Shown: positions 1 to 64,000 of the stretch, piece by piece
Layout of the letters: each line of letters starts with the position of its first letter
Position numbering within the stretch: position 1 is the first letter of the stretch
Assembly (NCBI RefSeq): GCF_988243305.1
Contig: NZ_OZ547136.1
Direction: 5' to 3' (one strand)
Length of the DNA: 64,000 nucleotides
The notes under the pieces: generated by a model
Told to the model about the DNA's origin: nothing
The model's input: the letters and a program-made list of their open reading frames with translations, nothing else
Databases searched by the model: none
Position numbers and translations under genes: made by a program

Positions 1-19
1 ACTACCATTTGTTCTTTTT

Positions 20-733
20 TTAAGCAGTCATCTGATGATATTTTTCCCTGAAGGCTGCCGAGGAGATATTCCCCAGACGAGAGTGACGACGCTGACGATT
101 GTAGAAAATCTCAATGTATTCCCGTATTACTGAGATGGCTTCATCCCGGTTATTAAAACGATAGTGGCTCAGGCTCTCATTTTTCAGCGTTCCCCAGAAG
201 CTTTCCATCGGAGCGTTGTCGTAACAGTTACCTTTACGCGACATTGATGTTTTCAGACCAAACTGCTCCTGTATGACCCGGTAATCGTATGCGCAGTACT
301 GTGAACCTCGATCAGAGTGATGGATTAGCCCGGCAGGTGGGCGCTGGCTCCTGAGCGCCATAAACAGGGCTTTACCTGTCAGCTCTTTTGTCATGTGCTC
401 TCCCATGGCGTAGCCGACAATTTCGCACGTATAAACATCTTTGATGCCAGCGAGGTACAACCATCCCTCCTGTGTGGCAACATACGTCAGGTCCGCCACC
501 CAGACCTGATTTGGTGCTGTAGGAGCGAACGTCTGGTTCAGCAGATTTGGCGCAACTGGCAGATTGTGGTTCGAGTTCGTAGTCGCTCTGAACTTGCGTT
601 TCTGCTTACAGCGTAGCCTTAGCTCCTTACGAAGACGTGCCAGTCGGTCACGACCAACGATGATGCCATTCTCTGCCAGCTCCGTCTGGAGCCGCCGGGT
701 TCCATATGTTTCGCGAGTGCGGATATGTGCCAC
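20..733 (-). CDS. IS3-family transposase OrfB (DDE integrase-core domain); the element is truncated on its orfA side by the adjacent IS1
   Basis: 237-aa ORF with IS3-family OrfB hallmarks (HHSDRGSQY, NAPMESFWGTLK, YNRQRRHSRLG); no intact orfA upstream; IS1 terminus begins 70 bp away. Confidence 0.8.
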   Translation of the reverse strand: MAHIRTRETYGTRRLQTELAENGIIVGRDRLARLRKELRLRCKQKRKFRATTNSNHNLPVAPNLLNQTFAPTAPNQVWVADLTYVATQEGWLYLAGIKDVYTCEIVGYAMGEHMTKELTGKALFMALRSQRPPAGLIHHSDRGSQYCAYDYRVIQEQFGLKTSMSRKGNCYDNAPMESFWGTLKNESLSHYRFNNRDEAISVIREYIEIFYNRQRRHSRLGNISSAAFREKYHQMTA

Positions 734-818
734 CTTAATCTCCAGTTTTAGCCGCTCATCACTTTAGTTTTCTGTCTGAGGGTTCATGCTGTACCCAGTT
801 GTAGGTGATGACTCCAAC

Positions 819-1322
819 TTACTGATAGTGTTTTATGTTCAGATAATGCCCGATGACCTTGTCATGCAGCTCCACCGATTTTGAGAACGACAGTGACTTC
901 CGTCCCAGCCTTGCCAGATGTTGTCTCAGATTCAGATTATGTCGCTCAATGCGCTGAGTGTAACGCTTGCTGATAACGTGCAGCTTTCCCTTCAGGCGTG
1001 ATTCATACAGCGGCCAGCCATCCGTCATCCATACCACGACCTCAAAGGCCGACAGCAGGCTCAGAAGACGCTCCAGTGTGGCCAGAGTGCGTTCACCGAA
1101 GACGTGCGCCACAACCGTCCTCCGTATCCTGTCATACGCGTAAAACAGCCAGCGCTGACGTGATTTAGCACCGACGTAGCCCCACTGTTCGTCCATTTCA
1201 GCGCAGACAATCACATCACTGCCCGGTTGTATGCGCGAGGTTACCGACTGCGGCCTGAGTTTTTTAAGTGACGTAAAACCGTGTTGAGGCCAACGCCCAT
1301 AATGCGTGCACTGGCGCGACAT
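819..1322 (-). CDS. insB: IS1 transposase InsB
   Basis: 167-aa ORF matching IS1 InsB as recalled ([92 protein letters not shown]). Confidence 0.9.
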
Positions 1323-1516
1323 CCGACGCCATTCATGGCCATATCAATGATTTTCTGGTGCTTACCGGGCTGAGAGGCGGTGTAAGTGAACTGTAGTTGC
1401 CATGTTTTACGGCAAGGAGAGCAGAGATAGCGCTGATGTCCGGCAGTGCTTTTGCCGTTACGCACCACGCCTTCAGTAGCGGAGCAGGAAGGACATCTGA
1501 TGGAAATGGAAGCCAC
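1241..1516 (-). CDS. insA: IS1 InsA
   Basis: 91-aa [46 protein letters not shown], the expected InsA. Confidence 0.9.
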
Positions 1517-1753
1517 GCAAGCACCTTAAAATCACCATCATACACTAAATCAGTAAGTTGGCAGCATTACCAGAAAATGATAAGGTAAACATTGAAAAGC
1601 AGCCGACTGATGACTGTTTTTTATAGTTGCATTTTTATTTTTTGTTATTTTCATTTATATTCCCTTACTTGTCGTTTAAAATTCTTCTATATAACAGGAA
1701 GAGGTAACCATAGAATGAACGTTTATTTTCCTGTATCAGAACAGCCATAACTT

Positions 1754-2224
1754 TTATTTTATAGTTGTTATCAGTGAATGAATGCAACCTAATAGAACAA
1801 TGAGGAAAACAATGGAGAAAAAGCGACGGACCGGACGCCATAGTTCATATTCTCGTGTATCAGCCTCACGTATCAACCTTTCTGAAATGGTTTCGGTTTC
1901 TTTTCCTCGCACCAGAATATGTCTGTAATATTTCCTCATGACATATACCGAAAACTGAAACCAGATTAATATGGATGGACACACAACACATAAACTTCTG
2001 ATGATATCACCCGGGAAAGTATCTTGGGCGGGTAAAAGAAAGTCATATACTCTGGATAAAATCATCATCGAGATAAATGAGACGCCAGCACCTATCCAGT
2101 ATTCGATATGAGAAGATGCTGCATTATATGCGTCAGTAAAATTTTTCTTTCTTAATGAAGGTGGAAGTGCTGAAAGTTCAGGAATACGTTTTCTTGTCCA
2201 GTATATTTTCATATAGTAACTCAT
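1754..2224 (-). CDS. hypothetical membrane protein in AT-rich island DNA
   Basis: 156-aa ORF with several hydrophobic stretches; no family recognised. Confidence 0.3.
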   Translation of the reverse strand: MSYYMKIYWTRKRIPELSALPPSLRKKNFTDAYNAASSHIEYWIGAGVSFISMMILSRVYDFLLPAQDTFPGDIIRSLCVVCPSILIWFQFSVYVMRKYYRHILVRGKETETISERLIREADTREYELWRPVRRFFSIVFLIVLLGCIHSLITTIK

Positions 2225-2669
2225 ATAAAAAGTGTTCTACTTTACTATGATGATGACGATTTATAAAAGGCTTATAATGACTACTTCTCCTTTCATTCTC
2301 GAATTTCACGATAATGATAGAGATAATCATTATCAATTGATAGTATCAGTAATTTTGACTTACATCACACTTTCATGGTTTAATCAGGTGATTGATTTAA
2401 TGAAAAGAGTGTGTTTGTGGATGTATTGTGTATATGTCTTACCGGGCATCTGTTCTTACATTAATTAATATATTGCTATTTAAGTATTGGTAGTATTGTC
2501 AGTAACATTCTTTTGGTTAATTTAGTTATTATTCCTCACTGATTAATTGTCCTTCCGTTCTTATTGTTTGTAACTTGTGTTTGTATCGTACCTTTCAGGT
2601 GTTGATGCGCGCTTTACTGTGTCTGCACCGGCTTGACAAAATTCAACAGGGGTTGAAAAGGAACATTTC

Positions 2670-3179
2670 GTGCAAATAACCGAAGCCTTAATTTCAGAGC
2701 CGGGGGAAATCCGGCGTTTTGTTCAGCAGGCGGTGGACCACTGGCCAAATCTGTTGGCATTTCACTTCACGCTCTATTCGGCAGAAGGAATCTATGGTCA
2801 ACAGATTCAGACATTTTGTAGTTCCTTTCACCGACGGGTACACGAACGTATTACGGAGCATAATCACACGGTCAGCCCATCAGCGCCGGTGGTATTACGC
2901 TGGTTGCGGGAACAACATGAAGGAGCACAGATACGATGTCTGTTGCTGCTCAGCCAGACGAGTATTTGCCATCCGCGAGTCGGCGTCATGGCTGATGAAG
3001 AATGTGCGCAACTGGTGGATTTACTGCAACAGACCTGGTCGGTGATAAGTGCTGGCGGACAATGCCGGGTGGAAAGATGTTTTCGGGTTGCCCGGCTTGG
3101 TTCATCAGGGCAATACGTGGCGTTAAAAACGGCTGTTCAGTCCTTTATGTCGCAGGTTATTGCAACAATCATCCGGTGA
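2670..3179 (+). CDS. hypothetical island protein
   Basis: 169-aa ORF with normal codon composition; may be the N-terminal part of a gene broken before ORF 3232..3891. Confidence 0.35.
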   Translation: MQITEALISEPGEIRRFVQQAVDHWPNLLAFHFTLYSAEGIYGQQIQTFCSSFHRRVHERITEHNHTVSPSAPVVLRWLREQHEGAQIRCLLLLSQTSICHPRVGVMADEECAQLVDLLQQTWSVISAGGQCRVERCFRVARLGSSGQYVALKTAVQSFMSQVIATIIR

Positions 3180-3231
3180 TTGTCGGGAGGAATATCAATG
3201 CTTCCGTTAATTTTTACTGGCTGATAAAGTT

Positions 3232-3891
3232 TTGTCTGCTGAATCTTTATACGGAATTCCTTTCAGTATGCGTACACGAATTGACTATCTGGCGGATAAA
3301 TACTGTTTTACAGAACGGAACGAATCCCCCCGTCTTCGCCGGCAGTGGCAGGATGTTCTGGAGGAGTGCCGGCAGACAGAGGCCGGGCCAGAAGAACGGT
3401 TGCGTATTGCACTGCTGAATGTGGATTACGTCACCAGTTTTGAACTGCCTTTTCGCTTGCTGCTTACCCGTACACCGCAATTGATTGCCGCGCTGCGTGA
3501 AGAATGGGGCATCAGCCAGAAAAATGTGGTGTTTAACGATAAACGGTTTGGCTGCGTGTACAGCCTGAAGGCCAGCCTTTCTGGTGTGCCGGATACATAC
3601 CGGTATCATCTGTCTCACCGTATTCGTCGCGTGGTTGGGAATGAAAACACATCATTGCCATATCAGCAGGTTGCCCGGGAAGTGAAAGCGCCCCGTGAAC
3701 GGCTGAAGTATGCACTGGAGGCGGGTTTGCTGGTGACTGCACTGGACGGCCTGTTCTGGTTTGGCAGTCAGCGTATTGCGGCTGATGTTCTGAGGCTGAG
3801 AAAGGCCGGAATGCCGGTGGTGACCACGACCGTGGAGGTGCACGATAACCTGACGGGAACAACCCGCAAAGTACCGGCATACCATCTCTGA
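3232..3891 (+). CDS. hypothetical island protein
   Basis: 219-aa ORF, GC-normal; no family recognised. Confidence 0.4.
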   Translation: MSAESLYGIPFSMRTRIDYLADKYCFTERNESPRLRRQWQDVLEECRQTEAGPEERLRIALLNVDYVTSFELPFRLLLTRTPQLIAALREEWGISQKNVVFNDKRFGCVYSLKASLSGVPDTYRYHLSHRIRRVVGNENTSLPYQQVAREVKAPRERLKYALEAGLLVTALDGLFWFGSQRIAADVLRLRKAGMPVVTTTVEVHDNLTGTTRKVPAYHL

Positions 3892-3986
3892 TACAACCAT
3901 CAGGGGGAATATTGCTCTGGCAGCAGCAGTATGACATTCTTTATACTTTATCCCCGTGCCTGAAAACATGTGCTAAGGAAACGGGA

Positions 3987-4220
3987 ATGGCAAGGTCCGA
4001 TTATGATATTATCAATCTGTCTCTGGAACATGAACTGAATGAGTGGCTGGCAGAGAGAGGTTATGCCGGACTGGTGGATAACCGGAATCGCCTGGCAGAA
4101 GTTGTTACCCGCAAATTGCAGGACAGCTTTTATATAAACGTTTCCAGGGATGCGCTGAACACGGCATACAGTGAACACCCGGAGTGGTTTTCTGGGCTTG
4201 TCTCCGGGGATGAGAATTAA
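3987..4220 (+). CDS. small hypothetical protein
   Basis: Internal ATG (MARSDYDIINL) preceded by aaggaaa Shine-Dalgarno; 77 aa. Confidence 0.35.
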   Translation: MARSDYDIINLSLEHELNEWLAERGYAGLVDNRNRLAEVVTRKLQDSFYINVSRDALNTAYSEHPEWFSGLVSGDEN

Positions 4221-4272
4221 TAAGTGGATTATGCTGCTATCAGGTAGTGTGATTGCCGGCAGGGATTTCGTT

Positions 4273-4464
4273 TTATTCTGTTTCTTCCCGGGGTTCGGGT
4301 TTGAATTTTCCCAGAAAGTTGTACATCGGTTGCATGCAGGGATGCGGATAGCCGTCCCGCATAAACACCACCCGGGTTTCCTCAACACTGGTCAGGGTGA
4401 CAAGCGCACCATGATCGTCTTTGTATCGCTGATTGACTTTCGGTAATGGAACATCTTCTGACAT
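4273..4464 (-). CDS. small hypothetical protein
   Basis: 63-aa ORF; no family recognised. Confidence 0.25.
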   Translation of the reverse strand: MSEDVPLPKVNQRYKDDHGALVTLTSVEETRVVFMRDGYPHPCMQPMYNFLGKFKPEPREETE

Positions 4465-5051
4465 AAATTTTAGTACGGTAACAGTTAACTAAATTTTCAT
4501 GTGGTAGCACTGAATCAGGAGACTGCGTTTCCTGATGTGCGCTGTTAATTTTCTGTTTTTACGAAACATTTTCCCCTTCTTCCTGTGTATTTTATTGCGC
4601 TCCTCCTTTCATGTCCTTCCCATATCCTGAAACTCACTTAAATACTGTTGAATCGTCAAACATTGCAACTTTCAATGACTGAAATCAAAAATTGCTATTT
4701 TTTAAGCTAACCAACTGTATTAAAAGCATTCAGTGGAATAATTTTCTGCACTTTTCCAGTAATTATGGTTATAAATTTTGTAATGTGCTGTTTTTGCGAT
4801 ATATGGCAGAATAAAGAACTGTTCATTTGTGTTATATCGATCGATAAATCTGTCATGTTGCTGTAGTTCAGATCATTATTCTATAATGATCAAAATTAAG
4901 TCAATTCTGGCTGGTTTGTTACTCAGCATTCTGGTACCGGTTGATGCGGGTAAATACCGGAAGGGCGGTAGCGTGCCATCGCAAAACATGGTGGGAGGTA
5001 TCGTCAGGAGGCTGGTGATTGTTGGTATGACATGAATAAAAGGTTTTTCGT

Positions 5052-6185
5052 TTGACTGGAAAATTATGTTGCAGGAACGAGAGGACTGAGGAACAAAGCT
5101 TATTCCGGCGCTGTCCGTCCTTGCTGTCACTGACACTGATGTCTGCTTTATTATCGCCTTTATCTCTTCAGGCAGCGGATGTCCGGCGTAGCGGAGATGA
5201 AGCATTTATCATTCAGCAGCAGCGTCAGGAAGCCCTTGAGCAACAACTGACGCCTTCAGCCCCTGATGTTCGCCTTTCTGCACCTGGCTCTTTTGCCCAT
5301 AAGATTAATTTTCCTGTTGAAACGCCCTGTTTTCAGATTAAACAGACGGAACTGAAGGGGGCTGATGCGTTACCACACTGGCTGCCTTTACAAAAAATCG
5401 CCAACGGGGCGGTCGGGCATTGCCTGGGGGCGAAAGGAATTAATCTGCTGATGAGTACATTGCAGAACCGTCTGGTCGATCATGGTTATGTCACCACCCG
5501 TGTTCTGGCACCTTCGCAGGATTTAAAAAGCGGTATCCTCCGGCTGGTCATTATTCCCGGTGTTGTGCGACATGTGCGTCTGACACCGGACAGTGATGAC
5601 TATATTCAGTTGTATTCCTCATTCCCGGCACACGAAGGTTCTCTGCTGGATTTACGGGACATTGAGCAGGGGCTGGATTTAGGTAACAGCCGGATACAGG
5701 GACAACATACTGAGCTGAATGCAACCAGTGGAAATCTGTCTACACAGAATGCGCAACTGAGTGCCGGTACGCTTTCCGCCCGGACTGCCGGGCAGTTCAG
5801 CAGTAATGGCGGTACGATAAATGCCGACACACTGCAGATATCGGCACAAAGCCTGTCAAATCGTAAAGGCAGTCTGATTCAGACGGGAACAGGGGATTTT
5901 TCGCTGAGTCTGCCGGGAAGCGTGGATAACCGGGAAGGGCTGCTTGCGGCAAATGGCGCGGTGCGTCTGGATGCACTGAGCCTTGATAATCGCAAGGGGA
6001 AAGTGCAGGCGGAGCAGTCACCCTCCCTTCAGAAATCCCCGCCCACGTTTCTGAAACCGTTTGTGGCTGGTGTCTGTGCGGCATTGCTGGCGGTCAGCGT
6101 GGCTATTCCGGGATGGCAGTTTCTGACACAGCCATCACCGGAGGAGCAGCATTTTACCTGGGGGAATGGTTGTAAAAAGCAGTGA
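5052..6185 (+). pseudogene. Two-partner-secretion remnant: TpsB (CdiB/ShlB/FhaC-like) N-terminal POTRA-like segment fused in frame to a hemagglutinin-type repeat fragment (CdiA/TpsA-like); far shorter than an intact TpsB or TpsA
   Basis: N-terminal part resembles TpsB transporters ([27 protein letters not shown]); C-terminal part is Ser/Gly/Asn/Leu-rich repeat text typical of filamentous hemagglutinin/CdiA; 377 aa total. Confidence 0.5.
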
Positions 6186-6425
6186 AAACAGTAAATACAG
6201 AGTATCGTGATGAATTAGTGCTCAGGGGCTACCAGTATTCAATAACCAGCGTATCGGCATCGCATTCCTGTAATTCTGGTATTGACTGTTATGACTAAAT
6301 TCAATGTATATATGGCAGGCAGAAATATGTTAACAGTCCCGGAGTTGTGGAAAATCCTCCGGAGCTAATATCGGGAGTGCCTTAACAATTTTCCGTAAGT
6401 TAAATGATAATTTCTGAGTGAGAAT

Positions 6426-9107
6426 ATGGTCACGATTTGTGTTGACGGTGAAAATAAGACTCATAAAATTACCGACTGGACGCTGTGGGCTGGAAATGAC
6501 GACAGAGAGGTTATGCTGACCTGTCATTTTCGCAGCGGGAGAAAATATACTCGTCCGCTTTCTGTATGTCAGATAACGCCAACTGTAAATTTGCGAAATG
6601 TTTTCCTCGAAAGGAAAGGGAACGCTGTAACATCCCGGGCTGAACTGGTTATTATATATGGTGATAAATATGCTGCTGTTTATTACCGCGAGGGTGAACG
6701 ACCCTACATCATGAAAACGACCGGCCTTGACTTTCAACAGTGTTCAGCATTTACAGAGCATGCCGTGTTTAATTACTTGTGTAGGGTGGCTAATGAACGT
6801 ATTTTTTATGCCCGTGGTAATAACAGAAATATCGATGAGAATATCCTTAGGCAGATAAAGAAAATAGTTCCTCATCCGGATACCGCCTTGCATGCATACT
6901 GTTCAGGACAGAGTAAAAAACGTGATTCGCCATGGGGTTTGATTTTTCCGTTTGGTCTTAATGAAAGTCAGTTGCTGGCTGTCAAACGGGCATTTTCCTC
7001 ACAGATTTCAGTTATTGAAGGACCACCTGGAACAGGTAAAACACAGACTATACTCAATATTGTTGCTAATATATTAATTCAGAATAAAACAGTGGCAATT
7101 TTGTCCAATAATAACTCAGCTGTCAGTAATGTTTATGAAAAGATGGACAAACAGCAACTGGGATATGTGATGGCACGACTGGGGAGTACGGAGAACAGGC
7201 AACAGTTTTTTTCAACGTCGATTTCGCGTTCTGAGGAAGTCTTACCTGACTCACCGTCTGCAAATGCGATTGATGATGTACTTCAACAAGTGAAAAAACA
7301 CCTGAATGCCATTAACCAGGTCGCTTCGTTAAAAGCAGAAATTAATGAGCTGAATATTGAGTATAAATACCTGCAGCAATGGCAGAGTCAGAATCTTCGA
7401 CCGGAGGAGCTTTTTTCTCACAAATACCGATTTTCCTCACAAAAAACAACCGACCTGATGGCTTATATTCATTACCTTTCTGACAGGCGGATTGGATTCA
7501 GAAACAGAATTGATTTGTTGTTAAACTTCATGATACTGAAAGTCAAACCATTGATGATTCCGGAGAGAAGGCTGGCGCTATTTACTTCTCTTCAGCTTTC
7601 TTATTATGAAAAAAATATCCGGGAAAAACAAATTTCTCTGAATGAATATGAGGAAGTATTTAAAAAATCTGATTTTAAAATTTTACTGGGGCGCCTGACA
7701 TCATGGTCTATGCTTTATTTAAAGCAACATCTGCGAAGAAATGTTTCAACAAGAAGTTCATTCTCGGCAGAGACATACAGGGATGAATTTGACCGTTTTA
7801 TAAAGCGTTTTCCGATTATTGGTAGCAGTACGCATTCGATTATTAACTCTATCGGCAAGGGGGCCCTTCTTGATTATGTTATTATTGATGAAGCCTCGCA
7901 GCAGGATATTGTTCCGGGCATTCTGGGACTGGGATGTGCCCGTAATGTAATCGTTGTAGGGGATCGTAAGCAACTTCCACATGTTCCTGTATTACTCCCG
8001 AACAGCCCATCTCCACCGGCAGAATACTATAATTGTGAGAAATATAGTCTACTTGATTCGGTTTGTATGTTGTTCAGGAACATGGTGCCAGTAACCCTTC
8101 TTAAAGAGCATTATCGTTGTCATCCTAAAATCATTCAATTTTGTAATAAGCAGTTTTATGATAATGCTCTGATACCGTTAACGGTTGATTCCGGTGAAGC
8201 CTCATTATCTCTGGTCATCACGGCAAAAGGAAACCATACCCGTAATTTTTCAAATCTCAGGGAGCTTGAATCTCTGGAAGGTCATTACTGGGATGAAGAA
8301 AGTAGCAGGGGATACATTGCCCCATATAATGCACAGGTTAATCTGGCTGAAAAAGTGCTGCCTGCTGATTTTGTGAAATCGACGGTGCATAAATTTCAGG
8401 GACGGGAGTGCGATGAAATTGTGTTTTCCACTGTGCTGGATAAGAAGCGCAGCAGCCAGCACAGTCGGAACATCGCGTTTGTTGATAATCCTGAACTGGT
8501 GAATGTCGCTGTTTCAAGGGCCCGAAATAAATTTACGCTGGTGACTGGTAATGATGTATTTGAACGCCACGCTGGACATATTGCGGCGCTGATTCGTTAC
8601 ATCAAATACTACGCTGATGACGGAGAGATTTTCGAGAGCCCGGTCATATCAGCATTTGATTTGCTGTACAGTGAGTATGACAAATCACTGGAACGACTGA
8701 ATAGTAGATTGAATTCAAATGATTCACACTTTAAGTCAGAACAGATTGTGGCCTGCCTGTTGCGGGATATCCTGTCGCAGGATAGTTATCGGAGTATGAT
8801 GTTTCATTCACAAATAGCGCTGAATCAGTTGGTGTTGCTGGAGCGGGGGGATTTTACACACCGTGAACAGTTATTCATGCGTAACCGGGCCAGTTGTGAC
8901 TTTGTTGTTTACTATAAGGTCGGGAAGACTCCATTAGGGGTTATTGAAGTGGATGGAGGTTATCATCTGACCAGTGTTCAGGCTGAACGTGATGAACTTA
9001 AAAACAGTATACTGAAGAAATGCGGCCTGCCATTGCTAAGATTACGTACTATAGACAGTGATATAGAAGGGAAGTTGGGAGCGTTTCTGTCAGGCCTGAC
9101 AGGCTAA
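6426..9107 (+). CDS. Superfamily-1 (Upf1/DNA2-like, AAA_11/AAA_12 type) helicase with unknown ~170-aa N-terminal domain and a C-terminal restriction-endonuclease-like domain; candidate phage-defence helicase-nuclease
   Basis: Walker A GPPGTGKT (nt 7020..7043), Walker B VIIDEASQ, helicase motifs VVGDRKQLPHV, KFQGRECDEIVFS, VAVSRARNKFTLV; C-terminal CDFVVYY...IEVDGGYH...ERDELK resembles a PD-(D/E)xK-type fold. Confidence 0.8.
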   Translation: MVTICVDGENKTHKITDWTLWAGNDDREVMLTCHFRSGRKYTRPLSVCQITPTVNLRNVFLERKGNAVTSRAELVIIYGDKYAAVYYREGERPYIMKTTGLDFQQCSAFTEHAVFNYLCRVANERIFYARGNNRNIDENILRQIKKIVPHPDTALHAYCSGQSKKRDSPWGLIFPFGLNESQLLAVKRAFSSQISVIEGPPGTGKTQTILNIVANILIQNKTVAILSNNNSAVSNVYEKMDKQQLGYVMARLGSTENRQQFFSTSISRSEEVLPDSPSANAIDDVLQQVKKHLNAINQVASLKAEINELNIEYKYLQQWQSQNLRPEELFSHKYRFSSQKTTDLMAYIHYLSDRRIGFRNRIDLLLNFMILKVKPLMIPERRLALFTSLQLSYYEKNIREKQISLNEYEEVFKKSDFKILLGRLTSWSMLYLKQHLRRNVSTRSSFSAETYRDEFDRFIKRFPIIGSSTHSIINSIGKGALLDYVIIDEASQQDIVPGILGLGCARNVIVVGDRKQLPHVPVLLPNSPSPPAEYYNCEKYSLLDSVCMLFRNMVPVTLLKEHYRCHPKIIQFCNKQFYDNALIPLTVDSGEASLSLVITAKGNHTRNFSNLRELESLEGHYWDEESSRGYIAPYNAQVNLAEKVLPADFVKSTVHKFQGRECDEIVFSTVLDKKRSSQHSRNIAFVDNPELVNVAVSRARNKFTLVTGNDVFERHAGHIAALIRYIKYYADDGEIFESPVISAFDLLYSEYDKSLERLNSRLNSNDSHFKSEQIVACLLRDILSQDSYRSMMFHSQIALNQLVLLERGDFTHREQLFMRNRASCDFVVYYKVGKTPLGVIEVDGGYHLTSVQAERDELKNSILKKCGLPLLRLRTIDSDIEGKLGAFLSGLTG

Positions 9108-9607
9108 AATCTGAATAAAAAATATTGCAGCGGGAGGTCTCAAACCTGATTTGGTCATGTGCCACACACAATTGTACGAACCCCATGGACACAGGCTTCT
9201 TTGTTTTGGTTACATCAACGTACGTATTCCTGATACATATAAAAATAAGTGCTATTGCTCAAAGCTAACAGGGAATGTTTCTGTTGAATAATTCCTTAGT
9301 GAATAAACTTTATCAGGGGGTAATTCTATTACAGTGAATACTTCCTGCAAAATGATATTTGAATTGTTCACCATCTGCATCATATTTTCTTATTTACAAG
9401 TTGAAAGGATAGTATATGTTGAAAATGCATGGATTTTCCAGATGTGTTACCAGTAAGAAGCAGGTGGATAAAGGATGTGATAACAAATCCAACAACCAGG
9501 TTAATATCTGAAGATTTTTGTTGTTATTATTTATCCCCAAAGCGGTGAGTTATTAATGAAGTTTGCCTGAATGTATAAACAGAATTATTCGACATAAAGC
9601 CAGGAAA

Positions 9608-28189: not shown

Positions 28190-31036
28190 ATGAAACGACA
28201 TCTGAACACCAGCTACAGGCTGGTATGGAATCACATTACAGGCACCCTGGTGGTGGCTTCCGAACTGGCACGCTCACGGGGAAAAGGCGCCGGTGTGGCG
28301 GTTGCTCTGTCTCTTGCTGCTGTCACGTCAGTCCCGGCACTGGCTGCTGACACGGTTGTACAGGCGGGAGAAACCGTGAACGGCGGAACACTGACAAATC
28401 ATGACAACCAGATTGTCCTCGGTACGGCCAACGGAATGACCATCAGTACCGGGCTGGAGTATGGGCCGGATAACGAGGCCAATACCGGCGGGCAATGGAT
28501 ACAAAATGGCGGTATCGCCAACAACACTACTGTCACCGGTGGTGGTCTTCAGAGAGTGAATGCCGGAGGAAGCGTTTCAGACACGGTTATCAGTGCCGGA
28601 GGCGGACAGAGCCTTCAGGGGCAGGCAGTGAACACCACTCTGAACGGCGGTGAGCAGTGGGTACATGAAGGCGGGATTGCAACGGGTACCGTCATTAATG
28701 AGAAGGGCTGGCAGGCCGTCAAATCCGGTGCAATGGCAACCGACACGGTTGTGAATACCGGCGCGGAAGGAGGACCGGATGCGGAAAATGGTGATACCGG
28801 GCAGACCGTCTACGGAGATGCCGTACGCACCACCATCAATAAAAATGGTCGTCAGATTGTGGCTGCTGAAGGAACGGCAAATACCACTGTGGTTTATGCC
28901 GGCGGCGACCAGACTGTACATGGTCACGCACTGGATACCACGCTGAATGGGGGGTACCAGTATGTGCACAACGGAGGTACAGCATCTGACACTGTTGTTA
29001 ACAGTGACGGCTGGCAGATTATCAAGGAAGGTGGTCTGGCGGATTTCACCACCGTTAACCAGAAAGGTAAACTGCAGGTGAACGCCGGTGGTACAGCCAC
29101 GAATGTCACCCTGACGCAGGGCGGCGCACTGGTCACCAGTACGGCGGCAACCGTCACCGGCAGCAACCGTCTGGGCAATTTCACTGTGGAAAACGGTAAT
29201 GCTGACGGTGTTGTTCTGGAGTCCGGTGGTCGCCTGGATGTACTGGAGGGCCATTCAGCCTGGAAAACACTGGTGGATGACGGCGGTACCCTGGCAGTGT
29301 CTGCCGGTGGTAAGGCAACAGATGTCACCATGACATCCGGTGGTGCCCTGATTGCAGACAGTGGTGCCACTGTTGAGGGGACCAATGCCAGCGGTAAGTT
29401 CAGTATTGATGGCATATCCGGTCAGGCCAGCGGCCTGCTGCTGGAAAATGGCGGCAGCTTTACGGTTAATGCCGGAGGACTGGCCAGCAACACCACTGTC
29501 GGACATCGTGGAACACTGACGCTGGCCGCCGGGGGAAGTCTGAGTGGCAGAACACAGCTCAGTAAAGGCGCCAGTATGGTACTGAATGGTGATGTGGTCA
29601 GTACCGGCGATATTGTTAACGCCGGAGAGATTCGCTTTGATAATCAGACGACACCGGATGCCGCACTGAGCCGTGCTGTTGCAAAAGGCGACTCCCCGGT
29701 AACGTTCCATAAACTGACCACCAGTAACCTCACCGGTCAGGGTGGCACCATCAATATGCGTGTTCGCCTTGATGGCAGCAATGCCTCTGACCAGCTGGTG
29801 ATTAATGGTGGTCAGGCAACCGGCAAAACCTGGCTTGCGTTTACAAATGTCGGAAACAGTAACCTCGGGGTGGCAACCTCCGGACAGGGTATCCGGGTTG
29901 TGGATGCACAGAATGGTGCCACCACAGAAGAAGGTGCGTTTGCCCTGAGTCGCCCGCTTCAGGCCGGCGCCTTTAACTACACCCTGAACCGTGACAGCGA
30001 TGAAGACTGGTACCTGCGCAGTGAAAATGCTTATCGTGCTGAAGTCCCCCTGTATGCCTCCATGCTGACACAGGCAATGGACTATGACCGGATTCTGGCA
30101 GGCTCCCGCAGCCATCAGAGCGGTGTAAGCGGTGAAAATAACAGCGTCCGTCTCAGCATTCAGGGCGGTCATCTCGGGCACGATAACAACGGTGGTATTG
30201 CCCGTGGGGCCACGCCGGAAAGCAACGGCAGCTATGGCTTCGTCCGTCTGGAGGGTGACCTGCTCAGAACAGAGGTTGCCGGTATGTCACTGACGACAGG
30301 AGTGTATGGTGCTGCAGGCCATTCTTCCGTTGATGTTAAGGATGATGACGGCTCCCGCGCCGGCACGGTCCGGGATGATGCCGGCAGCCTGGGCGGATAC
30401 CTGCATCTGGTACACACGTCCTCCGGCCTGTGGGCTGACATTGTGGCACAGGGAACCCGCCACAGCATGAAAGCGTCATCGGACAATAACGACTTCCGCG
30501 CCCGGGGCTGGGGCTGGCTGGGCTCACTGGAAACCGGTCTGCCCTTCAGTATCACTGACAACCTGATGCTGGAGCCACAACTGCAGTACACCTGGCAGGG
30601 ACTCTCCCTGGATGACGGCCAGGATAACGCCGGTTATGTGAAGTTCGGGCATGGCAGTGCACAACATGTGCGTGCCGGCTTCCGTCTGGGCAGCCACAAC
30701 GATATGAACTTTGGTAAAGGCACCTCATCCCGTGACACCCTGCACGACAGTGCAAAACACAGTGTGCGTGAACTGCCGGTGAACTGGTGGGTACAGCCTT
30801 CTGTTATCCGCACCTTCAGCTCCCGGGGAGACATGAGCATGGGTACAGCCGCAGCCGGCAGTAACATGACGTTCTCACCGTCCCGGAATGGCACGTCACT
30901 GGACCTGCAGGCCGGACTGGAAGCCCGTGTCCGGGAAAATATCACCCTGGGCGTTCAGGCCGGTTATGCCCACAGTGTCAGCGGCAGCAGCGCTGAAGGT
31001 TATAACGGTCAGGCCACACTGAACGTGACTTTCTGA
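28190..31036 (+). CDS. flu: Antigen 43 self-associating autotransporter adhesin (948-aa allele)
   Basis: Extended signal peptide MKRHLNTSYRLVWNHITGTLVVASELARSRGKGAG, beta-helix passenger repeats, C-terminal beta-barrel ending ...GQATLNVTF. Confidence 0.9.
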   Translation: MKRHLNTSYRLVWNHITGTLVVASELARSRGKGAGVAVALSLAAVTSVPALAADTVVQAGETVNGGTLTNHDNQIVLGTANGMTISTGLEYGPDNEANTGGQWIQNGGIANNTTVTGGGLQRVNAGGSVSDTVISAGGGQSLQGQAVNTTLNGGEQWVHEGGIATGTVINEKGWQAVKSGAMATDTVVNTGAEGGPDAENGDTGQTVYGDAVRTTINKNGRQIVAAEGTANTTVVYAGGDQTVHGHALDTTLNGGYQYVHNGGTASDTVVNSDGWQIIKEGGLADFTTVNQKGKLQVNAGGTATNVTLTQGGALVTSTAATVTGSNRLGNFTVENGNADGVVLESGGRLDVLEGHSAWKTLVDDGGTLAVSAGGKATDVTMTSGGALIADSGATVEGTNASGKFSIDGISGQASGLLLENGGSFTVNAGGLASNTTVGHRGTLTLAAGGSLSGRTQLSKGASMVLNGDVVSTGDIVNAGEIRFDNQTTPDAALSRAVAKGDSPVTFHKLTTSNLTGQGGTINMRVRLDGSNASDQLVINGGQATGKTWLAFTNVGNSNLGVATSGQGIRVVDAQNGATTEEGAFALSRPLQAGAFNYTLNRDSDEDWYLRSENAYRAEVPLYASMLTQAMDYDRILAGSRSHQSGVSGENNSVRLSIQGGHLGHDNNGGIARGATPESNGSYGFVRLEGDLLRTEVAGMSLTTGVYGAAGHSSVDVKDDDGSRAGTVRDDAGSLGGYLHLVHTSSGLWADIVAQGTRHSMKASSDNNDFRARGWGWLGSLETGLPFSITDNLMLEPQLQYTWQGLSLDDGQDNAGYVKFGHGSAQHVRAGFRLGSHNDMNFGKGTSSRDTLHDSAKHSVRELPVNWWVQPSVIRTFSSRGDMSMGTAAAGSNMTFSPSRNGTSLDLQAGLEARVRENITLGVQAGYAHSVSGSSAEGYNGQATLNVTF

Positions 31037-31366
31037 TAATCAGGTCACTCCCCTTCAGGCCCCGGTCATTATGACCGGGGCCTTTTACTTTCAGGGATCA
31101 ACAGATATGCCGGGTTGTGCATCACGTTTATTGCCCGAAGCCCCTTTTGCTGCCAAATGGCATCTGAATTGATCACAGTCTGGCCGGTTATTACCCGATG
31201 GGGATATTGGGTGATCTCCTTCCATGAAAATACGCAGCTCACCAGTGAAGGGCTTCTCAGACAATAAACGTCATTCATTTCATTTGTCAGGCCGCGTCTT
31301 CTCCGGGAGACGTGGCTTTTTCATTTATTACACCAGTAAATCTTAACCACCGATAAGGAGCAAATT

Positions 31367-32188
31367 ATGCGACTAGCCAGTCGTTTTGGTTATGCTGCAA
31401 ACCAGATACGCCGTGACCGTCCGCTGACACACGAAGAACTGATGCACTATGTTCCCAGTATTTTCGGTAAAGACCGGCATACTTCCCGCAGTAAACGGTA
31501 TGCGTACATTCCCACCATCACCGTGCTGGAAAGTCTGCAGCGGGAAGGCTTTCAGCCATTCTTCGCCTGCCAGACCTGTGTGCGCGACCCGGGCCGCCGG
31601 GGATACACAAAACACATGCTGCGCCTGCGCCGTAACGGAGAGATAAACGGAGAACATGTCCCTGAAATTATTCTGCTCAACTCTCATGACGGTACCTCCA
31701 GCTACCAGATGCTGCCGGGTTACTTCAGGTTCGTCTGCCAGAACGGATGCGTCTGTGGTCAGTCTCTGGGGGAAGTGCGTGTTCCGCACCGGGGAAATGT
31801 GGTGGACAGAGTCATTGAAGGGGCTTACGAGGTGGTGGGCGTGTTTGACCGGATAGAGGAGAAGCGTGATGCCATGCAGTCGCTGATTCTGCCGCCACCG
31901 GCACGCCAGGCGCTGGCACAGGCGGCACTGACTTACCGTTATGGTGACGAACATCGGCCCGTCACCACCGCCGACATTCTGACGCCACGACGCCGGGAGG
32001 ATTACGGTAAGGACCTGTGGAGTACTTATCAGACCATCCAGGAGAATATGCTGAAAGGCGGGATTTCCGGTCGCAGTGCAAAAGGAAAACGTATCCACAC
32101 CCGTGCCATTCACAGCATCGACACCGATATTAAGCTCAACCGCGCATTGTGGGTAATGGCAGAAACGCTGCTGGAGAGCCTGCGCTGA
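31367..32188 (+). CDS. DUF932-family protein (YfjQ/YafZ-like)
   Basis: 273 aa, the size of YafZ/YfjQ; conserved position after Ag43 in CP4-type islands. Confidence 0.7.
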   Translation: MRLASRFGYAANQIRRDRPLTHEELMHYVPSIFGKDRHTSRSKRYAYIPTITVLESLQREGFQPFFACQTCVRDPGRRGYTKHMLRLRRNGEINGEHVPEIILLNSHDGTSSYQMLPGYFRFVCQNGCVCGQSLGEVRVPHRGNVVDRVIEGAYEVVGVFDRIEEKRDAMQSLILPPPARQALAQAALTYRYGDEHRPVTTADILTPRRREDYGKDLWSTYQTIQENMLKGGISGRSAKGKRIHTRAIHSIDTDIKLNRALWVMAETLLESLR

Positions 32189-32433
32189 TGCAGCATGTCC
32201 CTGAAGGCGTGATTCAGGCACCAGAATCACCCGACGCCCCGGAGGCGCTGCCGGGGTGTCGTTCCATTTCTGATGATGACCTGTGCGCCTGGTGTACCCG
32301 TCTGCTTTACCGTCCCGGAGAAATCAGTCTGTGCAGACTGAGTACAGGCAATGGCATCTGGCCATCCGTCTGTGACCGGAACGGTTACGCGTACGGCTGT
32401 CCGGAATTTCAGCCGAATATCATTCATCCCTGA
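32188..32433 (+). CDS. DUF905-like small protein (YkfF-like)
   Basis: 81-aa ORF whose start overlaps the upstream stop (tgATG); assignment by position and size. Confidence 0.45.
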   Translation: MQHVPEGVIQAPESPDAPEALPGCRSISDDDLCAWCTRLLYRPGEISLCRLSTGNGIWPSVCDRNGYAYGCPEFQPNIIHP

Positions 32434-32526
32434 TATTACCGGGTCTCACGGTCAGTGATGAACGTGATGTTGCCAGCTCCCGACCTTTACTCCCTCTCAT
32501 TTATTCACATTACAAGGATTTCATAC

Positions 32527-33000
32527 ATGAAAACATTGTCTCAGAACACCACCTCTTCGGCCTGTGCACCGGAGACTGGCCTGCAACAACTGGTTGCCAC
32601 CATAGTCCCTGATGAACAGCGCATCAGCTTCTGGCCGCAGCATTTTGGCCTCATTCCACAGTGGGTGACCCTGGAGCCCCGTGTCTTCGGCTGGATGGAC
32701 CGTCTGTGCGAAAACTACTGCGGTGGTATCTGGAATCTGTACACCCTGAACAACGGCGGGGCATTTATGGCCCCTGAACCGGATGACTATGATGACGAAA
32801 CATGGGTACTGTTCAATGCCATGAACGGTAACCGCGCTGAAATGAGCCCGGAAGCCGCCGGCATTGCCGCCTGTCTGATGACGTACAGTCATCACGCCTG
32901 CCGTACGGAGTGTTATGCCATGACGGTTCATTATTACCGTCTGCGGGATTACGCCCTGCAGCATCCGGAATGCAGCGCCATTATGCGCATTATTGACTGA
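32527..33000 (+). CDS. Antirestriction protein (KlcA/ArdB-like; YfjX/YafX family)
   Basis: 157 aa from MKTLSQNTTS; family recalled from CP4 prophage homologues. Confidence 0.7.
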   Translation: MKTLSQNTTSSACAPETGLQQLVATIVPDEQRISFWPQHFGLIPQWVTLEPRVFGWMDRLCENYCGGIWNLYTLNNGGAFMAPEPDDYDDETWVLFNAMNGNRAEMSPEAAGIAACLMTYSHHACRTECYAMTVHYYRLRDYALQHPECSAIMRIID

Positions 33001-33015
33001 AAGGGGGCAGGAACA

Positions 33016-33492
33016 ATGCAACAGCTTTCCTTTCTGCCCGGAGAGATGACGCCCGGCGAGCGCAGTCTCATTCTGCGGGCCCTGAAAACCCTGGACCGCC
33101 ATCTTCATGAACCCGGCGTGGCCTTCACCTCCACCCGTGCGGCACGGGAATGGCTGATTCTGAACATGGCGGGACTGGAGCGTGAAGAGTTCCGGGTGCT
33201 GTATCTGAATAACCAGAATCAGCTGATTGCCGGTGAAACCCTCTTCACCGGCACCATCAACCGCACGGAAGTCCATCCCCGGGAAGTGATTAAACGCGCC
33301 CTGTATCACAATGCCGCAGCCGTGGTGCTGGCACACAATCACCCGTCCGGTGAAGTCACCCCCAGTAAGGCAGACCGCCTTATCACGGAACGTCTGGTAC
33401 AGGCACTGGGCCTGGTGGATATCCGGGTGCCGGACCATCTGATAGTCGGTGGCAGCCAGGTTTTCTCCTTTGCCGAACATGGTCTGCTTTAA
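33016..33492 (+). CDS. RadC-like JAB-domain protein (YeeS/YkfG/YfjY family)
   Basis: JAMM-like motif HNHPSGEVTPSKAD; 158 aa. Confidence 0.85.
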   Translation: MQQLSFLPGEMTPGERSLILRALKTLDRHLHEPGVAFTSTRAAREWLILNMAGLEREEFRVLYLNNQNQLIAGETLFTGTINRTEVHPREVIKRALYHNAAAVVLAHNHPSGEVTPSKADRLITERLVQALGLVDIRVPDHLIVGGSQVFSFAEHGLL

Positions 33493-33554
33493 CCCGCCAC
33501 AACCACATCACACCTGTTTTCACTTTTATCTTCTGTCTTCAGAGGTATCCCATT

Positions 33555-33776
33555 ATGAAAATCATCACCCGTGGTGAAGCCATGCGTATTCACCAACAGC
33601 ATCCTGCATCCCGTCTTTTTCCGTTCTGTACCGGCAAATACCGCTGGCACGGCAGCACTGAAACGTATACCGGTCGTGAAGTGCAGGATATTCCCGGTGT
33701 GCTGGCCGTGTTTGCTGAACGCCGTAAGGACAGTTTTGGCCCGTATGTCCGGCTGATGAGCGTCACTCTGAACTGA
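33555..33776 (+). CDS. DUF987 protein (YeeT-like)
   Basis: 73 aa, position between RadC-like and toxin-antitoxin genes. Confidence 0.65.
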   Translation: MKIITRGEAMRIHQQHPASRLFPFCTGKYRWHGSTETYTGREVQDIPGVLAVFAERRKDSFGPYVRLMSVTLN

Positions 33777-33794
33777 GTCAGTAAGGGCATTCTG

Positions 33795-34439
33795 ATGAGC
33801 AGAATTATCACCACCACCGTGTATACACTGCATGAGCTATCCTCCACCGCACAGGAAAAAGCCCGCGACTGGTACCGTCAGCATCATGCTGACAGCAACT
33901 GGTATGAAAACGTGTATGAGGACTTCAGGGAGGTCTGTGGCATTTTCGGAATTGACCTCCGCCAGCGCGTTTTCCGGCTCAGCAACGGCAGGTTTATGGA
34001 AGAGCCGTGCATCTGGTTCAGCGGATTCTGCAGTCAGGGGGACGGAGCCTGTTTTGAAGGGCGCTGGCACTGGCAGCCAGCGACACCCCGGAAAATCAGG
34101 GAATATGCCCCTCAGGACCGTGAGCTTCATCGTATCGCGGATGCCCTGCAGGCGGTACAGAAGCGTAACTTCTGGCAGTTACAGGCTGAAATCAGTCACC
34201 GGGGACGTTACTGCCATCCGTACAGCATGGATATCACCGTCACCCGGAACAGTCCGACTGGTCAGGCACTGACAGCCGATGCGGAAGCCGCTGTCAGCGA
34301 AGCCCTGCGCGACCTGGCCTTCTGGCTGTACCGCCAGCTGGAAAACGAGTACGACTGGCTGACCTCAGACGCCGCTGTAGATGAGGCCATTCACATCAAT
34401 GCATATACCTTCACCGAAGCCGGTCTCCACGCCGGCTGA
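33795..34439 (+). CDS. hypothetical protein (214 aa) inserted between the yeeT-like and cbeA genes
   Basis: Clean ORF with Trp/Cys-rich composition; not part of the K-12 CP4-44 gene order. Confidence 0.5.
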   Translation: MSRIITTTVYTLHELSSTAQEKARDWYRQHHADSNWYENVYEDFREVCGIFGIDLRQRVFRLSNGRFMEEPCIWFSGFCSQGDGACFEGRWHWQPATPRKIREYAPQDRELHRIADALQAVQKRNFWQLQAEISHRGRYCHPYSMDITVTRNSPTGQALTADAEAAVSEALRDLAFWLYRQLENEYDWLTSDAAVDEAIHINAYTFTEAGLHAG

Positions 34440-34488
34440 CCTGTCATCGTTAAACTATCATTCACCAATTTTTTGTGAGGATTTGATC

Positions 34489-34866
34489 GTGTCAGACACA
34501 CTCCCCGGGACAACACTTCCCGACGACAATCACGACCGCCCCTGGTGGGGGCTGCCCTGCACCGTGACGCCCTGTTTCGGGGCACGTCTGGTGCAGGAGG
34601 GTAACCGGTTGCATTACCTTGCAGACCGCACCGGTATCAGAGGCCGGTTCAGCAATGCGGATGCATACCATCTGGACCAGGCTTTTCCACTGCTGATGAA
34701 ACAACTGGAACTCATGCTCACCAGCGGTGAACTGAATCCCCGCCATCAGCATACCGTCACGCTGTATGCGAAAGGGCTGACCTGCGAAGCTGATACCCTT
34801 GGCAGTTGTGGTTACGTTTATCTGGCTGTTTATCCGACACCGGCAGCACCCGCAATCACCGTATAA
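34489..34866 (+). CDS. cbeA: CbeA/YeeU-family type IV antitoxin (cytoskeleton bundling-enhancing factor)
   Basis: GTG start; SDTLPGTTLPDDNHDRPWWGLPCTVTPCFGARLVQEGNRLHYLADR matches YeeU. Confidence 0.85.
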   Translation: MSDTLPGTTLPDDNHDRPWWGLPCTVTPCFGARLVQEGNRLHYLADRTGIRGRFSNADAYHLDQAFPLLMKQLELMLTSGELNPRHQHTVTLYAKGLTCEADTLGSCGYVYLAVYPTPAAPAITV

Positions 34867-34912
34867 CCCCGGATATCTCCCCTTTATCACCACCTGTTAC
34901 AGAGAACTTAAG

Positions 34913-35287
34913 ATGAATACATTACCCGACACTCACGTACGGGAGGCATCGGGCTGCCCGTCTCCCGTCACCATCTGGCAGACACTGCTCACCCGACTGC
35001 TGGACCAGCACTACGGCCTCACGCTGAATGACACACCGTTCGCTGATGAACGTGTGATTGAGCAGCATATTGAGGCAGGTATTTCACTGTGTGATGCGGT
35101 GAACTTTCTCGTGGAAAAATACGCGCTGGTGCGTACCGACCAGCCGGGATTCAGCGCCTGTACCCGCTCTCAGTTAATAAACAGCATCGATATCCTCCGG
35201 GCTCGCAGGGCGACCGGCCTGATGACCCGCGACAATTACAGAACGGTAAATAACATAACCCTGGGTAAGCATCCGGAGGCGAAATGA
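34913..35287 (+). CDS. cbtA: CbtA/YeeV-family type IV toxin (inhibitor of FtsZ/MreB polymerisation)
   Basis: 124 aa; LLDQHYGLTLNDTPFADERVIEQHIEAGISLCDAVNFLVEKYALVRTDQPGFSACTRSQLINSIDILRARRATGLMTRDNYRTVNNITLGKHPEAK matches YeeV. Confidence 0.85.
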   Translation: MNTLPDTHVREASGCPSPVTIWQTLLTRLLDQHYGLTLNDTPFADERVIEQHIEAGISLCDAVNFLVEKYALVRTDQPGFSACTRSQLINSIDILRARRATGLMTRDNYRTVNNITLGKHPEAK

Positions 35288-35775
35288 TGAAACTGGCCCT
35301 GACGCTGGAAGCCGACAGCGTTAACGTACAGGCACTGAACATGGGGCGCATTGTCGTTGACGTCGATGGTATTGAGCTTGCTGAACTGATTAACGTGGTC
35401 TGCGATAACGGTCACTCCCTTCGTGTTGTTGATGAATCTGACCGAGCCTCAACAGACTGCACGCCACCATTTGCTGCCCTGACCGGCATACGCTGCAGTA
35501 CCGCGCATATCACGGCAAAAGACAACGCCTGGCTGTACTCGCTGTCGCATCAGACGAATGACACCGGCGAATCAGAATGGATTCATTTTACAGGCAGCGG
35601 ATATCTGTTACGTACCGATGCGTGGTCATACCCGGTTCTGCGGCTTAAACGCCTGGGCCTGTCAAAAACGTTCCGCCGCCTGGTTGTCACACTCATCCGA
35701 CGTTATGGCGTCAGTCTCATTCATCTGGATGCCAGCGCTGAATGCCTGCCGGGTTTACCCACTTTCGACTGGTAA
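35284..35775 (+). CDS. YeeW-like protein
   Basis: 163-aa ORF overlapping the cbtA stop, conserved position. Confidence 0.65.
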   Translation: MMKLALTLEADSVNVQALNMGRIVVDVDGIELAELINVVCDNGHSLRVVDESDRASTDCTPPFAALTGIRCSTAHITAKDNAWLYSLSHQTNDTGESEWIHFTGSGYLLRTDAWSYPVLRLKRLGLSKTFRRLVVTLIRRYGVSLIHLDASAECLPGLPTFDW

Positions 35776-35777
35776 CC

Positions 35778-35984
35778 ATGAACAACATGAAATCATTAAC
35801 CACGGAAACCGCACTGGATATTCTGATTGCGTGGCTGCAGGACAATATCGACTGCGAATCGGGAATTATCTTTGACAACGATGAGGATAAAACAGATTCG
35901 GCAGCACTGTTGCCCTGTATCGAACAGGCCAGGGAGGGTATCCGTACCCTGTGCCAACTGCAGCTTCTGCACCAGAACCGATGA
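35778..35984 (+). CDS. small DUF957-like protein (tentative)
   Basis: 68-aa ORF from MNNMKSLTTETALDILIAWLQDNIDCESG. Confidence 0.35.
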   Translation: MNNMKSLTTETALDILIAWLQDNIDCESGIIFDNDEDKTDSAALLPCIEQAREGIRTLCQLQLLHQNR

Positions 35985-36073
35985 GTCTTACTCATTCACT
36001 CACCAGACTTCATTCCAATGACGTCAGCCTGAACAGGGCTGGCGTTTTCGTTTATAAACCAAAAGGAAAAACG

Positions 36074-36919
36074 ATGATGTCAGATATCACAATCTCCCGC
36101 CTGGAAGTGGTCAACGGACATACGGACATTATCTGCTCCACCTCAGTCAGCCACATTCTGGCTGTGCGAAAGACTACACTGCTGCAAATCGACACACTTA
36201 TCCGGCAACTGACTGAAATATCAGCAATGACAGAAAGTATTGGCGGTAAAACCGCACTGGACTGGGCCATGAAACAGGATTTTCGCTGCGGCTGCTGGCT
36301 CATGGATAAACCTGATACAGCAATGAAAGCTATCACCCGCAATCTCGATCGCGAAATCTGGCGTGACCTGATGCAATGCTCCGGGATGCTTTCCTTAATG
36401 GATGCACAGGCCCGTGATACATGGTACCGATCACTGGAGTACGATAATTTTCCGGAAATCAGTGAAGAGAATATTCTGAGTACGTTTGAGCAGCTACACC
36501 AGAATAAGGATGAAGTGTTTGAGCGAGGAGTGATCAACCTCTTCAGAGGGTTGAGCTGGAATTACAAAACCAATTGCCCCTGTAAATTTGGCAATAAAAT
36601 TATCGTCAACAATCTGGTGAGGTGGGACCGGTGGGGATTGCATCTTATCACCGGGCAACAGGCAGATAGACTTGCCGACCTGGAAAGAATGCTGCATCTG
36701 TTCAGCGGCAAACCGATCCCCGACAACAGGGAAAACATAACTATTCATCTGGACGAACATATCCGGTCTCTTCAGGGAAAAGAATGCTATGAAGATGAGA
36801 TGTTCATTATTAAATACTTTAAGAAGGGCTCTGCGCACATCACGTTCAGGAAGCCAGAACTGGTTGACAGACTGAATGATATTATCGCAAAACACTATCC
36901 TGATATGCTGGCAGTATAG
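36074..36919 (+). CDS. DUF4942-like protein (tentative family), last gene of the island before serX
   Basis: 281 aa from MMSDITISRLEVVNGHTDII; family assigned from memory of CP4-type island ends. Confidence 0.55.
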   Translation: MMSDITISRLEVVNGHTDIICSTSVSHILAVRKTTLLQIDTLIRQLTEISAMTESIGGKTALDWAMKQDFRCGCWLMDKPDTAMKAITRNLDREIWRDLMQCSGMLSLMDAQARDTWYRSLEYDNFPEISEENILSTFEQLHQNKDEVFERGVINLFRGLSWNYKTNCPCKFGNKIIVNNLVRWDRWGLHLITGQQADRLADLERMLHLFSGKPIPDNRENITIHLDEHIRSLQGKECYEDEMFIIKYFKKGSAHITFRKPELVDRLNDIIAKHYPDMLAV

Positions 36920-37029
36920 CTTTGCCAGTATGCTCAAAGATCGGAAATTGTCCGATAAGATATGATCGTGGGGCATATAAACCGGTTTCAGATGGCATAC
37001 CCGGTGGCATACTGTCTGGAAGGATAAAT

Positions 37030-37062
37030 AAAAAAGCGCATGTTAAACAATAACATGCGCTT
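37030..37062 (-). terminator. Rho-independent terminator of serX
   Basis: Hairpin gcgcatgtta...taacatgcgc with a U-tract on the minus strand immediately 3' of the tRNA. Confidence 0.6.
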
Positions 37063-37068
37063 GTAATC

Positions 37069-37156
37069 TGGCGGTGAGGGGGGGATTCGAACCCCCGATA
37101 CGTTGCCGTATACACACTTTCCAGGCGTGCTCCTTCAGCCACTCGGACACCTCACC
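37069..37156 (-). tRNA. serX: tRNA-Ser (anticodon GGA), 88 nt with long variable arm and CCA end
   Basis: Reverse complement reads GGTGAGGTGTCCGAGTGGCTGAAGGAGCACGCCTGGAAAGTGTGTATACGGCAACGTATCGGGGGTTCGAATCCCCCCCTCACCGCCA. Confidence 0.95.
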
Positions 37157-37350
37157 AAATTGTTGTTCCTGTCTTGCTGGAACGGGCGCTAATTTAGGGA
37201 AATCATGACCTGAGGTCAACAAACTTTTTTAAAAAATCGCGCGTTTATTCAAACTTCAATCAATATGCAGTTTTAATAAGCGAAATCTGCTTTTTTTGCC
37301 ACCGACCACGGATTTGTTATGCTGGTGGCTTTTGTAGATCATAACGATAA

Positions 37351-38328
<978 letters not shown>

Positions 38329-38382
38329 TAAAGCATCAGGTTTCCTGCTATCCTTGGCGGGAATTGAATACAGGAGAGAGTT

Positions 38383-39120
38383 ATGTATCCCGTCGACCTT
38401 CATATGCATACCGTTGCCAGCACGCATGCATATAGCACATTGAGTGATTACATTGCCCAGGCCAAACAAAAGGGCATTAAACTTTTTGCGATCACCGATC
38501 ATGGCCCGGATATGGAAGATGCGCCGCATCACTGGCACTTCATTAACATGCGTATCTGGCCGCGAGTGGTTGATGGGGTTGGGATCCTGCGCGGCATCGA
38601 AGCTAACATTAAAAATGTTGACGGTGAAATTGACTGCAGTGGCAAAATGTTTGATTCGCTGGATCTGATTATTGCCGGTTTTCATGAGCCGGTGTTTGCG
38701 CCGCATGACAAAGCGACCAATACGCAAGCGATGATCGCCACTATCGCCAGCGGCAATGTGCATATAATAAGCCATCCCGGAAATCCGAAATATGAAATAG
38801 ATGTTAAAGCCGTTGCTGAAGCAGCTGCGAAACATCAGGTGGCGCTGGAAATCAATAATTCCTCATTTTTACACTCACGTAAGGGCAGTGAAGACAATTG
38901 TCGTGCGGTAGCCGCAGCGGTACGTGACGCTGGAGGTTGGGTGGCATTAGGCTCGGATTCTCACACCGCGTTTACCATGGGTGAATTTGAAGAGTGTCTT
39001 AAAATCCTCGACGCGGTAGATTTTCCGCCAGAGCGCATTTTGAATGTTTCTCCGCGCCGCTTACTGAACTTCCTTGAATCTCGCGGTATGGCACCGATTG
39101 CGGAATTTGCAGACCTTTAA
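38383..39120 (+). CDS. ycdX: PHP-family phosphatase YcdX
   Basis: 245 aa, [21 protein letters not shown]-domain start. Confidence 0.95.
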
Positions 39121-39143
39121 TTACTAGTAATGGAAATATATTA

Positions 39144-39698
39144 ATGAACGAGTTTTCTATCCTCTGTCGTGTGCTGGGTTCGCTCTATTACCGCCAACCA
39201 CAAGATCCTTTACTGGTGCCGCTGTTTACCCTGATTCGTGAGGGGAAACTGGCTGCGAACTGGCCACTGGAGCAGGATGAGTTGCTGACACGTTTGCAGA
39301 AAAGCTGTGATATGACGCAAGTCTCTGCCGATTACAATGCGTTGTTTATCGGCGATGAATGTGCTGTGCCGCCATATCGTAGCGCATGGGTTGAGGGCGC
39401 GACGGAAGCGGAAGTGCGCGCTTTTCTTTCCGAACGGGGGATGCCATTAGCGGATACGCCAGCCGATCACATCGGCACATTGCTGCTCGCGGCTTCCTGG
39501 CTGGAAGATCAGTCAACGGAAGATGAGAGCGAAGCACTGGAAACACTGTTCAGTGAGTATCTGTTACCCTGGTGTGGTGCGTTCCTTGGTAAAGTGGAGG
39601 CCCATGCAACTACGCCTTTCTGGCGCACCATGGCACCGCTAACCCGCGATGCCATTAGTGCAATGTGGGACGAGCTGGAAGAAGATTCTGAAGAGTAA
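39144..39698 (+). CDS. ycdY: Chaperone YcdY (TorD-like)
   Basis: 184 aa, conserved position after ycdX. Confidence 0.9.
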   Translation: MNEFSILCRVLGSLYYRQPQDPLLVPLFTLIREGKLAANWPLEQDELLTRLQKSCDMTQVSADYNALFIGDECAVPPYRSAWVEGATEAEVRAFLSERGMPLADTPADHIGTLLLAASWLEDQSTEDESEALETLFSEYLLPWCGAFLGKVEAHATTPFWRTMAPLTRDAISAMWDELEEDSEE

Positions 39699-39799
39699 AT
39701 GTGATCTACGTCACTCATAACTGCAACAGATAATTTGTTGTTGCATAAAATGTGTGCTCGATCTCATTCATGGCCGCGTTTTCTGCTATCATGCGCGGC

Positions 39800-40291
39800 A
39801 TGAACATACTTCTCTCTATTGCAATCACAACAGGCATTCTCTCCGGTATCTGGGGATGGGTGGCTGTTTCCCTGGGCTTACTAAGCTGGGCGGGCTTCCT
39901 GGGCTGTACGGCCTACTTTGCCTGCCCGCAAGGTGGGCTGAAAGGGCTGGCGATCTCCGCTGCAACCCTGCTTAGTGGCGTGGTGTGGGCGATGGTCATT
40001 ATTTACGGTAGTGCACTGGCACCACATCTGGAAATTCTCGGTTATGTCATAACCGGTATTGTCGCGTTTCTGATGTGTATTCAGGCCAAACAGCTGCTGC
40101 TTTCATTTGTTCCGGGAACGTTTATAGGCGCATGCGCGACGTTTGCCGGGCAGGGTGACTGGAAACTGGTGTTACCTTCGCTGGGGCTCGGGTTGATATT
40201 TGGTTACGCAATGAAAAACAGCGGCCTGTGGCTGGCGGCGCGTAGTACGAAGACCGCTCACCGTGAGCAGCAAATCAAAAATAAAGCGTGA
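39800..40291 (+). CDS. ycdZ: Inner-membrane protein YcdZ (DUF1097)
   Basis: 163 aa from MNILLSIAITTGILSG; hydrophobic. Confidence 0.9.
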   Translation: MNILLSIAITTGILSGIWGWVAVSLGLLSWAGFLGCTAYFACPQGGLKGLAISAATLLSGVVWAMVIIYGSALAPHLEILGYVITGIVAFLMCIQAKQLLLSFVPGTFIGACATFAGQGDWKLVLPSLGLGLIFGYAMKNSGLWLAARSTKTAHREQQIKNKA

Positions 40292-40320
40292 GGGGCACTC
40301 ACGCTTTCGCTTAAACAGTA

Positions 40321-40352
40321 AAATGCCGGATTATTAATTCCGGCATTTTTAT
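40321..40352. terminator. Bidirectional hairpin terminator between ycdZ and csgG
   Basis: atgccggattattaattccggcat followed by a T-run. Confidence 0.6.
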
Positions 40353-40355
40353 CTA

Positions 40356-41189
40356 TCAGGATTCCGGTGGAACCGACATATGGCGGTATTTCACTAGAAT
40401 GTCATTCTGCCGTTCTGCTTTATTTTGCAAATCCCAAAGACCGCGGTCGATACCATCATTAATCAGGAAAATGACGCCTGTTTCGATAGCCGACATTAGG
40501 CACAGCATAACGGGTTCGTTCGAGGTGTAACCTACTTCCCCTTCCAGCAAGCGCTGGTAGTCAATAAAGCGGAAAACCCCGGCCTGAACTTCATAGGAAA
40601 GTATCGTCTTACTAGTGTTCACCGAGGAGAGGATCTCGCCGGTACTCACATTGACGACGCGCAGGTTCACGGCAATCTGATCAAGCTGGTATTGCGTGTC
40701 GGCACCGATCCCAAAATATCTTGCCCCAACCCCGCCCGATTTGACGTTGCTTTCATAACCGATAATTGAACCTTCAACCATGATATTTGCCGCCGTTAAA
40801 GACTGCAGCGGGATTCGGTTATTAATGGCAACCGTACCGTTTTCTTGTGCCGCACGAATAATCTTGCGCTCGTTAAGCAGGTTTTGTAAGCCCTGGCGCT
40901 CCAGCGGTATAAACCAGCGAGAATCTTTCAATGCCGTGACCAGCATTGCCGTGGCGCTTTGCGGAACAGCAGTGGAGAAGTTACTTGCCGGGTAGGGTTT
41001 AAATTGCCCGGTTTCGTCCTGAATGTTGTATACCGAAACAAAGATCTTACCCGTCGGCGCTGGCAGATGGGTCAAATCTTTGTAGCTCTGAGCACGAGGC
41101 ATTAATGTCGGTCTGGCGGCTTCTTTAGGCGGGGCGGTTAAGCATCCGCTCAGTAACATGACGGCAACCAAAAGAAATAAGCGCTGCAT
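40356..41189 (-). CDS. csgG: Curli secretion channel lipoprotein CsgG
   Basis: 277 aa, lipobox LLSGC. Confidence 0.95.
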   Translation of the reverse strand: MQRLFLLVAVMLLSGCLTAPPKEAARPTLMPRAQSYKDLTHLPAPTGKIFVSVYNIQDETGQFKPYPASNFSTAVPQSATAMLVTALKDSRWFIPLERQGLQNLLNERKIIRAAQENGTVAINNRIPLQSLTAANIMVEGSIIGYESNVKSGGVGARYFGIGADTQYQLDQIAVNLRVVNVSTGEILSSVNTSKTILSYEVQAGVFRFIDYQRLLEGEVGYTSNEPVMLCLMSAIETGVIFLINDGIDRGLWDLQNKAERQNDILVKYRHMSVPPES

Positions 41190-41215
41190 GATTATTTTCC
41201 TTACGAAGCTGGGGC

Positions 41216-41632
41216 TTAAAAATCGGTTGAGTTATTTTGTAAACCCGAAACCTGGATGGTCGAGGTTTGTCCGGTTTTACGATCTGTCACGTTCAACTGC
41301 AATTGACCATCGCGGTTAGCAATATCAACAATATAATCGTTGGTCACCATGCGGCCCGGTTTACCGGTATTAATATTCGACAGTAGCCCACCTAAAATTT
41401 GTGACTGGATGGCCTGAGTAAAGTTATCTAACGCTGAGGGTGTTTCAATACCATAGTCATCGTTATAGCTCGGATCTTTATACGAGTTTTGGGCCTGGGC
41501 GCTATTTAATAAAAAAGCGCCATTATTTGGGTTACCACCAAAGTTTGGATTACGGAACTGAAAAGTCATTGTTCCAGCCCAACTTAATGGCGAAATAAGC
41601 ATGAGTAGAACTACTGCATGTTTGACACGCAT
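41216..41632 (-). CDS. csgF: Curli assembly component CsgF
   Basis: 138 aa. Confidence 0.95.
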
Positions 41633-41656
41633 TGCAGCCTCCGAACAATTTTTTAT

Positions 41657-42046
41657 TTAGAATTCATCATGCGCCAAATCGCCCGTACTTAATAACGCCT
41701 GATTTATCTGGCGACGATTTAGTGCTTCTTCAGTTTGAATCAGTGCAAAGACGACAGTTTTTTCGAAGTCTCTTTTCAACGGGAATAAAAAAGTCTGGAA
41801 AATAACGTCCTGATTGACCGTTATAGTGATCCAGCTTCCCCATCGTGCACTGGGCCTTTCATTAATCGTTAAGTTACCCGTATAGTCACTTTCCCATTTA
41901 TCACTAAAGGCTCGGTAAAAATCATGGCCAATAGATGAAACAGTATGGTCAGTTAACAATCCCGGGACTTCTACCTCAACGGCGTGAAGATTCCCTGCGG
42001 CGAACAGAAATTCTGCCGCCACAATCCAGCGTAAATAACGTTTCAT
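41657..42046 (-). CDS. csgE: Curli secretion specificity factor CsgE
   Basis: 129 aa. Confidence 0.95.
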
Positions 42047-42050
42047 GGCT

Positions 42051-42701
<651 letters not shown>

Positions 42702-43455
42702 GATGAAACCCCGCTTTTTTTATTGATCGCACACCTGACAGCTGCCTCTAAAATAGAAGCACCAGAAGTACTGACAGATGTTGCACTGCTGTGTGTAGTA
42801 ATAAATCAGCCCTAAATGGGTAAAATATAAAACTAATGGATTACATGTGATTTCAATCTAGCCATTACAAATCTTAAATCAAGTGTTAAACATGTAACTA
42901 AATGTAACTCGTTATATTAAAATGTTAATCTTAAGGTTTTGTTAAGTTTAGAAATGATAGAAAAGTTGTACATTTGGTTTTTATTGCACAATTTTAAAAA
43001 ATCATACAAATGGTGCTAACTTACTAATAATGCATATAAAAAATATTTCGGTGTAGTCCTTTCGTCATGTAAAACGTTGTTGTTTTTTCTTCACACCTCC
43101 GTGGACAATTTTTTACTGCAAAAAGACGAGGTTTGTCACGGCTTGTGCGCAAGACATATCGCAGCAATCAGCGACGGGCAAGAAGAATGGCTGTCTGGTG
43201 ATTTTTGATTGCGGAAAACGGAGATTTAAAAGAAAACAAAATATTTTTTTGCGTAGATAACAGCGTATTTACGTGGGTTTTAATACTTTGGTATGAACAA
43301 AAAAAGAAAAATACAACGCGCGGGTGAGTTATTAAAAATATTTCCGCAGACATACTTTCCATCGTAACGCAGCGTTAACAAAATACAGGTTGCGTTAACA
43401 ACCAAGTTGAAATGATTTAATTTCTTAAATGTACGACCAGGTCCAGGGTGACAAC
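42702..43455. promoter_or_regulatory. csgD-csgB divergent intergenic control region (AT-rich; csgDEFG and csgBAC promoters)
   Basis: 754-bp AT-rich non-coding region between divergent csgD and csgB; regulator sites not individually mapped here. Confidence 0.8.
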
Positions 43456-43911
43456 ATGAAAAACAAATTGTTATTTATGATGTTAACAATACTGGGTGCG
43501 CCTGGGATTGCAGCCGCAGCAGGTTATGATTTAGCTAATTCAGAATATAACTTCGCGGTAAATGAATTGAGTAAGTCTTCATTTAATCAGGCAGCCATAA
43601 TTGGTCAAGCTGGGACTAATAATAGTGCTCAGTTACGGCAGGGAGGCTCAAAACTTTTGGCGGTTGTTGCGCAAGAAGGTAGTAGCAATCGGGCAAAGAT
43701 TGACCAGACAGGAGATTATAACCTTGCATATATTGATCAGGCGGGCAGTGCCAACGATGCCAGTATTTCGCAAGGTGCTTATGGTAATACTGCGATGATT
43801 ATCCAGAAAGGTTCTGGTAATAAAGCAAATATTACACAGTATGGTACTCAAAAAACGGCAATTGTAGTGCAGAGACAGTCGCAAATGGCAATTCGCGTGA
43901 CACAACGTTAA
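43456..43911 (+). CDS. csgB: Minor curlin nucleator CsgB
   Basis: 151 aa from MKNKLLFMMLTILGAPGIAAA; curlin repeats. Confidence 0.95.
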   Translation: MKNKLLFMMLTILGAPGIAAAAGYDLANSEYNFAVNELSKSSFNQAAIIGQAGTNNSAQLRQGGSKLLAVVAQEGSSNRAKIDQTGDYNLAYIDQAGSANDASISQGAYGNTAMIIQKGSGNKANITQYGTQKTAIVVQRQSQMAIRVTQR

Positions 43912-43951
43912 TTACTATTCGACTTTTAAATCAATCCGATGGGGGTTTTAC

Positions 43952-44407
43952 ATGAAACTTTTAAAAGTAGCAGCAATTGCAGCAATCGTATTCTCCGGTA
44001 GCGCTCTGGCAGGTGTTGTTCCTCAGTACGGCGGCGGCGGTAACCACGGTGGTGGCGGTAATAATAGCGGCCCAAATTCAGAGCTGAACATTTACCAGTA
44101 CGGTGGCGGTAACTCTGCTCTTGCTCTGCAAGCTGACGCCCGTAACTCTGATCTGACCATTACCCAGCACGGCGGCGGTAACGGCGCAGATGTTGGCCAA
44201 GGTTCTGATGACAGCTCAATCGATCTGACTCAGCGTGGCTTCGGTAACAGCGCTACTCTTGATCAGTGGAATGGTAAAGATTCTACTATGACTGTTAAAC
44301 AGTTCGGTGGCGGTAACGGTGCTGCTGTTGACCAGACTGCATCTAACTCCAGCGTTAACGTCACTCAGGTTGGCTTTGGTAACAACGCGACCGCTCATCA
44401 GTACTAA
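43952..44407 (+). CDS. csgA: Major curlin subunit CsgA
   Basis: 151 aa; Gly/Asn/Gln-rich curlin repeats. Confidence 0.95.
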   Translation: MKLLKVAAIAAIVFSGSALAGVVPQYGGGGNHGGGGNNSGPNSELNIYQYGGGNSALALQADARNSDLTITQHGGGNGADVGQGSDDSSIDLTQRGFGNSATLDQWNGKDSTMTVKQFGGGNGAAVDQTASNSSVNVTQVGFGNNATAHQY

Positions 44408-44428
44408 TACATCCTCTGTATTAAAGAA

Positions 44429-44453
44429 ACAGGGCGCAAGCCCTGTTTTTTTT
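44429..44453 (+). terminator. Rho-independent terminator after csgA
   Basis: acagggcgcaagccctgt followed by tttttttt. Confidence 0.7.
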
Positions 44454-44465
44454 CGGGAGAAGAAT

Positions 44466-44849
<384 letters not shown>

Positions 44850-44850
44850 G

Positions 44851-45230
<380 letters not shown>

Positions 45231-45324
45231 GTTTCTGAACAACTCACCTTGCTGAGCAGAAAAATGCGATTTAACCAAAAAGCCTGCTGTACACTTAAGA
45301 AACAAGAAGGTGTAAGGAGGCGTT

Positions 45325-45858
45325 ATGAAAACGCGTATTCATGTTGTGCAGGGTGATATTACCAAACTGGCCGTTGATGTGATTGTGAATGCGGCTAATC
45401 CGTCATTAATGGGAGGCGGCGGCGTCGATGGGGCCATTCATCGCGCAGCGGGTCCGGCGCTGCTGGATGCCTGTTTAAAAGTCAGGCAACAGCAGGGCGA
45501 TTGCCCTACGGGGCATGCCGTTATTACGCTTGCAGGCGATCTTCCCGCGAAAGCCGTAGTGCACACCGTCGGGCCAGTCTGGCGTGGTGGTGAACAAAAC
45601 GAAGACCAGCTTTTGCAGGATGCCTATCTCAATAGCCTACGACTGGTGGCGGCAAACAGCTATACGTCAGTGGCTTTTCCTGCAATTAGTACTGGGGTTT
45701 ATGGTTACCCTCGTGCGGCAGCGGCTGAAATCGCAGTAAAAACCGTTTCAGAATTTATTACCCGTCACGCTTTACCCGAACAGGTATACTTTGTCTGTTA
45801 TGATGAAGAAAACACCCACCTCTACGAAAGACTCCTTACCCAACAAGGAGATGAATGA
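45325..45858 (+). CDS. ymdB: Macrodomain O-acetyl-ADP-ribose deacetylase YmdB
   Basis: 177 aa, macrodomain motifs [22 protein letters not shown]. Confidence 0.95.
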
Positions 45859-45859
45859 T

Positions 45860-47281
45860 TTGCCCCGGCTGGCGAGCGCGGTGCTGCCACTGTGTTCGCA
45901 ACATCCCGGTCAGTGTGGCCTTTTCCCTCTGGAGAAAAGTCTGGATGCGTTTGCCGCCCGGTATCGTCTGGCCGAAATGGCAGAGCATACGCTGGATGTT
46001 CAGTATTACATCTGGCAGGACGATATGTCGGGTCGGTTACTGTTTTCCGCCCTGTTAGCCGCAGCAAAGCGTGGCGTTCGCGTCCGTTTGTTGCTGGACG
46101 ACAACAATACACCCGGACTTGACGACATTTTACGCTTGCTTGACAGTCATCCCCGCATTGAAGTCCGGCTTTTTAATCCTTTCTCGTTTCGCTTGCTACG
46201 TCCGCTTGGTTATATCACCGACTTTTCCCGTCTCAATCGCCGTATGCACAATAAAAGTTTCACTGTTGATGGCGTGGTGACGCTGGTAGGGGGGCGAAAT
46301 ATTGGTGATGCCTATTTTGGTGCAGGGGAAGAGCCACTTTTTTCGGATTTAGATGTCATGGCAATAGGACCAGTTGTAGAGGACGTTGCCGATGATTTCG
46401 CCCGCTACTGGTATTGCAAATCGGTTTCACCCCTACAGCAGGTGCTGGATGTCCCGGAAGGTGAAATGGCGGATCGCATCGAGTTACCCGCCTCCTGGCA
46501 CAACGATGCCATGACGCATCGTTATTTACGCAAAATGGAATCCAGCCCGTTTATAAATCATCTGGTTGATGGAACGTTGCCGCTTATCTGGGCGAAAACA
46601 CGTTTATTAAGTGATGATCCGGCGAAAGGGGAAGGCAAGGCAAAACGGCATTCACTGTTACCGCAGCGCCTGTTCGATATCATGGGCTCACCCAGTGAAC
46701 GCATCGATATTATCTCTTCCTATTTTGTACCGACACGCGCAGGTGTGGCGCAACTCTTACGGATGGTGAGAAAAGGGGTAAAGATTGCGATCCTAACCAA
46801 TTCTCTTGCCGCTAACGATGTTGCTGTCGTCCATGCCGGATACGCGCGCTGGCGCAAAAAATTGCTCCGCTACGGCGTGGAATTATATGAACTCAAGCCG
46901 ACGCGTGAACAAAGTAGTACGTTACACGATCGCGGCATAACCGGTAATTCCGGTGCCAGCCTGCATGCTAAAACCTTTAGCATCGATGGTAAAACGGTGT
47001 TTATCGGCTCTTTCAATTTCGATCCGCGTTCGACATTGCTCAATACTGAAATGGGGTTCGTGATAGAGAGCGAAACGCTGGCACAGTTAATTGATAAACG
47101 CTTTATTCAGAGCCAGTATGATGCGGCCTGGCAGCTCCGTCTGGACAGGTGGGGACGGATCAACTGGGTTGATCGTCATGCAAAGAAAGAAATTGTTCTC
47201 AAAAAAGAACCCGCCACCAGTTTCTGGAAGCGGGTTATGGTCAGACTGGCATCGATATTGCCCGTGGAATGGTTATTGTAA
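45860..47281 (+). CDS. clsC: Cardiolipin synthase C (PLD family)
   Basis: Two HKD motifs (HNKSFTVDG, HAKTFSIDG); start placed at TTG 45860 (473 aa) by Shine-Dalgarno spacing; ATG 45851 is the alternative. Confidence 0.85.
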   Translation: MPRLASAVLPLCSQHPGQCGLFPLEKSLDAFAARYRLAEMAEHTLDVQYYIWQDDMSGRLLFSALLAAAKRGVRVRLLLDDNNTPGLDDILRLLDSHPRIEVRLFNPFSFRLLRPLGYITDFSRLNRRMHNKSFTVDGVVTLVGGRNIGDAYFGAGEEPLFSDLDVMAIGPVVEDVADDFARYWYCKSVSPLQQVLDVPEGEMADRIELPASWHNDAMTHRYLRKMESSPFINHLVDGTLPLIWAKTRLLSDDPAKGEGKAKRHSLLPQRLFDIMGSPSERIDIISSYFVPTRAGVAQLLRMVRKGVKIAILTNSLAANDVAVVHAGYARWRKKLLRYGVELYELKPTREQSSTLHDRGITGNSGASLHAKTFSIDGKTVFIGSFNFDPRSTLLNTEMGFVIESETLAQLIDKRFIQSQYDAAWQLRLDRWGRINWVDRHAKKEIVLKKEPATSFWKRVMVRLASILPVEWLL

Positions 47282-47288
47282 ACGCGGC

Positions 47289-48446
47289 TTAACGGGCTGG
47301 TGCTTTATCGTTCTCACGCTTAACAACCGGTTTACCAGAGAACAAAAACTTCAGTAACGGGATGCGTAAATGAATTTCATACAGAATTATCGCAATCCCT
47401 ACTACGAATATCAGGCCACAGAGAAAACCAAGCCAGTTGGAGGTGATGTGCGGTGTAATGTATGCGCCGAAAAACAGCGTTAACGGATGGTGAACCAGAT
47501 AGATAAACAGCGATGCGTTAACAAAATAAGTCACCCGCGCTGACTGGAAGTTAAGCAAACGGTGGCCAAAGGAGAAGACCACATTCACCATCCACAGACC
47601 GAGGACCATGGTGATCACCGACTCGGTTTCGTACATCCAGGCATCGCCACTGCCATAGCGCTGGTTGAGTAAGTAAGCGACAAATGCCAATGCTGCTGCG
47701 AGGGTACAGCCACGAGACGGCGTGGTAAACAAGGCTTTAAGATGAGGGAAAATGAAAGCCAGTGCGCCGAGGATAAAAAACGGCAAATAAAATAGCGTTT
47801 GCATGACAATAAAATTGAACATGCCGTTACTCAGAATGGGCGGATACACAATAAAAATCGTTCTTCTTATTACCGCATAGCTGATGCCGAGGCACAAAAA
47901 AATCACCGATAGTTTTACCATCGAGAATTTTTTATTCGTTTTATCAGAATTTTCTAAATTATTTCTGATGCGCTTGAATATCCAGACGCACAGCGTCGTC
48001 ATGACCACTAACACCAATAAAAACCACAGGTGCGATATTAATTCCCAGGCCAACGTATTATATTTGTCATACAATGACAGTCCAGGCCAACTTTCCGCTT
48101 TCCCTTTGACGTATTGCAGCATAATAAATTGCGGCAATGTCAGTAGGGGGATGGCTGTTAACATCGGGATCCCTACACGTTCGACACGTACTTTCCACCA
48201 TTTTTTCAAGGGATAGCGTAAAAAAAGCATGTAGGAAAAGTACCCGGATATAACGAAAAATACCTGCATGCGGAACGAGTGGATGAAGTCATTAAAAAGG
48301 GTCAGCCATAATGACGGTTCGGCGCTATTCACATGCCATGTATGGCTCGAATAGATTAAAGAAATATGAAAAGGGATCCCTAACAACATCAGCCAGGCGC
48401 GGATGGAGTCGAGGAAATATTCACGTTGCGCGGGTACTGGATTCAT
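47289..48446 (-). CDS. opgC: OPG succinyltransferase OpgC (membrane acyltransferase)
   Basis: 385 aa polytopic membrane protein. Confidence 0.9.
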
Positions 48447-48728
48447 ATATGGTTAACTAATCTCGGATTTTTCGTCTTATCCCTGTCGGGTTATGCCTTT
48501 AGGCTTGTTGCCATAGCGACACCGACCTGACCGCGCCAGGCGCAGGCTTCAAGGTTTTTATGCATAGCATCATCGCTACCACTAACCAGAATGGAAGCGT
48601 CTGTAAGACGGTTGATAAATAAATTTGCTGGCAAACCCTACACGAAGTCGATGCTTCTGTCTTTAGGAGAAGCACGGAAAGTGAAAACGGTTGCAATCAG
48701 GTGCTTAATCCATGAGCCAGCGTGCTGA

Positions 48729-52911
<4,183 letters not shown>

Positions 52912-52920
52912 AAACGTAGT

Positions 52921-53018
52921 TGCCTGATGCGCTACGCTTATCAGGCCTACATCGCTCCTGCAATGTGTTGATTTTGCAAGATTTTGTAGGTCGGATAAGG
53001 CGTTCACGCCACATCTGG
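52921..53018. repeat. Two REP (repetitive extragenic palindromic) units downstream of opgH
   Basis: gcctgatgcgctacgcttatcaggcctac and tgtaggtcggataaggcgttcacgccacatctggc, typical REP consensus. Confidence 0.75.
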
Positions 53019-53037
53019 CAAAAACAACGAGCCAATA

Positions 53038-53068
53038 AAAATACCGGCGTTATGCCGGTATTTTTTTA
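53038..53068 (+). terminator. Rho-independent terminator after opgH
   Basis: ataccggcgttatgccggtat followed by ttttttt. Confidence 0.7.
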
Positions 53069-53083
53069 CGGAAGAGGTATCAA

Positions 53084-53311
53084 ATGCGTTTAATTGTGGT
53101 GAGCATCATGGTGACCTTGCTGAGTGGCTGTGGCAGCATCATTAGCCGCACTATACCGGGGCAGGGGCATGGCAACCAATATTATCCCGGTGTGCAATGG
53201 GATGTGCGTGACTCCGCCTGGCGTTATGTCACAATCCTTGATCTGCCATTCTCCCTGGTTTTTGATACTTTACTGCTGCCGATCGACATTCATCATGGCC
53301 CGTATGAGTAA
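53084..53311 (+). CDS. yceK: Lipoprotein YceK
   Basis: 75 aa, lipobox LLSGC. Confidence 0.9.
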   Translation: MRLIVVSIMVTLLSGCGSIISRTIPGQGHGNQYYPGVQWDVRDSAWRYVTILDLPFSLVFDTLLLPIDIHHGPYE

Positions 53312-53686
53312 TTAACGTTCATCCCACTCATCAGCTGCTGCGCGTCCTTCCTCGGTATCCAGCGGTGGCTCAAGCTGAAATTCCCCCTCGCCCCATTCAT
53401 GTAATGTATTCTCTTCCTGCCACTCCTGGCGGATCTCTATCTCATCATAGTCGCCATCAAAGACACTTTGCGCGGCTTCACCGCTAAGCATAGGTAAACA
53501 TTCACCTTCTTCCCCTTCGTCGGCAAAAAACTCAACTTGCCACATGATGTCGCCGTCCTGCAAAACGTATTTTTGGGCATTGAACTGTTGCACATTCGCA
53601 TCTTCGGCGTCGATGCCGGGGTTGTCTGCAAGAAATTCTTCGCGTGCAGCGTCAATGGCTTCTTCAAGCGTTGCGTACATGGTCAT
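53312..53686 (-). CDS. msyB: Acidic protein MsyB
   Basis: 124 aa from MTMYATLEEAIDAAREEF; highly acidic. Confidence 0.9.
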   Translation of the reverse strand: MTMYATLEEAIDAAREEFLADNPGIDAEDANVQQFNAQKYVLQDGDIMWQVEFFADEGEEGECLPMLSGEAAQSVFDGDYDEIEIRQEWQEENTLHEWGEGEFQLEPPLDTEEGRAAADEWDER

Positions 53687-53768
53687 CACGATTCTCCCTT
53701 TGAGTTGATGAGGTTTCAGGGAAAAGGATAGCTGATTCTCCGCTTTTACAAGTATGAAAGGCGAAAAA

Positions 53769-54995
53769 TCAGTTCGATACCTGGGGTATTCGACGACGAC
53801 GTAGACTGTTCCATGAATAGACTGCGTTGAATAACACTACGCCAGCGGTGACGAGAAATACCGCTCTGAAACCGTAGTTCGCTGAAATCGCGGCTCCCAT
53901 CAATGGTCCGGTAACGTTTCCAATATCACGAAACGACTGGTTATAGCTGAAGATACGCCCGGCGATTTGGTTGCTCGAGTTGTAAACCAACAGTGTCTGT
54001 ACGGCGGGGAGTAGTGCACCATCGGCGGCACCGAGCAAAAAACGTAAAATCCCAAGTTGTAATGGCGTCTGAACGTAAGACATTGGGATCAACAGCAGTA
54101 CAGAAAAGATCAGCGCCGTAATCAGGATCTTTTCGGGTCCGATTCGATCGCCAAGTTTGCCGAGTCGTGGTGCACTTAGCAGAGCCGCCACGCCTGGCAC
54201 CGAGGCGATCATGCCACTGATAAAGGCGACGTTACTGACGTTACCCGCCAGTTCGCGGACATACAGCGTCAGAATGGGGGCAATTGAGCCCGTTGCCACC
54301 TGGATGATTAACGTAGTGACAAACAGGCTGAGTACCAGTTTCGGGTTTTTAAGTGATGTCACCACTTCACGCATGTGCAGCATCTCTTTTTTGCTGACCG
54401 GCTGGAATTTTTCTCTGATGCAAAACAGGGTGACGAAAAAGCAGAGTATGAGCACACTGGCGGTAATAAAGAATACCGGACGTAAGCCGTAGCTATCGGC
54501 GAGCAGGCCGCCAGCCATTGGGCCGAGCAACGCACCACTAACGCCGCCTGTGGAGAGCGTACCCAGCGCCCAGCCGCTTTTATTACGCGGTACTTGTGTG
54601 GCGATAAGAGCATTAGCGTTGGGGACAAATCCGCCAAGTAACCCAAGAAGCGCCCGTAGGATCAAAAACTGCCAGATATTTTGTGCCAGCCCCATCAACA
54701 CCATCACGATGCCCATGCCGAGGGCAGAGCGTAATAGCATGAGTTTGCGGCCTTTACGGTCGGCGAGTCCACCCCAAAACGGTGAGGCGATGGCAGAAAA
54801 TAAAAATGTAATGCTGAAGACAATACCGGACCACATATTCAAGGCGGAGTGGCCCGTAACGCCAAGCTGCTCAACGTAGAGGGGTAAGAAGGGCATTACC
54901 AGGCTGAAGGCGGCACCCGTAAGAAAACAGCCTAGCCAGGCGACGATCAGGTTTCGTTTCCAGTTTATAGGGGTGTCATTTTCACAGGGTGACAT
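53769..54995 (-). CDS. mdtG: MFS multidrug efflux transporter MdtG
   Basis: 408 aa, MFS-type. Confidence 0.9.
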
Positions 54996-55166
54996 AGCAA
55001 TCCGCTGTTGGTGCGCCAGGCGCGGTGAACATAAGAAGAAAAGATAAGCACACTAATTATGCGCCCGACTTCCAGGGGGCGCAATCCAGAGAGCTTTTAT
55101 CGCTAAATCAGGGGGATTTGCTGTGGTAATGCCGGATACCCTTCTGAAGCATCCGGCATGGGAGAT

Positions 55167-56087
55167 TTAATAGCGTGAAGGAACGCCTTCCGGGCGTGTT
55201 TTAAAGCGACGGTGTAACCACATATACTGCTCTGGTGCCATCATGATGCATTTTTCGACCACTTTGTTCATCCACGCGGCGGTGGTTTCGGCATCATCCA
55301 GCGGCGGAGAACACTCTGGCGGCAGCATAATCAACTGATACCCTTTGCCATCTGGCTTACGGCGTGGAACGAAGGGCACCAGACATGCGCCGGACATCCG
55401 TGCCAGCATCCAGGTTCCGGTCGTGGTCGCAGCCTGCTCAACGGCAAACAACGGGACGAAAACGCTTGAGCGCGGGCCGTAATCATGATCCGGTGCGTAC
55501 CAGACCACTTCGCCTTTTTTCAGGGCTTTAATCATGCCTTTTAAATCTTTGCGGTCGAGCATCGATTTATTTGAGCGCAAACGGCCCCAGGTTTGTAGCC
55601 AGTCAATCAGTGGATTATCGTTCGGGCGGTAAACGCCAATCCCCGGTTCCTGCATACCAAACTGCCGCGCACCAAGCTCCAGTGTCAGAAAATGGATGCC
55701 AACTAACAGGATGCCGCGTTTTTGCGCCTGCACGTCACGAATGTGTTCCATGCCGATCACTTCCGTCCAGCGGGCGATTCTGCGGTCCGGCCAGAACCAC
55801 GCCATGCCAGTTTCCATCAGTCCCATGCCAACGGATTCGAAATTCTTCACCACCATTTTACGGCGTTCTTGTTCGCTCATTTCCGGGAAGCACAGTTCCA
55901 GGTTGCGATGCACAATTTTTGCGCGTCGTTTCATAAAACGTAACGCCAGTTTTCCTAATCCACAACCGAGGCGGTAGATAACCGGGTAGGGCAATTGCAC
56001 GACTAACCAAAGTACGCCAATACCCAACCAGGTTAACCAATAACGCGGATGAAGCAGTGCGGTGGAGAACTTGGGTAGATTCGTCAT
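55167..56087 (-). CDS. lpxL: Lipid A biosynthesis lauroyltransferase LpxL (HtrB)
   Basis: 306 aa from [17 protein letters not shown]. Confidence 0.95.
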
Positions 56088-56311
56088 ATCAATCCTGTTT
56101 TTCAACCTATACGGGCAATTGTATGTATTGTCGCATTTTTTCGCCCGCAACCAAAATTTGTGGCTGAAGACTGGGCGAAATTGCCGCGCTTGTAAATAAC
56201 AAATAATTTTTAATGCGCAAATGTAGCGTAAAATGTGTGGATGTTAATTATCGATAATTGCTATATCATGCCGCGGATTTTTACTTTCCCATCTCGCAGG
56301 AACCGTACACC

Positions 56312-64000: not shown

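Follow-up and report, generated by a model that had tools for sequence, protein, structure and literature searches.

Several described systems resemble the locus analysed here. Nested deletions of the SRL, flanked by IS1, occur in the Shigella SRL pathogenicity island (AF326777). That island sits at the tRNA gene serX, as does the one described below, whose left-module genes, taken with the fec genes and the oxa-1-aadA1-IS1 integron that accompany them in strain 100416, match the published description (PMC8854971). Two further relatives are the EHEC serX island of the SpLE1/O-island type and the O104:H4 island that carries microcin H47 and iha. The closest parallel in terms of structure comes from the deletions associated with IS150 in the long-term evolution experiment with E. 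coli, where a complete insertion sequence has non-matching flanks, genes are cut on both sides, and one junction is common with relatives while the other differs (PMC11708052). Missing target duplications are conventionally explained either by recombination between two insertion sequences or by adjacent deletion (PMC11708052).

We analysed a stretch of 64,000 nucleotides, hereafter the window (RefSeq assembly GCF_988243305.1, contig NZ_OZ547136.1), which has at its left end an IS1 copy with all these properties of the IS150 deletions. It differs from the laboratory cases in lying in a natural island, in having three partners for each junction and in involving mosaics of two IS1 isoforms. The left module has the D-aspartate gene content of the SRL pathogenicity island. 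Yet, in strain 100416 this module lies beside fec and the oxa-1-aadA1-IS1 integron, whereas the window has no resistance integron there and its IS600 is cut and tied, through IS1, to a module of the EHEC SpLE1 type. The genes to the right of IS1 are 99.7% identical to those of the EHEC island, and the junction between IS1 and a gene for a CPBP/CAAX intramembrane protease is identical in both, but the other end of IS1 in EHEC adjoins what is left of a deleted microcin cluster, at its esterase/glycosyltransferase end. In O104:H4, unlike in the window, no IS1 breaks into the CPBP gene or the microcin cluster. The features on which the comparison rests are the following.

1-803, minus strand: inverted remnant of IS600 (IS3 family), element nt 439 to about 1240, with only an orfB pseudogene
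765: 1-nt insertion in the orfB remnant relative to the reference IS600 (locus L002), giving a frameshift and a stop
795-803: 9-bp flank at the insB end of IS1, ccagttgta, the reverse complement of IS600 nt 447-439; junction J1
804-1571, minus strand: complete IS1, IS1F-like, 768 bp, with both inverted repeats
804-826, plus strand: IRR, the insB end of IS1, GGTGATGACTCCAACTTACTGAT, with G at element position 4 (window 807)
1322-819, minus strand: insB' frame, open, 167 codons
1516-1241, minus strand: insA frame, open, 91 codons
1549-1571, minus strand: IRL, the insA end of IS1, GGTAATGCTGCCAACTTACTGAT, given as the reverse complement of 1549-1571
1572-1580: 9-bp flank at the insA end of IS1, agaaaatga; junction J2
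1572-1654, minus strand: 5' end of the CPBP/CAAX intramembrane protease gene, 27 complete codons and 2 nt of codon 28
1754-2224, minus strand: gene for a 156-aa hypothetical membrane protein, the first intact gene of the right module
37069-37156: serX tRNA-Ser (GGA) gene, right end of the island

We hold with high confidence that the IS1 at 804-1571 marks an IS1-dependent rearrangement joint of some kind. Such a scar is ordinary: the class of mechanism is already known and nothing in the mechanism is new. It matters mainly for annotation and for the history of the island, and little beyond.

The element is an IS1 in every respect that defines the family: a length of about 768 bp, imperfect terminal repeats of about 23 bp, insA and insB' frames with an A6C motif for −1 frameshifting (ending at window 1265, element nt 307), and the expected domains. 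The insB' product, whose gene is identical in locus L005, matches the Pfam family DDE_Tnp_IS1, and the fused InsAB' product of related loci matches Zn_ribbon_InsA and HTH_Tnp_IS1. Its identity to copies annotated IS1F is 99.9%, and RefSeq labels its counterpart in strain 190693 (locus L001) an intact IS1F-family transposase. The initial annotation described it as complete, with both inverted repeats but no target duplication, and both statements survive inspection of the exact ends. No direct repeat of 2 nt or longer was found at the two boundaries, where ccagttgta faces agaaaatga, hence no duplication of 8-9 bp. Other insertion sequences scored with the identical boundary definition served as positive controls: CGTTTTCG is duplicated around an IS1F in locus L017, TATTAAAGC around an IS1A in L018 and TAAC around the complete IS629 at window 20633-21942. 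The lack of a duplication is thus real and not a boundary error. Within the window, the IRL has no other match and a search for a second IS1 carrying the matching flanks returned none.

Judging from the sequence, this IS1 is no simple insertion; it is a joint uniting two unrelated pieces of DNA. A simple insertion into IS600 whose duplication has decayed, or a mis-join of the assembly at an IS1 repeat, is so improbable that we give it almost no weight. The DNA to the right of IS1 belongs to the CPBP gene, of which it forms the 5' end, and not to IS600, and it is contiguous with the island as in genomes free of IS1 at this place. As many as 70 independent complete genomes of E. coli, of diverse origin, contain the first 4 kb of the window at 99.6-100% identity, and since all of these carry the joint, it is no assembly artefact. 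Flank comparison, CPBP contiguity and genome survey together refute both variants.

On the left, the neighbour had been called a truncated IS3-family element lacking orfA. The truncation is confirmed, but the element does not lie entirely in the window: its outer end is 24 nt before position 1, at 14977 in the near-identical locus L001, which we used as a proxy solely for these 24 nt and for the genes further left. Taken as a whole, the remnant corresponds to IS600 nt 439-1264 and is 99.5% identical to full-length copies (the reference in the alignment was the 1264-bp copy at L002 463-1726). It keeps the right inverted repeat, the tip of which falls just outside the window and is seen in L001, and it lacks nt 1-438 and with them the left repeat, the whole of orfA (nt 65-367), the region of frameshifting and the first part of orfB. 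The near-identity and the rve-type orfB (the same ORF matches Pfam rve/HTH_21 in L005) identify it as IS600, but it is not a complete mobile element. Of the copies checked, those in genomes of the window type (L001, L024, L026) have the insertion at window 765, and those in the O104:H4 type and in L022 and L023 lack it. Strain 190693 cannot stand for the window throughout, as the match holds for about the first 13.4 kb only.

A genome with the intact IS600, as the initial annotation had proposed to look for, does exist. Strain 100416 has a full-length copy at the same site on the transporter side (L016 12678-13938), followed by an lpxM-virK-capU remnant, IS1B and aadA1-oxa-1-intI1, with fec nearby. 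No 3-bp target duplication flanks this IS600 (ACC versus TTG), which suggests that it is probably recombinant as well. The IS600 of strain N427 (L025 4374-5620) has in common with that of strain 100416 only the lpxM-side flank. IS600 itself is probably a recombination seam in these islands. As the full-length copy lacks the 3-bp duplication, the sequence that originally followed IS600 cannot be fixed. We considered lpxM-virK-capU as the DNA lost from the window but did not accept this reading, which is unproven, given the missing duplication and the different left flank in N427.

On the right, IS1 is followed by a CPBP gene that L001 also annotates as truncated. The intact gene has 228 codons (L013 and L014), and its remainder is missing from the window. 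It lies at the end of the microcin H47/M cluster in ATCC 25922, strain 8178 and O104:H4, and in O104:H4 the CPBP sequence runs uninterrupted across the IS1 site, without IS1. In the O104:H4 strain C227-11 (L015 16866-17551) this IS1-free gene has an internal stop that splits it into ORFs of 89 and 137 aa, and in strain cM8a it is frameshifted. The gene seems to be decaying by different routes in several lineages. Beyond it, the right module contains the 156-aa gene, which we used as the anchor for comparisons, an ECs1377-family gene, a POTRA remnant, an AAA helicase, ibrA/ibrB and Ag43. The POTRA-domain gene (about 5139-6185 of the window) is a short leftover of a two-partner-secretion transporter; at the same place, the related genome L006 (compare 1-3086) has a full ShlB-type transporter, an HlyC-type acyltransferase and a filamentous haemagglutinin-type exoprotein of 3021 aa.

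The uninterrupted CPBP gene and the uninterrupted IS600 both exist elsewhere, hence DNA is missing on both sides of IS1. The loss comprises at least nt 1-438 of IS600 and codons 28/29-228 of the CPBP gene, which is cut inside codon 28. About 12 kb of the O104:H4 island, lying between the CPBP gene and the esterase and including mchF, an HlyD-family gene, mchB, mchI and related genes, are absent from the EHEC and window types, and the window type additionally lacks the part of the EHEC-type island from the glycosyltransferase to the integrase. Aligning the flanks to find the deleted segment, as had been advised, defines the minimum that was lost, but not what originally came after IS600. The proposal that island DNA had been removed is supported, DNA being missing on both sides. 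Instead of one island losing a piece, we find two island modules joined together.

Within the window, the island occupies the DNA from position 1 to about 37 kb, where serX lies. In strain 190693 it likewise ends at serX, with the integrase at the dgcT end, and downstream of serX related genomes continue with core chromosome (ghrA, csg, mdo, flg). The left module includes a LysR regulator annotated hypT. For the left flank, identity reaches 99.7-99.9% both with the O104:H4 type and with strain 100416. The right flank shows 99.7% identity with the EHEC type, as against only 96.6-98.3% with the O104:H4 version of these genes. Because the two flanks have different relatives, the comparison indicates that the island of the window is a hybrid, with an SRL-PAI-like module on the left and an EHEC SpLE1-like module on the right joined at IS1.

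We followed J1 (the junction of the IS600 remnant with the insB end of IS1) and J2 (that of the insA end with the CPBP remnant) among 5,426 complete E. coli genomes. With short junction-spanning queries, which make the counts approximate, J1 was found in about 211 genomes and J2 in about 574, mostly EHEC; only 70 combine the two as the window does. J2 is identical in O157:H7, O26, O111, O145 and others. In EHEC-type islands the other end of IS1 abuts TGAGAATAATACC..., the esterase/glycosyltransferase end of the deleted microcin region, and in UMNK88 a third sequence takes this place, at a site 62 bp past that of EHEC. J2 therefore has three different partners, the window type included. So has J1, which is identical in all of its contexts: the IS1 beside it is bounded at the far end by a truncated ibrB in O104:H4 strains and cM8a, and by an amino-acid antiporter/decarboxylase module in CUVET21-424 and 266917_2. 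No target duplication was seen in any of the J1 and J2 arrangements examined. These distributions indicate that J1 and J2 are products of separate events in different ancestors. They also uphold the class of event first suggested, adjacent deletion or recombination between IS1 copies, as each junction is found elsewhere with different partners.

One simple scheme would interconvert the window and O104:H4 arrangements by a single inversion at IS1. We rejected it: the CPBP gene is uninterrupted in O104:H4, ibrB is complete in a window-type genome, and the genes common to both diverge by 1.7-3.4%.

The IS1 copies themselves bear on how the joint arose. We scored them at 73 sites that separate IS1F-like from IS1B-like copies. 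UMNK88 (L011 6654-7421, CP002729) has a clean hybrid, IS1B-like at nt 1-424 and IS1F-like at nt 425-768. A B-like tract at nt 19-139 is found in the copies of O104:H4 and cM8a and also in those of 266917_2 and CUVET21-424, which have more B-like patches; in CUVET21-424 the tract reaches nt 196. In 51243816-SK1A, which has the window-type arrangement, the informative sites at nt 397-471 form a B-like patch, with an F-like site on either side, at 376 and at 476. The J1 and J2 copies of these genomes are thus mosaics with different breakpoints, in which one sees directly that IS1 copies have exchanged sequence at this locus. The window IS1 differs from the copy of the EHEC island at one of 768 nucleotides, element position 4 (window 807), with G instead of A. 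This G is common to all IS1 copies examined at J1, whichever of the three contexts they come from, and all other IS1 copies examined have A. The G is thus a marker linked to J1, and it is the single separating marker for an allele switch in the window IS1 relative to the EHEC copy.

Homologous recombination between two IS1 copies is the origin that we prefer for the joint, though we would put it no higher than an even chance. One copy would have been the IS1 that ends an SRL-PAI-like module consisting of the LysR regulator, an Asp/Glu racemase, a C4-dicarboxylate transporter and the IS600 remnant; the other, an IS1 that had entered the CPBP gene at codon 28, in a serX island of the EHEC SpLE1 type. 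A crossover between them would retain J1 from the first and J2 from the second, and would discard or exchange the DNA in between, including both original target duplications. Recombination is favoured because J1 and J2 have three partners each, because the flanks have different closest relatives and because mosaic IS1 copies in sister genomes show that such exchange takes place here. Two of its hallmarks, junctions that occur elsewhere with other partners and flanks with different nearest relatives, are present. From these data we infer a crossover between IS1 copies, as opposed to a deletion made by the transposase, and likewise the order of events.

The data favour recombination only modestly over a single adjacent deletion, by intramolecular transposition, starting from an IS1 already anchored at J2. 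We regard this deletion as a real but less probable origin, somewhat on the doubtful side. The insB end would have attacked IS600 between nt 438 and 439, deleting the intervening DNA and creating J1; the G at position 4 would have come later, and J1 would have spread to the O104:H4 and antiporter contexts by exchange between IS1 copies. With the J2 end fixed and the other end lying against three sequences according to lineage, the locus has the classical pattern of nested deletions, and the window IS1 shares 767 of its 768 nucleotides with the EHEC copy, as if the same copy had stayed put. A parallel series exists at another IS1, in the related SRL-like island, in strains 100416 (capU remnant, IS1B, aadA1) and N427 (lpxM remnant, IS1B, aadA1), in which the flank on the aadA1 side is fixed. 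Adjacent deletion also typically leaves no target duplication (PMC11708052). Yet, the two other J1 contexts have IS1B-like alleles next to J1 (nt 19-139), and an additional conversion would be needed to account for them. Moreover, in UMNK88 the junction on the variable side is the product of recombination, with a mosaic IS1, so that the variable ends at J2 are not all made by the transposase. Finally, the arrangement required before the deletion was not found: no genome turned up with an intact IS600 upstream of a J2-anchored IS1.

Recombination between IS1 copies faces difficulties of its own. As position 4 is the sole switch marker, a single crossover must fall within nt 4-19, with hardly any homology on one side. 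Later gene conversion, or a point mutation following adjacent deletion, would account for position 4 equally well. The IS1 mosaics alone do not fix the direction of descent among the three J1 contexts. Also against this route, neither the reciprocal junctions nor the intermediate that it predicts was found among complete E. coli. For the former, IS1 next to ccagttgta and the 5' part of IS600, and the 3' part of CPBP with agaaaatga next to IS1, a synthetic query gave only loose two-piece matches and no true junction in the 5,426 genomes. A deletion would leave no such junctions behind. One candidate, a K-12-like IS1F close to an IS600 fragment, proved to lie at an unrelated locus and to have an 8-bp duplication of its own. 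The intermediate, J1 with an IS1B-like copy and the aadA1 flank, was not found in complete E. coli; the search brought up the nested-deletion variant of N427 and the third J1 context.

IS1 is able to form cointegrates, and one might imagine that an IS1 on a circle carrying the IS600-remnant module entered the CPBP gene by intermolecular replicative transposition. One IS1 would then lie between donor and target DNA, the second IS1 and the remaining donor DNA having been lost later. The module behaves like a movable block in that its orientation relative to the integrase is opposite in the window and O104:H4 types, and the unit of regulator, racemase, transporter, IS600 remnant and IS1 is found twice in 266917_2, at two island positions. 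We nevertheless consider this origin improbable. J2 (about 574 genomes) is far commoner than J1 (about 211) and mostly occurs without it, which speaks for an independent existence of J2, and among the 5,426 complete E. coli no second IS1 with agaaaatga was found beside the 3' part of CPBP.

A related notion is that the D-aspartate module, from the LysR regulator to the terminal IS1, is a movable cassette, mobilised by IS1 through one-ended or cointegrate events and not by passive recombination. The terminal IS1 with G at position 4 joins this module to at least three island backbones. We think such a cassette unlikely, if a little less so than the cointegrate origin of the joint.

Of the two copies of the module in 266917_2, one (L026, 5104642-5128941) has the window-type connection to the CPBP remnant, and the other (L023, NZ_CP026723.1 4799400-4814367) is linked to the antiporter/decarboxylase module.

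The IS1 and IS600 copies are the seams along which these serX islands reshuffle. This is of use when reconstructing the evolution of these islands, e.g. the loss of the microcin cluster and the spread of the D-aspartate module, and when judging the structural variants that E. coli assemblies show at IS1.

Another insertion sequence has left its mark further along the island. The IS629-type element that served as a control is complete (1310 bp, ends TGAACCGCCCCGGG...) and lies in iucD of the aerobactin operon; it is lacking in CH4796, the closest genome in the database. The strain from which the window comes has thus probably lost the ability to make aerobactin. Two IS629-type fragments (13132-14171 and 25365-25664), which make up the 300-nt direct-repeat family of the window, bracket a shiF-like MFS gene and iucABCD-iutA (about 14.5-25.1 kb).

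Follow-up and report, generated by a model that had tools for sequence, protein, structure and literature searches.

A block of reading frames next to an IS1 element in an Escherichia coli genomic island is probably two abutting modules, a microcin-cluster remnant bearing mcmT and a fragment of island backbone

The interval 1572–4470 of the window (the whole 64,000-nt stretch of DNA that was analysed) most probably consists of two unrelated modules that abut at a recombination and insertion-sequence scar in a mosaic E. coli genomic island (probability of about 0.8). Module A (1572 to ~2660) would represent a distal piece of a gene cluster for the class IIb (siderophore) microcins M/H47, and module B (~2600–4470) a backbone fragment of P4-integrase-type islands. 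The initial annotation had described the interval as a single block with a distinctly AT-rich beginning. The low G+C content of this beginning was confirmed (33.8% at 1572–2660 versus 50.2% at 2661–4470 and 0.496 for the whole 64 kb; only 0.12% of all 1089-nt windows, with a mean of 0.496 and an s.d. of 0.05, were equally low or lower). Composition and identity both break at ~2600–2670: identity to E. coli Nissle 1917 was 96–99% up to ~2670 and 82–92% past that point, and two diverged copies of the backbone, L006 (from ST131) and L007, could be aligned only from ~2470–2670 rightward. Module A was found in 1074 genomes, mostly as a single copy, and module B in 2934 genomes, where a query spanning it matched up to 7 places per genome. 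This difference in distribution, together with the break in identity and composition, indicates two modules of different origin in place of a single block.

The sequence itself is ordinary and already present in many sequenced genomes, leaving little for discovery: the interval is 100% identical to stretches of several RefSeq chromosomes, and its five ORFs are uninterrupted both in the window and, at 100–99.7% identity, in hundreds of genomes. Judged by diverged copies of the region and by homologues, the gene set comprises five intact genes and one gene stub (Table 1). The ORFs originally listed do exist. The overlapping or antisense ORFs at 3002–3418, 3533–3937, 3948–4388 and 4171–4446 as well as the small ORFs of the AT-rich part at 1592–1750 and 2232–2468 were rejected as genes, as they contain stops in other copies (2232–2468 is broken in copy L004). 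The earlier statement that no family was recognised for the ORFs had to be abandoned, since NF052300, PF27752 (on homologues), PF13973 and the published genes mcmT and mcmM were all encountered; every intact gene is already named, after a family or as a published gene.

Table 1. Features in and around the interval 1572–4470 (positions in the window)
Feature	Coordinates	Strand	Remarks
IS1 (IS1F-like)	804..1571	-	Left boundary, truncates mcmM; start at 804 inferred from the canonical IS1 length of 768 bp
mcmM stub	1572..1654	-	First ~27 codons of a CPBP-family intramembrane protease gene, with a 1-nt deletion, cut by IS1
mcmT	1754..2224	-	156-aa ORF from 2224; the ATG at 2212 (152 aa) is the most likely start
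Junction region	2225..2669	.	AT-rich divergent intergenic region, G+C 0.321; module border near its right end (~2600–2670)
UCP030791-family protein	2670..3179	+	169 aa, GTG start; divergent YagK/YfjJ relative, predicted Rep-like palm fold without HUH histidines
ECs1377-family protein	3268..3891	+	207 aa; N-terminal domain without structural match and predicted C-terminal winged helix-turn-helix
77-aa protein	3987..4220	+	RefSeq CDS WP_000124179.1; found with ECs1377 in Escherichia only
DUF4222 protein	4273..4464	-	63 aa; PF13973, E 4.4e-23
ops element GGCGGTAGCGTG	4964..4975	+	Within the leader of the TPS remnant that follows; same module, beyond the interval
Two-partner-secretion (TPS; ShlB/CdiB-type, POTRA) gene remnant	5139..6185	+	RefSeq 'POTRA domain-containing protein'

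At the left boundary, the IS1 transposase lies at 819–1516 (RefSeq annotation of identical sequence) and the terminal inverted repeat of the element, ...GGCAGCATTACC, was read directly and ends at 1571, making 1572 the exact outer edge. Apart from the 1-nt deletion, the adjoining stub aligns base for base with positions 9001–9084 of the Nissle 1917 locus L003, which are the 5′ end (first 84 nt) of a 228-aa CPBP gene beside mcmA; RefSeq labels the stub as a frameshifted, incomplete pseudogene. McmM has been described as a 228-aa, MceF-like protein with 7 transmembrane segments (PMC6795089). A complete CPBP/Abi membrane core with its catalytic motifs is absent here, as 83 nt (~27 codons, frameshifted) are left before IS1. 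MceF (microcin E492) and McsI (microcin S) are CPBP/Abi proteins of bacteriocin clusters, and mcmM, itself a gene of a microcin cluster, belongs to the same family; in the window only ~27 codons of mcmM persist and none of the catalytic membrane core is encoded. IS1 would have removed the microcin cluster beyond codon ~27 of mcmM, leaving mcmT and the AT-rich region upstream of mcmT.

Over 1572–2670 the window is 95–99% identical at the nucleotide level to Nissle 1917 with the genes on the same strands, as expected for a remnant of the class IIb microcin M/H47 cluster. The order in Nissle 1917 is mchF, mcmA, the 228-aa CPBP gene, a 152-aa gene, UCP030791 and ECs1377, and the microcin M/H47 cluster on genomic island I of Nissle 1917, CA46 and CA58 has mcmM, mcmT and the AT-rich spacer in the same order and orientation as the window, with the same junction in Nissle to UCP030791 and then ECs1377 after mcmT. 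The window differs from Nissle in that mcmM is a 27-codon frameshifted stub at IS1 instead of a full gene, and in that identity falls beyond ~2670, where ECs1377 is truncated in Nissle. No functional producer locus was present: blastn of the 9-kb Nissle cluster against the 64-kb window gave no match, and no precursor, immunity, export or modification gene (mchB/I, mcmA/I, mchCDEF, mcmL/K) was found within the window. By annotation, IS elements lie to the left of the microcin remnant. A segment of the SpLE1/tellurite-adherence island of O157:H7 (the ECs1377 locus) is 99.8% identical over all 2899 nt and shares the identical IS1–mcmM junction, the downstream TPS remnant and a helicase-like gene. 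The two islands differ to the left of IS1, where O157 has an mchA-like glycosyltransferase gene and an alpha/beta-hydrolase remnant and the window an IS600 remnant, and also in their cargo (ter and iha in O157, ibrAB and a PerC-family gene in the window). An mcmT homologue beside an mchA-like gene has been reported for O157:H7 (PMC6795089), and exactly this arrangement was seen in the O157 locus L002.

By sequence, the 156-aa ORF is the published mcmT of the microcin M/H47 cluster: over 156 aa, 95% of its residues agree with those of the ORF located downstream of mcmM in Nissle 1917, and it has the features reported for McmT (156 aa and 3 transmembrane segments, PMC6795089), namely a length of ~152–156 aa, three hydrophobic segments and a position downstream of mcmM, here the stub. 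Since the homologues all begin with MK(I/L)YWT, which corresponds to M5 of the ORF, the 152-aa start is the most likely one. The frame is open in Nissle at 95–97% nucleotide identity and frameshifted in one copy, L004. The proposal of a polytopic membrane protein was borne out as a prediction by the three hydrophobic stretches; we infer a topology with three inner-membrane spans in which the basic N-terminus and the basic loop at 98–133 would be cytoplasmic. No family match was obtained for McmT in Pfam, NCBIfam or PADLOC, nor any PDB match by sequence, and a literature search gave no primary study of mcmT and, among the papers covered, no later one mentioning the gene. The gene was present in 1027 of 5426 complete E. 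coli genomes (~19%), including O157:H7 and other EHEC, as compared with 234 for the mcmI–mcmA region and 419 for the body of mcmM; mcmT is thus ~4 times commoner than the microcin M genes, in counts that ignore phylogeny and come from a set with many genomes of O157:H7 and other EHEC lineages. Instead of selection, hitch-hiking with a successful segment of the island could account for this excess over mcmA. Salmonella homologues have ~53–55% identity with length and motifs kept and are not accompanied by microcin genes; there, as in unassigned metagenomic contigs, the homologue directly follows a tyrosine integrase within an AlpA / DUF2857 / TraR-type island. A search for a conserved partner in these two settings yielded neighbours without a Pfam family, none of them CPBP. 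Three presumed distant homologues (P0141–P0143) proved to be the E. coli gene translated with frameshifts.

In module B, the 169-aa protein was assigned to the UCP030791 family through PF27752, which was found on 120 of the 120 homologues listed (74–95% identity), and through the RefSeq name of the identical protein, not through a direct score of the window protein. The homologues listed are mostly 165–183 aa long, with a few of 187–217 aa. The window protein gave no match to PF11726 (YagK/YfjJ) even at E ≤ 1, and distant UCP030791 members scored 18–20 bits, below the cutoff of 25.8; profile-to-profile comparison of the UCP030791 family with YagK/YfjJ gave 97.5%, indicating remote homology, and the predicted fold is of the palm/Rep type. 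The YagK/YfjJ proteins ('inovirus Gp2', PF11726; CP4-6/CP4-57-type islands) share with UCP030791 an island backbone context beside AlpA, and a backbone with AlpA and YagK/YfjJ was also seen around distant UCP030791 members. They differ in their motifs: where YagK/YfjJ has H-x-H (HYH or HAH, alignment A3), the window protein has Q-I-R and most of the UCP030791 family x-x-R, and the Y-L-A-K tyrosine region is not conserved. Alignment A2 of UCP030791 has no invariant His or Tyr at the positions of the HUH histidine pair and the tyrosine motif. The protein would have a palm fold like that of rolling-circle Rep proteins and would have lost the metal-binding histidines of the HUH motif; a DNA-binding or regulatory relic is more likely than a nuclease. 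The family can be grouped with the YagK/YfjJ Rep-like superfamily, within which it lacks the catalytic histidines. AcaB, the IncC transcription activator, was rejected as a relative (profile match E 0.19, poor alignment), and no primary study on UCP030791 was found by literature search. The UCP030791 segment is open in L007; the aligned L006 segment contains an insertion and stops, and RefSeq nonetheless annotates an intact 182-aa homologue in L006.

The next protein matches NF052300 (ECs1377_fam, an NCBIfam equivalog) with 324.8 bits against a cutoff of 190 over the entire model (1–190 of 190). The originally listed TTG start at 3232 is too early, since the match to the family model begins only at residue 28 of that ORF and the homologues use the ATG at 3268; the homologues listed are mostly 207–215 aa and up to 275 aa long. 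At the C-terminus a winged helix-turn-helix fold was predicted, and HTH_39 (PF14090) scored 16.2 bits, below the Pfam cutoff of 21.3, which a few homologues do pass. Compared with HTH_39 phage and ArsR-like winged-helix proteins, ECs1377 has an additional 125-residue N-terminal domain, for which no structural match hinting at a ligand or partner was found. Most likely the protein binds DNA as a transcription factor, as the predicted fold suggests; a literature search on ECs1377 returned no primary study. Neighbours clustered over 78 loci included no conserved operon partner and were mostly unrelated core genes, the largest cluster being LysR-like (18 members at variable positions).

The 77-aa frame that follows is intact in L006 and L007, its upstream extension to 3912 not being conserved; it had no match in Pfam, NCBIfam, PHROG or PDB, and tblastn matched the E. 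albertii locus only, among 80 loci. The DUF4222 protein matches PF13973 with 81 bits against a cutoff of 27 (model 1–52 of 53) and has no PDB match by sequence; L007 has its gene, and the ST131 copy L006 lacks it. A fuller version of the island backbone would comprise YagK/YfjJ, AlpA, Zn-ribbon proteins, UCP030791 and ECs1377. In L006 and L007, intact cdiB-cdiA-cdiI or TPS genes follow ECs1377 and the 77-aa gene, and cdiB or cdiA stands downstream of ECs1377 in loci of other genera (L097, L083 and L088). ECs1377 was found just upstream of cdiBAI/TPS genes in the same orientation in E. coli, Citrobacter, Serratia and Cedecea, and in the window it likewise precedes a leader containing ops and the TPS remnant; T6SS genes lie downstream of it in Kosakonia, Citrobacter, Serratia and Yokenella, and fimbrial clusters adjoin in other genera. 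Our best guess from this context is that ECs1377 controls the adjacent surface or competition operon, and winged-helix proteins of this family may be dedicated regulators of cdiBAI/TPS and T6SS loci; the link to CDI, T6SS or fimbriae concerns ~1 locus in 5 and could be a coincidence of island insertion hot spots. The recurrence of this gene ahead of CDI, TPS or T6SS loci provides a testable regulatory hypothesis.

Two readings of the interval as damaged DNA were weighed against that of two abutting modules. The initial annotation had suggested that the ORFs at 2670–3179 and 3232–3891 might be halves of one gene broken by a frameshift, as they are adjacent on the same strand, 52–88 nt apart, and UCP030791 and ECs1377 co-occur in many E. 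coli islands. This is very improbable: the two reading frames differ and are separated by a stop and an untranslated spacer, each ORF covers its own family over the whole length and is as long as its homologues, and none of the 240 homologues listed has the ~390 aa of a fusion. Moreover, the spacer is 268 nt in L006 versus 88 nt here, a UCP030791 relative was found within 8 kb at only 1 of 78 ECs1377 loci in other Enterobacterales, and the AF2 models of the two proteins are each compact and confident alone. It also appears quite unlikely that the whole block is a decaying, non-functional leftover of IS-mediated deletions with genes no longer expressed or selected. The region is indeed flanked or interrupted by the IS600 remnant, IS1, the mcmM stub and the TPS remnant, and the same genes are broken elsewhere (mcmT frameshifted in L004, ECs1377 truncated in Nissle). 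It would also fit decay that E. coli commonly silences AT-rich DNA acquired by horizontal transfer. Against this, the five ORFs are intact in hundreds of genomes at the near-complete identity given above, and substitutions in ECs1377 among copies diverged by 6–14% fall 11/9/30 on the three codon positions, an excess at the third, and neither the ECs1377 nor the 77-aa frame is interrupted in L006 or L007. In addition, ECs1377 is conserved at 60–72% identity and constant length across many Enterobacterales genera, and the Salmonella mcmT homologues retain length and motifs despite their divergence. Nor does any of the ORFs encode a well-characterised prophage housekeeping protein, the outcome that the initial annotation had named as refuting it: PHROG matches were all to families of 'unknown function' (phrog_1343 and phrog_285 for the DUF4222 protein) and ECs1377 occurred in 1 of 50,697 phage records. 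A comparison with anti-phage defence systems (PADLOC) gave chance-level matches only (E > 0.01).

As to function, an unpublished thesis result cited in a review states that mcmT confers resistance to microcins H47 and M, and in the account of that review cross-resistance to four microcins with differing targets was reported (PMC6795089). McmT would sit in the inner membrane, made alone, as an orphan microcin-resistance determinant, and would blunt imported siderophore-microcins of competing strains without the cost of production. In this way it may serve as 'cheater' armour where siderophore-microcin producers, Nissle 1917 among them, are the competitors. That the gene is mcmT was shown here, and its mode of action, like the topology, is something we infer. 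We regard as tentative, and on balance doubtful, the reading of mcmT as a widespread stand-alone gene for broad-spectrum microcin resistance, to which we add a second and weaker one, in which ECs1377 proteins would be dedicated regulators of contact-dependent competition loci. It is likewise unlikely that mcmT encodes an unrelated small membrane protein of integrative elements (exclusion or abortive-infection type) that merely adjoins the microcin cluster in E. coli. The homologues that follow a tyrosine integrase in Salmonella and metagenomic contigs where microcin genes are absent speak for it, as do the lack of similarity to known small immunity proteins, besides that to Pfam, PADLOC and PDB entries, and the breadth of the reported resistance, since a specific immunity protein does not usually act on four microcins that differ in target. 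On the other hand, the sole experimental statement on mcmT, as relayed by the review (PMC6795089), is microcin resistance, the gene in E. coli always adjoins mcmM or its stub, and none of the PADLOC defence models match it. The 152-aa membrane protein that is called 'hypothetical' in O157:H7 SpLE1 and in many ExPEC islands is the product of mcmT, and if the thesis report is true, it bears on the displacement of such strains by microcin-producing probiotics, e.g. Nissle 1917.

Regarding signals in 1400–5300, promoter-like hexamers and sites occurred at chance frequency and repeats were short and chance-like, while terminator-like sites were marginally above chance (6 versus a shuffle mean of 2.9, s.d. 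2.0). The search for structured RNAs in this range returned a sub-threshold JUMPstart match as its sole result (21.3 bits versus 35, E 0.24), lying outside 1572–4470. Inside it is the ops element, the only match to GGCGGTAGCGTG within the 64-kb window, which is identical in loci L001, L002 and L005.

The interval 1572–4470 is an ordinary mosaic, already sequenced and largely named, in which the IS1-truncated tail of a microcin cluster (a stub of the CPBP protease gene mcmM plus the small membrane protein gene mcmT) is joined to a backbone fragment (genes for UCP030791, ECs1377, a 77-aa protein and DUF4222) that stands ahead of a decayed two-partner-secretion (TPS) locus. Its left edge is exactly the outer end of IS1, whose terminal repeat stops at 1571. 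The AT-rich start reported in the initial annotation was borne out: G+C was 33.8% in 1572–2660 versus 50.2% in 2661–4470 and 49.6% in the whole window, and only 0.12% of all 1089-nt segments in the 64 kb were as AT-rich as 1572–2660. Several E. coli isolates from humans carry all 2899 nt in their chromosomes at 100% identity, and O157:H7 and other EHEC carry them at 99.8%. The two halves were distributed differently, the AT-rich part occurring in 1074 of 5426 complete genomes, mostly as a single copy, and the part of normal G+C in 2934 genomes (median 2, maximum 7 places per genome). Identity to Nissle 1917 was 96–99% up to ~2670 and 82–92% past it, and alignment of the ST131 island and strain UC4224 copies started only at ~2470–2670. 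The differing distribution, the identity break and the alignment start together show that the interval consists of two modules joined at ~2600–2670, an AT-rich microcin-cluster tail (module A) and an island backbone (module B). A literature search found no primary functional study of any protein of the interval.

The mechanical ORF list of the interval contained many overlapping frames. The interval was set against three diverged copies (Nissle 1917, the ST131 island and UC4224). Five ORFs stayed open across these copies, and substitutions fell mainly at third codon positions where divergence sufficed (for example, 11/9/30 by codon position for 3268–3891 compared with the ST131 island). The antisense or alternative-frame ORFs 3002–3418, 3533–3937, 3948–4388 and 4171–4446 had stops in the diverged copies, and the small AT-block ORFs 1592–1750 and 2232–2468 likewise gained stops there.

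Features of the interval and of the neighbouring island. Genome counts are raw numbers among 5426 complete genomes at ≥80% coverage, uncorrected for sampling; L005 is the locus in the RefSeq record matching the window.
Feature	Window position	Strand	Genomes	Remark
mcmI-mcmA			234	
mcmM body			419	
mcmT ORF	1754–2224		1027	
UCP030791	2670–3179			GTG start; RefSeq name of identical protein
ECs1377-family gene	3268–3891			
77-aa gene	3987–4220			Conserved within Escherichia only
DUF4222 protein, standard	4273–4464	-		
ops element	4964–4975	+		Within 4924–4975
TPS (POTRA) remnant	5139–6185	+		
AAA/helicase-like ORF	6426–9107	+		Intact, 893 aa
ibrA/ibrB-like, PerC-family and 214-aa genes	~9600–12500			L005 34608–37476
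tRNA-Ser	~24836–24923	-		L005 49836–49923

In Nissle 1917, the DNA homologous to module A is the end of the microcin locus, whose order runs from mchI and mchB through to mchF, mcmA, a gene for a 228-aa CPBP intramembrane protease on the opposite strand, and a 152-aa 'hypothetical' gene. A review passage citing a doctoral thesis describes McmM as a 228-aa, 7-TM, MceF-like protein (PMC6795089). The review also describes McmT (156 aa, 3 TM), which it reports, again from the thesis, to give resistance to microcins H47 and M. The window ORF was 95% identical to the Nissle ORF over 156 aa. The 83 nt separating it from IS1 align with the first 84 nt of mcmM, of which they lack one base; just ~27 codons of the protease are left, and they are frameshifted. 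No further microcin-cluster DNA was found within the 64-kb window, and left of the shared IS1 the O157 locus carries a glycosyltransferase and a hydrolase remnant. True McmT homologues were few, found in E. coli, in an unassigned group (~60% identity) and in Salmonella (~53–55%). Because all of them begin with MK(I/L)YWT, the comparison favours the ATG at 2212 as the probable start of mcmT, with a predicted product of 152 aa, in agreement with the RefSeq annotation. The protein has two strong hydrophobic segments and a weaker third one, a Lys/Arg-rich N-terminus and 98–133 loop, and a 61–74 loop devoid of Lys and Arg; this hydropathy and charge would fit an N-in topology with three spans.

The simplest reading of mcmT is that of a putative orphan resistance gene: IS1 would have brought about the loss of the producer genes, and mcmT would be either a leftover or a gene that was retained. 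Bacteriocin immunity genes that stand alone as orphans have been recognised in E. coli (PMC12546727). The Salmonella enterica homologue (L008–L010, 8001–8459; 152 aa) is the first gene past a tyrosine integrase in a small island that also bears AlpA, DUF2857 and TraR-like genes and adjoins a cyclodipeptide synthase/P450 cluster; no microcin genes were found near it.

The ORFs 2670–3179 and 3232–3891 had been proposed as possible halves of one broken gene. We rejected this idea because the frames differ, each ORF spans its own family end to end, no fused homologue was present among the relatives listed, the spacer varies by copy (88 nt versus 268 nt), and UCP030791 is missing from almost every other-genus locus that carries ECs1377.

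A protein identical to that encoded by 2670–3179 is labelled 'UCP030791 family putative phage-derived protein' in RefSeq, and its homologues belong to PF27752, the Pfam family of the name UCP030791. This is a narrow family, for which clustering of 1.8 billion proteins at 50% leaves 45 representatives. Its distant members gave weak matches to PF11726 (YagK_YfjJ_C), and profile-profile comparison with three YagK/YfjJ proteins of related islands gave a probability of 97.5% (E 6.7e-12, 138 columns). The H-x-H of YagK/YfjJ (HYH or HAH) is replaced by Q-I-R at the aligned position of the window protein, and no conserved His or Tyr was found at the corresponding motif positions in the UCP030791 family alignment, for which reason we read UCP030791 as a probable Rep-like relic, unlikely to have catalytic activity. 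Around the distant members the gene order is YagK/YfjJ, AlpA, two Zn-ribbon proteins and UCP030791, which is the regulatory and replication-like backbone of P4-integrase-type islands. The O157:H7 island contains a 43-nt fragment (L002, 9333–9375) 84% identical to window 2663–2705, the start of the UCP030791 gene; lying 2 kb left of IS1, with a pseudogene and an HTH gene close by, it looks like a scar of another backbone-module copy.

The ECs1377-family protein scored above the cutoff of the NCBIfam equivalog model. The best 120 of its 724 homologues were mostly 207–215 aa long (up to 275 aa), were 67–98% identical and came from Escherichia, Kosakonia, Citrobacter, Phytobacter and relatives, and a separate scan yielded further loci at 58–72% identity in Serratia, Enterobacter, Klebsiella, Rahnella and others. 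No match to anything was found for residues 1–125, and no family was found for the 77-aa protein.

Directly after the module B genes, the islands of ST131 and UC4224 carry cdiB-cdiA-cdiI or TPS genes; in the window, the TPS remnant comes after them. We surveyed the context of ECs1377 in 80 loci of other species, where it was followed by cdiB or cdiA in one Citrobacter, one Serratia and one Cedecea locus and by T6SS genes in Kosakonia, Citrobacter, Serratia and Yokenella loci, and was adjoined by fimbrial operons in ~7. Regulation of adjacent surface or competition loci by module B is only a hypothesis, because no constant partner was found across the surveyed loci and the neighbours were mostly unrelated core genes. 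In the T6SS-linked loci (L015–L018, L028, L046, L059 and L080; ECs1377 homologue at ~8001–8650), the winged-helix gene shares its strand with the T6SS cluster (tssB, tssC and others) and lies upstream of it, at ~0.6–1 kb in Kosakonia and Citrobacter and ~1.9–3.8 kb in Serratia and Yokenella. Several Enterobacter and Citrobacter species carry the gene instead in the yfdC-fadL-fadIJ or ypdAB-alaC region.

Farther along the same island, the AAA/helicase-like ORF is frameshifted in the otherwise identical CMZE120 and O157:H7 loci. After the ibrA/ibrB-like genes, which encode a PAPS reductase and a ParB-type protein resembling IbrB, come genes for a PerC-family regulator and a hypothetical protein of 214 aa. 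The tRNA-Ser gene lies directly past the DUF4942/CbtA-CbeA/antirestriction end of the backbone, and no integrase stands between the two, which means that the island has lost its integrase end or has it at another place.

An exact ops element, GGCGGTAGCGTG, the sole copy in the 64 kb, precedes the TPS/POTRA remnant gene by ~165 nt and falls within a JUMPstart match that stays below threshold (21.3 bits versus 35). Its position ahead of this remnant suggests that the decayed TPS operon was formerly RfaH-dependent. Identical 12-nt copies occur downstream of ECs1377-family genes in the T6SS clusters of Kosakonia (in the hcp-clpV gap) and Citrobacter (L015/L016, 15667–15681; L017, 14053–14064), and in the ST131 island a copy (L006, 18731) precedes a gene for a DNA cytosine methyltransferase.

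Follow-up and report, generated by a model that had tools for sequence, protein, structure and literature searches.

Layout of the locus

The window analysed here, a 64,000-nucleotide stretch of contig NZ_OZ547136.1 (RefSeq assembly GCF_988243305.1), contains on its plus strand, at 5052–6185, a single reading frame of 377 aa as counted from the first in-frame TTG; the first-pass annotation had described one frame with exactly these coordinates. RefSeq begins the frame at ATG 5139 and names the resulting 348-aa product (WP_001335711.1) a "POTRA domain-containing protein". For the homologous class IV cdiB, the start was previously argued to be a UUG lying 18 nt upstream of the annotated ATG (PMC8510554), which corresponds to position 5121 of the window. 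We found that the frame is a chimera of pieces of cdiB, cdiA and a vasL-family gene, joined at junctions that we refer to as J1 and J2, with a third junction (J3) shortly before the stop codon. The loci used for comparison are L004 (L002/L004, strain 25-07233), which is the intact reference, L006 (CFSAN061769), L003 (ESY001), L005 (strain 219), L007 (CE0007a), L008 (STEC308) and L009 (strain 1105). The features of the window are as follows.

4563–5051, plus strand: native cdiB upstream (promoter/leader) region, 95.4% identical to L004 2513–3009
4886–5035, within 4563–5051: small annotated ORF of 49 aa, annotated in both loci, no Pfam family
5052–6185, plus strand: chimeric ORF, 377 aa at most, likely starting at UUG 5121 or ATG 5139, stop codon at 6183–6185
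5052–5677, plus strand: 5′ fragment of cdiB, CdiB codons 1–209 (tblastn, 95.7% identity; Pfam)
5331–5561, plus strand: POTRA1 within the cdiB fragment (Pfam)
5565–5678, plus strand: truncated POTRA2 within the cdiB fragment (Pfam)
5667–5677, plus strand: J1 microhomology of 11 nt, CAGGGGCTGGA, common to cdiB and cdiA (comparison with L004)
5667–6020, plus strand (5678–6020 past the J1 repeat): fragment of cdiA, CdiA codons ~437–554 of 3,021 (DNA match; TIGR01731)
6019–6020, plus strand: J2 (boundary 6020/6021), where cdiA and the vasL-family gene share 2 nt (CA microhomology) and both parental frames are kept
6021–6151, plus strand: fragment of a vasL-family gene (ImpA_N/VasL T6SS accessory gene), 91–96% DNA identity
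6151/6152, plus strand: J3, with 896 bp gone relative to strain 1105 (L009)
6152 to the stop at 6183–6185, plus strand: read-through of the upstream region of the next gene, ~10 codons
6152–6425, plus strand: native upstream intergenic region of the SF1-helicase/DUF2726 gene, matching L009
6426–9107, plus strand: neighbouring gene of 893 aa, an AAA_11/AAA_12 SF1 helicase with a C-terminal DUF2726

Domain content of the reading frame

The N-terminal part of the ORF had been read as the POTRA region of a TpsB/CdiB transporter, and this reading stands: residues 1–209 of CdiB are matched at 95.7% identity, and both POTRA families are detected. The cdiB fragment encodes, in order, a signal peptide, an N-terminal helix/linker, POTRA1 and a truncated POTRA2. 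The hydrophobic core of the signal peptide lies at aa ~22–41 by Kyte–Doolittle hydropathy and is followed by SLQA/AD, and intact CdiB has the same N-terminus. POTRA_2 is complete at aa 94–170 (Pfam, E = 1.3e-22). POTRA_3 at aa 172–209 covers profile positions 2–40 of 56 (E = 5e-9), where it is cut by J1; in the CdiB of the intact relative it covers profile positions 2–56, at aa 172–225. Among solved structures, the N-terminal part also aligns to the CdiB entries 6WIM (E = 1.8e-15) and 6WIL (E = 2.4e-9). The whole ShlB β-barrel is gone, with no Pfam match to PF03865 in the ORF; the intact relative has it at aa 230–543 (E = 2e-109), including the loop-6 motif in NRWTVRGFDGE.

The proposed filamentous-haemagglutinin (FHA) type repeats are likewise present. 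The NCBIfam model for the 20-aa FHA repeat, TIGR01731, matches aa ~279–314 with E = 4.5e-11 when the whole ORF is searched and with E = 2e-12 when the C-terminal half is searched alone. A strong hydrophobic helix follows at aa ~336–357 (Kyte–Doolittle). Neither the ESPR signal peptide nor the TPS secretion domain was matched in the ORF by Pfam, and of the ImpA_N and VasL C-terminal domains neither is in the ORF, which keeps solely the transmembrane segment. By Pfam and tblastn, the receptor-binding domain, FHA-2, PT-VENN, a toxin and cdiI have no match in the ORF or in the 64-kb window. The receptor-binding domain of class IV CdiA carries an acylated lysine (Lys1467 in CdiA-STEC4) and recognises the LPS core. 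The gene for the HlyC-type lysyl acyltransferase, cdiC, is gone from the window, as judged by tblastn with intact CdiC. When intact CdiB, CdiC, CdiA and CdiI were used as tblastn queries, the window was matched at the chimeric ORF alone, which bears out the earlier observation that intact TpsB and TpsA are missing.

Intact class IV loci and the parents of the three segments

In strain 25-07233 (L002/L004), an intact cdiB–cdiC–cdiA–cdiI locus adjoins a Zorya system, and its four genes are continuous ORFs.

cdiB: 579 aa from TTG, 550 aa from ATG; POTRA_2, POTRA_3 and ShlB barrel
cdiC: 175 aa; HlyC-type acyltransferase
cdiA: 3,021 aa; ESPR at 1–37, TPS domain at 68–330, FHA repeats, PT-VENN
cdiI: 124 aa; CdiI_ImmP

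Among E. coli cdi loci, only those of class IV have cdiB and cdiA separated by a cdiC cistron (Halvorsen et al. 2021, PMC8510554). cdiC is present in both L004 and L006, whose cdi DNA differs from the window segments by 1–5%, and a class IV cdi locus is supported as the probable ancestor of these segments, which are not a working class IV locus themselves. In CFSAN061769 (L006), the left flank is that of the window (an ECs1377-family gene, a hypothetical gene and DUF4222) and is followed by cdiB–cdiC–cdiA, interrupted by IS21, and later by perC. Since the two share this flank, the chimeric ORF occupies a site at which other strains carry the whole locus. The opposite direction, in which the intact loci arose from the chimeric arrangement by insertion, is implausible, given that functional homologues of the intact genes exist.

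The DNA identity of 95–98% to real cdiB and cdiA genes excludes chance as the source of the first two segments. The cdiA slice is 97.5–98.9% identical to L004 6609–6963 and L006 20094–20448, and represents part of the FHA-1 β-helix repeats just after the TPS domain, which lies at aa 68–330 in intact CdiA. Taken separately, the two halves of the frame have different parents within a single intact locus, the TPS partners CdiB (1–209) and CdiA (~437–554), and do not correspond to one family.

The third segment, 6021–6151, matches L003 14001–14133, L008 15686–15818 and L009 4972–5104 at 91–96% identity. It keeps the native frame of the vasL-family gene, and the transmembrane helix encoded at nt ~6057–6122 is the hydrophobic tail of the ORF. 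The same tail peptide is encoded in the same frame by L003 ORF 13751–14674 (Pfam VasL, E = 5e-29), which sits after an ImpA_N ORF; in STEC308 (L008) and strain 1105 (L009) the vasL-family gene closes a complete T6SS cluster. The hydrophobic tail reported in the first-pass annotation is therefore present, and these alignments identify it as the predicted transmembrane helix of a VasL-family type VI secretion gene rather than a TPS-derived element. We also considered whether the tail is a further piece of cdiB, as the RefSeq name "ShlB/FhaC/HecB" on L003 14003–14131 would have it. This was ruled out, as the segment lies in frame inside the VasL-family ORF; the name is circular, since the chimera itself has been deposited under it.

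The three junctions

At J1, the window tracks cdiB up to 5677 and cdiA from 5666/5667. Relative to L004, 2,985 bp (995 codons) are gone and the join is in frame; the loss comprises the remainder of cdiB, the entire cdiC and cdiA codons 1 to ~436. At J3, the missing 896 bp are made up of the C-terminal domain of VasL plus ~320 bp of spacer. To the right of J3, window 6152–6377 equals L009 6001–6223 and window 6367–9200 equals L009 6298–9131. Because J1 and J2 are both in frame, a single frame of 377 codons runs through pieces of three genes; the chance of both joins being in frame is ~1 in 9, which makes this weak evidence for anything.

Among 5,426 complete E. coli genomes, J1 is present in 491, J2 in 496 and J3 in 626. 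J3 is also seen without cdi pieces, for example in L007, from which we infer that it probably arose first. Searches of the 5,426 complete genomes with synthetic query sequences recovered no intermediate with J1 only or J2 only, and for this reason neither the order of J1 and J2 nor their origin in separate or joint events is assigned. A genome arrangement with intact cdiA upstream of vasL was not recovered either.

Flanks and genomic island

The region of strain 25-07233 that matches window 4563–5051 (L004 2513–3009) directly precedes intact cdiB in other genomic surroundings, beside Zorya. Shared as it is between unrelated contexts, 4563–5051 belongs to the cdi module. On the other side, the slot of the 893-aa helicase gene is variable, and other strains hold there either Zorya II or a KAP NTPase with Qat.

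Orphan immunity or toxin modules had been suggested to survive in these flanks, and this part of the first-pass annotation did not hold up. The flanks are accounted for by the upstream region of cdiB (4563–5051) and that of the next gene (6152–6425), neither with a Pfam match to such modules, and the small ORFs in or near both flanks belong to no Pfam family except for the already annotated DUF4222 gene. Nothing was returned by the Pfam scan or by tblastn with CdiC, CdiI and CdiA, and no cdiI-like small ORF was found by Pfam or by tblastn with CdiI. A highly divergent, unclassified immunity gene of fewer than 40 aa could have escaped these scans.

The window is 100% identical to E. coli strain 190693 and others. 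The region lies in an E. coli genomic island with its end at a tRNA-Ser gene; ghrA and the csg operon are adjacent, which places the island at serX. The island around the chimera also carries ibrA/ibrB-like genes and perC, and these genes have been placed in a serX-inserted tellurite/adherence island (PMC7649339).

Distribution and other decay variants

Some part of this cdiB 5′ end is found in 1,280 of the 5,426 complete E. coli genomes, and most of the cdiB–cdiC–5′ cdiA region in 190 (190 of the 1,280 with a cdiB trace). The exact allele of the window, at 99.7–100% identity, occurs in ~9% of complete E. coli genomes and in several serogroups. Some O157:H7 genomes hold both the chimera and a full-length class IV locus.

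Other strains have lost the locus in other ways. In strain 219 (L005), cdiB is fused at nt 437, out of frame, to the VasL domain; in ESY001 (L003), it is fused at nt 129 to an IS remnant; and in CE0007a (L007), it is fused at nt 129 to the middle of ImpA_N. The cdiB stubs left in these three variants are 20–116 aa only, and the deletions are independent cases of decay at the same locus. Class IV CDI is thus lost often, with 190 of 1,280 genomes retaining most of cdiB–cdiC–5′ cdiA and at least three different deletions, and this frequent loss occurs despite the self-policing that has been proposed for CDI loci.

The junctions in O157:H7 genomes are identical to those of the window. The copy in O157:H7 Sakai is ECs1382/Z1640, an identification that draws on gene order (ECs1377, 1378, 1379, IS, ECs1382, ..., pchD/perC) and on the upstream gene, which RefSeq calls "ECs1377 family". 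In O157:H7 OK1, an IS1203 copy takes away the 5′ end of the chimeric ORF. ECs1382 (Z1640) was entered as a "HecB-like protein" in SpLE1/OI-43,48, and a 10.8-kb segment with ECs1382 is missing from the lineage II O157 strain FRIK 920 (PMC1890555); the ORF is dispensable in some strains. ECs1382/Z1640 has also been tabulated among virulence-related genes (PMC2323221). Neither PMC1890555 nor PMC2323221 mentions its chimeric, truncated nature, and our literature search for an earlier description of the chimera gave listings as "HecB-like protein" only.

Origin of the chimera

We conclude, with a probability of roughly 0.93, that the ORF is the pseudogene scar of a class IV cdiB–cdiC–cdiA–cdiI locus that decayed within a serX-integrated genomic island. 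This supports the idea of a degraded TPS/CDI locus fused into one ORF, now specified as a class IV cdiBCAI locus and a three-gene chimera. Three short-homology deletions would have built it, of which J3 alone can be placed in time, as the probable first. At J3, the neighbouring vasL-family T6SS gene would have been cut just after its transmembrane helix, with the removal of 896 bp. The J2 deletion would have joined cdiA codon ~554 to the vasL helix through the 2-nt homology, taking with it the receptor-binding domain, FHA-2, the toxin and cdiI. The J1 deletion would have used the 11-nt repeat CAGGGGCTGGA to fuse codon 209 of cdiB with codon ~437 of cdiA, at the cost of the cdiB barrel, cdiC, and both the signal peptide and the TPS domain of cdiA (2,985 bp). 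Replication slippage or illegitimate recombination at the microhomologies probably underlies these deletions.

The barrel is what makes TpsB a transporter, and the TPS domain is what makes TpsA a substrate. The product of the chimera, if made, would be Sec-exported and would consist of POTRA1, about two-thirds of POTRA2, a β-helix repeat of ~115 residues and a C-terminal membrane helix. With neither a β-barrel nor a TPS domain, such a product can neither transport a partner nor be secreted. From its domain content it is predicted to have no toxin or immunity function, and the ORF is most likely a non-functional pseudogene. Nei–Gojobori dN/dS against L004 and L006 is 0.22–0.45 for the cdiB part and 0.13 between the intact alleles, with just 7 versus 2 nonsynonymous changes; at 1–10 substitutions per class, these values are too few to part relaxed from purifying selection and are not evidence for either.

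An alternative explanation makes the chimera an expressed protein with a newly gained role, such as that of a periplasmic, inner-membrane-anchored POTRA/β-helix protein. It may then bind TPS domains or incoming class IV CdiA, acting as a decoy or resistance factor, or it may modulate another two-partner system in the same cell. We regard this explanation as improbable. The two in-frame joins and the retention of the native cdiB upstream region and signal peptide would suit a functional protein, but POTRA2 is cut at profile position 40 of 56, the FHA repeats are represented by an arbitrary slice of 115 residues, and the frame closes with ~10 codons read from intergenic DNA. The allele is near-invariant in ~491 genomes of diverse serogroups, which speaks for a function; however, such high identity fits a recent spread of the island equally well. 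Furthermore, the sister deletion variants are out of frame and leave short stubs. The promoter/terminator scan of 4450–6450 found no sigma-70-like promoter upstream of the ORF on the plus strand, and is uninformative on expression, since its match count was no higher than in shuffled sequence. A partner could exist, as some O157:H7 genomes hold the scar together with a full-length class IV locus, and a variant of the same explanation has the truncated POTRA acting as a decoy or anchor that binds the TPS domain of class IV CdiA from such a second, intact locus, or that interferes with CdiA arriving from outside; we give this variant a similarly slim chance. Against function also stand the interruption of the ORF by IS1203 in O157:H7 OK1 and its loss in lineage II O157 (PMC1890555). 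If the functional explanation were true, the scar would be a domesticated fragment and not dead DNA.

It is very improbable that the ORF is instead a genuine short member of one contiguous family ("POTRA domain-containing" or "ShlB/FhaC/HecB") with no fusion involved. Such a family is suggested by a protein cluster of 1,082 members and by more than 1,000 contigs under those names, and the O157 copy is listed in the literature as a "HecB-like protein" (PMC1890555, PMC2323221). However, the segments are 91–99% DNA-identical to three genes that lie apart elsewhere and they meet at sharp junctions, the family-defining ShlB barrel is missing, and among the cluster members listed all are the same E. 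coli allele or its fragments; the junction mapping already refutes a one-family origin. Lastly, FHA repeats and IS-rich islands are easily mis-assembled, but an assembly or sequencing artefact that joined non-adjacent repeats is vanishingly improbable and already refuted by the junction counts, as identical junctions occur in 491–496 independently sequenced complete genomes.

Probable effects on annotation

In the RefSeq annotation of both L004 and L006, the continuous cdiB ORF is split in two: a pseudogene named "POTRA domain-containing protein", and a "ShlB/FhaC/HecB" protein of 359 aa that begins at an internal Met of cdiB. The continuous cdiA ORF of L004 is given as three pieces, of which the middle one (L004 6610–6996) is the slice found in the chimera (L004 6609–6963) and runs ~30 nt past the J2 end. 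In L006, the cdiA slice carries the name "POTRA domain-containing protein". The split pattern is present in 40 of the 40 listed genomes that have most of the cdiB–cdiC–5′ cdiA region. In L003, the vasL fragment is labelled "ShlB/FhaC/HecB", which would be explained by the deposition of the chimera more than 1,000 times under POTRA and ShlB names.

The pseudogene scar thus appears to act as misleading protein evidence, with RefSeq splitting intact cdiB and cdiA into what, from the continuous ORFs, would be false pseudogene pieces. As intact cdiB and cdiA are split in this way, annotation-based surveys under-count functional class IV CDI loci. ECs1382/Z1640 of O157:H7, a gene in ~9% of complete E. 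coli genomes that has been mislabelled as virulence-related, is a barrel-less chimera and should not count as a secretion or haemolysin-activation factor. In biological terms, the scar is the ordinary decay of a known toxin-delivery system and carries little weight for mechanism.

Comparison with known systems

The closest known system is the class IV cdiBCAI locus described in E. coli STEC_O31 (CdiB/CdiC/CdiA-STEC4; PMC8510554). The first two segments of the scar are 95–99% DNA-identical to E. coli loci with that gene order, and the scar shares their upstream region and their unusual cdiB start context, with a UUG 18 nt before the ATG. Unlike those loci, the scar keeps CdiB 1–209 and CdiA ~437–554 alone, which makes contact-dependent inhibition impossible. 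Among TpsB/Omp85 structures, CdiB (6WIM, 6WIL) and FhaC (4QKY, 3NJT) align with the scar through POTRA1 and most of POTRA2, but the scar is without the 16-stranded barrel and its loop-6 VRGF motif, which is seen in the intact relative. The tail of the scar is the transmembrane segment of the VasL/ImpA_N T6SS accessory proteins (PF06812 and PF12486) in its native frame, whereas the ImpA_N domain and the VasL C-terminal domain of those proteins are absent from it.

ECs1382/Z1640 of O157:H7 is the same gene as the chimera, entered in the literature as a HecB-like or virulence-related gene. The scar is a known kind of thing, a case of ordinary gene decay that is notable for its prevalence and its effect on annotation. 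Rearrangement and decay are typical of cdi loci on genomic islands, and the scar is another product of these processes beside decayed cdi loci and orphan cdiA-CT/cdiI modules. The difference is in what is left: orphan modules keep toxin-tip/immunity pairs, whereas the scar keeps the opposite end of the system, namely the 5′ end of the transporter gene and the proximal part of the filament.

RefSeq annotation of intact cdi genes

In intact class IV cdi loci, both cdiB and cdiA are continuous ORFs, which RefSeq splits into several pseudogene or partial pieces, as in strain 25-07233 (NZ_CM147700.1, 3010-14367 of locus L004) and CFSAN061769 (16582-18234 of locus L006). The same split pattern was seen in all 40 matches listed for the cdiB-cdiC-5' cdiA region, and the piece borders coincide with the segments of the window chimera, the 377-aa ORF that joins parts of cdiB and cdiA to a vasL-family transmembrane segment. 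It looks as if the protein cluster of the chimera is contaminating the annotation of intact cdiB and cdiA. One slice of cdiA carries the RefSeq name 'POTRA domain-containing protein'.

A 'ShlB/FhaC/HecB family' pseudogene annotated in ESY001 (NZ_CP086342.1, 14003-14131 of locus L003) was rejected as such. The segment lies between ImpA_N and VasL domain calls and is really the transmembrane segment of a VasL-family ORF; the chimera is the source of its label, which makes the label circular.

Second cdi copies and the ORF upstream of cdiB

Some O157:H7 genomes, such as NE1127, have a full-length class IV cdi locus in addition to the chimera, ~414 kb away from it.

Cdi features in O157:H7 NE1127 (NZ_CP038321.1)
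3278812-3279460, relic
3692531-3697231, full-length cdiB-cdiC-5' cdiA region

In the near-identical locus L002 (strain 25-07233), the full cdi locus is flanked by Zorya I together with a type I restriction system. In NZ_CP048934.1, a genome identical to the window, the cdiB 5' region was matched at two places, the second elsewhere in the chromosome. Directly upstream of cdiB lies a small ORF that stays with the cdi module even where the genomic surroundings are unrelated; it may be a gene in its own right or belong to the cdi leader.

4886-5035, +, small annotated ORF of 49 aa with a hydrophobic N-terminus and no family (counterpart at 2865-2993 of L004)

The helicase slot and the rest of the island

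Island features in the window
6426-9107, +, SF1 helicase (AAA_11/AAA_12), 893 aa, with a C-terminal DUF2726
1-1700 and 12800-14400, IS600 fragment, IS1F, CPBP protease fragment, IS66 and integrase fragments
~9608-12476 and ~15957-24923, ibrA/ibrB-like genes (PAPS-reductase-like and IbrB), perC, Ag43/Cah autotransporter; antirestriction, DUF932 and cbtA/cbeA toxin-antitoxin genes
~24836-24923, tRNA-Ser gene, the island end, beside ghrA

IS scarring is heavy at 1-1700 and 12800-14400. Relative to the window, the IS1/IS600/dcu junction in CE0007a lies on the opposite side of the ibrA gene, a shift that implies an IS-mediated inversion or deletion.

The helicase gene, whose counterpart is split in O157:H7 OK1, sits between vasL and ibrAB. 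In STEC308 this slot is filled by Zorya II, and in strain 219 by a KAP NTPase together with Qat; given these varied occupants, the slot is likely a defence-gene hotspot. IbrA is weakly similar to the PAPS-reductase domains of BrxP and DndC, and the similarity of the helicase to Mokosh MkoA/MkoC is confined to the helicase core.

Follow-up and report, generated by a model that had tools for sequence, protein, structure and literature searches.

The window, a 64,000-nucleotide stretch of E. coli DNA, contains an intact island gene for an uncharacterised 893-residue protein. The protein couples a predicted Upf1/DNA2-like helicase motor to a predicted Vsr/DUF559-type nuclease and is, most likely and with moderate confidence, a self-contained ATP-driven helicase-nuclease whose single gene provides defence against phages or invading nucleic acids of other kinds. 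The basis for a defence role is circumstantial: the role is suggested because the gene has a patchy, accessory distribution, transfers across phyla, occupies an integration hot spot, lies near defence genes and resembles known defence proteins in architecture.

Architecture of the helicase-nuclease

The product is identical to WP_000256234.1 (strain 190693), which is annotated as "AAA domain-containing protein". The features of the gene, in window coordinates, are as follows.

6382–6411, plus strand: promoter-like site TTAACA-18-GATAAT, 10 of 12 matches, from a consensus scan only, which does not establish function; it ends 15 bp 5' of the ATG
6426–9107, plus strand: helicase-nuclease open reading frame, complete, ATG start, 893 aa plus stop
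6426–6920, plus strand: N-terminal family-specific module (aa 1–165), two beta-barrels and three helices
6951–7220, plus strand: RecA1, first part (aa 176–265), with Walker A at nt 7020–7043 (Pfam, motifs, AlphaFold model)
7221–7811, plus strand: all-helical RecA1 insertion (aa 266–462), stalk/1C-like (AlphaFold model, pLDDT 88)
7812–8015, plus strand: RecA1, second part (aa 463–530), with Walker B at nt 7878–7901 and motif III GDRKQLP (motifs, AlphaFold model)
8016–8570, plus strand: RecA2 (aa 531–715), with motifs IV (YRCH, 563), V (HKFQGRE, 655–661) and VI (VAVSRAR, 694–700) (Pfam AAA_12)
8628–9104, plus strand: Vsr/DUF559/DUF2726-type PD-(D/E)xK nuclease domain (aa 735–893) (Pfam, AlphaFold model, C-terminal alignment)
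8898–9002, plus strand: predicted catalytic core, D825, E841, D843, H847, Q852, D856 and K859 (conservation)

The three-part layout described in the sequence-only reading (an unassigned N-terminus, an Upf1/DNA2-like SF1 core and a PD-(D/E)xK tail) was borne out, with Pfam matches to both of the latter parts. AAA_11 matched residues 178–518 (1.4e-20) and AAA_12 residues 625–707 (7.7e-14). Walker A (GPPGTGKT) occupies residues 199–206 and Walker B (VIIDEASQ) residues 485–492, followed by GDRKQLP at 512, YRCH at 563, QGRE at 658 and VAVSRAR at 694. The Walker A lysine lies at K205, the position given in that reading, and is invariant together with D488, E489, Q516, R564, Q658 and R698 of the ATPase site in all 76 homologues of the conservation alignment, which was drawn from Proteobacteria, Firmicutes, Actinobacteria, Bacteroidota and Chlorobi. 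G659 of motif V is likewise invariant. The full-length AlphaFold model is of high confidence (pLDDT 88, pTM 0.83), and the solved structures nearest to the motor are those of IGHMBP2, SETX/Sen1, UPF1 and DNA2. With both RecA-like halves and motifs I, Ia, II, III, IV, V and VI present, the motor is by sequence a complete Upf1/DNA2-like SF1B helicase, in agreement with the earlier claim of a complete core.

The C-terminal domain matched Pfam DUF2726 at residues 818–879 (5.7e-12) and carries CDFVVYY at 824, IEVDGGYH at 840 and ERDELK at 854. When the C-termini of 18 family members were compared with profiles at E ≤ 0.1, DUF2726 matched all 18 (best 1.6e-16), DUF559 matched 16 and MTES_1575 matched 14. 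The tail had been described as a PD-(D/E)xK fold of about 100 residues; the fold type was upheld by the DUF2726 and DUF559 matches, whereas the size was not, the domain spanning about 160 residues (735–892) in the AlphaFold model. In this model the core has the topology alpha-beta-beta-beta-alpha-beta. The catalytic pattern D...E-x-D-x3-H...Q...D...K is present, and E772, D825, E841, D843, H847, Q852, D856 and K859 are invariant in 76 of 76 homologues, as is the upstream helix that bears S771-E772. A sequence-profile search for solved-structure relatives of the nuclease returned none, even at E ≤ 10. The nuclease site is thus of the metal-dependent Vsr/DUF559 type and is intact in sequence.

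The N-terminal ~170 residues, in which no motif had been recognised, were equally blank in Pfam, a search of the first ~175 residues giving zero matches. In the model they form two small SH3/Sm-like barrels (residues 3–51 and 53–105) followed by helices (113–160), and a fold search of the AFDB with this region returned the same family alone. The twin-barrel module is confined to this helicase-nuclease family. The RecA1 insertion of ~200 residues is built around long helices at 279–323, 379–413 and 417–439. Together, the N-terminal module and the insertion would occupy the places of the 1B barrel/stalk and 1C domains of Upf1-family helicases; they are the fastest-evolving parts of the protein, with 16–18% identity in distant homologues (18% for the insertion).

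Distribution and genomic neighbourhoods

The architecture is not a product of chance: its length and layout recur in over 4300 homologues. Among complete E. coli genomes, 647 of 5426 (12%) carry the gene, including O145, O111 and extraintestinal strains; in O157:H7 it is split by a frameshift. Copies 55–57% identical occur in Oceanobacillus and Enterococcus. Searches of phage and plasmid records showed that plasmid copies are rare and phage copies almost absent, and a search of phage families (PHROGs) gave matches to the helicase core only. The gene is accessory, moves horizontally across phyla and belongs to a widespread family. E. coli K-12 and BW25113 lack the gene. The K-12 gene yjhR was considered as a remnant of it and rejected, its sole significant alignment covering 96 columns of the AAA_12 region at 31% identity. 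By eye, the C-terminus of yjhR is PLD-like.

In the window the gene stands alone between AT-rich spacers, as previously read, with 240 bp upstream and 500 bp (37% GC) downstream. Its GC content is ~0.39–0.44 vs ~0.5 nearby. The degraded toxin-delivery locus and IbrAB-like pair noted beside it were also recovered: the upstream neighbour is a filamentous-haemagglutinin/POTRA fragment, and IbrA and IbrB follow on the downstream side. This adjacency, together with an IbrA-like gene located 9 kb from the homologue in Edwardsiella, prompted the idea that IbrAB might be a partner, acting as the modification arm of a restriction-like system. The idea was rejected, as tblastn found no IbrA or IbrB in 78 related loci; IbrAB is never linked to the gene outside E. 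coli. A literature search for ibrA/ibrB returned retina papers only.

The stand-alone character of the gene was examined across the same 78 loci by clustering their 1093 flanking ORFs all-against-all. No neighbour family occurred in more than 9 of the 78 loci, and the recurrent families were LysR, SDR, ABC, GuaA and PheST. The gene is truly stand-alone, without a partner gene, as had been proposed for the E. coli copy. In 10 of the 78 loci, guaA lies within 10 kb; in six species the gene starts 235–1060 bp past guaA, and in Billgrantia two guaA 3'-end fragments enclose the gene and no other cargo. No integrase adjoins the guaA-linked copies. Several loci have IS elements and toxin-antitoxin genes nearby, and several copies are flanked by housekeeping genes (UvrC, ribosomal proteins, the ccm operon, MutS).

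Neighbouring defence genes were sampled at 15 loci, using two near and two far neighbours of each (46 genes). Strong full-length PADLOC matches were obtained at 4 of the 15 loci: PD-Lambda-4 (E = 0), SoFic (1.5e-123), a type IIG restriction enzyme (5.9e-172) and PbeC (6e-98). Known defence genes nearby exceed expectation in these 46 sampled genes, for a background assumed at 1–2%. Additionally, a PD-Lambda-1-like gene lies two genes from the homologue in Pantoea.

Relation to named defence systems

The sequence-only reading could not assign the protein to a named family, and the profile searches agreed: PADLOC and NCBIfam matches (Mokosh, Hhe, ProA) were restricted to the helicase core and far under the curated cut-offs, and no PADLOC model was matched over its full length. 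NCBIfam scores were 110 for ProA (cut-off 1500) and 61 for PLuB (cut-off 999), and the best stretch of the PADLOC PDC-S37 match covered residues 181–314 of the protein only. Had the protein fallen into a helicase family of housekeeping or plasmid type, this would, by that reading, have spoken against defence; it did not. By its profile matches, the protein is placed outside every named family. Literature searches on the helicase-nuclease family (DUF2726, AAA_11/AAA_12 or UPF1-like defence, nuclease-helicase immunity) found no paper.

The protein is nevertheless best read, by analogy of domain layout, as a PD-(D/E)xK counterpart of type II Mokosh, Hhe or the CnuH protein of CoCoNuT III-B. Hhe, a system reportedly introduced by Gao and colleagues in 2020, is modelled in NCBIfam as NF042953 ("DUF4011 domain-containing anti-phage protein Hhe"), and combines an AAA_11/AAA_12 helicase with a Vsr-like endonuclease of the DUF559/MTES_1575 type. 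On this make-up, both proteins carry a helicase and a Vsr-like endonuclease in a single chain. However, Hhe has ~1800–1900 residues and DUF4011, whereas the present protein has 893 and gave no Pfam match to DUF4011; it scored 76 bits against NF042953 (cut-off 2000), and the PADLOC Hhe match covered residues 180–260 only.

Type II Mokosh (MkoC) is a single protein in which an Upf1-like helicase is followed by a nuclease, and defence by Mokosh depends on its ATP-binding site as well as on its nuclease site (Millman et al. 2022). The present gene is similarly stand-alone and encodes a COG1112 AAA_11/AAA_12 helicase with a C-terminal nuclease in one polypeptide. PADLOC matched MkoA at 1e-43 (protein residues 178–729, model positions 616–1100 of 1112) and MkoC at 2.3e-40 (best stretch 771–953 of 1136 model positions). 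The two differ in their nucleases, PLD/HKD-type in Mokosh and Vsr/DUF2726-type PD-(D/E)xK here, and in their N-termini; Pfam found no PLD/HKD domain in the protein, and no PLD gene is adjacent.

In CnuH of CoCoNuT III-B, a UPF1-like SF1 helicase is joined directly to a Vsr-like PD-(D/E)xK nuclease, and Walker A is followed by a large insertion of helical (coiled-coil) structure (Bell, Makarova, Koonin and colleagues, eLife 2024, PMC11090510). The helicase, helical insertion and Vsr-like nuclease all recur here, in a comparison of layout only between the AlphaFold model and the published description. The gene for CnuH shares its operon with those for the McrB/McrC-like CnuB/CnuC and the coiled-coil protein CnuA, and the N-terminus of CnuH is a wHTH (PMC11090510), whereas the present gene has no conserved neighbour and its product has a twin beta-barrel N-terminus; linkage to cnuB, cnuC and cnuA was not found in the 78 loci or among the E. 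coli neighbours. Nhi is also a stand-alone defence protein with a PD-(D/E)xK nuclease and an SF1B helicase, but its nuclease is N-terminal and HsdR-like and its helicase is of the DUF2075 (PF09848) class (Bari et al.); here the nuclease is C-terminal and PF09848 matches the Walker A stretch only (residues 193–260). Among eukaryotic proteins, IGHMBP2, UPF1, SETX/Sen1 and DNA2 share all SF1B motifs with the motor. Identity to these is ~15%, however, and none has a Vsr-type nuclease, that of DNA2 being N-terminal and of another PD-(D/E)xK type.

Proposed function and alternatives

In the proposed mechanism, which takes substrate, polarity and trigger by analogy, the motor would load on foreign DNA or RNA where a 5' region is single-stranded; replication or recombination intermediates and transcripts are the candidate substrates. 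It would then translocate 5'→3' with ATP, carrying the C-terminal nuclease to the substrate, which the nuclease would cut. The twin-barrel module and helical insertion may select the substrate, or may keep the enzyme inactive until a phage cue, and the invader could be destroyed directly or the infection aborted. Counted against defence were the lack of a full-length PADLOC match, the NCBIfam scores far under their cut-offs, the housekeeping neighbours and the scarcity on plasmids and phages.

An unlikely variant of the defence role is RNA-directed surveillance, in which the motor would track phage or aberrant transcripts and the nuclease would cut RNA or RNA/DNA hybrids; proposals of this kind exist for Mokosh and CoCoNuT. 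In PADLOC the protein scores best against MkoA, a Mokosh helicase hypothesised to recognise RNA (Millman et al. 2022), RNA targeting is predicted for the same helicase-Vsr fusion in CnuH (PMC11090510), and the nearest solved structures are RNA helicases. However, DNA is the substrate of those Vsr/DUF559/DUF2726 nucleases whose activity is known, DNA enzymes such as DNA2 also belong to the Upf1 clade, with IGHMBP2 acting on both, and the N-terminal fold matches are too weak to argue RNA binding. Service to the cell rather than immunity is improbable, and more so than RNA surveillance: here a chromosomal helicase-nuclease of the DNA2 or AddAB kind would serve DNA repair or recombination by acting on replication intermediates that are damaged or stalled. 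In its helicase core the protein comes closest to DNA2, IGHMBP2 and UPF1, the gene is almost always chromosomal, some copies adjoin UvrC, MutS or ribosomal protein genes, and Vsr is itself a repair nuclease. A repair role is countered by carriage in only 12% of E. coli genomes, disruption in the O157:H7 lineage without apparent cost, low GC, scattered positions with cross-phylum transfer, hot-spot location with defence-gene neighbours, and an N-terminus that evolves unusually fast for a repair enzyme.

It is very doubtful that the gene is selfish or addictive, its helicase and Vsr/DUF559-type nuclease helping it to insert, or to be retained, at places like the guaA 3' end. Homing endonucleases also use the Vsr/DUF559-type fold, and a group I intron homing endonuclease is listed in the Vsr/DUF559/DUF2726 group (Steczkiewicz et al.). 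The sole-cargo Billgrantia copy, the six species with the gene just past guaA and the missing integrases fit such behaviour as well. On the other hand, the loci without guaA nearby, all but 10 of the 78, are unrelated sites, guaA fragments are the residue of eroded tandem integrase-borne islands, and a 900-residue helicase is not known as homing machinery.

For defence in its most specific form, chances are about even that the E. coli copy is an unnamed, multi-phylum, single-protein immune system with an Upf1-type motor, a Vsr-type nuclease and a twin-barrel sensor, a PD-(D/E)xK counterpart of type II Mokosh carried as minimal cargo at hot spots such as the guaA 3' end. The earlier view that helicase-nuclease fusions are a recurring defence architecture has precedents in type II Mokosh, CnuH III-B and Nhi. 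Since such fusions are already a familiar theme, the finding is solid rather than startling. Should the protein not act in defence, it would be an unrecognised accessory repair or RNA-processing enzyme. If it does, it would be a compact system of a single gene, readily tested, whose family has thousands of members and reaches about one E. coli genome in eight. The N-terminal module, specific to the family, is a candidate sensor. The pairing of an Upf1-like helicase with a nuclease would then have arisen three times or more, with differing nucleases (PLD in Mokosh, Vsr-type in Hhe/CnuH, and the one described here), which would help explain how such motors distinguish foreign from host nucleic acid.

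Architecture and predicted structure

The open reading frame that the sequence-only reading had described as a helicase-nuclease fusion proved genuine and uninterrupted, and all of the helicase and nuclease motifs quoted there were recovered, as listed here together with the domains of the AlphaFold model.

6382-6411: sigma-70-like site upstream of the ORF
6426-9107, + strand: helicase-nuclease ORF, intact, ATG start, 893 codons
aa 3-105: two small beta-barrels (model)
aa 113-160: three helices (model)
aa 176-265 and 463-530: RecA1 (model)
aa 199-206: Walker A GPPGTGKT, with lysine K205
aa 266-462: all-helical insertion in RecA1, helices of 45, 35 and 23 residues (model)
aa 485-492: Walker B VIIDEASQ
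aa 512-518: helicase motif GDRKQLP
aa 531-715: RecA2 (model)
aa 563-566: helicase motif YRCH
aa 658-661: helicase motif QGRE
aa 694-700: helicase motif VAVSRAR
aa 718-729: linker helix (model)
aa 735-892: alpha/beta nuclease domain (model)
aa 824-830: nuclease motif CDFVVYY
aa 840-847: nuclease motif IEVDGGYH
aa 854-859: nuclease motif ERDELK

Pfam matches were obtained for AAA_11 (residues 178-518, 1.4e-20), AAA_12 (625-707, 7.7e-14, plus 549-583) and DUF2726 (818-879, 5.7e-12), with a weak match to MTES_1575. The full-length model, for which 46 diverse homologues served as input, was confident (pLDDT 88.2, pTM 0.83), and the helicase-nuclease architecture is confirmed. D825 lies on nuclease strand 823-830 and E841/D843 on strand 836-843, while H847, Q852, D856 and K859 are on the helices that follow. 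Since the alpha/beta domain spans 735-892, the nuclease comprises ~160 residues and the earlier estimate of a ~100-aa tail was too small. The solved structures closest to the whole model were IGHMBP2, SETX/Sen1, UPF1, DNA2, Aquarius, ZNFX1 and coronavirus nsp13, which is the Upf1-like SF1B clade; bacterial defence proteins were absent among the top 50 matches. The suspected PD-(D/E)xK character of the C-terminus was borne out by an alignment of residues 715-893 (18 sequences), in which DUF2726 was matched by 18/18 C-termini (best 1.6e-16), DUF559 by 16/18 and MTES_1575 by 14/18, the latter two at E<=0.1. A sequence-profile search yielded no PDB relatives of this domain, even at E<=10. VSR, DUF559 and DUF2726 have been grouped within the PD-(D/E)xK superfamily by Steczkiewicz et al., who describe DUF2726 proteins as of unknown function, transferred multiple times and, in some taxa, located among mobile elements. 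Anantharaman et al. describe DUF2726 as a restriction-endonuclease-fold DNase joined to Abi-type N-terminal domains.

The N-terminal module, in which the sequence-only reading had recognised no motif, has no Pfam match. Modelled by itself, it gave a confident fold (pLDDT 85). Its profile found only 68 matches among 1.84 billion representative proteins, all of them N-termini of ~880-980-residue proteins or short fragments, and Foldseek against AFDB50 returned helicase-DUF2726 proteins only, with weak SH3 matches beneath. The distant Foldseek matches came from Bacillus, Nocardia, Spirochaetes and Faecalibacterium (14-20% identity, query-normalised TM 0.4-0.5). Because profile and Foldseek matches are confined to the family, the module is private to the helicase-DUF2726 proteins and structurally retained throughout them. 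It consists of a barrel plus helices directly N-terminal of RecA1, and in Upf1-family helicases this position is taken by the 1B barrel and stalk; from its position, the module would act as their equivalent.

Family, conservation and spread

More than 4300 proteins matched the E. coli protein at E<=1e-5. The best 120 of these were nearly all ~890-910 aa with the same Pfam set, and the labels that the matches carry in their sources go no further than 'AAA domain-containing', 'DNA2/NAM7 family helicase', 'DUF2726 domain-containing' or 'helicase'. When a single genome was scanned for each species, 78 loci were recovered; they lie in Gamma-, Beta- and Alphaproteobacteria, Firmicutes, Actinobacteria, Bacteroidota, Chlorobi and further groups, and all encode proteins of ~850-1020 aa. 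Copies in Oceanobacillus and Enterococcus are 55-57% identical to the E. coli protein, which points to horizontal transfer across phyla. Of 5426 complete E. coli genomes, 647 (11.9%) carry the gene, nearly always as a single chromosomal copy. O157:H7 genomes match over one base less (2681 vs 2682) and have two CDS annotated there ('AAA domain-containing protein | hypothetical protein'), suggesting a frameshifted pseudogene.

In an alignment of the E. coli protein with 75 homologues from the 78 loci, the ATPase residues K205, D488, E489, Q516, R564, Q658, G659 and R698 were invariant, as were the nuclease residues D745, Y748, E772, D825, E841, D843, H847, Q852, D856 and K859. Together with the regional identities below, this alignment indicates that both predicted enzymatic activities are under strict selection across the family, and that the N-terminus and helical insertion are its fastest-diverging parts.

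Identity of distant homologues (distant half of the alignment set) to the E. coli protein, by region
RecA segments: 43-57%
Nuclease: 36%
Helical insertion: 18%
N-terminus: 16.5%

Genomic setting and neighbours

The GC content of the gene is ~0.39-0.44 vs ~0.5 in adjoining E. coli DNA; spacers of 240 bp and 500 bp lie upstream and downstream, and no clear intrinsic terminator was found 3' of the stop codon. The surrounding island is large and also holds IS elements, an FHA/POTRA fragment, IbrA/IbrB, PerC, Ag43 and a CP4-type module carrying an antirestriction gene and CbtA/CbeA; the tRNA-Ser(GGA) gene is the island's likely attachment site.

37069-37156, minus strand: tRNA-Ser(GGA) gene

E. coli strain 190693 is 99.97% identical over the first 13.4 kb of the window and has a 100% identical helicase gene ('AAA domain-containing protein', WP_000256234.1); it is missing ~12 kb (13390-25365) that holds the aerobactin genes iucA, iucC, iucD and iutA. 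The window's ibrB (10825-11463) stops early at codon 153 (ORF end 11283) vs an intact 212-aa gene in strain 190693 (L001 18400-19038), so IbrB is probably inactive in the window's strain. The upstream 'POTRA domain' CDS (5139-6185) contains filamentous-haemagglutinin 20-aa repeats (TIGR01731, 3.2e-11) and appears to be a piece of a two-partner-secretion locus. CDS 3268-3891 encodes an 'ECs1377 family' protein (1.2e-97), named from the O157 Sakai locus tag ECs1377.

The proposal that the gene stands alone is well supported, since no neighbour was shared across ten Pfam-annotated contexts from other genera, tblastn found neither IbrA nor IbrB in any of the 78 loci, and clustering of 1093 flanking ORFs gave no family in more than nine of them. 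The flanking families that do recur are either large and generic or consist of syntenic housekeeping genes. IbrAB was rejected as a partner on the tblastn result. An IbrA-like gene (PAPS_reduct + DUF3440) occurs ~9 kb upstream of the homologue in Edwardsiella (L011/L012). There and in Pantoea dispersa (L013-L015) the homologue immediately precedes the ccmA-H cytochrome c maturation operon, possibly a chromosomal insertion spot common to the two genera.

guaA was found within 10 kb in 10/78 loci, including the upstream flanks of L029, L030, L033, L042 and L047; its 3' end is a known genomic-island attachment site. Five species (Pantoea, Pseudomonas dryadis, two of Burkholderia, and Sneathiella) have a homologue that begins 235-1060 bp past the guaA 3' end on the same strand. 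The Billgrantia homologue (L024) lies between guaA 3'-end fragments at 9374-9781 and 12849-13207, an arrangement resembling minimal cargo at the attachment site of an island, and that of Paraburkholderia is inside a guaA-resolvase-IS21-HipBA stretch.

At 15 loci chosen only on flank length and GC, the closest neighbour on each side and another at least 6.5 kb away were scanned, provided that there was a usable ORF. Of the resulting 46 proteins, four gave strong, essentially full-length PADLOC matches to known defence proteins and one a partial match to PDC-S50. If the background share of defence genes is assumed to be 1-2%, the enrichment is roughly P = 0.002-0.01.

L017 12795-16619: PD-Lambda-4_A, E-value 0
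L034 12784-13989: SoFic, 1.5e-123
L041 1056-2981: Type IIG restriction enzyme (restriction-methylase), 5.9e-172
L045 95-2032: PbeC, 6e-98

Outside this sample, a PD-Lambda-1-like gene lies two genes off in Pantoea dispersa (L013 7021-8265), RES-Xre is near the Nitrincola homologue, and HNH, MazG-like and DUF2075-helicase genes lie alongside a metagenomic copy. PADLOC found no known defence protein among eight proteins flanking the E. coli gene, barring a weak match of IbrA to BrxP and DndC via the PAPS-reductase fold. Directly upstream of the Nitrincola homologue is a 1443-aa protein (L005 5521-9852) with no Pfam or PADLOC match; its gene comes after the RES-Xre toxin-antitoxin pair and a gene of the RNase_T family, and is perhaps a further uncharacterised gene of a defence island.

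Relation to known systems and probable role

PADLOC matches of the E. coli protein were confined to all or part of the helicase core: MkoA (1e-43, residues 178-729 vs profile positions 616-1100 of 1112), MkoC (2.3e-40), PDC-S37 (2.1e-36) and Hhe (1.1e-16). NCBIfam scores were far under the curated cut-offs for the IGHMBP2 family (144 vs 349), ProA (110 vs 1500), Hhe (76 vs 2000) and PLuB (61 vs 999). The sequence-only reading could not place the protein in a named family, and no curated model names the family; the RefSeq label is still 'AAA domain-containing protein', and no paper on the family was found. Mokosh type II (MkoC; Millman et al. 2022) is a single gene in which a Upf1-like RNA helicase precedes a C-terminal PLD nuclease, both active sites being required for defence; the order of parts is alike, but the nuclease superfamily differs. 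In CoCoNuT III-B CnuH (Bell, Makarova, Koonin and colleagues, eLife 2024, PMC11090510) a UPF1-like helicase, interrupted after Walker A by a big helical insertion, is fused directly to a Vsr-like nuclease; the gene lies in an McrBC-like operon and its product has an N-terminal wHTH. Compared system by system, the protein resembles these in outline but belongs to none of them; it is best classed among single-protein helicase-nuclease systems with a Upf1-like motor.

The K-12 pseudogene yjhR (b4308, L094 9016-10032) was rejected as an orthologue because it shares only an AAA_12 stretch (31% over 96 columns, helicase motifs V-VI) and its C-terminus appears PLD-like. Its end resembles an HKD/PLD motif (HSKIVIEDEELLCVGSFNW), and it may be what remains of a helicase-PLD gene like that of Mokosh type II.

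Alignments and neighbourhoods show one polypeptide with a complete SF1B motor and an intact Vsr/DUF559-type active site, both invariant across phyla, and no partner gene. ATP-driven 5'->3' travel on single-stranded DNA or RNA would carry the nuclease to foreign nucleic acid, with the N-terminal barrels and the helical insertion, both divergent, picking the substrate; alternatively, these parts may hold the enzyme inactive until a cue arrives. Infection may then end in either direct degradation or abortive infection. That the target is RNA, the role still being defence, is unlikely.

A defence role is somewhat favoured. It rests on association: patchy distribution, low GC and cross-phylum transfer count for it, alongside the guaA hot spot and the neighbours. 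Counted against it are the copies of Methylobacillus, a Logan/GCA contig, Edwardsiella and Rheinheimera, whose surroundings are UvrC, ribosomal protein, ccm or MutS genes. Plasmid copies are rare (18 records, mostly megaplasmids) and the family is nearly absent from phage records, which also counts against defence. A host repair or recombination role is given a rather small chance, and a selfish or homing role is highly improbable. The helicase-nuclease theme is already familiar, but the family is large and unnamed, many pathogenic E. coli carry it, and its private N-terminal module has no fold relatives elsewhere beyond weak SH3 matches.

Follow-up and report, generated by a model that had tools for sequence, protein, structure and literature searches.

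The window analysed here is a 64,000-nt stretch of contig NZ_OZ547136.1 (RefSeq assembly GCF_988243305.1), and it includes the end of a CP4-type island located at tRNA-Ser(GGA) (37069..37156, minus strand; ARAGORN and RefSeq annotation), which forms the island boundary beside ghrA. Upstream of this boundary, eight plus-strand genes form one tight, co-oriented row: a DUF932 gene (YafZ/YfjQ-like; 31367..32188; Pfam, E=1e-51), a KlcA/ArdB-type antirestriction gene (32527..33000; Pfam, PF03230), a RadC-like JAB domain gene (YeeS/LfgB-like; 33016..33492; Pfam), the DUF987 gene yeeT (33555..33776; Pfam), an ORF of 214 aa with an ATG start (33795..34439), a CbeA/YeeU-family type IV antitoxin gene with a GTG start (34489..34866; PF06154, E=2e-54, and RefSeq annotation), a CbtA-family toxin gene (34913..35287; PF06755, E=4e-64) and a DUF5983 gene encoding full-length YeeW of 163 aa (35284..35775; Pfam), whose start overlaps the cbtA stop codon (4 nt). 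The 214-aa ORF begins 18 nt after the end of yeeT and is followed by cbeA after 49 nt. Two further plus-strand genes complete the island, namely, a DUF957 gene (35787..35984; RefSeq label, the longer version of this ORF giving no Pfam match) and a DUF4942 gene, the last of the island (36077..36919; Pfam and RefSeq). RadC, DUF987, CbeA, CbtA and DUF5983 thus occur in the order and on the one strand of a CP4-44-type terminal module, with gaps of −4 to 62 nt, and no promoter- or terminator-like site was found on the plus strand between 32261 and 36020. The Pfam assignments agree with the gene order given in the first-pass annotation, in which the 214-aa ORF lies between yeeT and cbeA within the row RadC-YeeT-X-CbeA-CbtA-YeeW.

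The 214-aa ORF is a genuine gene and not a chance ORF, because the protein has 2895 database homologues, its dN/dS among intact Escherichia coli copies is 0.17–0.30, its AlphaFold2 model is confident (pLDDT 96.5, pTM 0.89) and all 26 conserved residues of the family are kept. The first-pass annotation had allowed that the ORF might be a fusion or misannotation of sequence flanking yeeT and yeeU; instead, it encodes a separate protein, identical (100%) to RefSeq WP_000086759.1 of E. coli NU14. A Shine–Dalgarno-like AAGGG was read directly from the sequence 8 nt upstream of the ATG (33782..33786, plus strand). The model shows a single compact alpha/beta domain with no disordered segment. Conserved residues were defined as columns invariant or at least 90% conserved in an alignment of 118 family sequences, and those retained in the window protein include E14-L15, G77-F78-x-x-Q81-G82-D83-G84-A85-x-F87-x-G89, D108, Y139-x-H141, W177-x-Y179 and N202..F206..G210. 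The earlier description of the protein as Trp/Cys-rich holds to a modest degree for this copy (W 3.7%, C 2.3%) but not as a trait of the family, since the enrichment is lineage-specific: most of the window Trp positions are Tyr in other members, conservation being confined to W26, W177 and C86.

A profile search with the 214-aa protein, as proposed in the first-pass annotation, matched phrog_5162 with E=7.2e-37 (residues 2–210 against profile positions 2–195 of 201), and RefSeq applies the label DUF8835 to E. coli orthologues at 93.5–95% nucleotide identity. By these matches, the ORF is a member of DUF8835/phrog_5162, a family already catalogued with no function assigned; it fits the family over its full length (approximately 210 aa) and carries the same conserved motifs, with no difference. 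NCBI's PGAP draws on DUF8835 as a recent addition to Pfam; the Pfam copy searched here (2025), which predates the model, gave no match, nor did NCBIfam or PADLOC. Neither phmmer nor profile searches of the PDB detected a relative of solved structure. A hit to the PHROG 'Ref-like' group (E=0.13) was treated as noise rather than as a clue to function. The family comprises 3611 clusters at 50% identity (representatives at E<=1e-3), most of about 200–225 aa, and is strongly acidic (median pI 4.7, net charge about −17); with a net charge of −7.7, the window copy falls far short of this acidity. No recognizable DNA-binding or nuclease domain was found in the window protein, nor consistently among 118 family members, and searches for literature on DUF8835, its protein accessions and phrog_5162 returned no papers.

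We then compared the locus with the 3′ module of the K-12 cryptic prophage CP4-44 (yeeS-yeeT-cbeA-cbtA-yeeW). The flanks share 85–96% nucleotide identity, and the same families occur in the same order and orientation, so that the window indeed shows the CP4-44 pattern plus one gene, although the island lies at a different site from CP4-44. In K-12 MG1655 the yeeT-to-cbeA interval is 73 nt and gene-free, in agreement with the reported absence of the 214-aa gene from the K-12 layout, and yeeW is truncated. By blastn against NC_000913.3, homology ends at window position 33819 and restarts at 34465, and the intervening 645 bp (33820..34464) are replaced by 12 bp. The ATG and the first eight codons are still present in K-12 and strain E15, K-12 keeping 25 nt of the 5′ end (33795–33819). 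Conversely, O157:H7 strains F6321 and EH09-18-41 hold a 113-nt remnant of its 3′ part (34327..34439, plus strand), located directly downstream of the yeeT stop codon. Within the aligned blocks, the identity to the 214-aa gene is 92–95% for the 25-nt remnant and 88–91% for the 113-nt remnant, making it unlikely that either is non-homologous. The 5′ remnant in K-12 and the 3′ remnant in O157:H7-type islands show that the gene is ancestral to CP4-type islands and was deleted independently at least twice, once in K-12 CP4-44 (~645 bp) and once in O157-type islands. The K-12 layout thus arose by deletion, and the first-pass annotation, in describing the gene as inserted, had the direction reversed. 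Its description of the position as a site of variable cargo did not hold either: when 60 E. coli records from a spread sample were compared, the 214-aa gene was the only one ever found between yeeT and yeeU, the slot otherwise being empty.

Among 5426 complete E. coli genomes, the gene is present in 2000 (about a third), and the complete yeeT-X-cbeA-cbtA block, in which X denotes the DUF8835 gene, is present in 1799. RefSeq names for family members are hypothetical protein, DUF8835 or 'antitoxin of toxin-antitoxin stability system', the last of which was carried by 8 of 29 full-length E. coli copies in an unbiased spread sample. Of the antitoxin-labelled E. coli copies, seven were inspected and six of these are disrupted, which puts the disrupted share of E. 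coli copies at about one in four. Such frequent disruption fits a function needed at transfer and not during residence. Together with the two or more deletion classes and a constraint looser than that on RadC (dN/dS 0.04–0.10), it could also be taken to mean that the gene in resident islands is a decaying, functionless relic. We consider this very unlikely, given that dN/dS remains clearly below 1, that the window copy is intact with every near-invariant residue kept, and that the identical protein is present on at least 1000 contigs.

The legacy RefSeq/UniProt product name raises the question of whether DUF8835 is itself an antitoxin. Beyond the propagated name, only the proximity of toxin–antitoxin genes favours this reading, and the wording, generic and COG-style, is also applied to unrelated proteins. 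No Phd/YefM, RelB, ribbon-helix-helix, HTH or YeeU domain was detected in the 214-aa protein, nor was there a consistent hit among the 118 members. Compared with CbeA/YeeU (PF06154), the protein gives no Pfam match, an hhalign probability of only 0.2% and a different predicted fold. Since, in addition, no toxin partner is conserved across the family and members occur in phages, a genuine antitoxin is hardly credible, and the product name is unsupported.

The first-pass annotation further raised the idea that some genes at this position modulate the toxin–antitoxin pair. In line with this, a YeeU-family gene adjoins the DUF8835 gene, on one side or the other, in each of the four arrangements observed in Enterobacteria, among them YeeT-X-CbeA-CbtA in E. 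coli, YeeT-CbeA-X-CbtA in Klebsiella and YeeT-CbeA′-CbeA-X-CbtA, with a 4-nt overlap, in Salmonella. The two genes are sometimes in one reading frame, as an in-frame X-CbeA read-through ORF exists in at most 98 complete genomes, and on the conjugative plasmid p2 of Pukyongiella a different toxin–antitoxin pair, ParS/RES, lies directly downstream of DUF8835. These arrangements would suit a third, auxiliary element of the CbeA/CbtA module in Enterobacteria. Such a protein would tune, trigger or back up the antitoxin; it might, for instance, respond to a signal by freeing CbtA, or join CbeA in acting on FtsZ/MreB. Nevertheless, in a variant with a short spacer, a single TGA-to-TTA substitution is enough to create the read-through, and another small ORF is also found between CbeA and CbtA, indicating that interleaving is tolerated there. 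For the 343-aa protein that natural read-through of DUF8835 into CbeA yields, AlphaFold2 predicted no interface (pTM 0.57), with a linker pLDDT below 50 and a low-confidence CbeA N-terminus, a result that is weakly informative owing to the shallow CbeA alignment. Furthermore, the CbtA/CbeA pair is annotated as intact where the DUF8835 gene is deleted, and YeeU is intact beside disrupted copies, with the exception that CbtA itself is disrupted in one case. The K-12 toxin–antitoxin pairs, which have no 214-aa gene, are functional, and other upstream operon genes (yafX-ykfG-ykfH) did not affect toxin neutralization when tested (PMC5371832). Outside Enterobacteria, CbeA/CbtA is absent within 6 kb at 79 of 80 (alphaproteobacterial) loci, and the family extends to phages, several of them jumbo phages, a range much broader than that of the pair. 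Modulation of CbtA/CbeA is therefore unsupported, and an accessory role in the module appears distinctly unlikely. A residual link may exist, a YeeU-family neighbour having been found, on either side, in every enterobacterial arrangement.

The neighbours of the gene vary by lineage and include a helicase, DUF4326, ParS/RES, and CbeA or CbtA. In alphaproteobacterial conjugative elements, the order is ArdC, ParB_N, a 145-aa gene, DUF8835, a 1446-aa Sno-like helicase and Toprim, and among the 80 loci ParB_N was found in 56, an AAA_34/Helicase_C_4 protein in 67 and DUF7146-Toprim in 44. More divergent members lie in a comparable row of ParB_N, DUF6878, DUF6915, DUF8835 and helicase. The gene upstream of DUF8835 in Alphaproteobacteria was considered as a YeeU homologue, which would imply a YeeU-like plus DUF8835 module conserved across Proteobacteria. 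The initial hhalign match (92%, E=6e-7) was an artefact of a Salmonella CbeA in the alignment; a clean 39-sequence alignment gave a probability of 0.3% against YeeU, and with HMMER neither Pfam nor the PDB gave a hit. Likewise, blastp and hhalign did not relate YeeT (DUF987) to DUF6915 or to other upstream partners. DUF8835 has no conserved upstream partner. Its recurrent place after ParB_N and before the helicase gene, with the Toprim primase gene next, is seen again in the divergent members and could indicate a helper in DNA processing or replication that acts with the ParB-like protein, the Sno-like helicase and the Toprim primase on incoming or excised DNA. This is unlikely in our estimation, as no recognizable DNA-binding or nuclease domain is present in this acidic protein, the E. 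coli islands keep the gene without ParB, helicase or primase neighbours, and the phage copies lie among small early-type genes, outside replication modules.

Other contexts of the family may point to the entry of mobile DNA. On Pukyongiella p2, the gene row is ParB, SSB, DUF932, RadC, RadC, further genes, DUF8835 and then the ParS/RES pair, and in a Tistrella conjugative element ~2 kb separate the DUF8835 gene from the downstream NikA-relaxase gene, which has the same orientation. Homologues occur in 59 phage records; the genomes of most of those listed are 80–360 kb, and several phage copies are inside terminal repeats near the genome end. The island DUF932 gene has a homologue, 63% identical, in the IncF plasmid leading region, where the homologues of the DUF932 and antirestriction genes adjoin SSB, ParB, PsiB and oriT. 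DUF8835 itself is absent from the IncF leading region and gave only five hits in Escherichia plasmids. Leading regions are reported to carry anti-restriction genes, SSBs, methyltransferases and toxin–antitoxin genes and have been termed 'establishment and anti-defence' regions (PMC11541004). DUF8835 resembles the products of leading-region genes (KlcA/ArdB, ArdA, ArdC, PsiB, SSB) in being co-located and co-oriented with KlcA-type, DUF932, SSB, ParB and ArdC genes, in being acidic, small and soluble, and in occurring in phage early or terminal-repeat regions, but it shows no sequence or fold similarity to ArdA, ArdB/KlcA, ArdC, PsiB or SSB. Searches of PADLOC, Pfam, NCBIfam and the PDB gave no homology tying it to anti-defence activity.

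From the conjugative-element, IncF leading-region and phage terminal-repeat contexts, together with the acidity and the frequent disruption, the DUF8835 protein may be made early, once the DNA of a mobile element enters the cell; the position of the gene relative to oriT in the carrier elements is one that we infer. The protein would then act alone: its conserved SQGDG/YxH/N-x-Y-x-F surface would bind a host factor or disarm it enzymatically. It would be unneeded for CbtA/CbeA function and dispensable in long-resident, immobile islands, and such dispensability would account for the frequent loss and disruption. The window holds an intact, ancestral CP4-type backbone gene, deleted in K-12 and O157; that its product is an establishment or anti-defence factor independent of CbtA/CbeA we put at somewhat less than an even chance. 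Against independence stands the YeeU neighbour, always present in Enterobacteria and, in Klebsiella and Salmonella, arranged so that the gene lies between antitoxin and toxin; against anti-defence, the alphaproteobacterial neighbours (ParB, helicase, primase) suit DNA processing equally well. The weak acidity of the window copy relative to the family median also counts against this reading. The broader proposal, of a new-fold establishment/anti-defence effector of conjugative elements, plasmids and jumbo phages, made early and perhaps coupled in enterobacterial islands to the adjoining YeeU/CbtA cytoskeleton module, is tentative and on balance doubtful.

The 214-aa gene is in itself an ordinary gene of modest significance, which K-12 has merely lost. 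For the CbtA/CbeA system, the consequence is that K-12 CP4-44, the reference layout for work on this pair, represents a deletion derivative and not the ancestral operon. For annotation, the widespread name 'antitoxin of toxin-antitoxin stability system' is unfit for inference. DUF8835 is a reasonable candidate for anti-defence screens, with thousands of members and a confident model lacking a solved relative; it is found in establishment-type gene clusters on plasmids and conjugative elements and also within jumbo-phage terminal repeats.

The window holds the terminal module of a CP4-type integrative island, adjoining tRNA-Ser(GGA) (37069‒37156, minus strand) and ghrA. All genes of the module lie on the plus strand, in the order Ag43 (28115‒31036, the longest ORF), DUF932 (31367‒32188), an 81-aa ORF (32188‒32433, hypothetical in RefSeq), a KlcA/ArdB-type antirestriction gene (32527‒33000), RadC/JAB (33016‒33492), DUF987 (YeeT; 33555‒33776), the 214-aa ORF (33795‒34439), the antitoxin gene CbeA (34489‒34866), the toxin gene CbtA (34913‒35287), DUF5983 (YeeW; 35284‒35775), DUF957 (35787‒35984) and DUF4942 (36077‒36919). 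The 81-aa ORF, situated between DUF932 and the antirestriction gene, shares 1 nt with the stop codon of DUF932. The RadC-YeeT-CbeA-CbtA-YeeW order with an extra 214-aa gene between yeeT and cbeA, as described in the first-pass annotation, was thus confirmed. Between the antirestriction gene and DUF957, neighbouring genes are spaced by ‒4 to 62 nt, and a consensus scan detected no promoter-like or terminator-like sites on the plus strand at 32261‒36020. Because of these two features, the gene row looks like one transcription unit at the sequence level, in agreement with the single transcription unit proposed for the CP4-6 homologues (PMC5371832).

The 214-aa ORF is a real gene. Its ATG is preceded, 8 nt upstream, by an AAGGG motif, and the protein has 2895 homologues in a 90%-clustered protein database and 3611 family representatives at 50% clustering. 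Among intact E. coli copies, dN/dS was 0.17‒0.30, similar to yeeT and cbeA and indicating less constraint than for radC, and the window copy keeps all invariant and near-invariant residues in an alignment of 118 homologues. The copy of E. coli CREC-532 (retrieved segment 1501‒2145), annotated as intact, carries S80G and Y139D at near-invariant positions, and its product may, judging from these substitutions, have an impaired function even though the frame is open. The protein was also described as Trp/Cys-rich; the contents (W 3.7%, C 2.3%) bear this out only modestly, and the enrichment is specific to the E. coli lineage: members from other lineages have Y at most of these W positions, and W26, W177 and C86 alone are conserved.

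The 645-bp gene was 100% identical to that encoding WP_000086759.1 of E. coli NU14, and a 100% match to window 33555‒35287 was found in strain 190693. Over window 26000‒39000, NU14 differs at 660 of 13001 aligned positions, yet the 645-bp gene is identical; by this alignment, the source of the window is a strain related to NU14 and not NU14 itself. At a nucleotide identity cut-off of at least 80%, 2000 of the 5426 complete E. coli genomes carried the gene, at a maximum of eight copies per genome, and the complete yeeT-214-aa gene-cbeA-cbtA block was present in 1799. A profile search gave a full-length match to phrog_5162 (E=7e-37), while no matches were obtained in a 2025 copy of Pfam, NCBIfam or PADLOC, and no publication found in a literature search mentions DUF8835 or the protein accessions. 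RefSeq names the product ‘hypothetical protein’, ‘DUF8835 domain-containing protein’ (misspelt ‘pootine’ in newer records) or ‘antitoxin of toxin-antitoxin stability system’. The last name is a generic COG-style phrase shared by many unrelated proteins, and domain searches of the protein and its relatives gave no backing for an antitoxin. The gene is an ordinary, already catalogued one.

The gene had been regarded as inserted relative to the CP4-44 island of K-12, in which yeeT and cbeA are 73 nt apart. In the alignment, K-12 homology ends at window 33819 and restarts at 34465, so that K-12 retains the start codon and first eight codons of the gene, ATGAGCAGAATTATCGCCACTACCG. This unannotated remnant lies within the yeeT-cbeA spacer, at 8057‒8081 of the compared K-12 segment, and strain E15 belongs to the same deletion class. 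A different deletion was found in O157:H7 F6321 and strain EH09-18-41, where the last 113 nt of the gene (34327‒34439), encoding ...ENEYD..TSDAAVDEA...G*, remain right after the yeeT stop codon; these remnants, at 523‒635 of the compared segments, are likewise unannotated. The two remnants do not overlap, which means that an ancestral gene was deleted twice, independently. On this sequence evidence, the gene is ancestral, and K-12 shows a derived layout, produced by loss and not by gain in the window island; we regard the identity and ancestry of the gene as very probable. The first-pass observation stands, and its interpretation holds in part. The suggestion of variable cargo at this position is unsupported, because across a spread sample of 60 records no other gene ever occupied the yeeT-yeeU slot. 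In CP4-6 and CP4-57, two further islands of K-12, only 18‒37 nt separate the DUF987 gene from the antitoxin gene.

Decay was also detected among full-length copies. Six of the ten copies opened, NU14 counted, were disrupted by a frameshift, an internal stop or stop loss. The antitoxin label was carried by 8 of 29 full-length copies in an unbiased spread sample, and six of the seven opened E. coli copies bearing this label were pseudogenes, which together suggest that approximately a quarter of E. coli copies are disrupted.

In all enterobacterial arrangements examined, the gene adjoins a YeeU-family gene, but the order varies: YeeT-DUF8835-CbeA-CbtA in E. coli of the window type; the same with an extra 76-aa ORF between CbeA and CbtA in a divergent E. 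coli island, whose DUF8835 variant shows 64% protein identity; YeeT-CbeA-DUF8835-CbtA in Klebsiella; and YeeT-CbeA'-CbeA-DUF8835-CbtA in Salmonella, with two tandem CbeA paralogues and a 4-nt CbeA/DUF8835 overlap. Since the Salmonella CbeA adjoining DUF8835 is the closer relative of E. coli CbeA (77% identity), the order is truly swapped. In 455 of 5426 E. coli genomes, the spacer between the gene and cbeA is 31 nt shorter (window 34400‒34492; compared segment 2101‒2190), and in up to 98 genomes this short spacer, combined with one TGA-to-TTA change, creates an in-frame 343-aa DUF8835-CbeA ORF, which PGAP records as a pseudogene and, separately, a YeeU gene. This read-through form and the constant enterobacterial neighbourhood would fit an accessory of the CbeA/CbtA module. 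Against a required link, however, the pair persists where the gene has been deleted or broken, the pairs of K-12 work in its absence, and an AlphaFold2 model of the natural fusion (pTM 0.57) has an unstructured junction. Moreover, the distribution of the family is overwhelmingly independent of the pair. Based on these four points, we consider an accessory role quite unlikely. In addition, upstream operon genes other than this one had no effect on neutralization of the toxin YkfI (PMC5371832).

The independent distribution is evident outside Enterobacteria, where the closest relatives are alphaproteobacterial (58‒64% identity) and CbeA/CbtA is absent within 6 kb at 79 of 80 DUF8835 loci. The order at these loci is ArdC (37 of 80), a 712-aa ParB_N protein (56), an unannotated 145-aa gene overlapping the DUF8835 start codon by 8 nt (68), DUF8835 (80), a 1446-aa AAA_34/Helicase_C_4 ‘strawberry-notch-like’ protein (67) and DUF7146-Toprim (44). 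The family directly upstream of DUF8835 (136‒150 aa; for example, 5571‒6008 of the compared locus), with its start overlap in 68 of 80 loci, matches nothing in Pfam or the PDB and bears no relation to YeeU, YeeT or DUF6915. A YeeU homologue was considered at this position on an hhalign probability of 92%, which arose because the Salmonella CbeA had contaminated the input; a clean alignment gave 0.3%, and HMMER searches were empty. More divergent members (38‒50% identity) have the gene order ParB_N, DUF6878, DUF6915, DUF8835, helicase and YAcAr, and one is flanked by a methyltransferase on one side and a PD-(D/E)XK/UvrD pair on the other. The main functional rival to our proposal below, in which DUF8835 would assist the products of the adjacent ParB, helicase and primase genes in processing DNA, has in our estimation a minor chance of being correct.

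DUF8835 was also found on 111 plasmid records, of which 41 are conjugative and mostly alphaproteobacterial, and in a Tistrella element, where NikA-like and relaxase genes follow it on the same strand at a distance of approximately 2 kb. The MOBP/MPF_T plasmid Pukyongiella p2 carries the row ParB, SSB, hypothetical, DUF932, RadC, RadC, DUF6878, three small genes, DUF8835, ParS/RES and AbiE, a close parallel in gene order to the E. coli island. Its MbcA/ParS antitoxin and RES toxin genes, followed by AbiEi/AbiEii (segment 9711‒10810), come directly after DUF8835 and mirror CbeA/CbtA in E. coli. Homologues occurred in 59 phage records; among the matches listed, most genomes were 80‒360 kb, including several jumbo phages. 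The phage genes lie a few kb from the genome end, surrounded by small unannotated genes, and in Caulobacter jumbo phages (CcrPW, CcrBL9, CcrSC and others) and Klebsiella phage fENko-Kae01 (1835‒2452 of the compared segment) they are inside annotated terminal repeats. The CcrColossus homologue is at 4001‒4648 of the compared segment, in a record without a repeat feature. Such a location is the position expected of early or first-injected genes.

The AlphaFold2 model, built from 118 diverse homologues, is a single alpha/beta domain (pLDDT 96.5, pTM 0.89). Foldseek detected no relative in the PDB (best E 0.32), PDB sequence and profile searches were empty, and the sole structural relatives were uncharacterized phage proteins of approximately 200 aa. 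The conserved polar residues E14, Q81, D83, D108, Y139, H141 and N202 fall in the motifs ELS, FSGFxSQGDGAxFEG, YxH and NxYxF, and their conservation suggests that they form a single functional pocket or surface. Acidity is marked in the family (median pI 4.74, median net charge ‒16.8), in the window protein less so (pI 5.6, charge ‒7.7).

Homologues of the island DUF932, at approximately 63% identity, occur on at least 5000 plasmids, at least 4430 of them conjugative. The leading region of one IncF plasmid with such a homologue reads antirestriction, methyltransferase, SSB, DUF905, ParB, PsiB, Hok, DUF932, SLT, oriT and traM. Leading regions carry, on the strand that is transferred, genes for anti-restriction, SSBs, methyltransferases, SOS inhibitors and toxin-antitoxin pairs, and have been proposed as ‘establishment and anti-defence’ regions (PMC11541004). 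Taken together, the results show that the 214-aa gene belongs to the backbone of a leading-region-like operon, was already present in the ancestor of these islands and has since been lost repeatedly. We propose that its product would be an early establishment or anti-defence factor acting on a host target through the conserved acidic surface or pocket. It would be of use while the element is entering a new host and could be dispensed with after the island has become a permanent resident, and this would account for its decay in E. coli. The proposal as a whole is put forward tentatively, at slightly below even chances. The interest is modest: the DUF8835 family would be a good anti-defence or establishment candidate, and the misleading database name ‘antitoxin’ is corrected.

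What the first reader, a model, noticed from the sequence alone, without database searches (positions are those of the whole stretch)
36920..37156. Island meets serX at its integrase-distal end
Only about 150 bp, including the native serX terminator hairpin, separate the last island gene (DUF4942-like) from the tRNA 3' end. No integrase is adjacent to the tRNA; the tRNA-proximal genes are those that normally sit at the far end of CP4-type islands. The integrase and the second att repeat must lie beyond the left window edge, or the island has been rearranged or fixed.
Basis: inference. Interest (0 to 1): 0.35.

Follow-up and report, generated by a model that had tools for sequence, protein, structure and literature searches.

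The report
Known serX island, normal end layout
This is the right-hand end of a well-known mobile island of E. coli (the SRL-PAI / OI-48 / PAI-serX type), which always meets the serX tRNA gene at the end far from its integrase, so the layout is ordinary and not a sign of rearrangement.

Summary
The description is accurate. tRNA-Ser(GGA) lies at 37069-37156 (-). The DUF4942 gene ends at 36919, leaving a 149-bp spacer that holds a strong hairpin terminator. No integrase lies nearby or anywhere in the window.

One detail is wrong. The hairpin is not the native serX terminator; it belongs to the island. The native terminator sits at the other end of the island, next to the integrase. The same DUF4942 end and hairpin are joined to serW in 282 genomes and to serX in 1151 of 5426 complete E. 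coli genomes.

In the closest colinear genome (99.8% identity), a P4-family integrase and the only other copy of TGGCGGTGAGGGGG, the last 14 nt of serX, lie about 39 kb beyond the window's left edge. This bounds an island of about 75 kb.

This repeat, the integrase and the layout are already published for OI-43/OI-48 of O157:H7 and for the Shigella SRL island, both of which excise precisely. K-12 prophage CP4-6 has the same geometry; CP4-57 has the opposite one.

The spacer is best read as one arm of attP. It carries paired TGGCATAC repeats that recur just upstream of the integrase gene. The finding is ordinary and of low interest.

The parts
37069..37156 (-). serX, the tRNA-Ser(GGA) gene. It is intact. 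Its body is chromosomal, and its last 14 nt lie within the recombination core.
   Evidence: ARAGORN. Rfam tRNA, 53.8 bits. Annotated tRNA-Ser in near-identical genomes.
37069..37082 (.). 14-bp core / direct repeat TGGCGGTGAGGGGG, the last 14 nt of serX including the CCA end. This is the crossover region of the tRNA-side att site.
   Evidence: It is the only copy in the window. The second copy sits 160 bp upstream of the integrase ATG in CH4796. The sequence is identical to the direct repeats published for OI-43/OI-48 and SRL-PAI (PMC3064760).
36920..37068 (.). 149-bp island-borne spacer, read as the integrase-distal arm of attP. It lies between the DUF4942 stop codon and the core.
   Evidence: Absent from the empty K-12 site. 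Present in 1355 genomes. Joined to serX in 1151 genomes and to serW in 282.
37024..37062 (-). Island-borne rho-independent terminator that now ends the serX transcript: stem-loop 37062-37034 and T-rich tail 37033-37024.
   Evidence: Terminator scan. RNA fold: dG -17.5 kcal/mol, z = -5.5. The stem-loop (37034-37062) and tail are invariant in four island variants apart from the last stem base (37062) in GF60. It differs from the native serX and serW terminators.
36993..37012 (+). Two direct TGGCATAC octamers 12 bp apart. They are candidate arm-type integrase binding sites (inferred).
   Evidence: The same pair, with the same spacing and orientation, lies 22-41 bp upstream of the integrase ATG (L004 2410 and 2422). 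The octamers are invariant in 4 + 4 variants while the 4-nt spacers between them vary. The integrase has an Arm-DNA-bind_3 domain.
36948..36957 (+). TTGTCCGATA, a second motif shared with the integrase-side arm. Its role is unknown.
   Evidence: Shared k-mer analysis: 16 shared 8-mers against 0.95 expected, reached in 0 of 2000 shuffles. Partly conserved in the variants.
36077..36919 (+). The last island gene, encoding a DUF4942 protein.
   Evidence: Pfam PF13708, E = 2.8e-70. RefSeq annotation of near-identical genomes.
26945..35984 (+). Conserved integrase-distal backbone module: GTPase (YeeP/YkfA-like), Ag43, DUF932, antirestriction protein, RadC/JAB, DUF987, CbeA antitoxin, CbtA toxin, DUF5983 and DUF957.
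   Evidence: Pfam hits and annotation. The same gene order occurs in K-12 CP4-6 and CP4-57.
1..37068 (.). The part of the island inside the window. The island continues about 39 kb beyond the left edge. Cargo here includes the aerobactin genes iucABCD-iutA, an ibrAB-like pair and several IS elements.
   Evidence: Colinear at 99.8% identity with CH4796. The left end of the island was located in L002/L004.
37157..38328 (+). Chromosomal flank: a serX promoter-like site on the minus strand (37219-37191) and ghrA (37390-38328).
   Evidence: Promoter scan. Annotation. The sequence matches K-12 from the tRNA onward.

Best explanation
The window holds the tRNA-side junction of a roughly 75-kb integrative island of the SRL-PAI / OI-43/48 (SpLE1) / PAI-serX type.

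The island's P4-family tyrosine integrase recombines a 14-bp core (TGGCGGTGAGGGGG) that is identical to the last 14 nt of serX and of its paralogue serW. In this family the integrase gene lies on the side of the attP core that, after integration, becomes joined to the displaced native 3' flank. That flank carries the cryptic ser'X 14-mer and the native terminator.

The opposite, integrase-distal end becomes joined to the body of the tRNA gene. This end consists of the toxin-antitoxin, DUF5983, DUF957 and DUF4942 genes plus a 149-bp arm. Joining it rebuilds an intact serX and gives it an island-borne terminator. The 149-bp spacer is therefore one arm of attP. It carries the replacement terminator and probably the arm-type integrase sites (paired TGGCATAC).

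Shown here: the sequence layout, both junctions, the island-borne origin of the hairpin, and the prevalence of the layout.
Taken from the literature, for near-identical integrases and repeats: precise integrase-dependent excision, and integration at serX or serW.
Inferred: that the window's own genome carries the same left end, and that the TGGCATAC pairs bind the integrase.
For: - The junction DUF4942 | spacer | serX | ghrA is present in 1151 of 5426 complete E. coli genomes. The same end and spacer are joined to serW in 282 genomes.
- The closest colinear genome, CH4796 (99.8% identity), reads: phoH, DUF2726, native serX flank and terminator, TGGCGGTGAGGGGG, 160 bp, integrase (400 aa, intact), then a YfjI-family protein and a YfjJ-domain protein.
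- Strain 190693 has the same left junction, as do three more divergent variants.
- Only two copies of the 14-mer exist across the whole region, one at each end, in direct orientation.
- The native flank in K-12 matches the integrase-end flank and not the window's spacer. The native serW terminator resembles the native serX terminator and not the window's hairpin.
- The integrase has Arm-DNA-bind_3, Phage_int_M and Phage_integrase domains. It is 34% identical over its full length to the P4-like IntA of CP4-57. Its DNA is 99.8% identical to copies in O157:H7 genomes.
- PMC3064760 reports that OI-43/48 are flanked by perfect 14-bp repeats TGGCGGTGAGGGGG, the last 14 bp of serW/serX and identical to those of SRL-PAI. 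It places the integrase (Z1559) at the 5' end and the last gene (Z1664) at the 3' end, and measures complete excision in roughly 1e-3 to 1e-4 of cells.
- PMC7545054 reports that SRL-PAI excision requires int, and lists PAI-serX in CFT073, UTI89, RS218, IHE3034 and UM146. PMC2297512 reports that SRL Int integrates the island at serX and serW.
- Paired TGGCATAC repeats occur on both arms.
Against: - The left end is not in the window, so its presence in this particular genome is inferred from relatives. About 7% fewer genomes carry the integrase (1267) than the right-end spacer (1355), so some lineages have lost it.
- The island is heavily decayed by IS elements and pseudogenes, which may lower its mobility.
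- The arm-site assignment rests on repetition and on conservation among sequences that are only 6-10% divergent. That is weak evidence.
- The primary SRL-PAI papers (Luck 2001; Turner 2001 and 2004) could not be read here.
Confidence: 0.9

Rival explanations
1. The island was rearranged, for example by an internal inversion or IS-mediated shuffling, so that an integrase originally next to the tRNA was moved to the far end.
For: The island is full of IS elements and gene fragments. P4-like integrases such as CP4-57 IntA do sit next to their tRNA or tmRNA gene.
Against: - The same geometry occurs in 1151 serX and 282 serW insertions across many lineages.
- The native serX flank and terminator abut the core at the integrase end, and the two cores are direct repeats.
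- Islands with this geometry excise precisely (PMC3064760).
- An inversion would have left inverted cores, and the native flank would be next to the tRNA.
Confidence: 0.02
2. In the window's own strain the island is a fixed remnant. The integrase and/or the left repeat has been deleted, and the tRNA-side junction is all that remains of the att system.
For: The left end cannot be seen in the window. About 90 more genomes carry the right-end spacer than the integrase (1355 against 1267). PMC3064760 describes one strain that lost the upstream junction. The window has at least one IS insertion that its nearest relative lacks.
Against: The two nearest relatives with the same right end (CH4796 and 190693) both keep an intact integrase gene and a perfect repeat. 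The window is colinear with CH4796 right up to its left edge.
Confidence: 0.07
3. The region is a tandem composite. The tRNA-proximal module (GTPase, Ag43 and the toxin-antitoxin to DUF4942 genes) is a separate CP4-44-like element without an integrase, and the far-left integrase belongs to a different island.
For: The region is mosaic, with IS boundaries between modules, for example IS66 and IS3 fragments at 25.4-26.2 kb just before the GTPase gene.
Against: - There is no internal copy of the core, even allowing one mismatch, anywhere in the roughly 75 kb.
- The order integrase, YfjI, YfjJ, cargo, GTPase, DUF932, antirestriction, RadC, DUF987, antitoxin, toxin is that of single islands such as CP4-57.
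- Both arms share the paired TGGCATAC motif, which links the two ends as one attP.
Confidence: 0.01

Closest known systems
OI-43 / OI-48 of E. coli O157:H7 EDL933 (SpLE1 of Sakai), the tellurite-resistance/urease islands at serW and serX
   Same: - The same 14-bp direct repeat, TGGCGGTGAGGGGG.
- The same integrase: 99.8% DNA identity to copies in O157:H7 genomes.
- The same right-end spacer and DUF4942 end, 97.2% identical.
- The same geometry, with the integrase at the 5' end beside the cryptic ser'X and the last gene beside the intact tRNA (PMC3064760).
   Different: The cargo differs. Here it is aerobactin, an ibrAB-like pair and sugar-metabolism genes, rather than ter, ure and iha. The size also differs, about 75 kb here. 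Excision has not been tested for this variant.
[quoted passage not shown]
   Same: The 14-bp direct repeats are identical. Its integrase is reported as 99% identical to that of OI-43/48. It undergoes int-dependent precise excision and integrates at serX or serW (PMC3064760, PMC7545054, PMC2297512).
   Different: The cargo is multidrug resistance and fec genes. I could not compare the sequences directly, because the Shigella record is not in the collections and the primary papers are not held.
PAI-serX of ExPEC strains (CFT073, UTI89, RS218, IHE3034, UM146)
   Same: The same insertion site. The same DUF4942 | serX | ghrA junction at 99.2% identity in UTI89, IHE3034 and UM146. The published island coordinates end at serX (PMC7545054).
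   Different: Those islands carry S/F1C fimbriae and salmochelin. The window carries aerobactin instead.
Cryptic prophage CP4-6 of E. coli K-12 (at thrW)
   Same: The geometry is the same, in mirror image. The tRNA 3' end is followed directly by the CbtA-family toxin/antitoxin, DUF987, RadC, antirestriction, DUF932 and GTPase genes, and the integrase (intF) is at the far end, transcribed inward.
   Different: The integrase is unrelated: IntF shows no meaningful similarity and has a different family profile. The tRNA target is also different.
   Same: The internal gene order is the same: integrase, YfjI, YfjJ, cargo, GTPase, DUF932, antirestriction, RadC, DUF987, antitoxin, toxin. The integrase is P4-family and 34% identical.
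   Different: Here intA is immediately downstream of the intact ssrA gene, and the toxin-antitoxin end abuts the 14-bp pseudo-copy (psaA). The core therefore has the opposite orientation relative to int.

Membership tests
SRL-PAI / OI-43/48-type serX/serW integrative island | Flanked by direct repeats of TGGCGGTGAGGGGG, the last 14 nt of serX/serW. | tested here: met
   The right copy is at window 37069-37082. The left copy is outside the window. It is present, as the only other copy, in the colinear genome CH4796 and in strain 190693. The sequence is identical to the published repeat.
SRL-PAI / OI-43/48-type serX/serW integrative island | A P4-family integrase nearly identical to that of OI-43/48 and SRL-PAI. 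| tested here: met
   Tested in the nearest relatives, not in the window itself. The protein is 400 aa with Arm-DNA-bind_3, Phage_int_M and Phage_integrase domains. Its DNA is 99.8% identical to copies in O157:H7 genomes. The window itself contains no integrase.
SRL-PAI / OI-43/48-type serX/serW integrative island | The integrase lies beside the displaced (cryptic) tRNA 3' fragment, and the integrase-distal end lies beside the intact tRNA. | tested here: met
   The window shows the integrase-distal end at the intact serX. Relatives show the native flank, core and integrase at the other end. This agrees with the figure legends and text of PMC3064760.
SRL-PAI / OI-43/48-type serX/serW integrative island | Uses both paralogous sites, serX and serW. 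| tested here: met
   The same right end is joined to ghrA-side serX in 1151 genomes and to infA-side serW in 282 genomes.
SRL-PAI / OI-43/48-type serX/serW integrative island | Integrase-dependent precise excision and integration. | not testable with these tools
   Known only from the literature for the O157 and Shigella islands. It needs PCR or long-read evidence in this strain.
CP4-57-type layout (integrase immediately downstream of the intact tRNA/tmRNA gene) | An integrase gene adjacent to the 3' end of the intact tRNA gene. | tested here: not met
   The gene next to serX encodes a DUF4942 protein. There is no integrase in the window. Compare K-12 ssrA-intA.
P4-like tyrosine integrases | An N-terminal arm-binding domain plus the central and catalytic tyrosine-recombinase domains, with full-length similarity to P4-type integrases. 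| tested here: met
   Pfam PF13356, PF22022 and PF00589. 34% identity over 400 aa to IntA of CP4-57. NCBIfam PRK09692 integrase domain scores 187 bits, below that model's curated cut-off of 434.
attP with arm-type integrase sites | Repeated short motifs on both arms flanking the core, bound by the integrase's N-terminal domain. | tested here: inconclusive
   Paired TGGCATAC repeats with 12-bp periodicity lie on both arms, in the same orientation, and are invariant in 8 variant sequences. Binding was not tested, and the divergence among the variants is low.

The most novel reading that the evidence does not exclude
The only element that may not already be described is the fine structure of attP for this integrase. 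Paired TGGCATAC octamers lie on both arms (window 36993-37012, and 22-41 bp upstream of the integrase ATG) and may be its arm-type binding sites. An island-encoded terminator, placed 6 nt past the core, replaces the native serX terminator and cuts serX off from its native RtT-like downstream repeats. If that is so, carrying the island could subtly change 3' processing or termination of tRNA-Ser(GGA).
Probability: 0.4. Interest if true: 0.15.

Novelty: already known. Interest (0 to 1): 0.1.

Why it matters
It matters little beyond correct annotation.

Genome annotators should not treat 'no integrase next to the tRNA' as a sign of a degenerate or rearranged island. For serX/serW islands, and for CP4-6 at thrW, the integrase is by design at the end that carries the displaced tRNA fragment.

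The practical points are these:
- The island's boundary on this side is the 14-bp core at 37069-37082.
- The hairpin next to serX is island DNA, not host DNA.
- The island in this lineage probably keeps everything needed in cis for excision, along with its integrase. This bears on how stable its aerobactin and Ag43 cargo is.

Tried and rejected
- I searched the window for a second copy of the serX 3' end: a 25-mer with up to 3 mismatches, the 14-mer with up to 1 mismatch, and blastn-short. None was found. The 18-nt inverted match at 36607-36624 to the serX 5' end region (E = 0.068) was judged to be chance.
- A tblastn search of the island integrase against the window gave no hit.
- I tested whether CP4-6 IntF is the same integrase family, which would have explained the shared geometry. 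It is not, so the geometry is not a family-specific trait.
- Rfam at a permissive threshold gave only sub-threshold chance hits on the spacer and the left junction (Atu_C9, MicC, Thr_leader, Plastid-psbl-rps4), all far below their gathering scores.
- I tried to read the primary SRL-PAI papers (PMC353151, PMC95444, PMC98729) and Williams 2002 (PMC100330). None is held, so statements about SRL-PAI rest on secondary citations.
- Several fetched loci (L002, L006, L015) never appeared in the Python sandbox. I re-fetched a smaller locus (L004) and used the built-in tools instead.

Full report
**What is at the coordinates**

The window is E. coli chromosome around serX. ARAGORN finds a single tRNA, tRNA-Ser(GGA), at 37069-37156 on the minus strand, and Rfam agrees. 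To its right lie ghrA, ycdX, ycdY, ycdZ and csgGFED, as in K-12.

To its left the last ORF (36077-36919, +) is a full-length DUF4942 protein (Pfam E = 2.8e-70). Upstream of it, in order of distance from it, come genes for DUF957, DUF5983, CbtA toxin, CbeA antitoxin, a hypothetical protein, DUF987, RadC/JAB, an antirestriction protein, a small hypothetical protein, DUF932, Ag43 and a GTPase.

Exactly 149 bp (36920-37068) separate the DUF4942 stop codon from the tRNA 3' end. Within that spacer is a 12-bp-stem hairpin followed by a T-run, at 37062-37024 on the tRNA strand. Its folding energy is -17.5 kcal/mol, z = -5.5 against shuffles.

No integrase lies next to the tRNA or anywhere in the window (tblastn; annotation of near-identical genomes). 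The window also has no second copy of the serX 3' end.

**Where the other end is**

The junction DUF4942 | serX | ghrA is common. It covers at least 80% of a 2.5-kb query in 1151 of 5426 complete E. coli genomes, including UTI89, IHE3034, UM146, NU14 and APEC O18.

The first 25 kb of the window match strain CH4796 at 99.8% identity, colinear except for one 1.3-kb IS. In that genome the sequence further left reads as follows:
- phoH
- a DUF2726 gene
- ...gaaaaaaaaagcccgtaccttcgtacgagctcttctttaaaga
- TGGCGGTGAGGGGG
- 160 bp
- an intact 400-aa tyrosine integrase transcribed into the island
- further on, genes for a YfjI-family protein and a YfjJ-domain protein

The 14-mer equals the last 14 nt of serX. 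It occurs exactly twice across the whole region, once at each end and in direct orientation, even when one mismatch is allowed. The repeats bound an island of about 75 kb. Its integrase end lies about 39 kb beyond the window's left edge.

Strain 190693 shares the window's right end at 99.5% identity. It has the same integrase (100% identical) and the same left junction, there next to dgcT. Three more divergent variants (93-96% identical integrase genes) have the same junction; in strain 2014C-4135 it lies next to ycdU.

**The hairpin is not native**

In K-12 the site is empty. There, serX is followed by ...tttaaagaagagctcgtacgaaagtacgggctttttttt on the tRNA strand, which is a different hairpin. 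The paralogue serW has a closely similar native terminator.

That native flank is what abuts the 14-mer at the integrase end of the island. The hairpin in the window (GCGCATGTTA...) is absent from K-12. It is nearly invariant in four island variants, and together with the DUF4942 end it is joined to serW, on the infA side, in 282 genomes.

So it travels with the island. It is the island's own terminator, placed 6 nt past the core, and after integration it terminates the rebuilt serX. This corrects the one factual error in the finding.

**How it works**

The integrase has the P4-type architecture: Arm-DNA-bind_3, Phage_int_M and Phage_integrase domains. It is 34% identical over its full length to IntA of CP4-57.

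Joining the two ends gives a reconstructed attP of about 320 bp between the DUF4942 stop codon and the integrase ATG. The core lies in the middle.

Each arm carries a pair of direct TGGCATAC octamers 12 bp apart, in the same orientation: window 36993 and 37005, and L004 2410 and 2422, the latter 22-41 bp upstream of the integrase ATG. The two arms share 16 8-mers against 0.95 expected, a count reached in 0 of 2000 shuffles. The octamers are invariant in all eight variant sequences, while the 4-nt spacers between them vary.

I read these as arm-type integrase sites. That is an inference, because the variants are only 6-10% divergent and no binding data exist here.

Recombination within the 14-bp core swaps the sequences downstream of serX. 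The integrase-distal arm, with its terminator, becomes joined to the tRNA body. The integrase-proximal arm becomes joined to the displaced native 3' flank, the 'cryptic ser'X'. That is why the integrase-distal genes are the ones next to the tRNA.

**Comparison with what is known**

This is published biology.

- Bielaszewska et al. 2011 (PMC3064760) report that OI-43 and OI-48 of O157:H7 EDL933 are flanked by perfect 14-bp direct repeats, TGGCGGTGAGGGGG. These are the last 14 bp of serW and serX and are identical to the repeats of the Shigella flexneri SRL-PAI.
- The same paper reports that each island has a P4-family integrase 99% identical to that of SRL-PAI. It places the integrase (Z1559) at the 5' end and the last gene (Z1664) at the 3' end, with intact and cryptic serX copies at the two ends. 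It measures complete site-specific excision in 1.8e-3 (OI-43) and 2.0e-4 (OI-48) of cells.
- The integrase region found here is 99.8% identical to copies in O157:H7 genomes, and the right-end spacer is 97.2% identical.
- A review (PMC7545054) lists PAI-serX in CFT073, UTI89, RS218, IHE3034 and UM146. It states that SRL-PAI excision requires int.
- PMC2297512 summarises that SRL Int integrates the island at serX and serW.

The geometry is not unique to this integrase. In K-12 CP4-6, thrW is followed directly by ykfI/yafW (CbtA/CbeA family), then DUF987, RadC, antirestriction, DUF932 and GTPase genes, and intF lies 33 kb away at the far end. IntF is an unrelated tyrosine recombinase.

There ssrA is followed directly by intA, and the toxin-antitoxin end abuts the 14-bp pseudo-copy psaA. 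All three islands share the same internal gene order starting from the integrase. They differ only in which att end carries the intact tRNA gene, that is, in the orientation of the core relative to int.

**Rivals**

- *Rearrangement.* Excluded by the direct repeats, by the native flank lying at the integrase end, and by the recurrence of the layout in more than 1,400 insertions at two loci.
- *Tandem composite.* Unlikely, because there is no internal core copy and both ends share the arm motif.
- *Fixed remnant.* The window's own strain may have lost its left end. This cannot be excluded from the window alone: about 7% fewer genomes carry the integrase than the right end. But the nearest relatives keep an intact integrase and a perfect repeat.

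**Verdict**

The interpretation 'integrase and second repeat lie beyond the left edge' is right. 'Rearranged or fixed' is not supported. The 'native terminator' detail is wrong.

Novelty: already known. Interest is low. The only small addition is the proposed attP anatomy, namely paired TGGCATAC arm repeats and an island-borne terminator. I could not check this against the primary SRL attP paper.

Noticed in passing
L003 (K-12 NC_000913.3) 14023-14584, i.e. record 1,097,022-1,097,583, just downstream of serX. Not in the window.: The empty K-12 site has three extra tandem units of about 181 bp. Each ends with the native terminator plus a 19-nt copy of the serX 3' end, so K-12 holds four copies of the 14-bp att core. 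Two of the units reach the Rfam RtT (RF00391) gathering score. RefSeq also annotates an 'RtT sRNA' at the left junction of an island-bearing strain (L008). In island carriers, serX is separated from these repeats.
   Followed up: partly
window about 20300-22950 (iucD), with the IS at about 20600-21950; second copy of the IS at about 13130-14440: Compared with CH4796, the window has a 1314-bp insertion inside iucD. It is an IS3-family element with a 296-aa transposase ORF at 20675-21565 (-), and its first 300 nt are 99% identical to the copy at 13132-13431. iucD is split: it starts at 20297, and the C-terminal 316-aa fragment is at 21998-22948. Aerobactin synthesis is therefore probably knocked out in this strain.
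   Followed up: partly
L002/L004 (CH4796), L014 (190693) and L009 (2014C-4135), left junctions: The chromosomal context on the integrase side differs between lineages. It is phoH plus a DUF2726 gene in CH4796 (no pgaABCD, dgcT or ycdU), dgcT in 190693, and ycdU in 2014C-4135. The region next to the displaced serX flank is therefore itself variable or prone to deletion.
   Followed up: no
window 36607-36624 (inside the DUF4942 gene): An 18-nt stretch, with one mismatch, is the reverse complement of the serX 5' end and upstream region (37148-37165). The blastn-short E-value is 0.068, so this is probably chance.
   Followed up: no
window 1-26200: The island cargo in the window includes an IS600 fragment and IS1F, a POTRA-domain protein with an 893-aa AAA protein (5052-9107), an ibrAB-like pair (PAPS reductase and IbrB-like, 9563-11283), a PerC-family regulator, an MFS transporter with iucABCD-iutA (14557-25149), and IS66 and IS3 fragments just before the GTPase-Ag43 backbone.
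   Followed up: partly
searches of the E. coli genome collection: Two places each for the right-end spacer and for the integrase fall on records classed as plasmids, for example NZ_OZ547091.1 (262 kb). They may be mis-classed chromosome fragments or real plasmid-borne copies.
   Followed up: no
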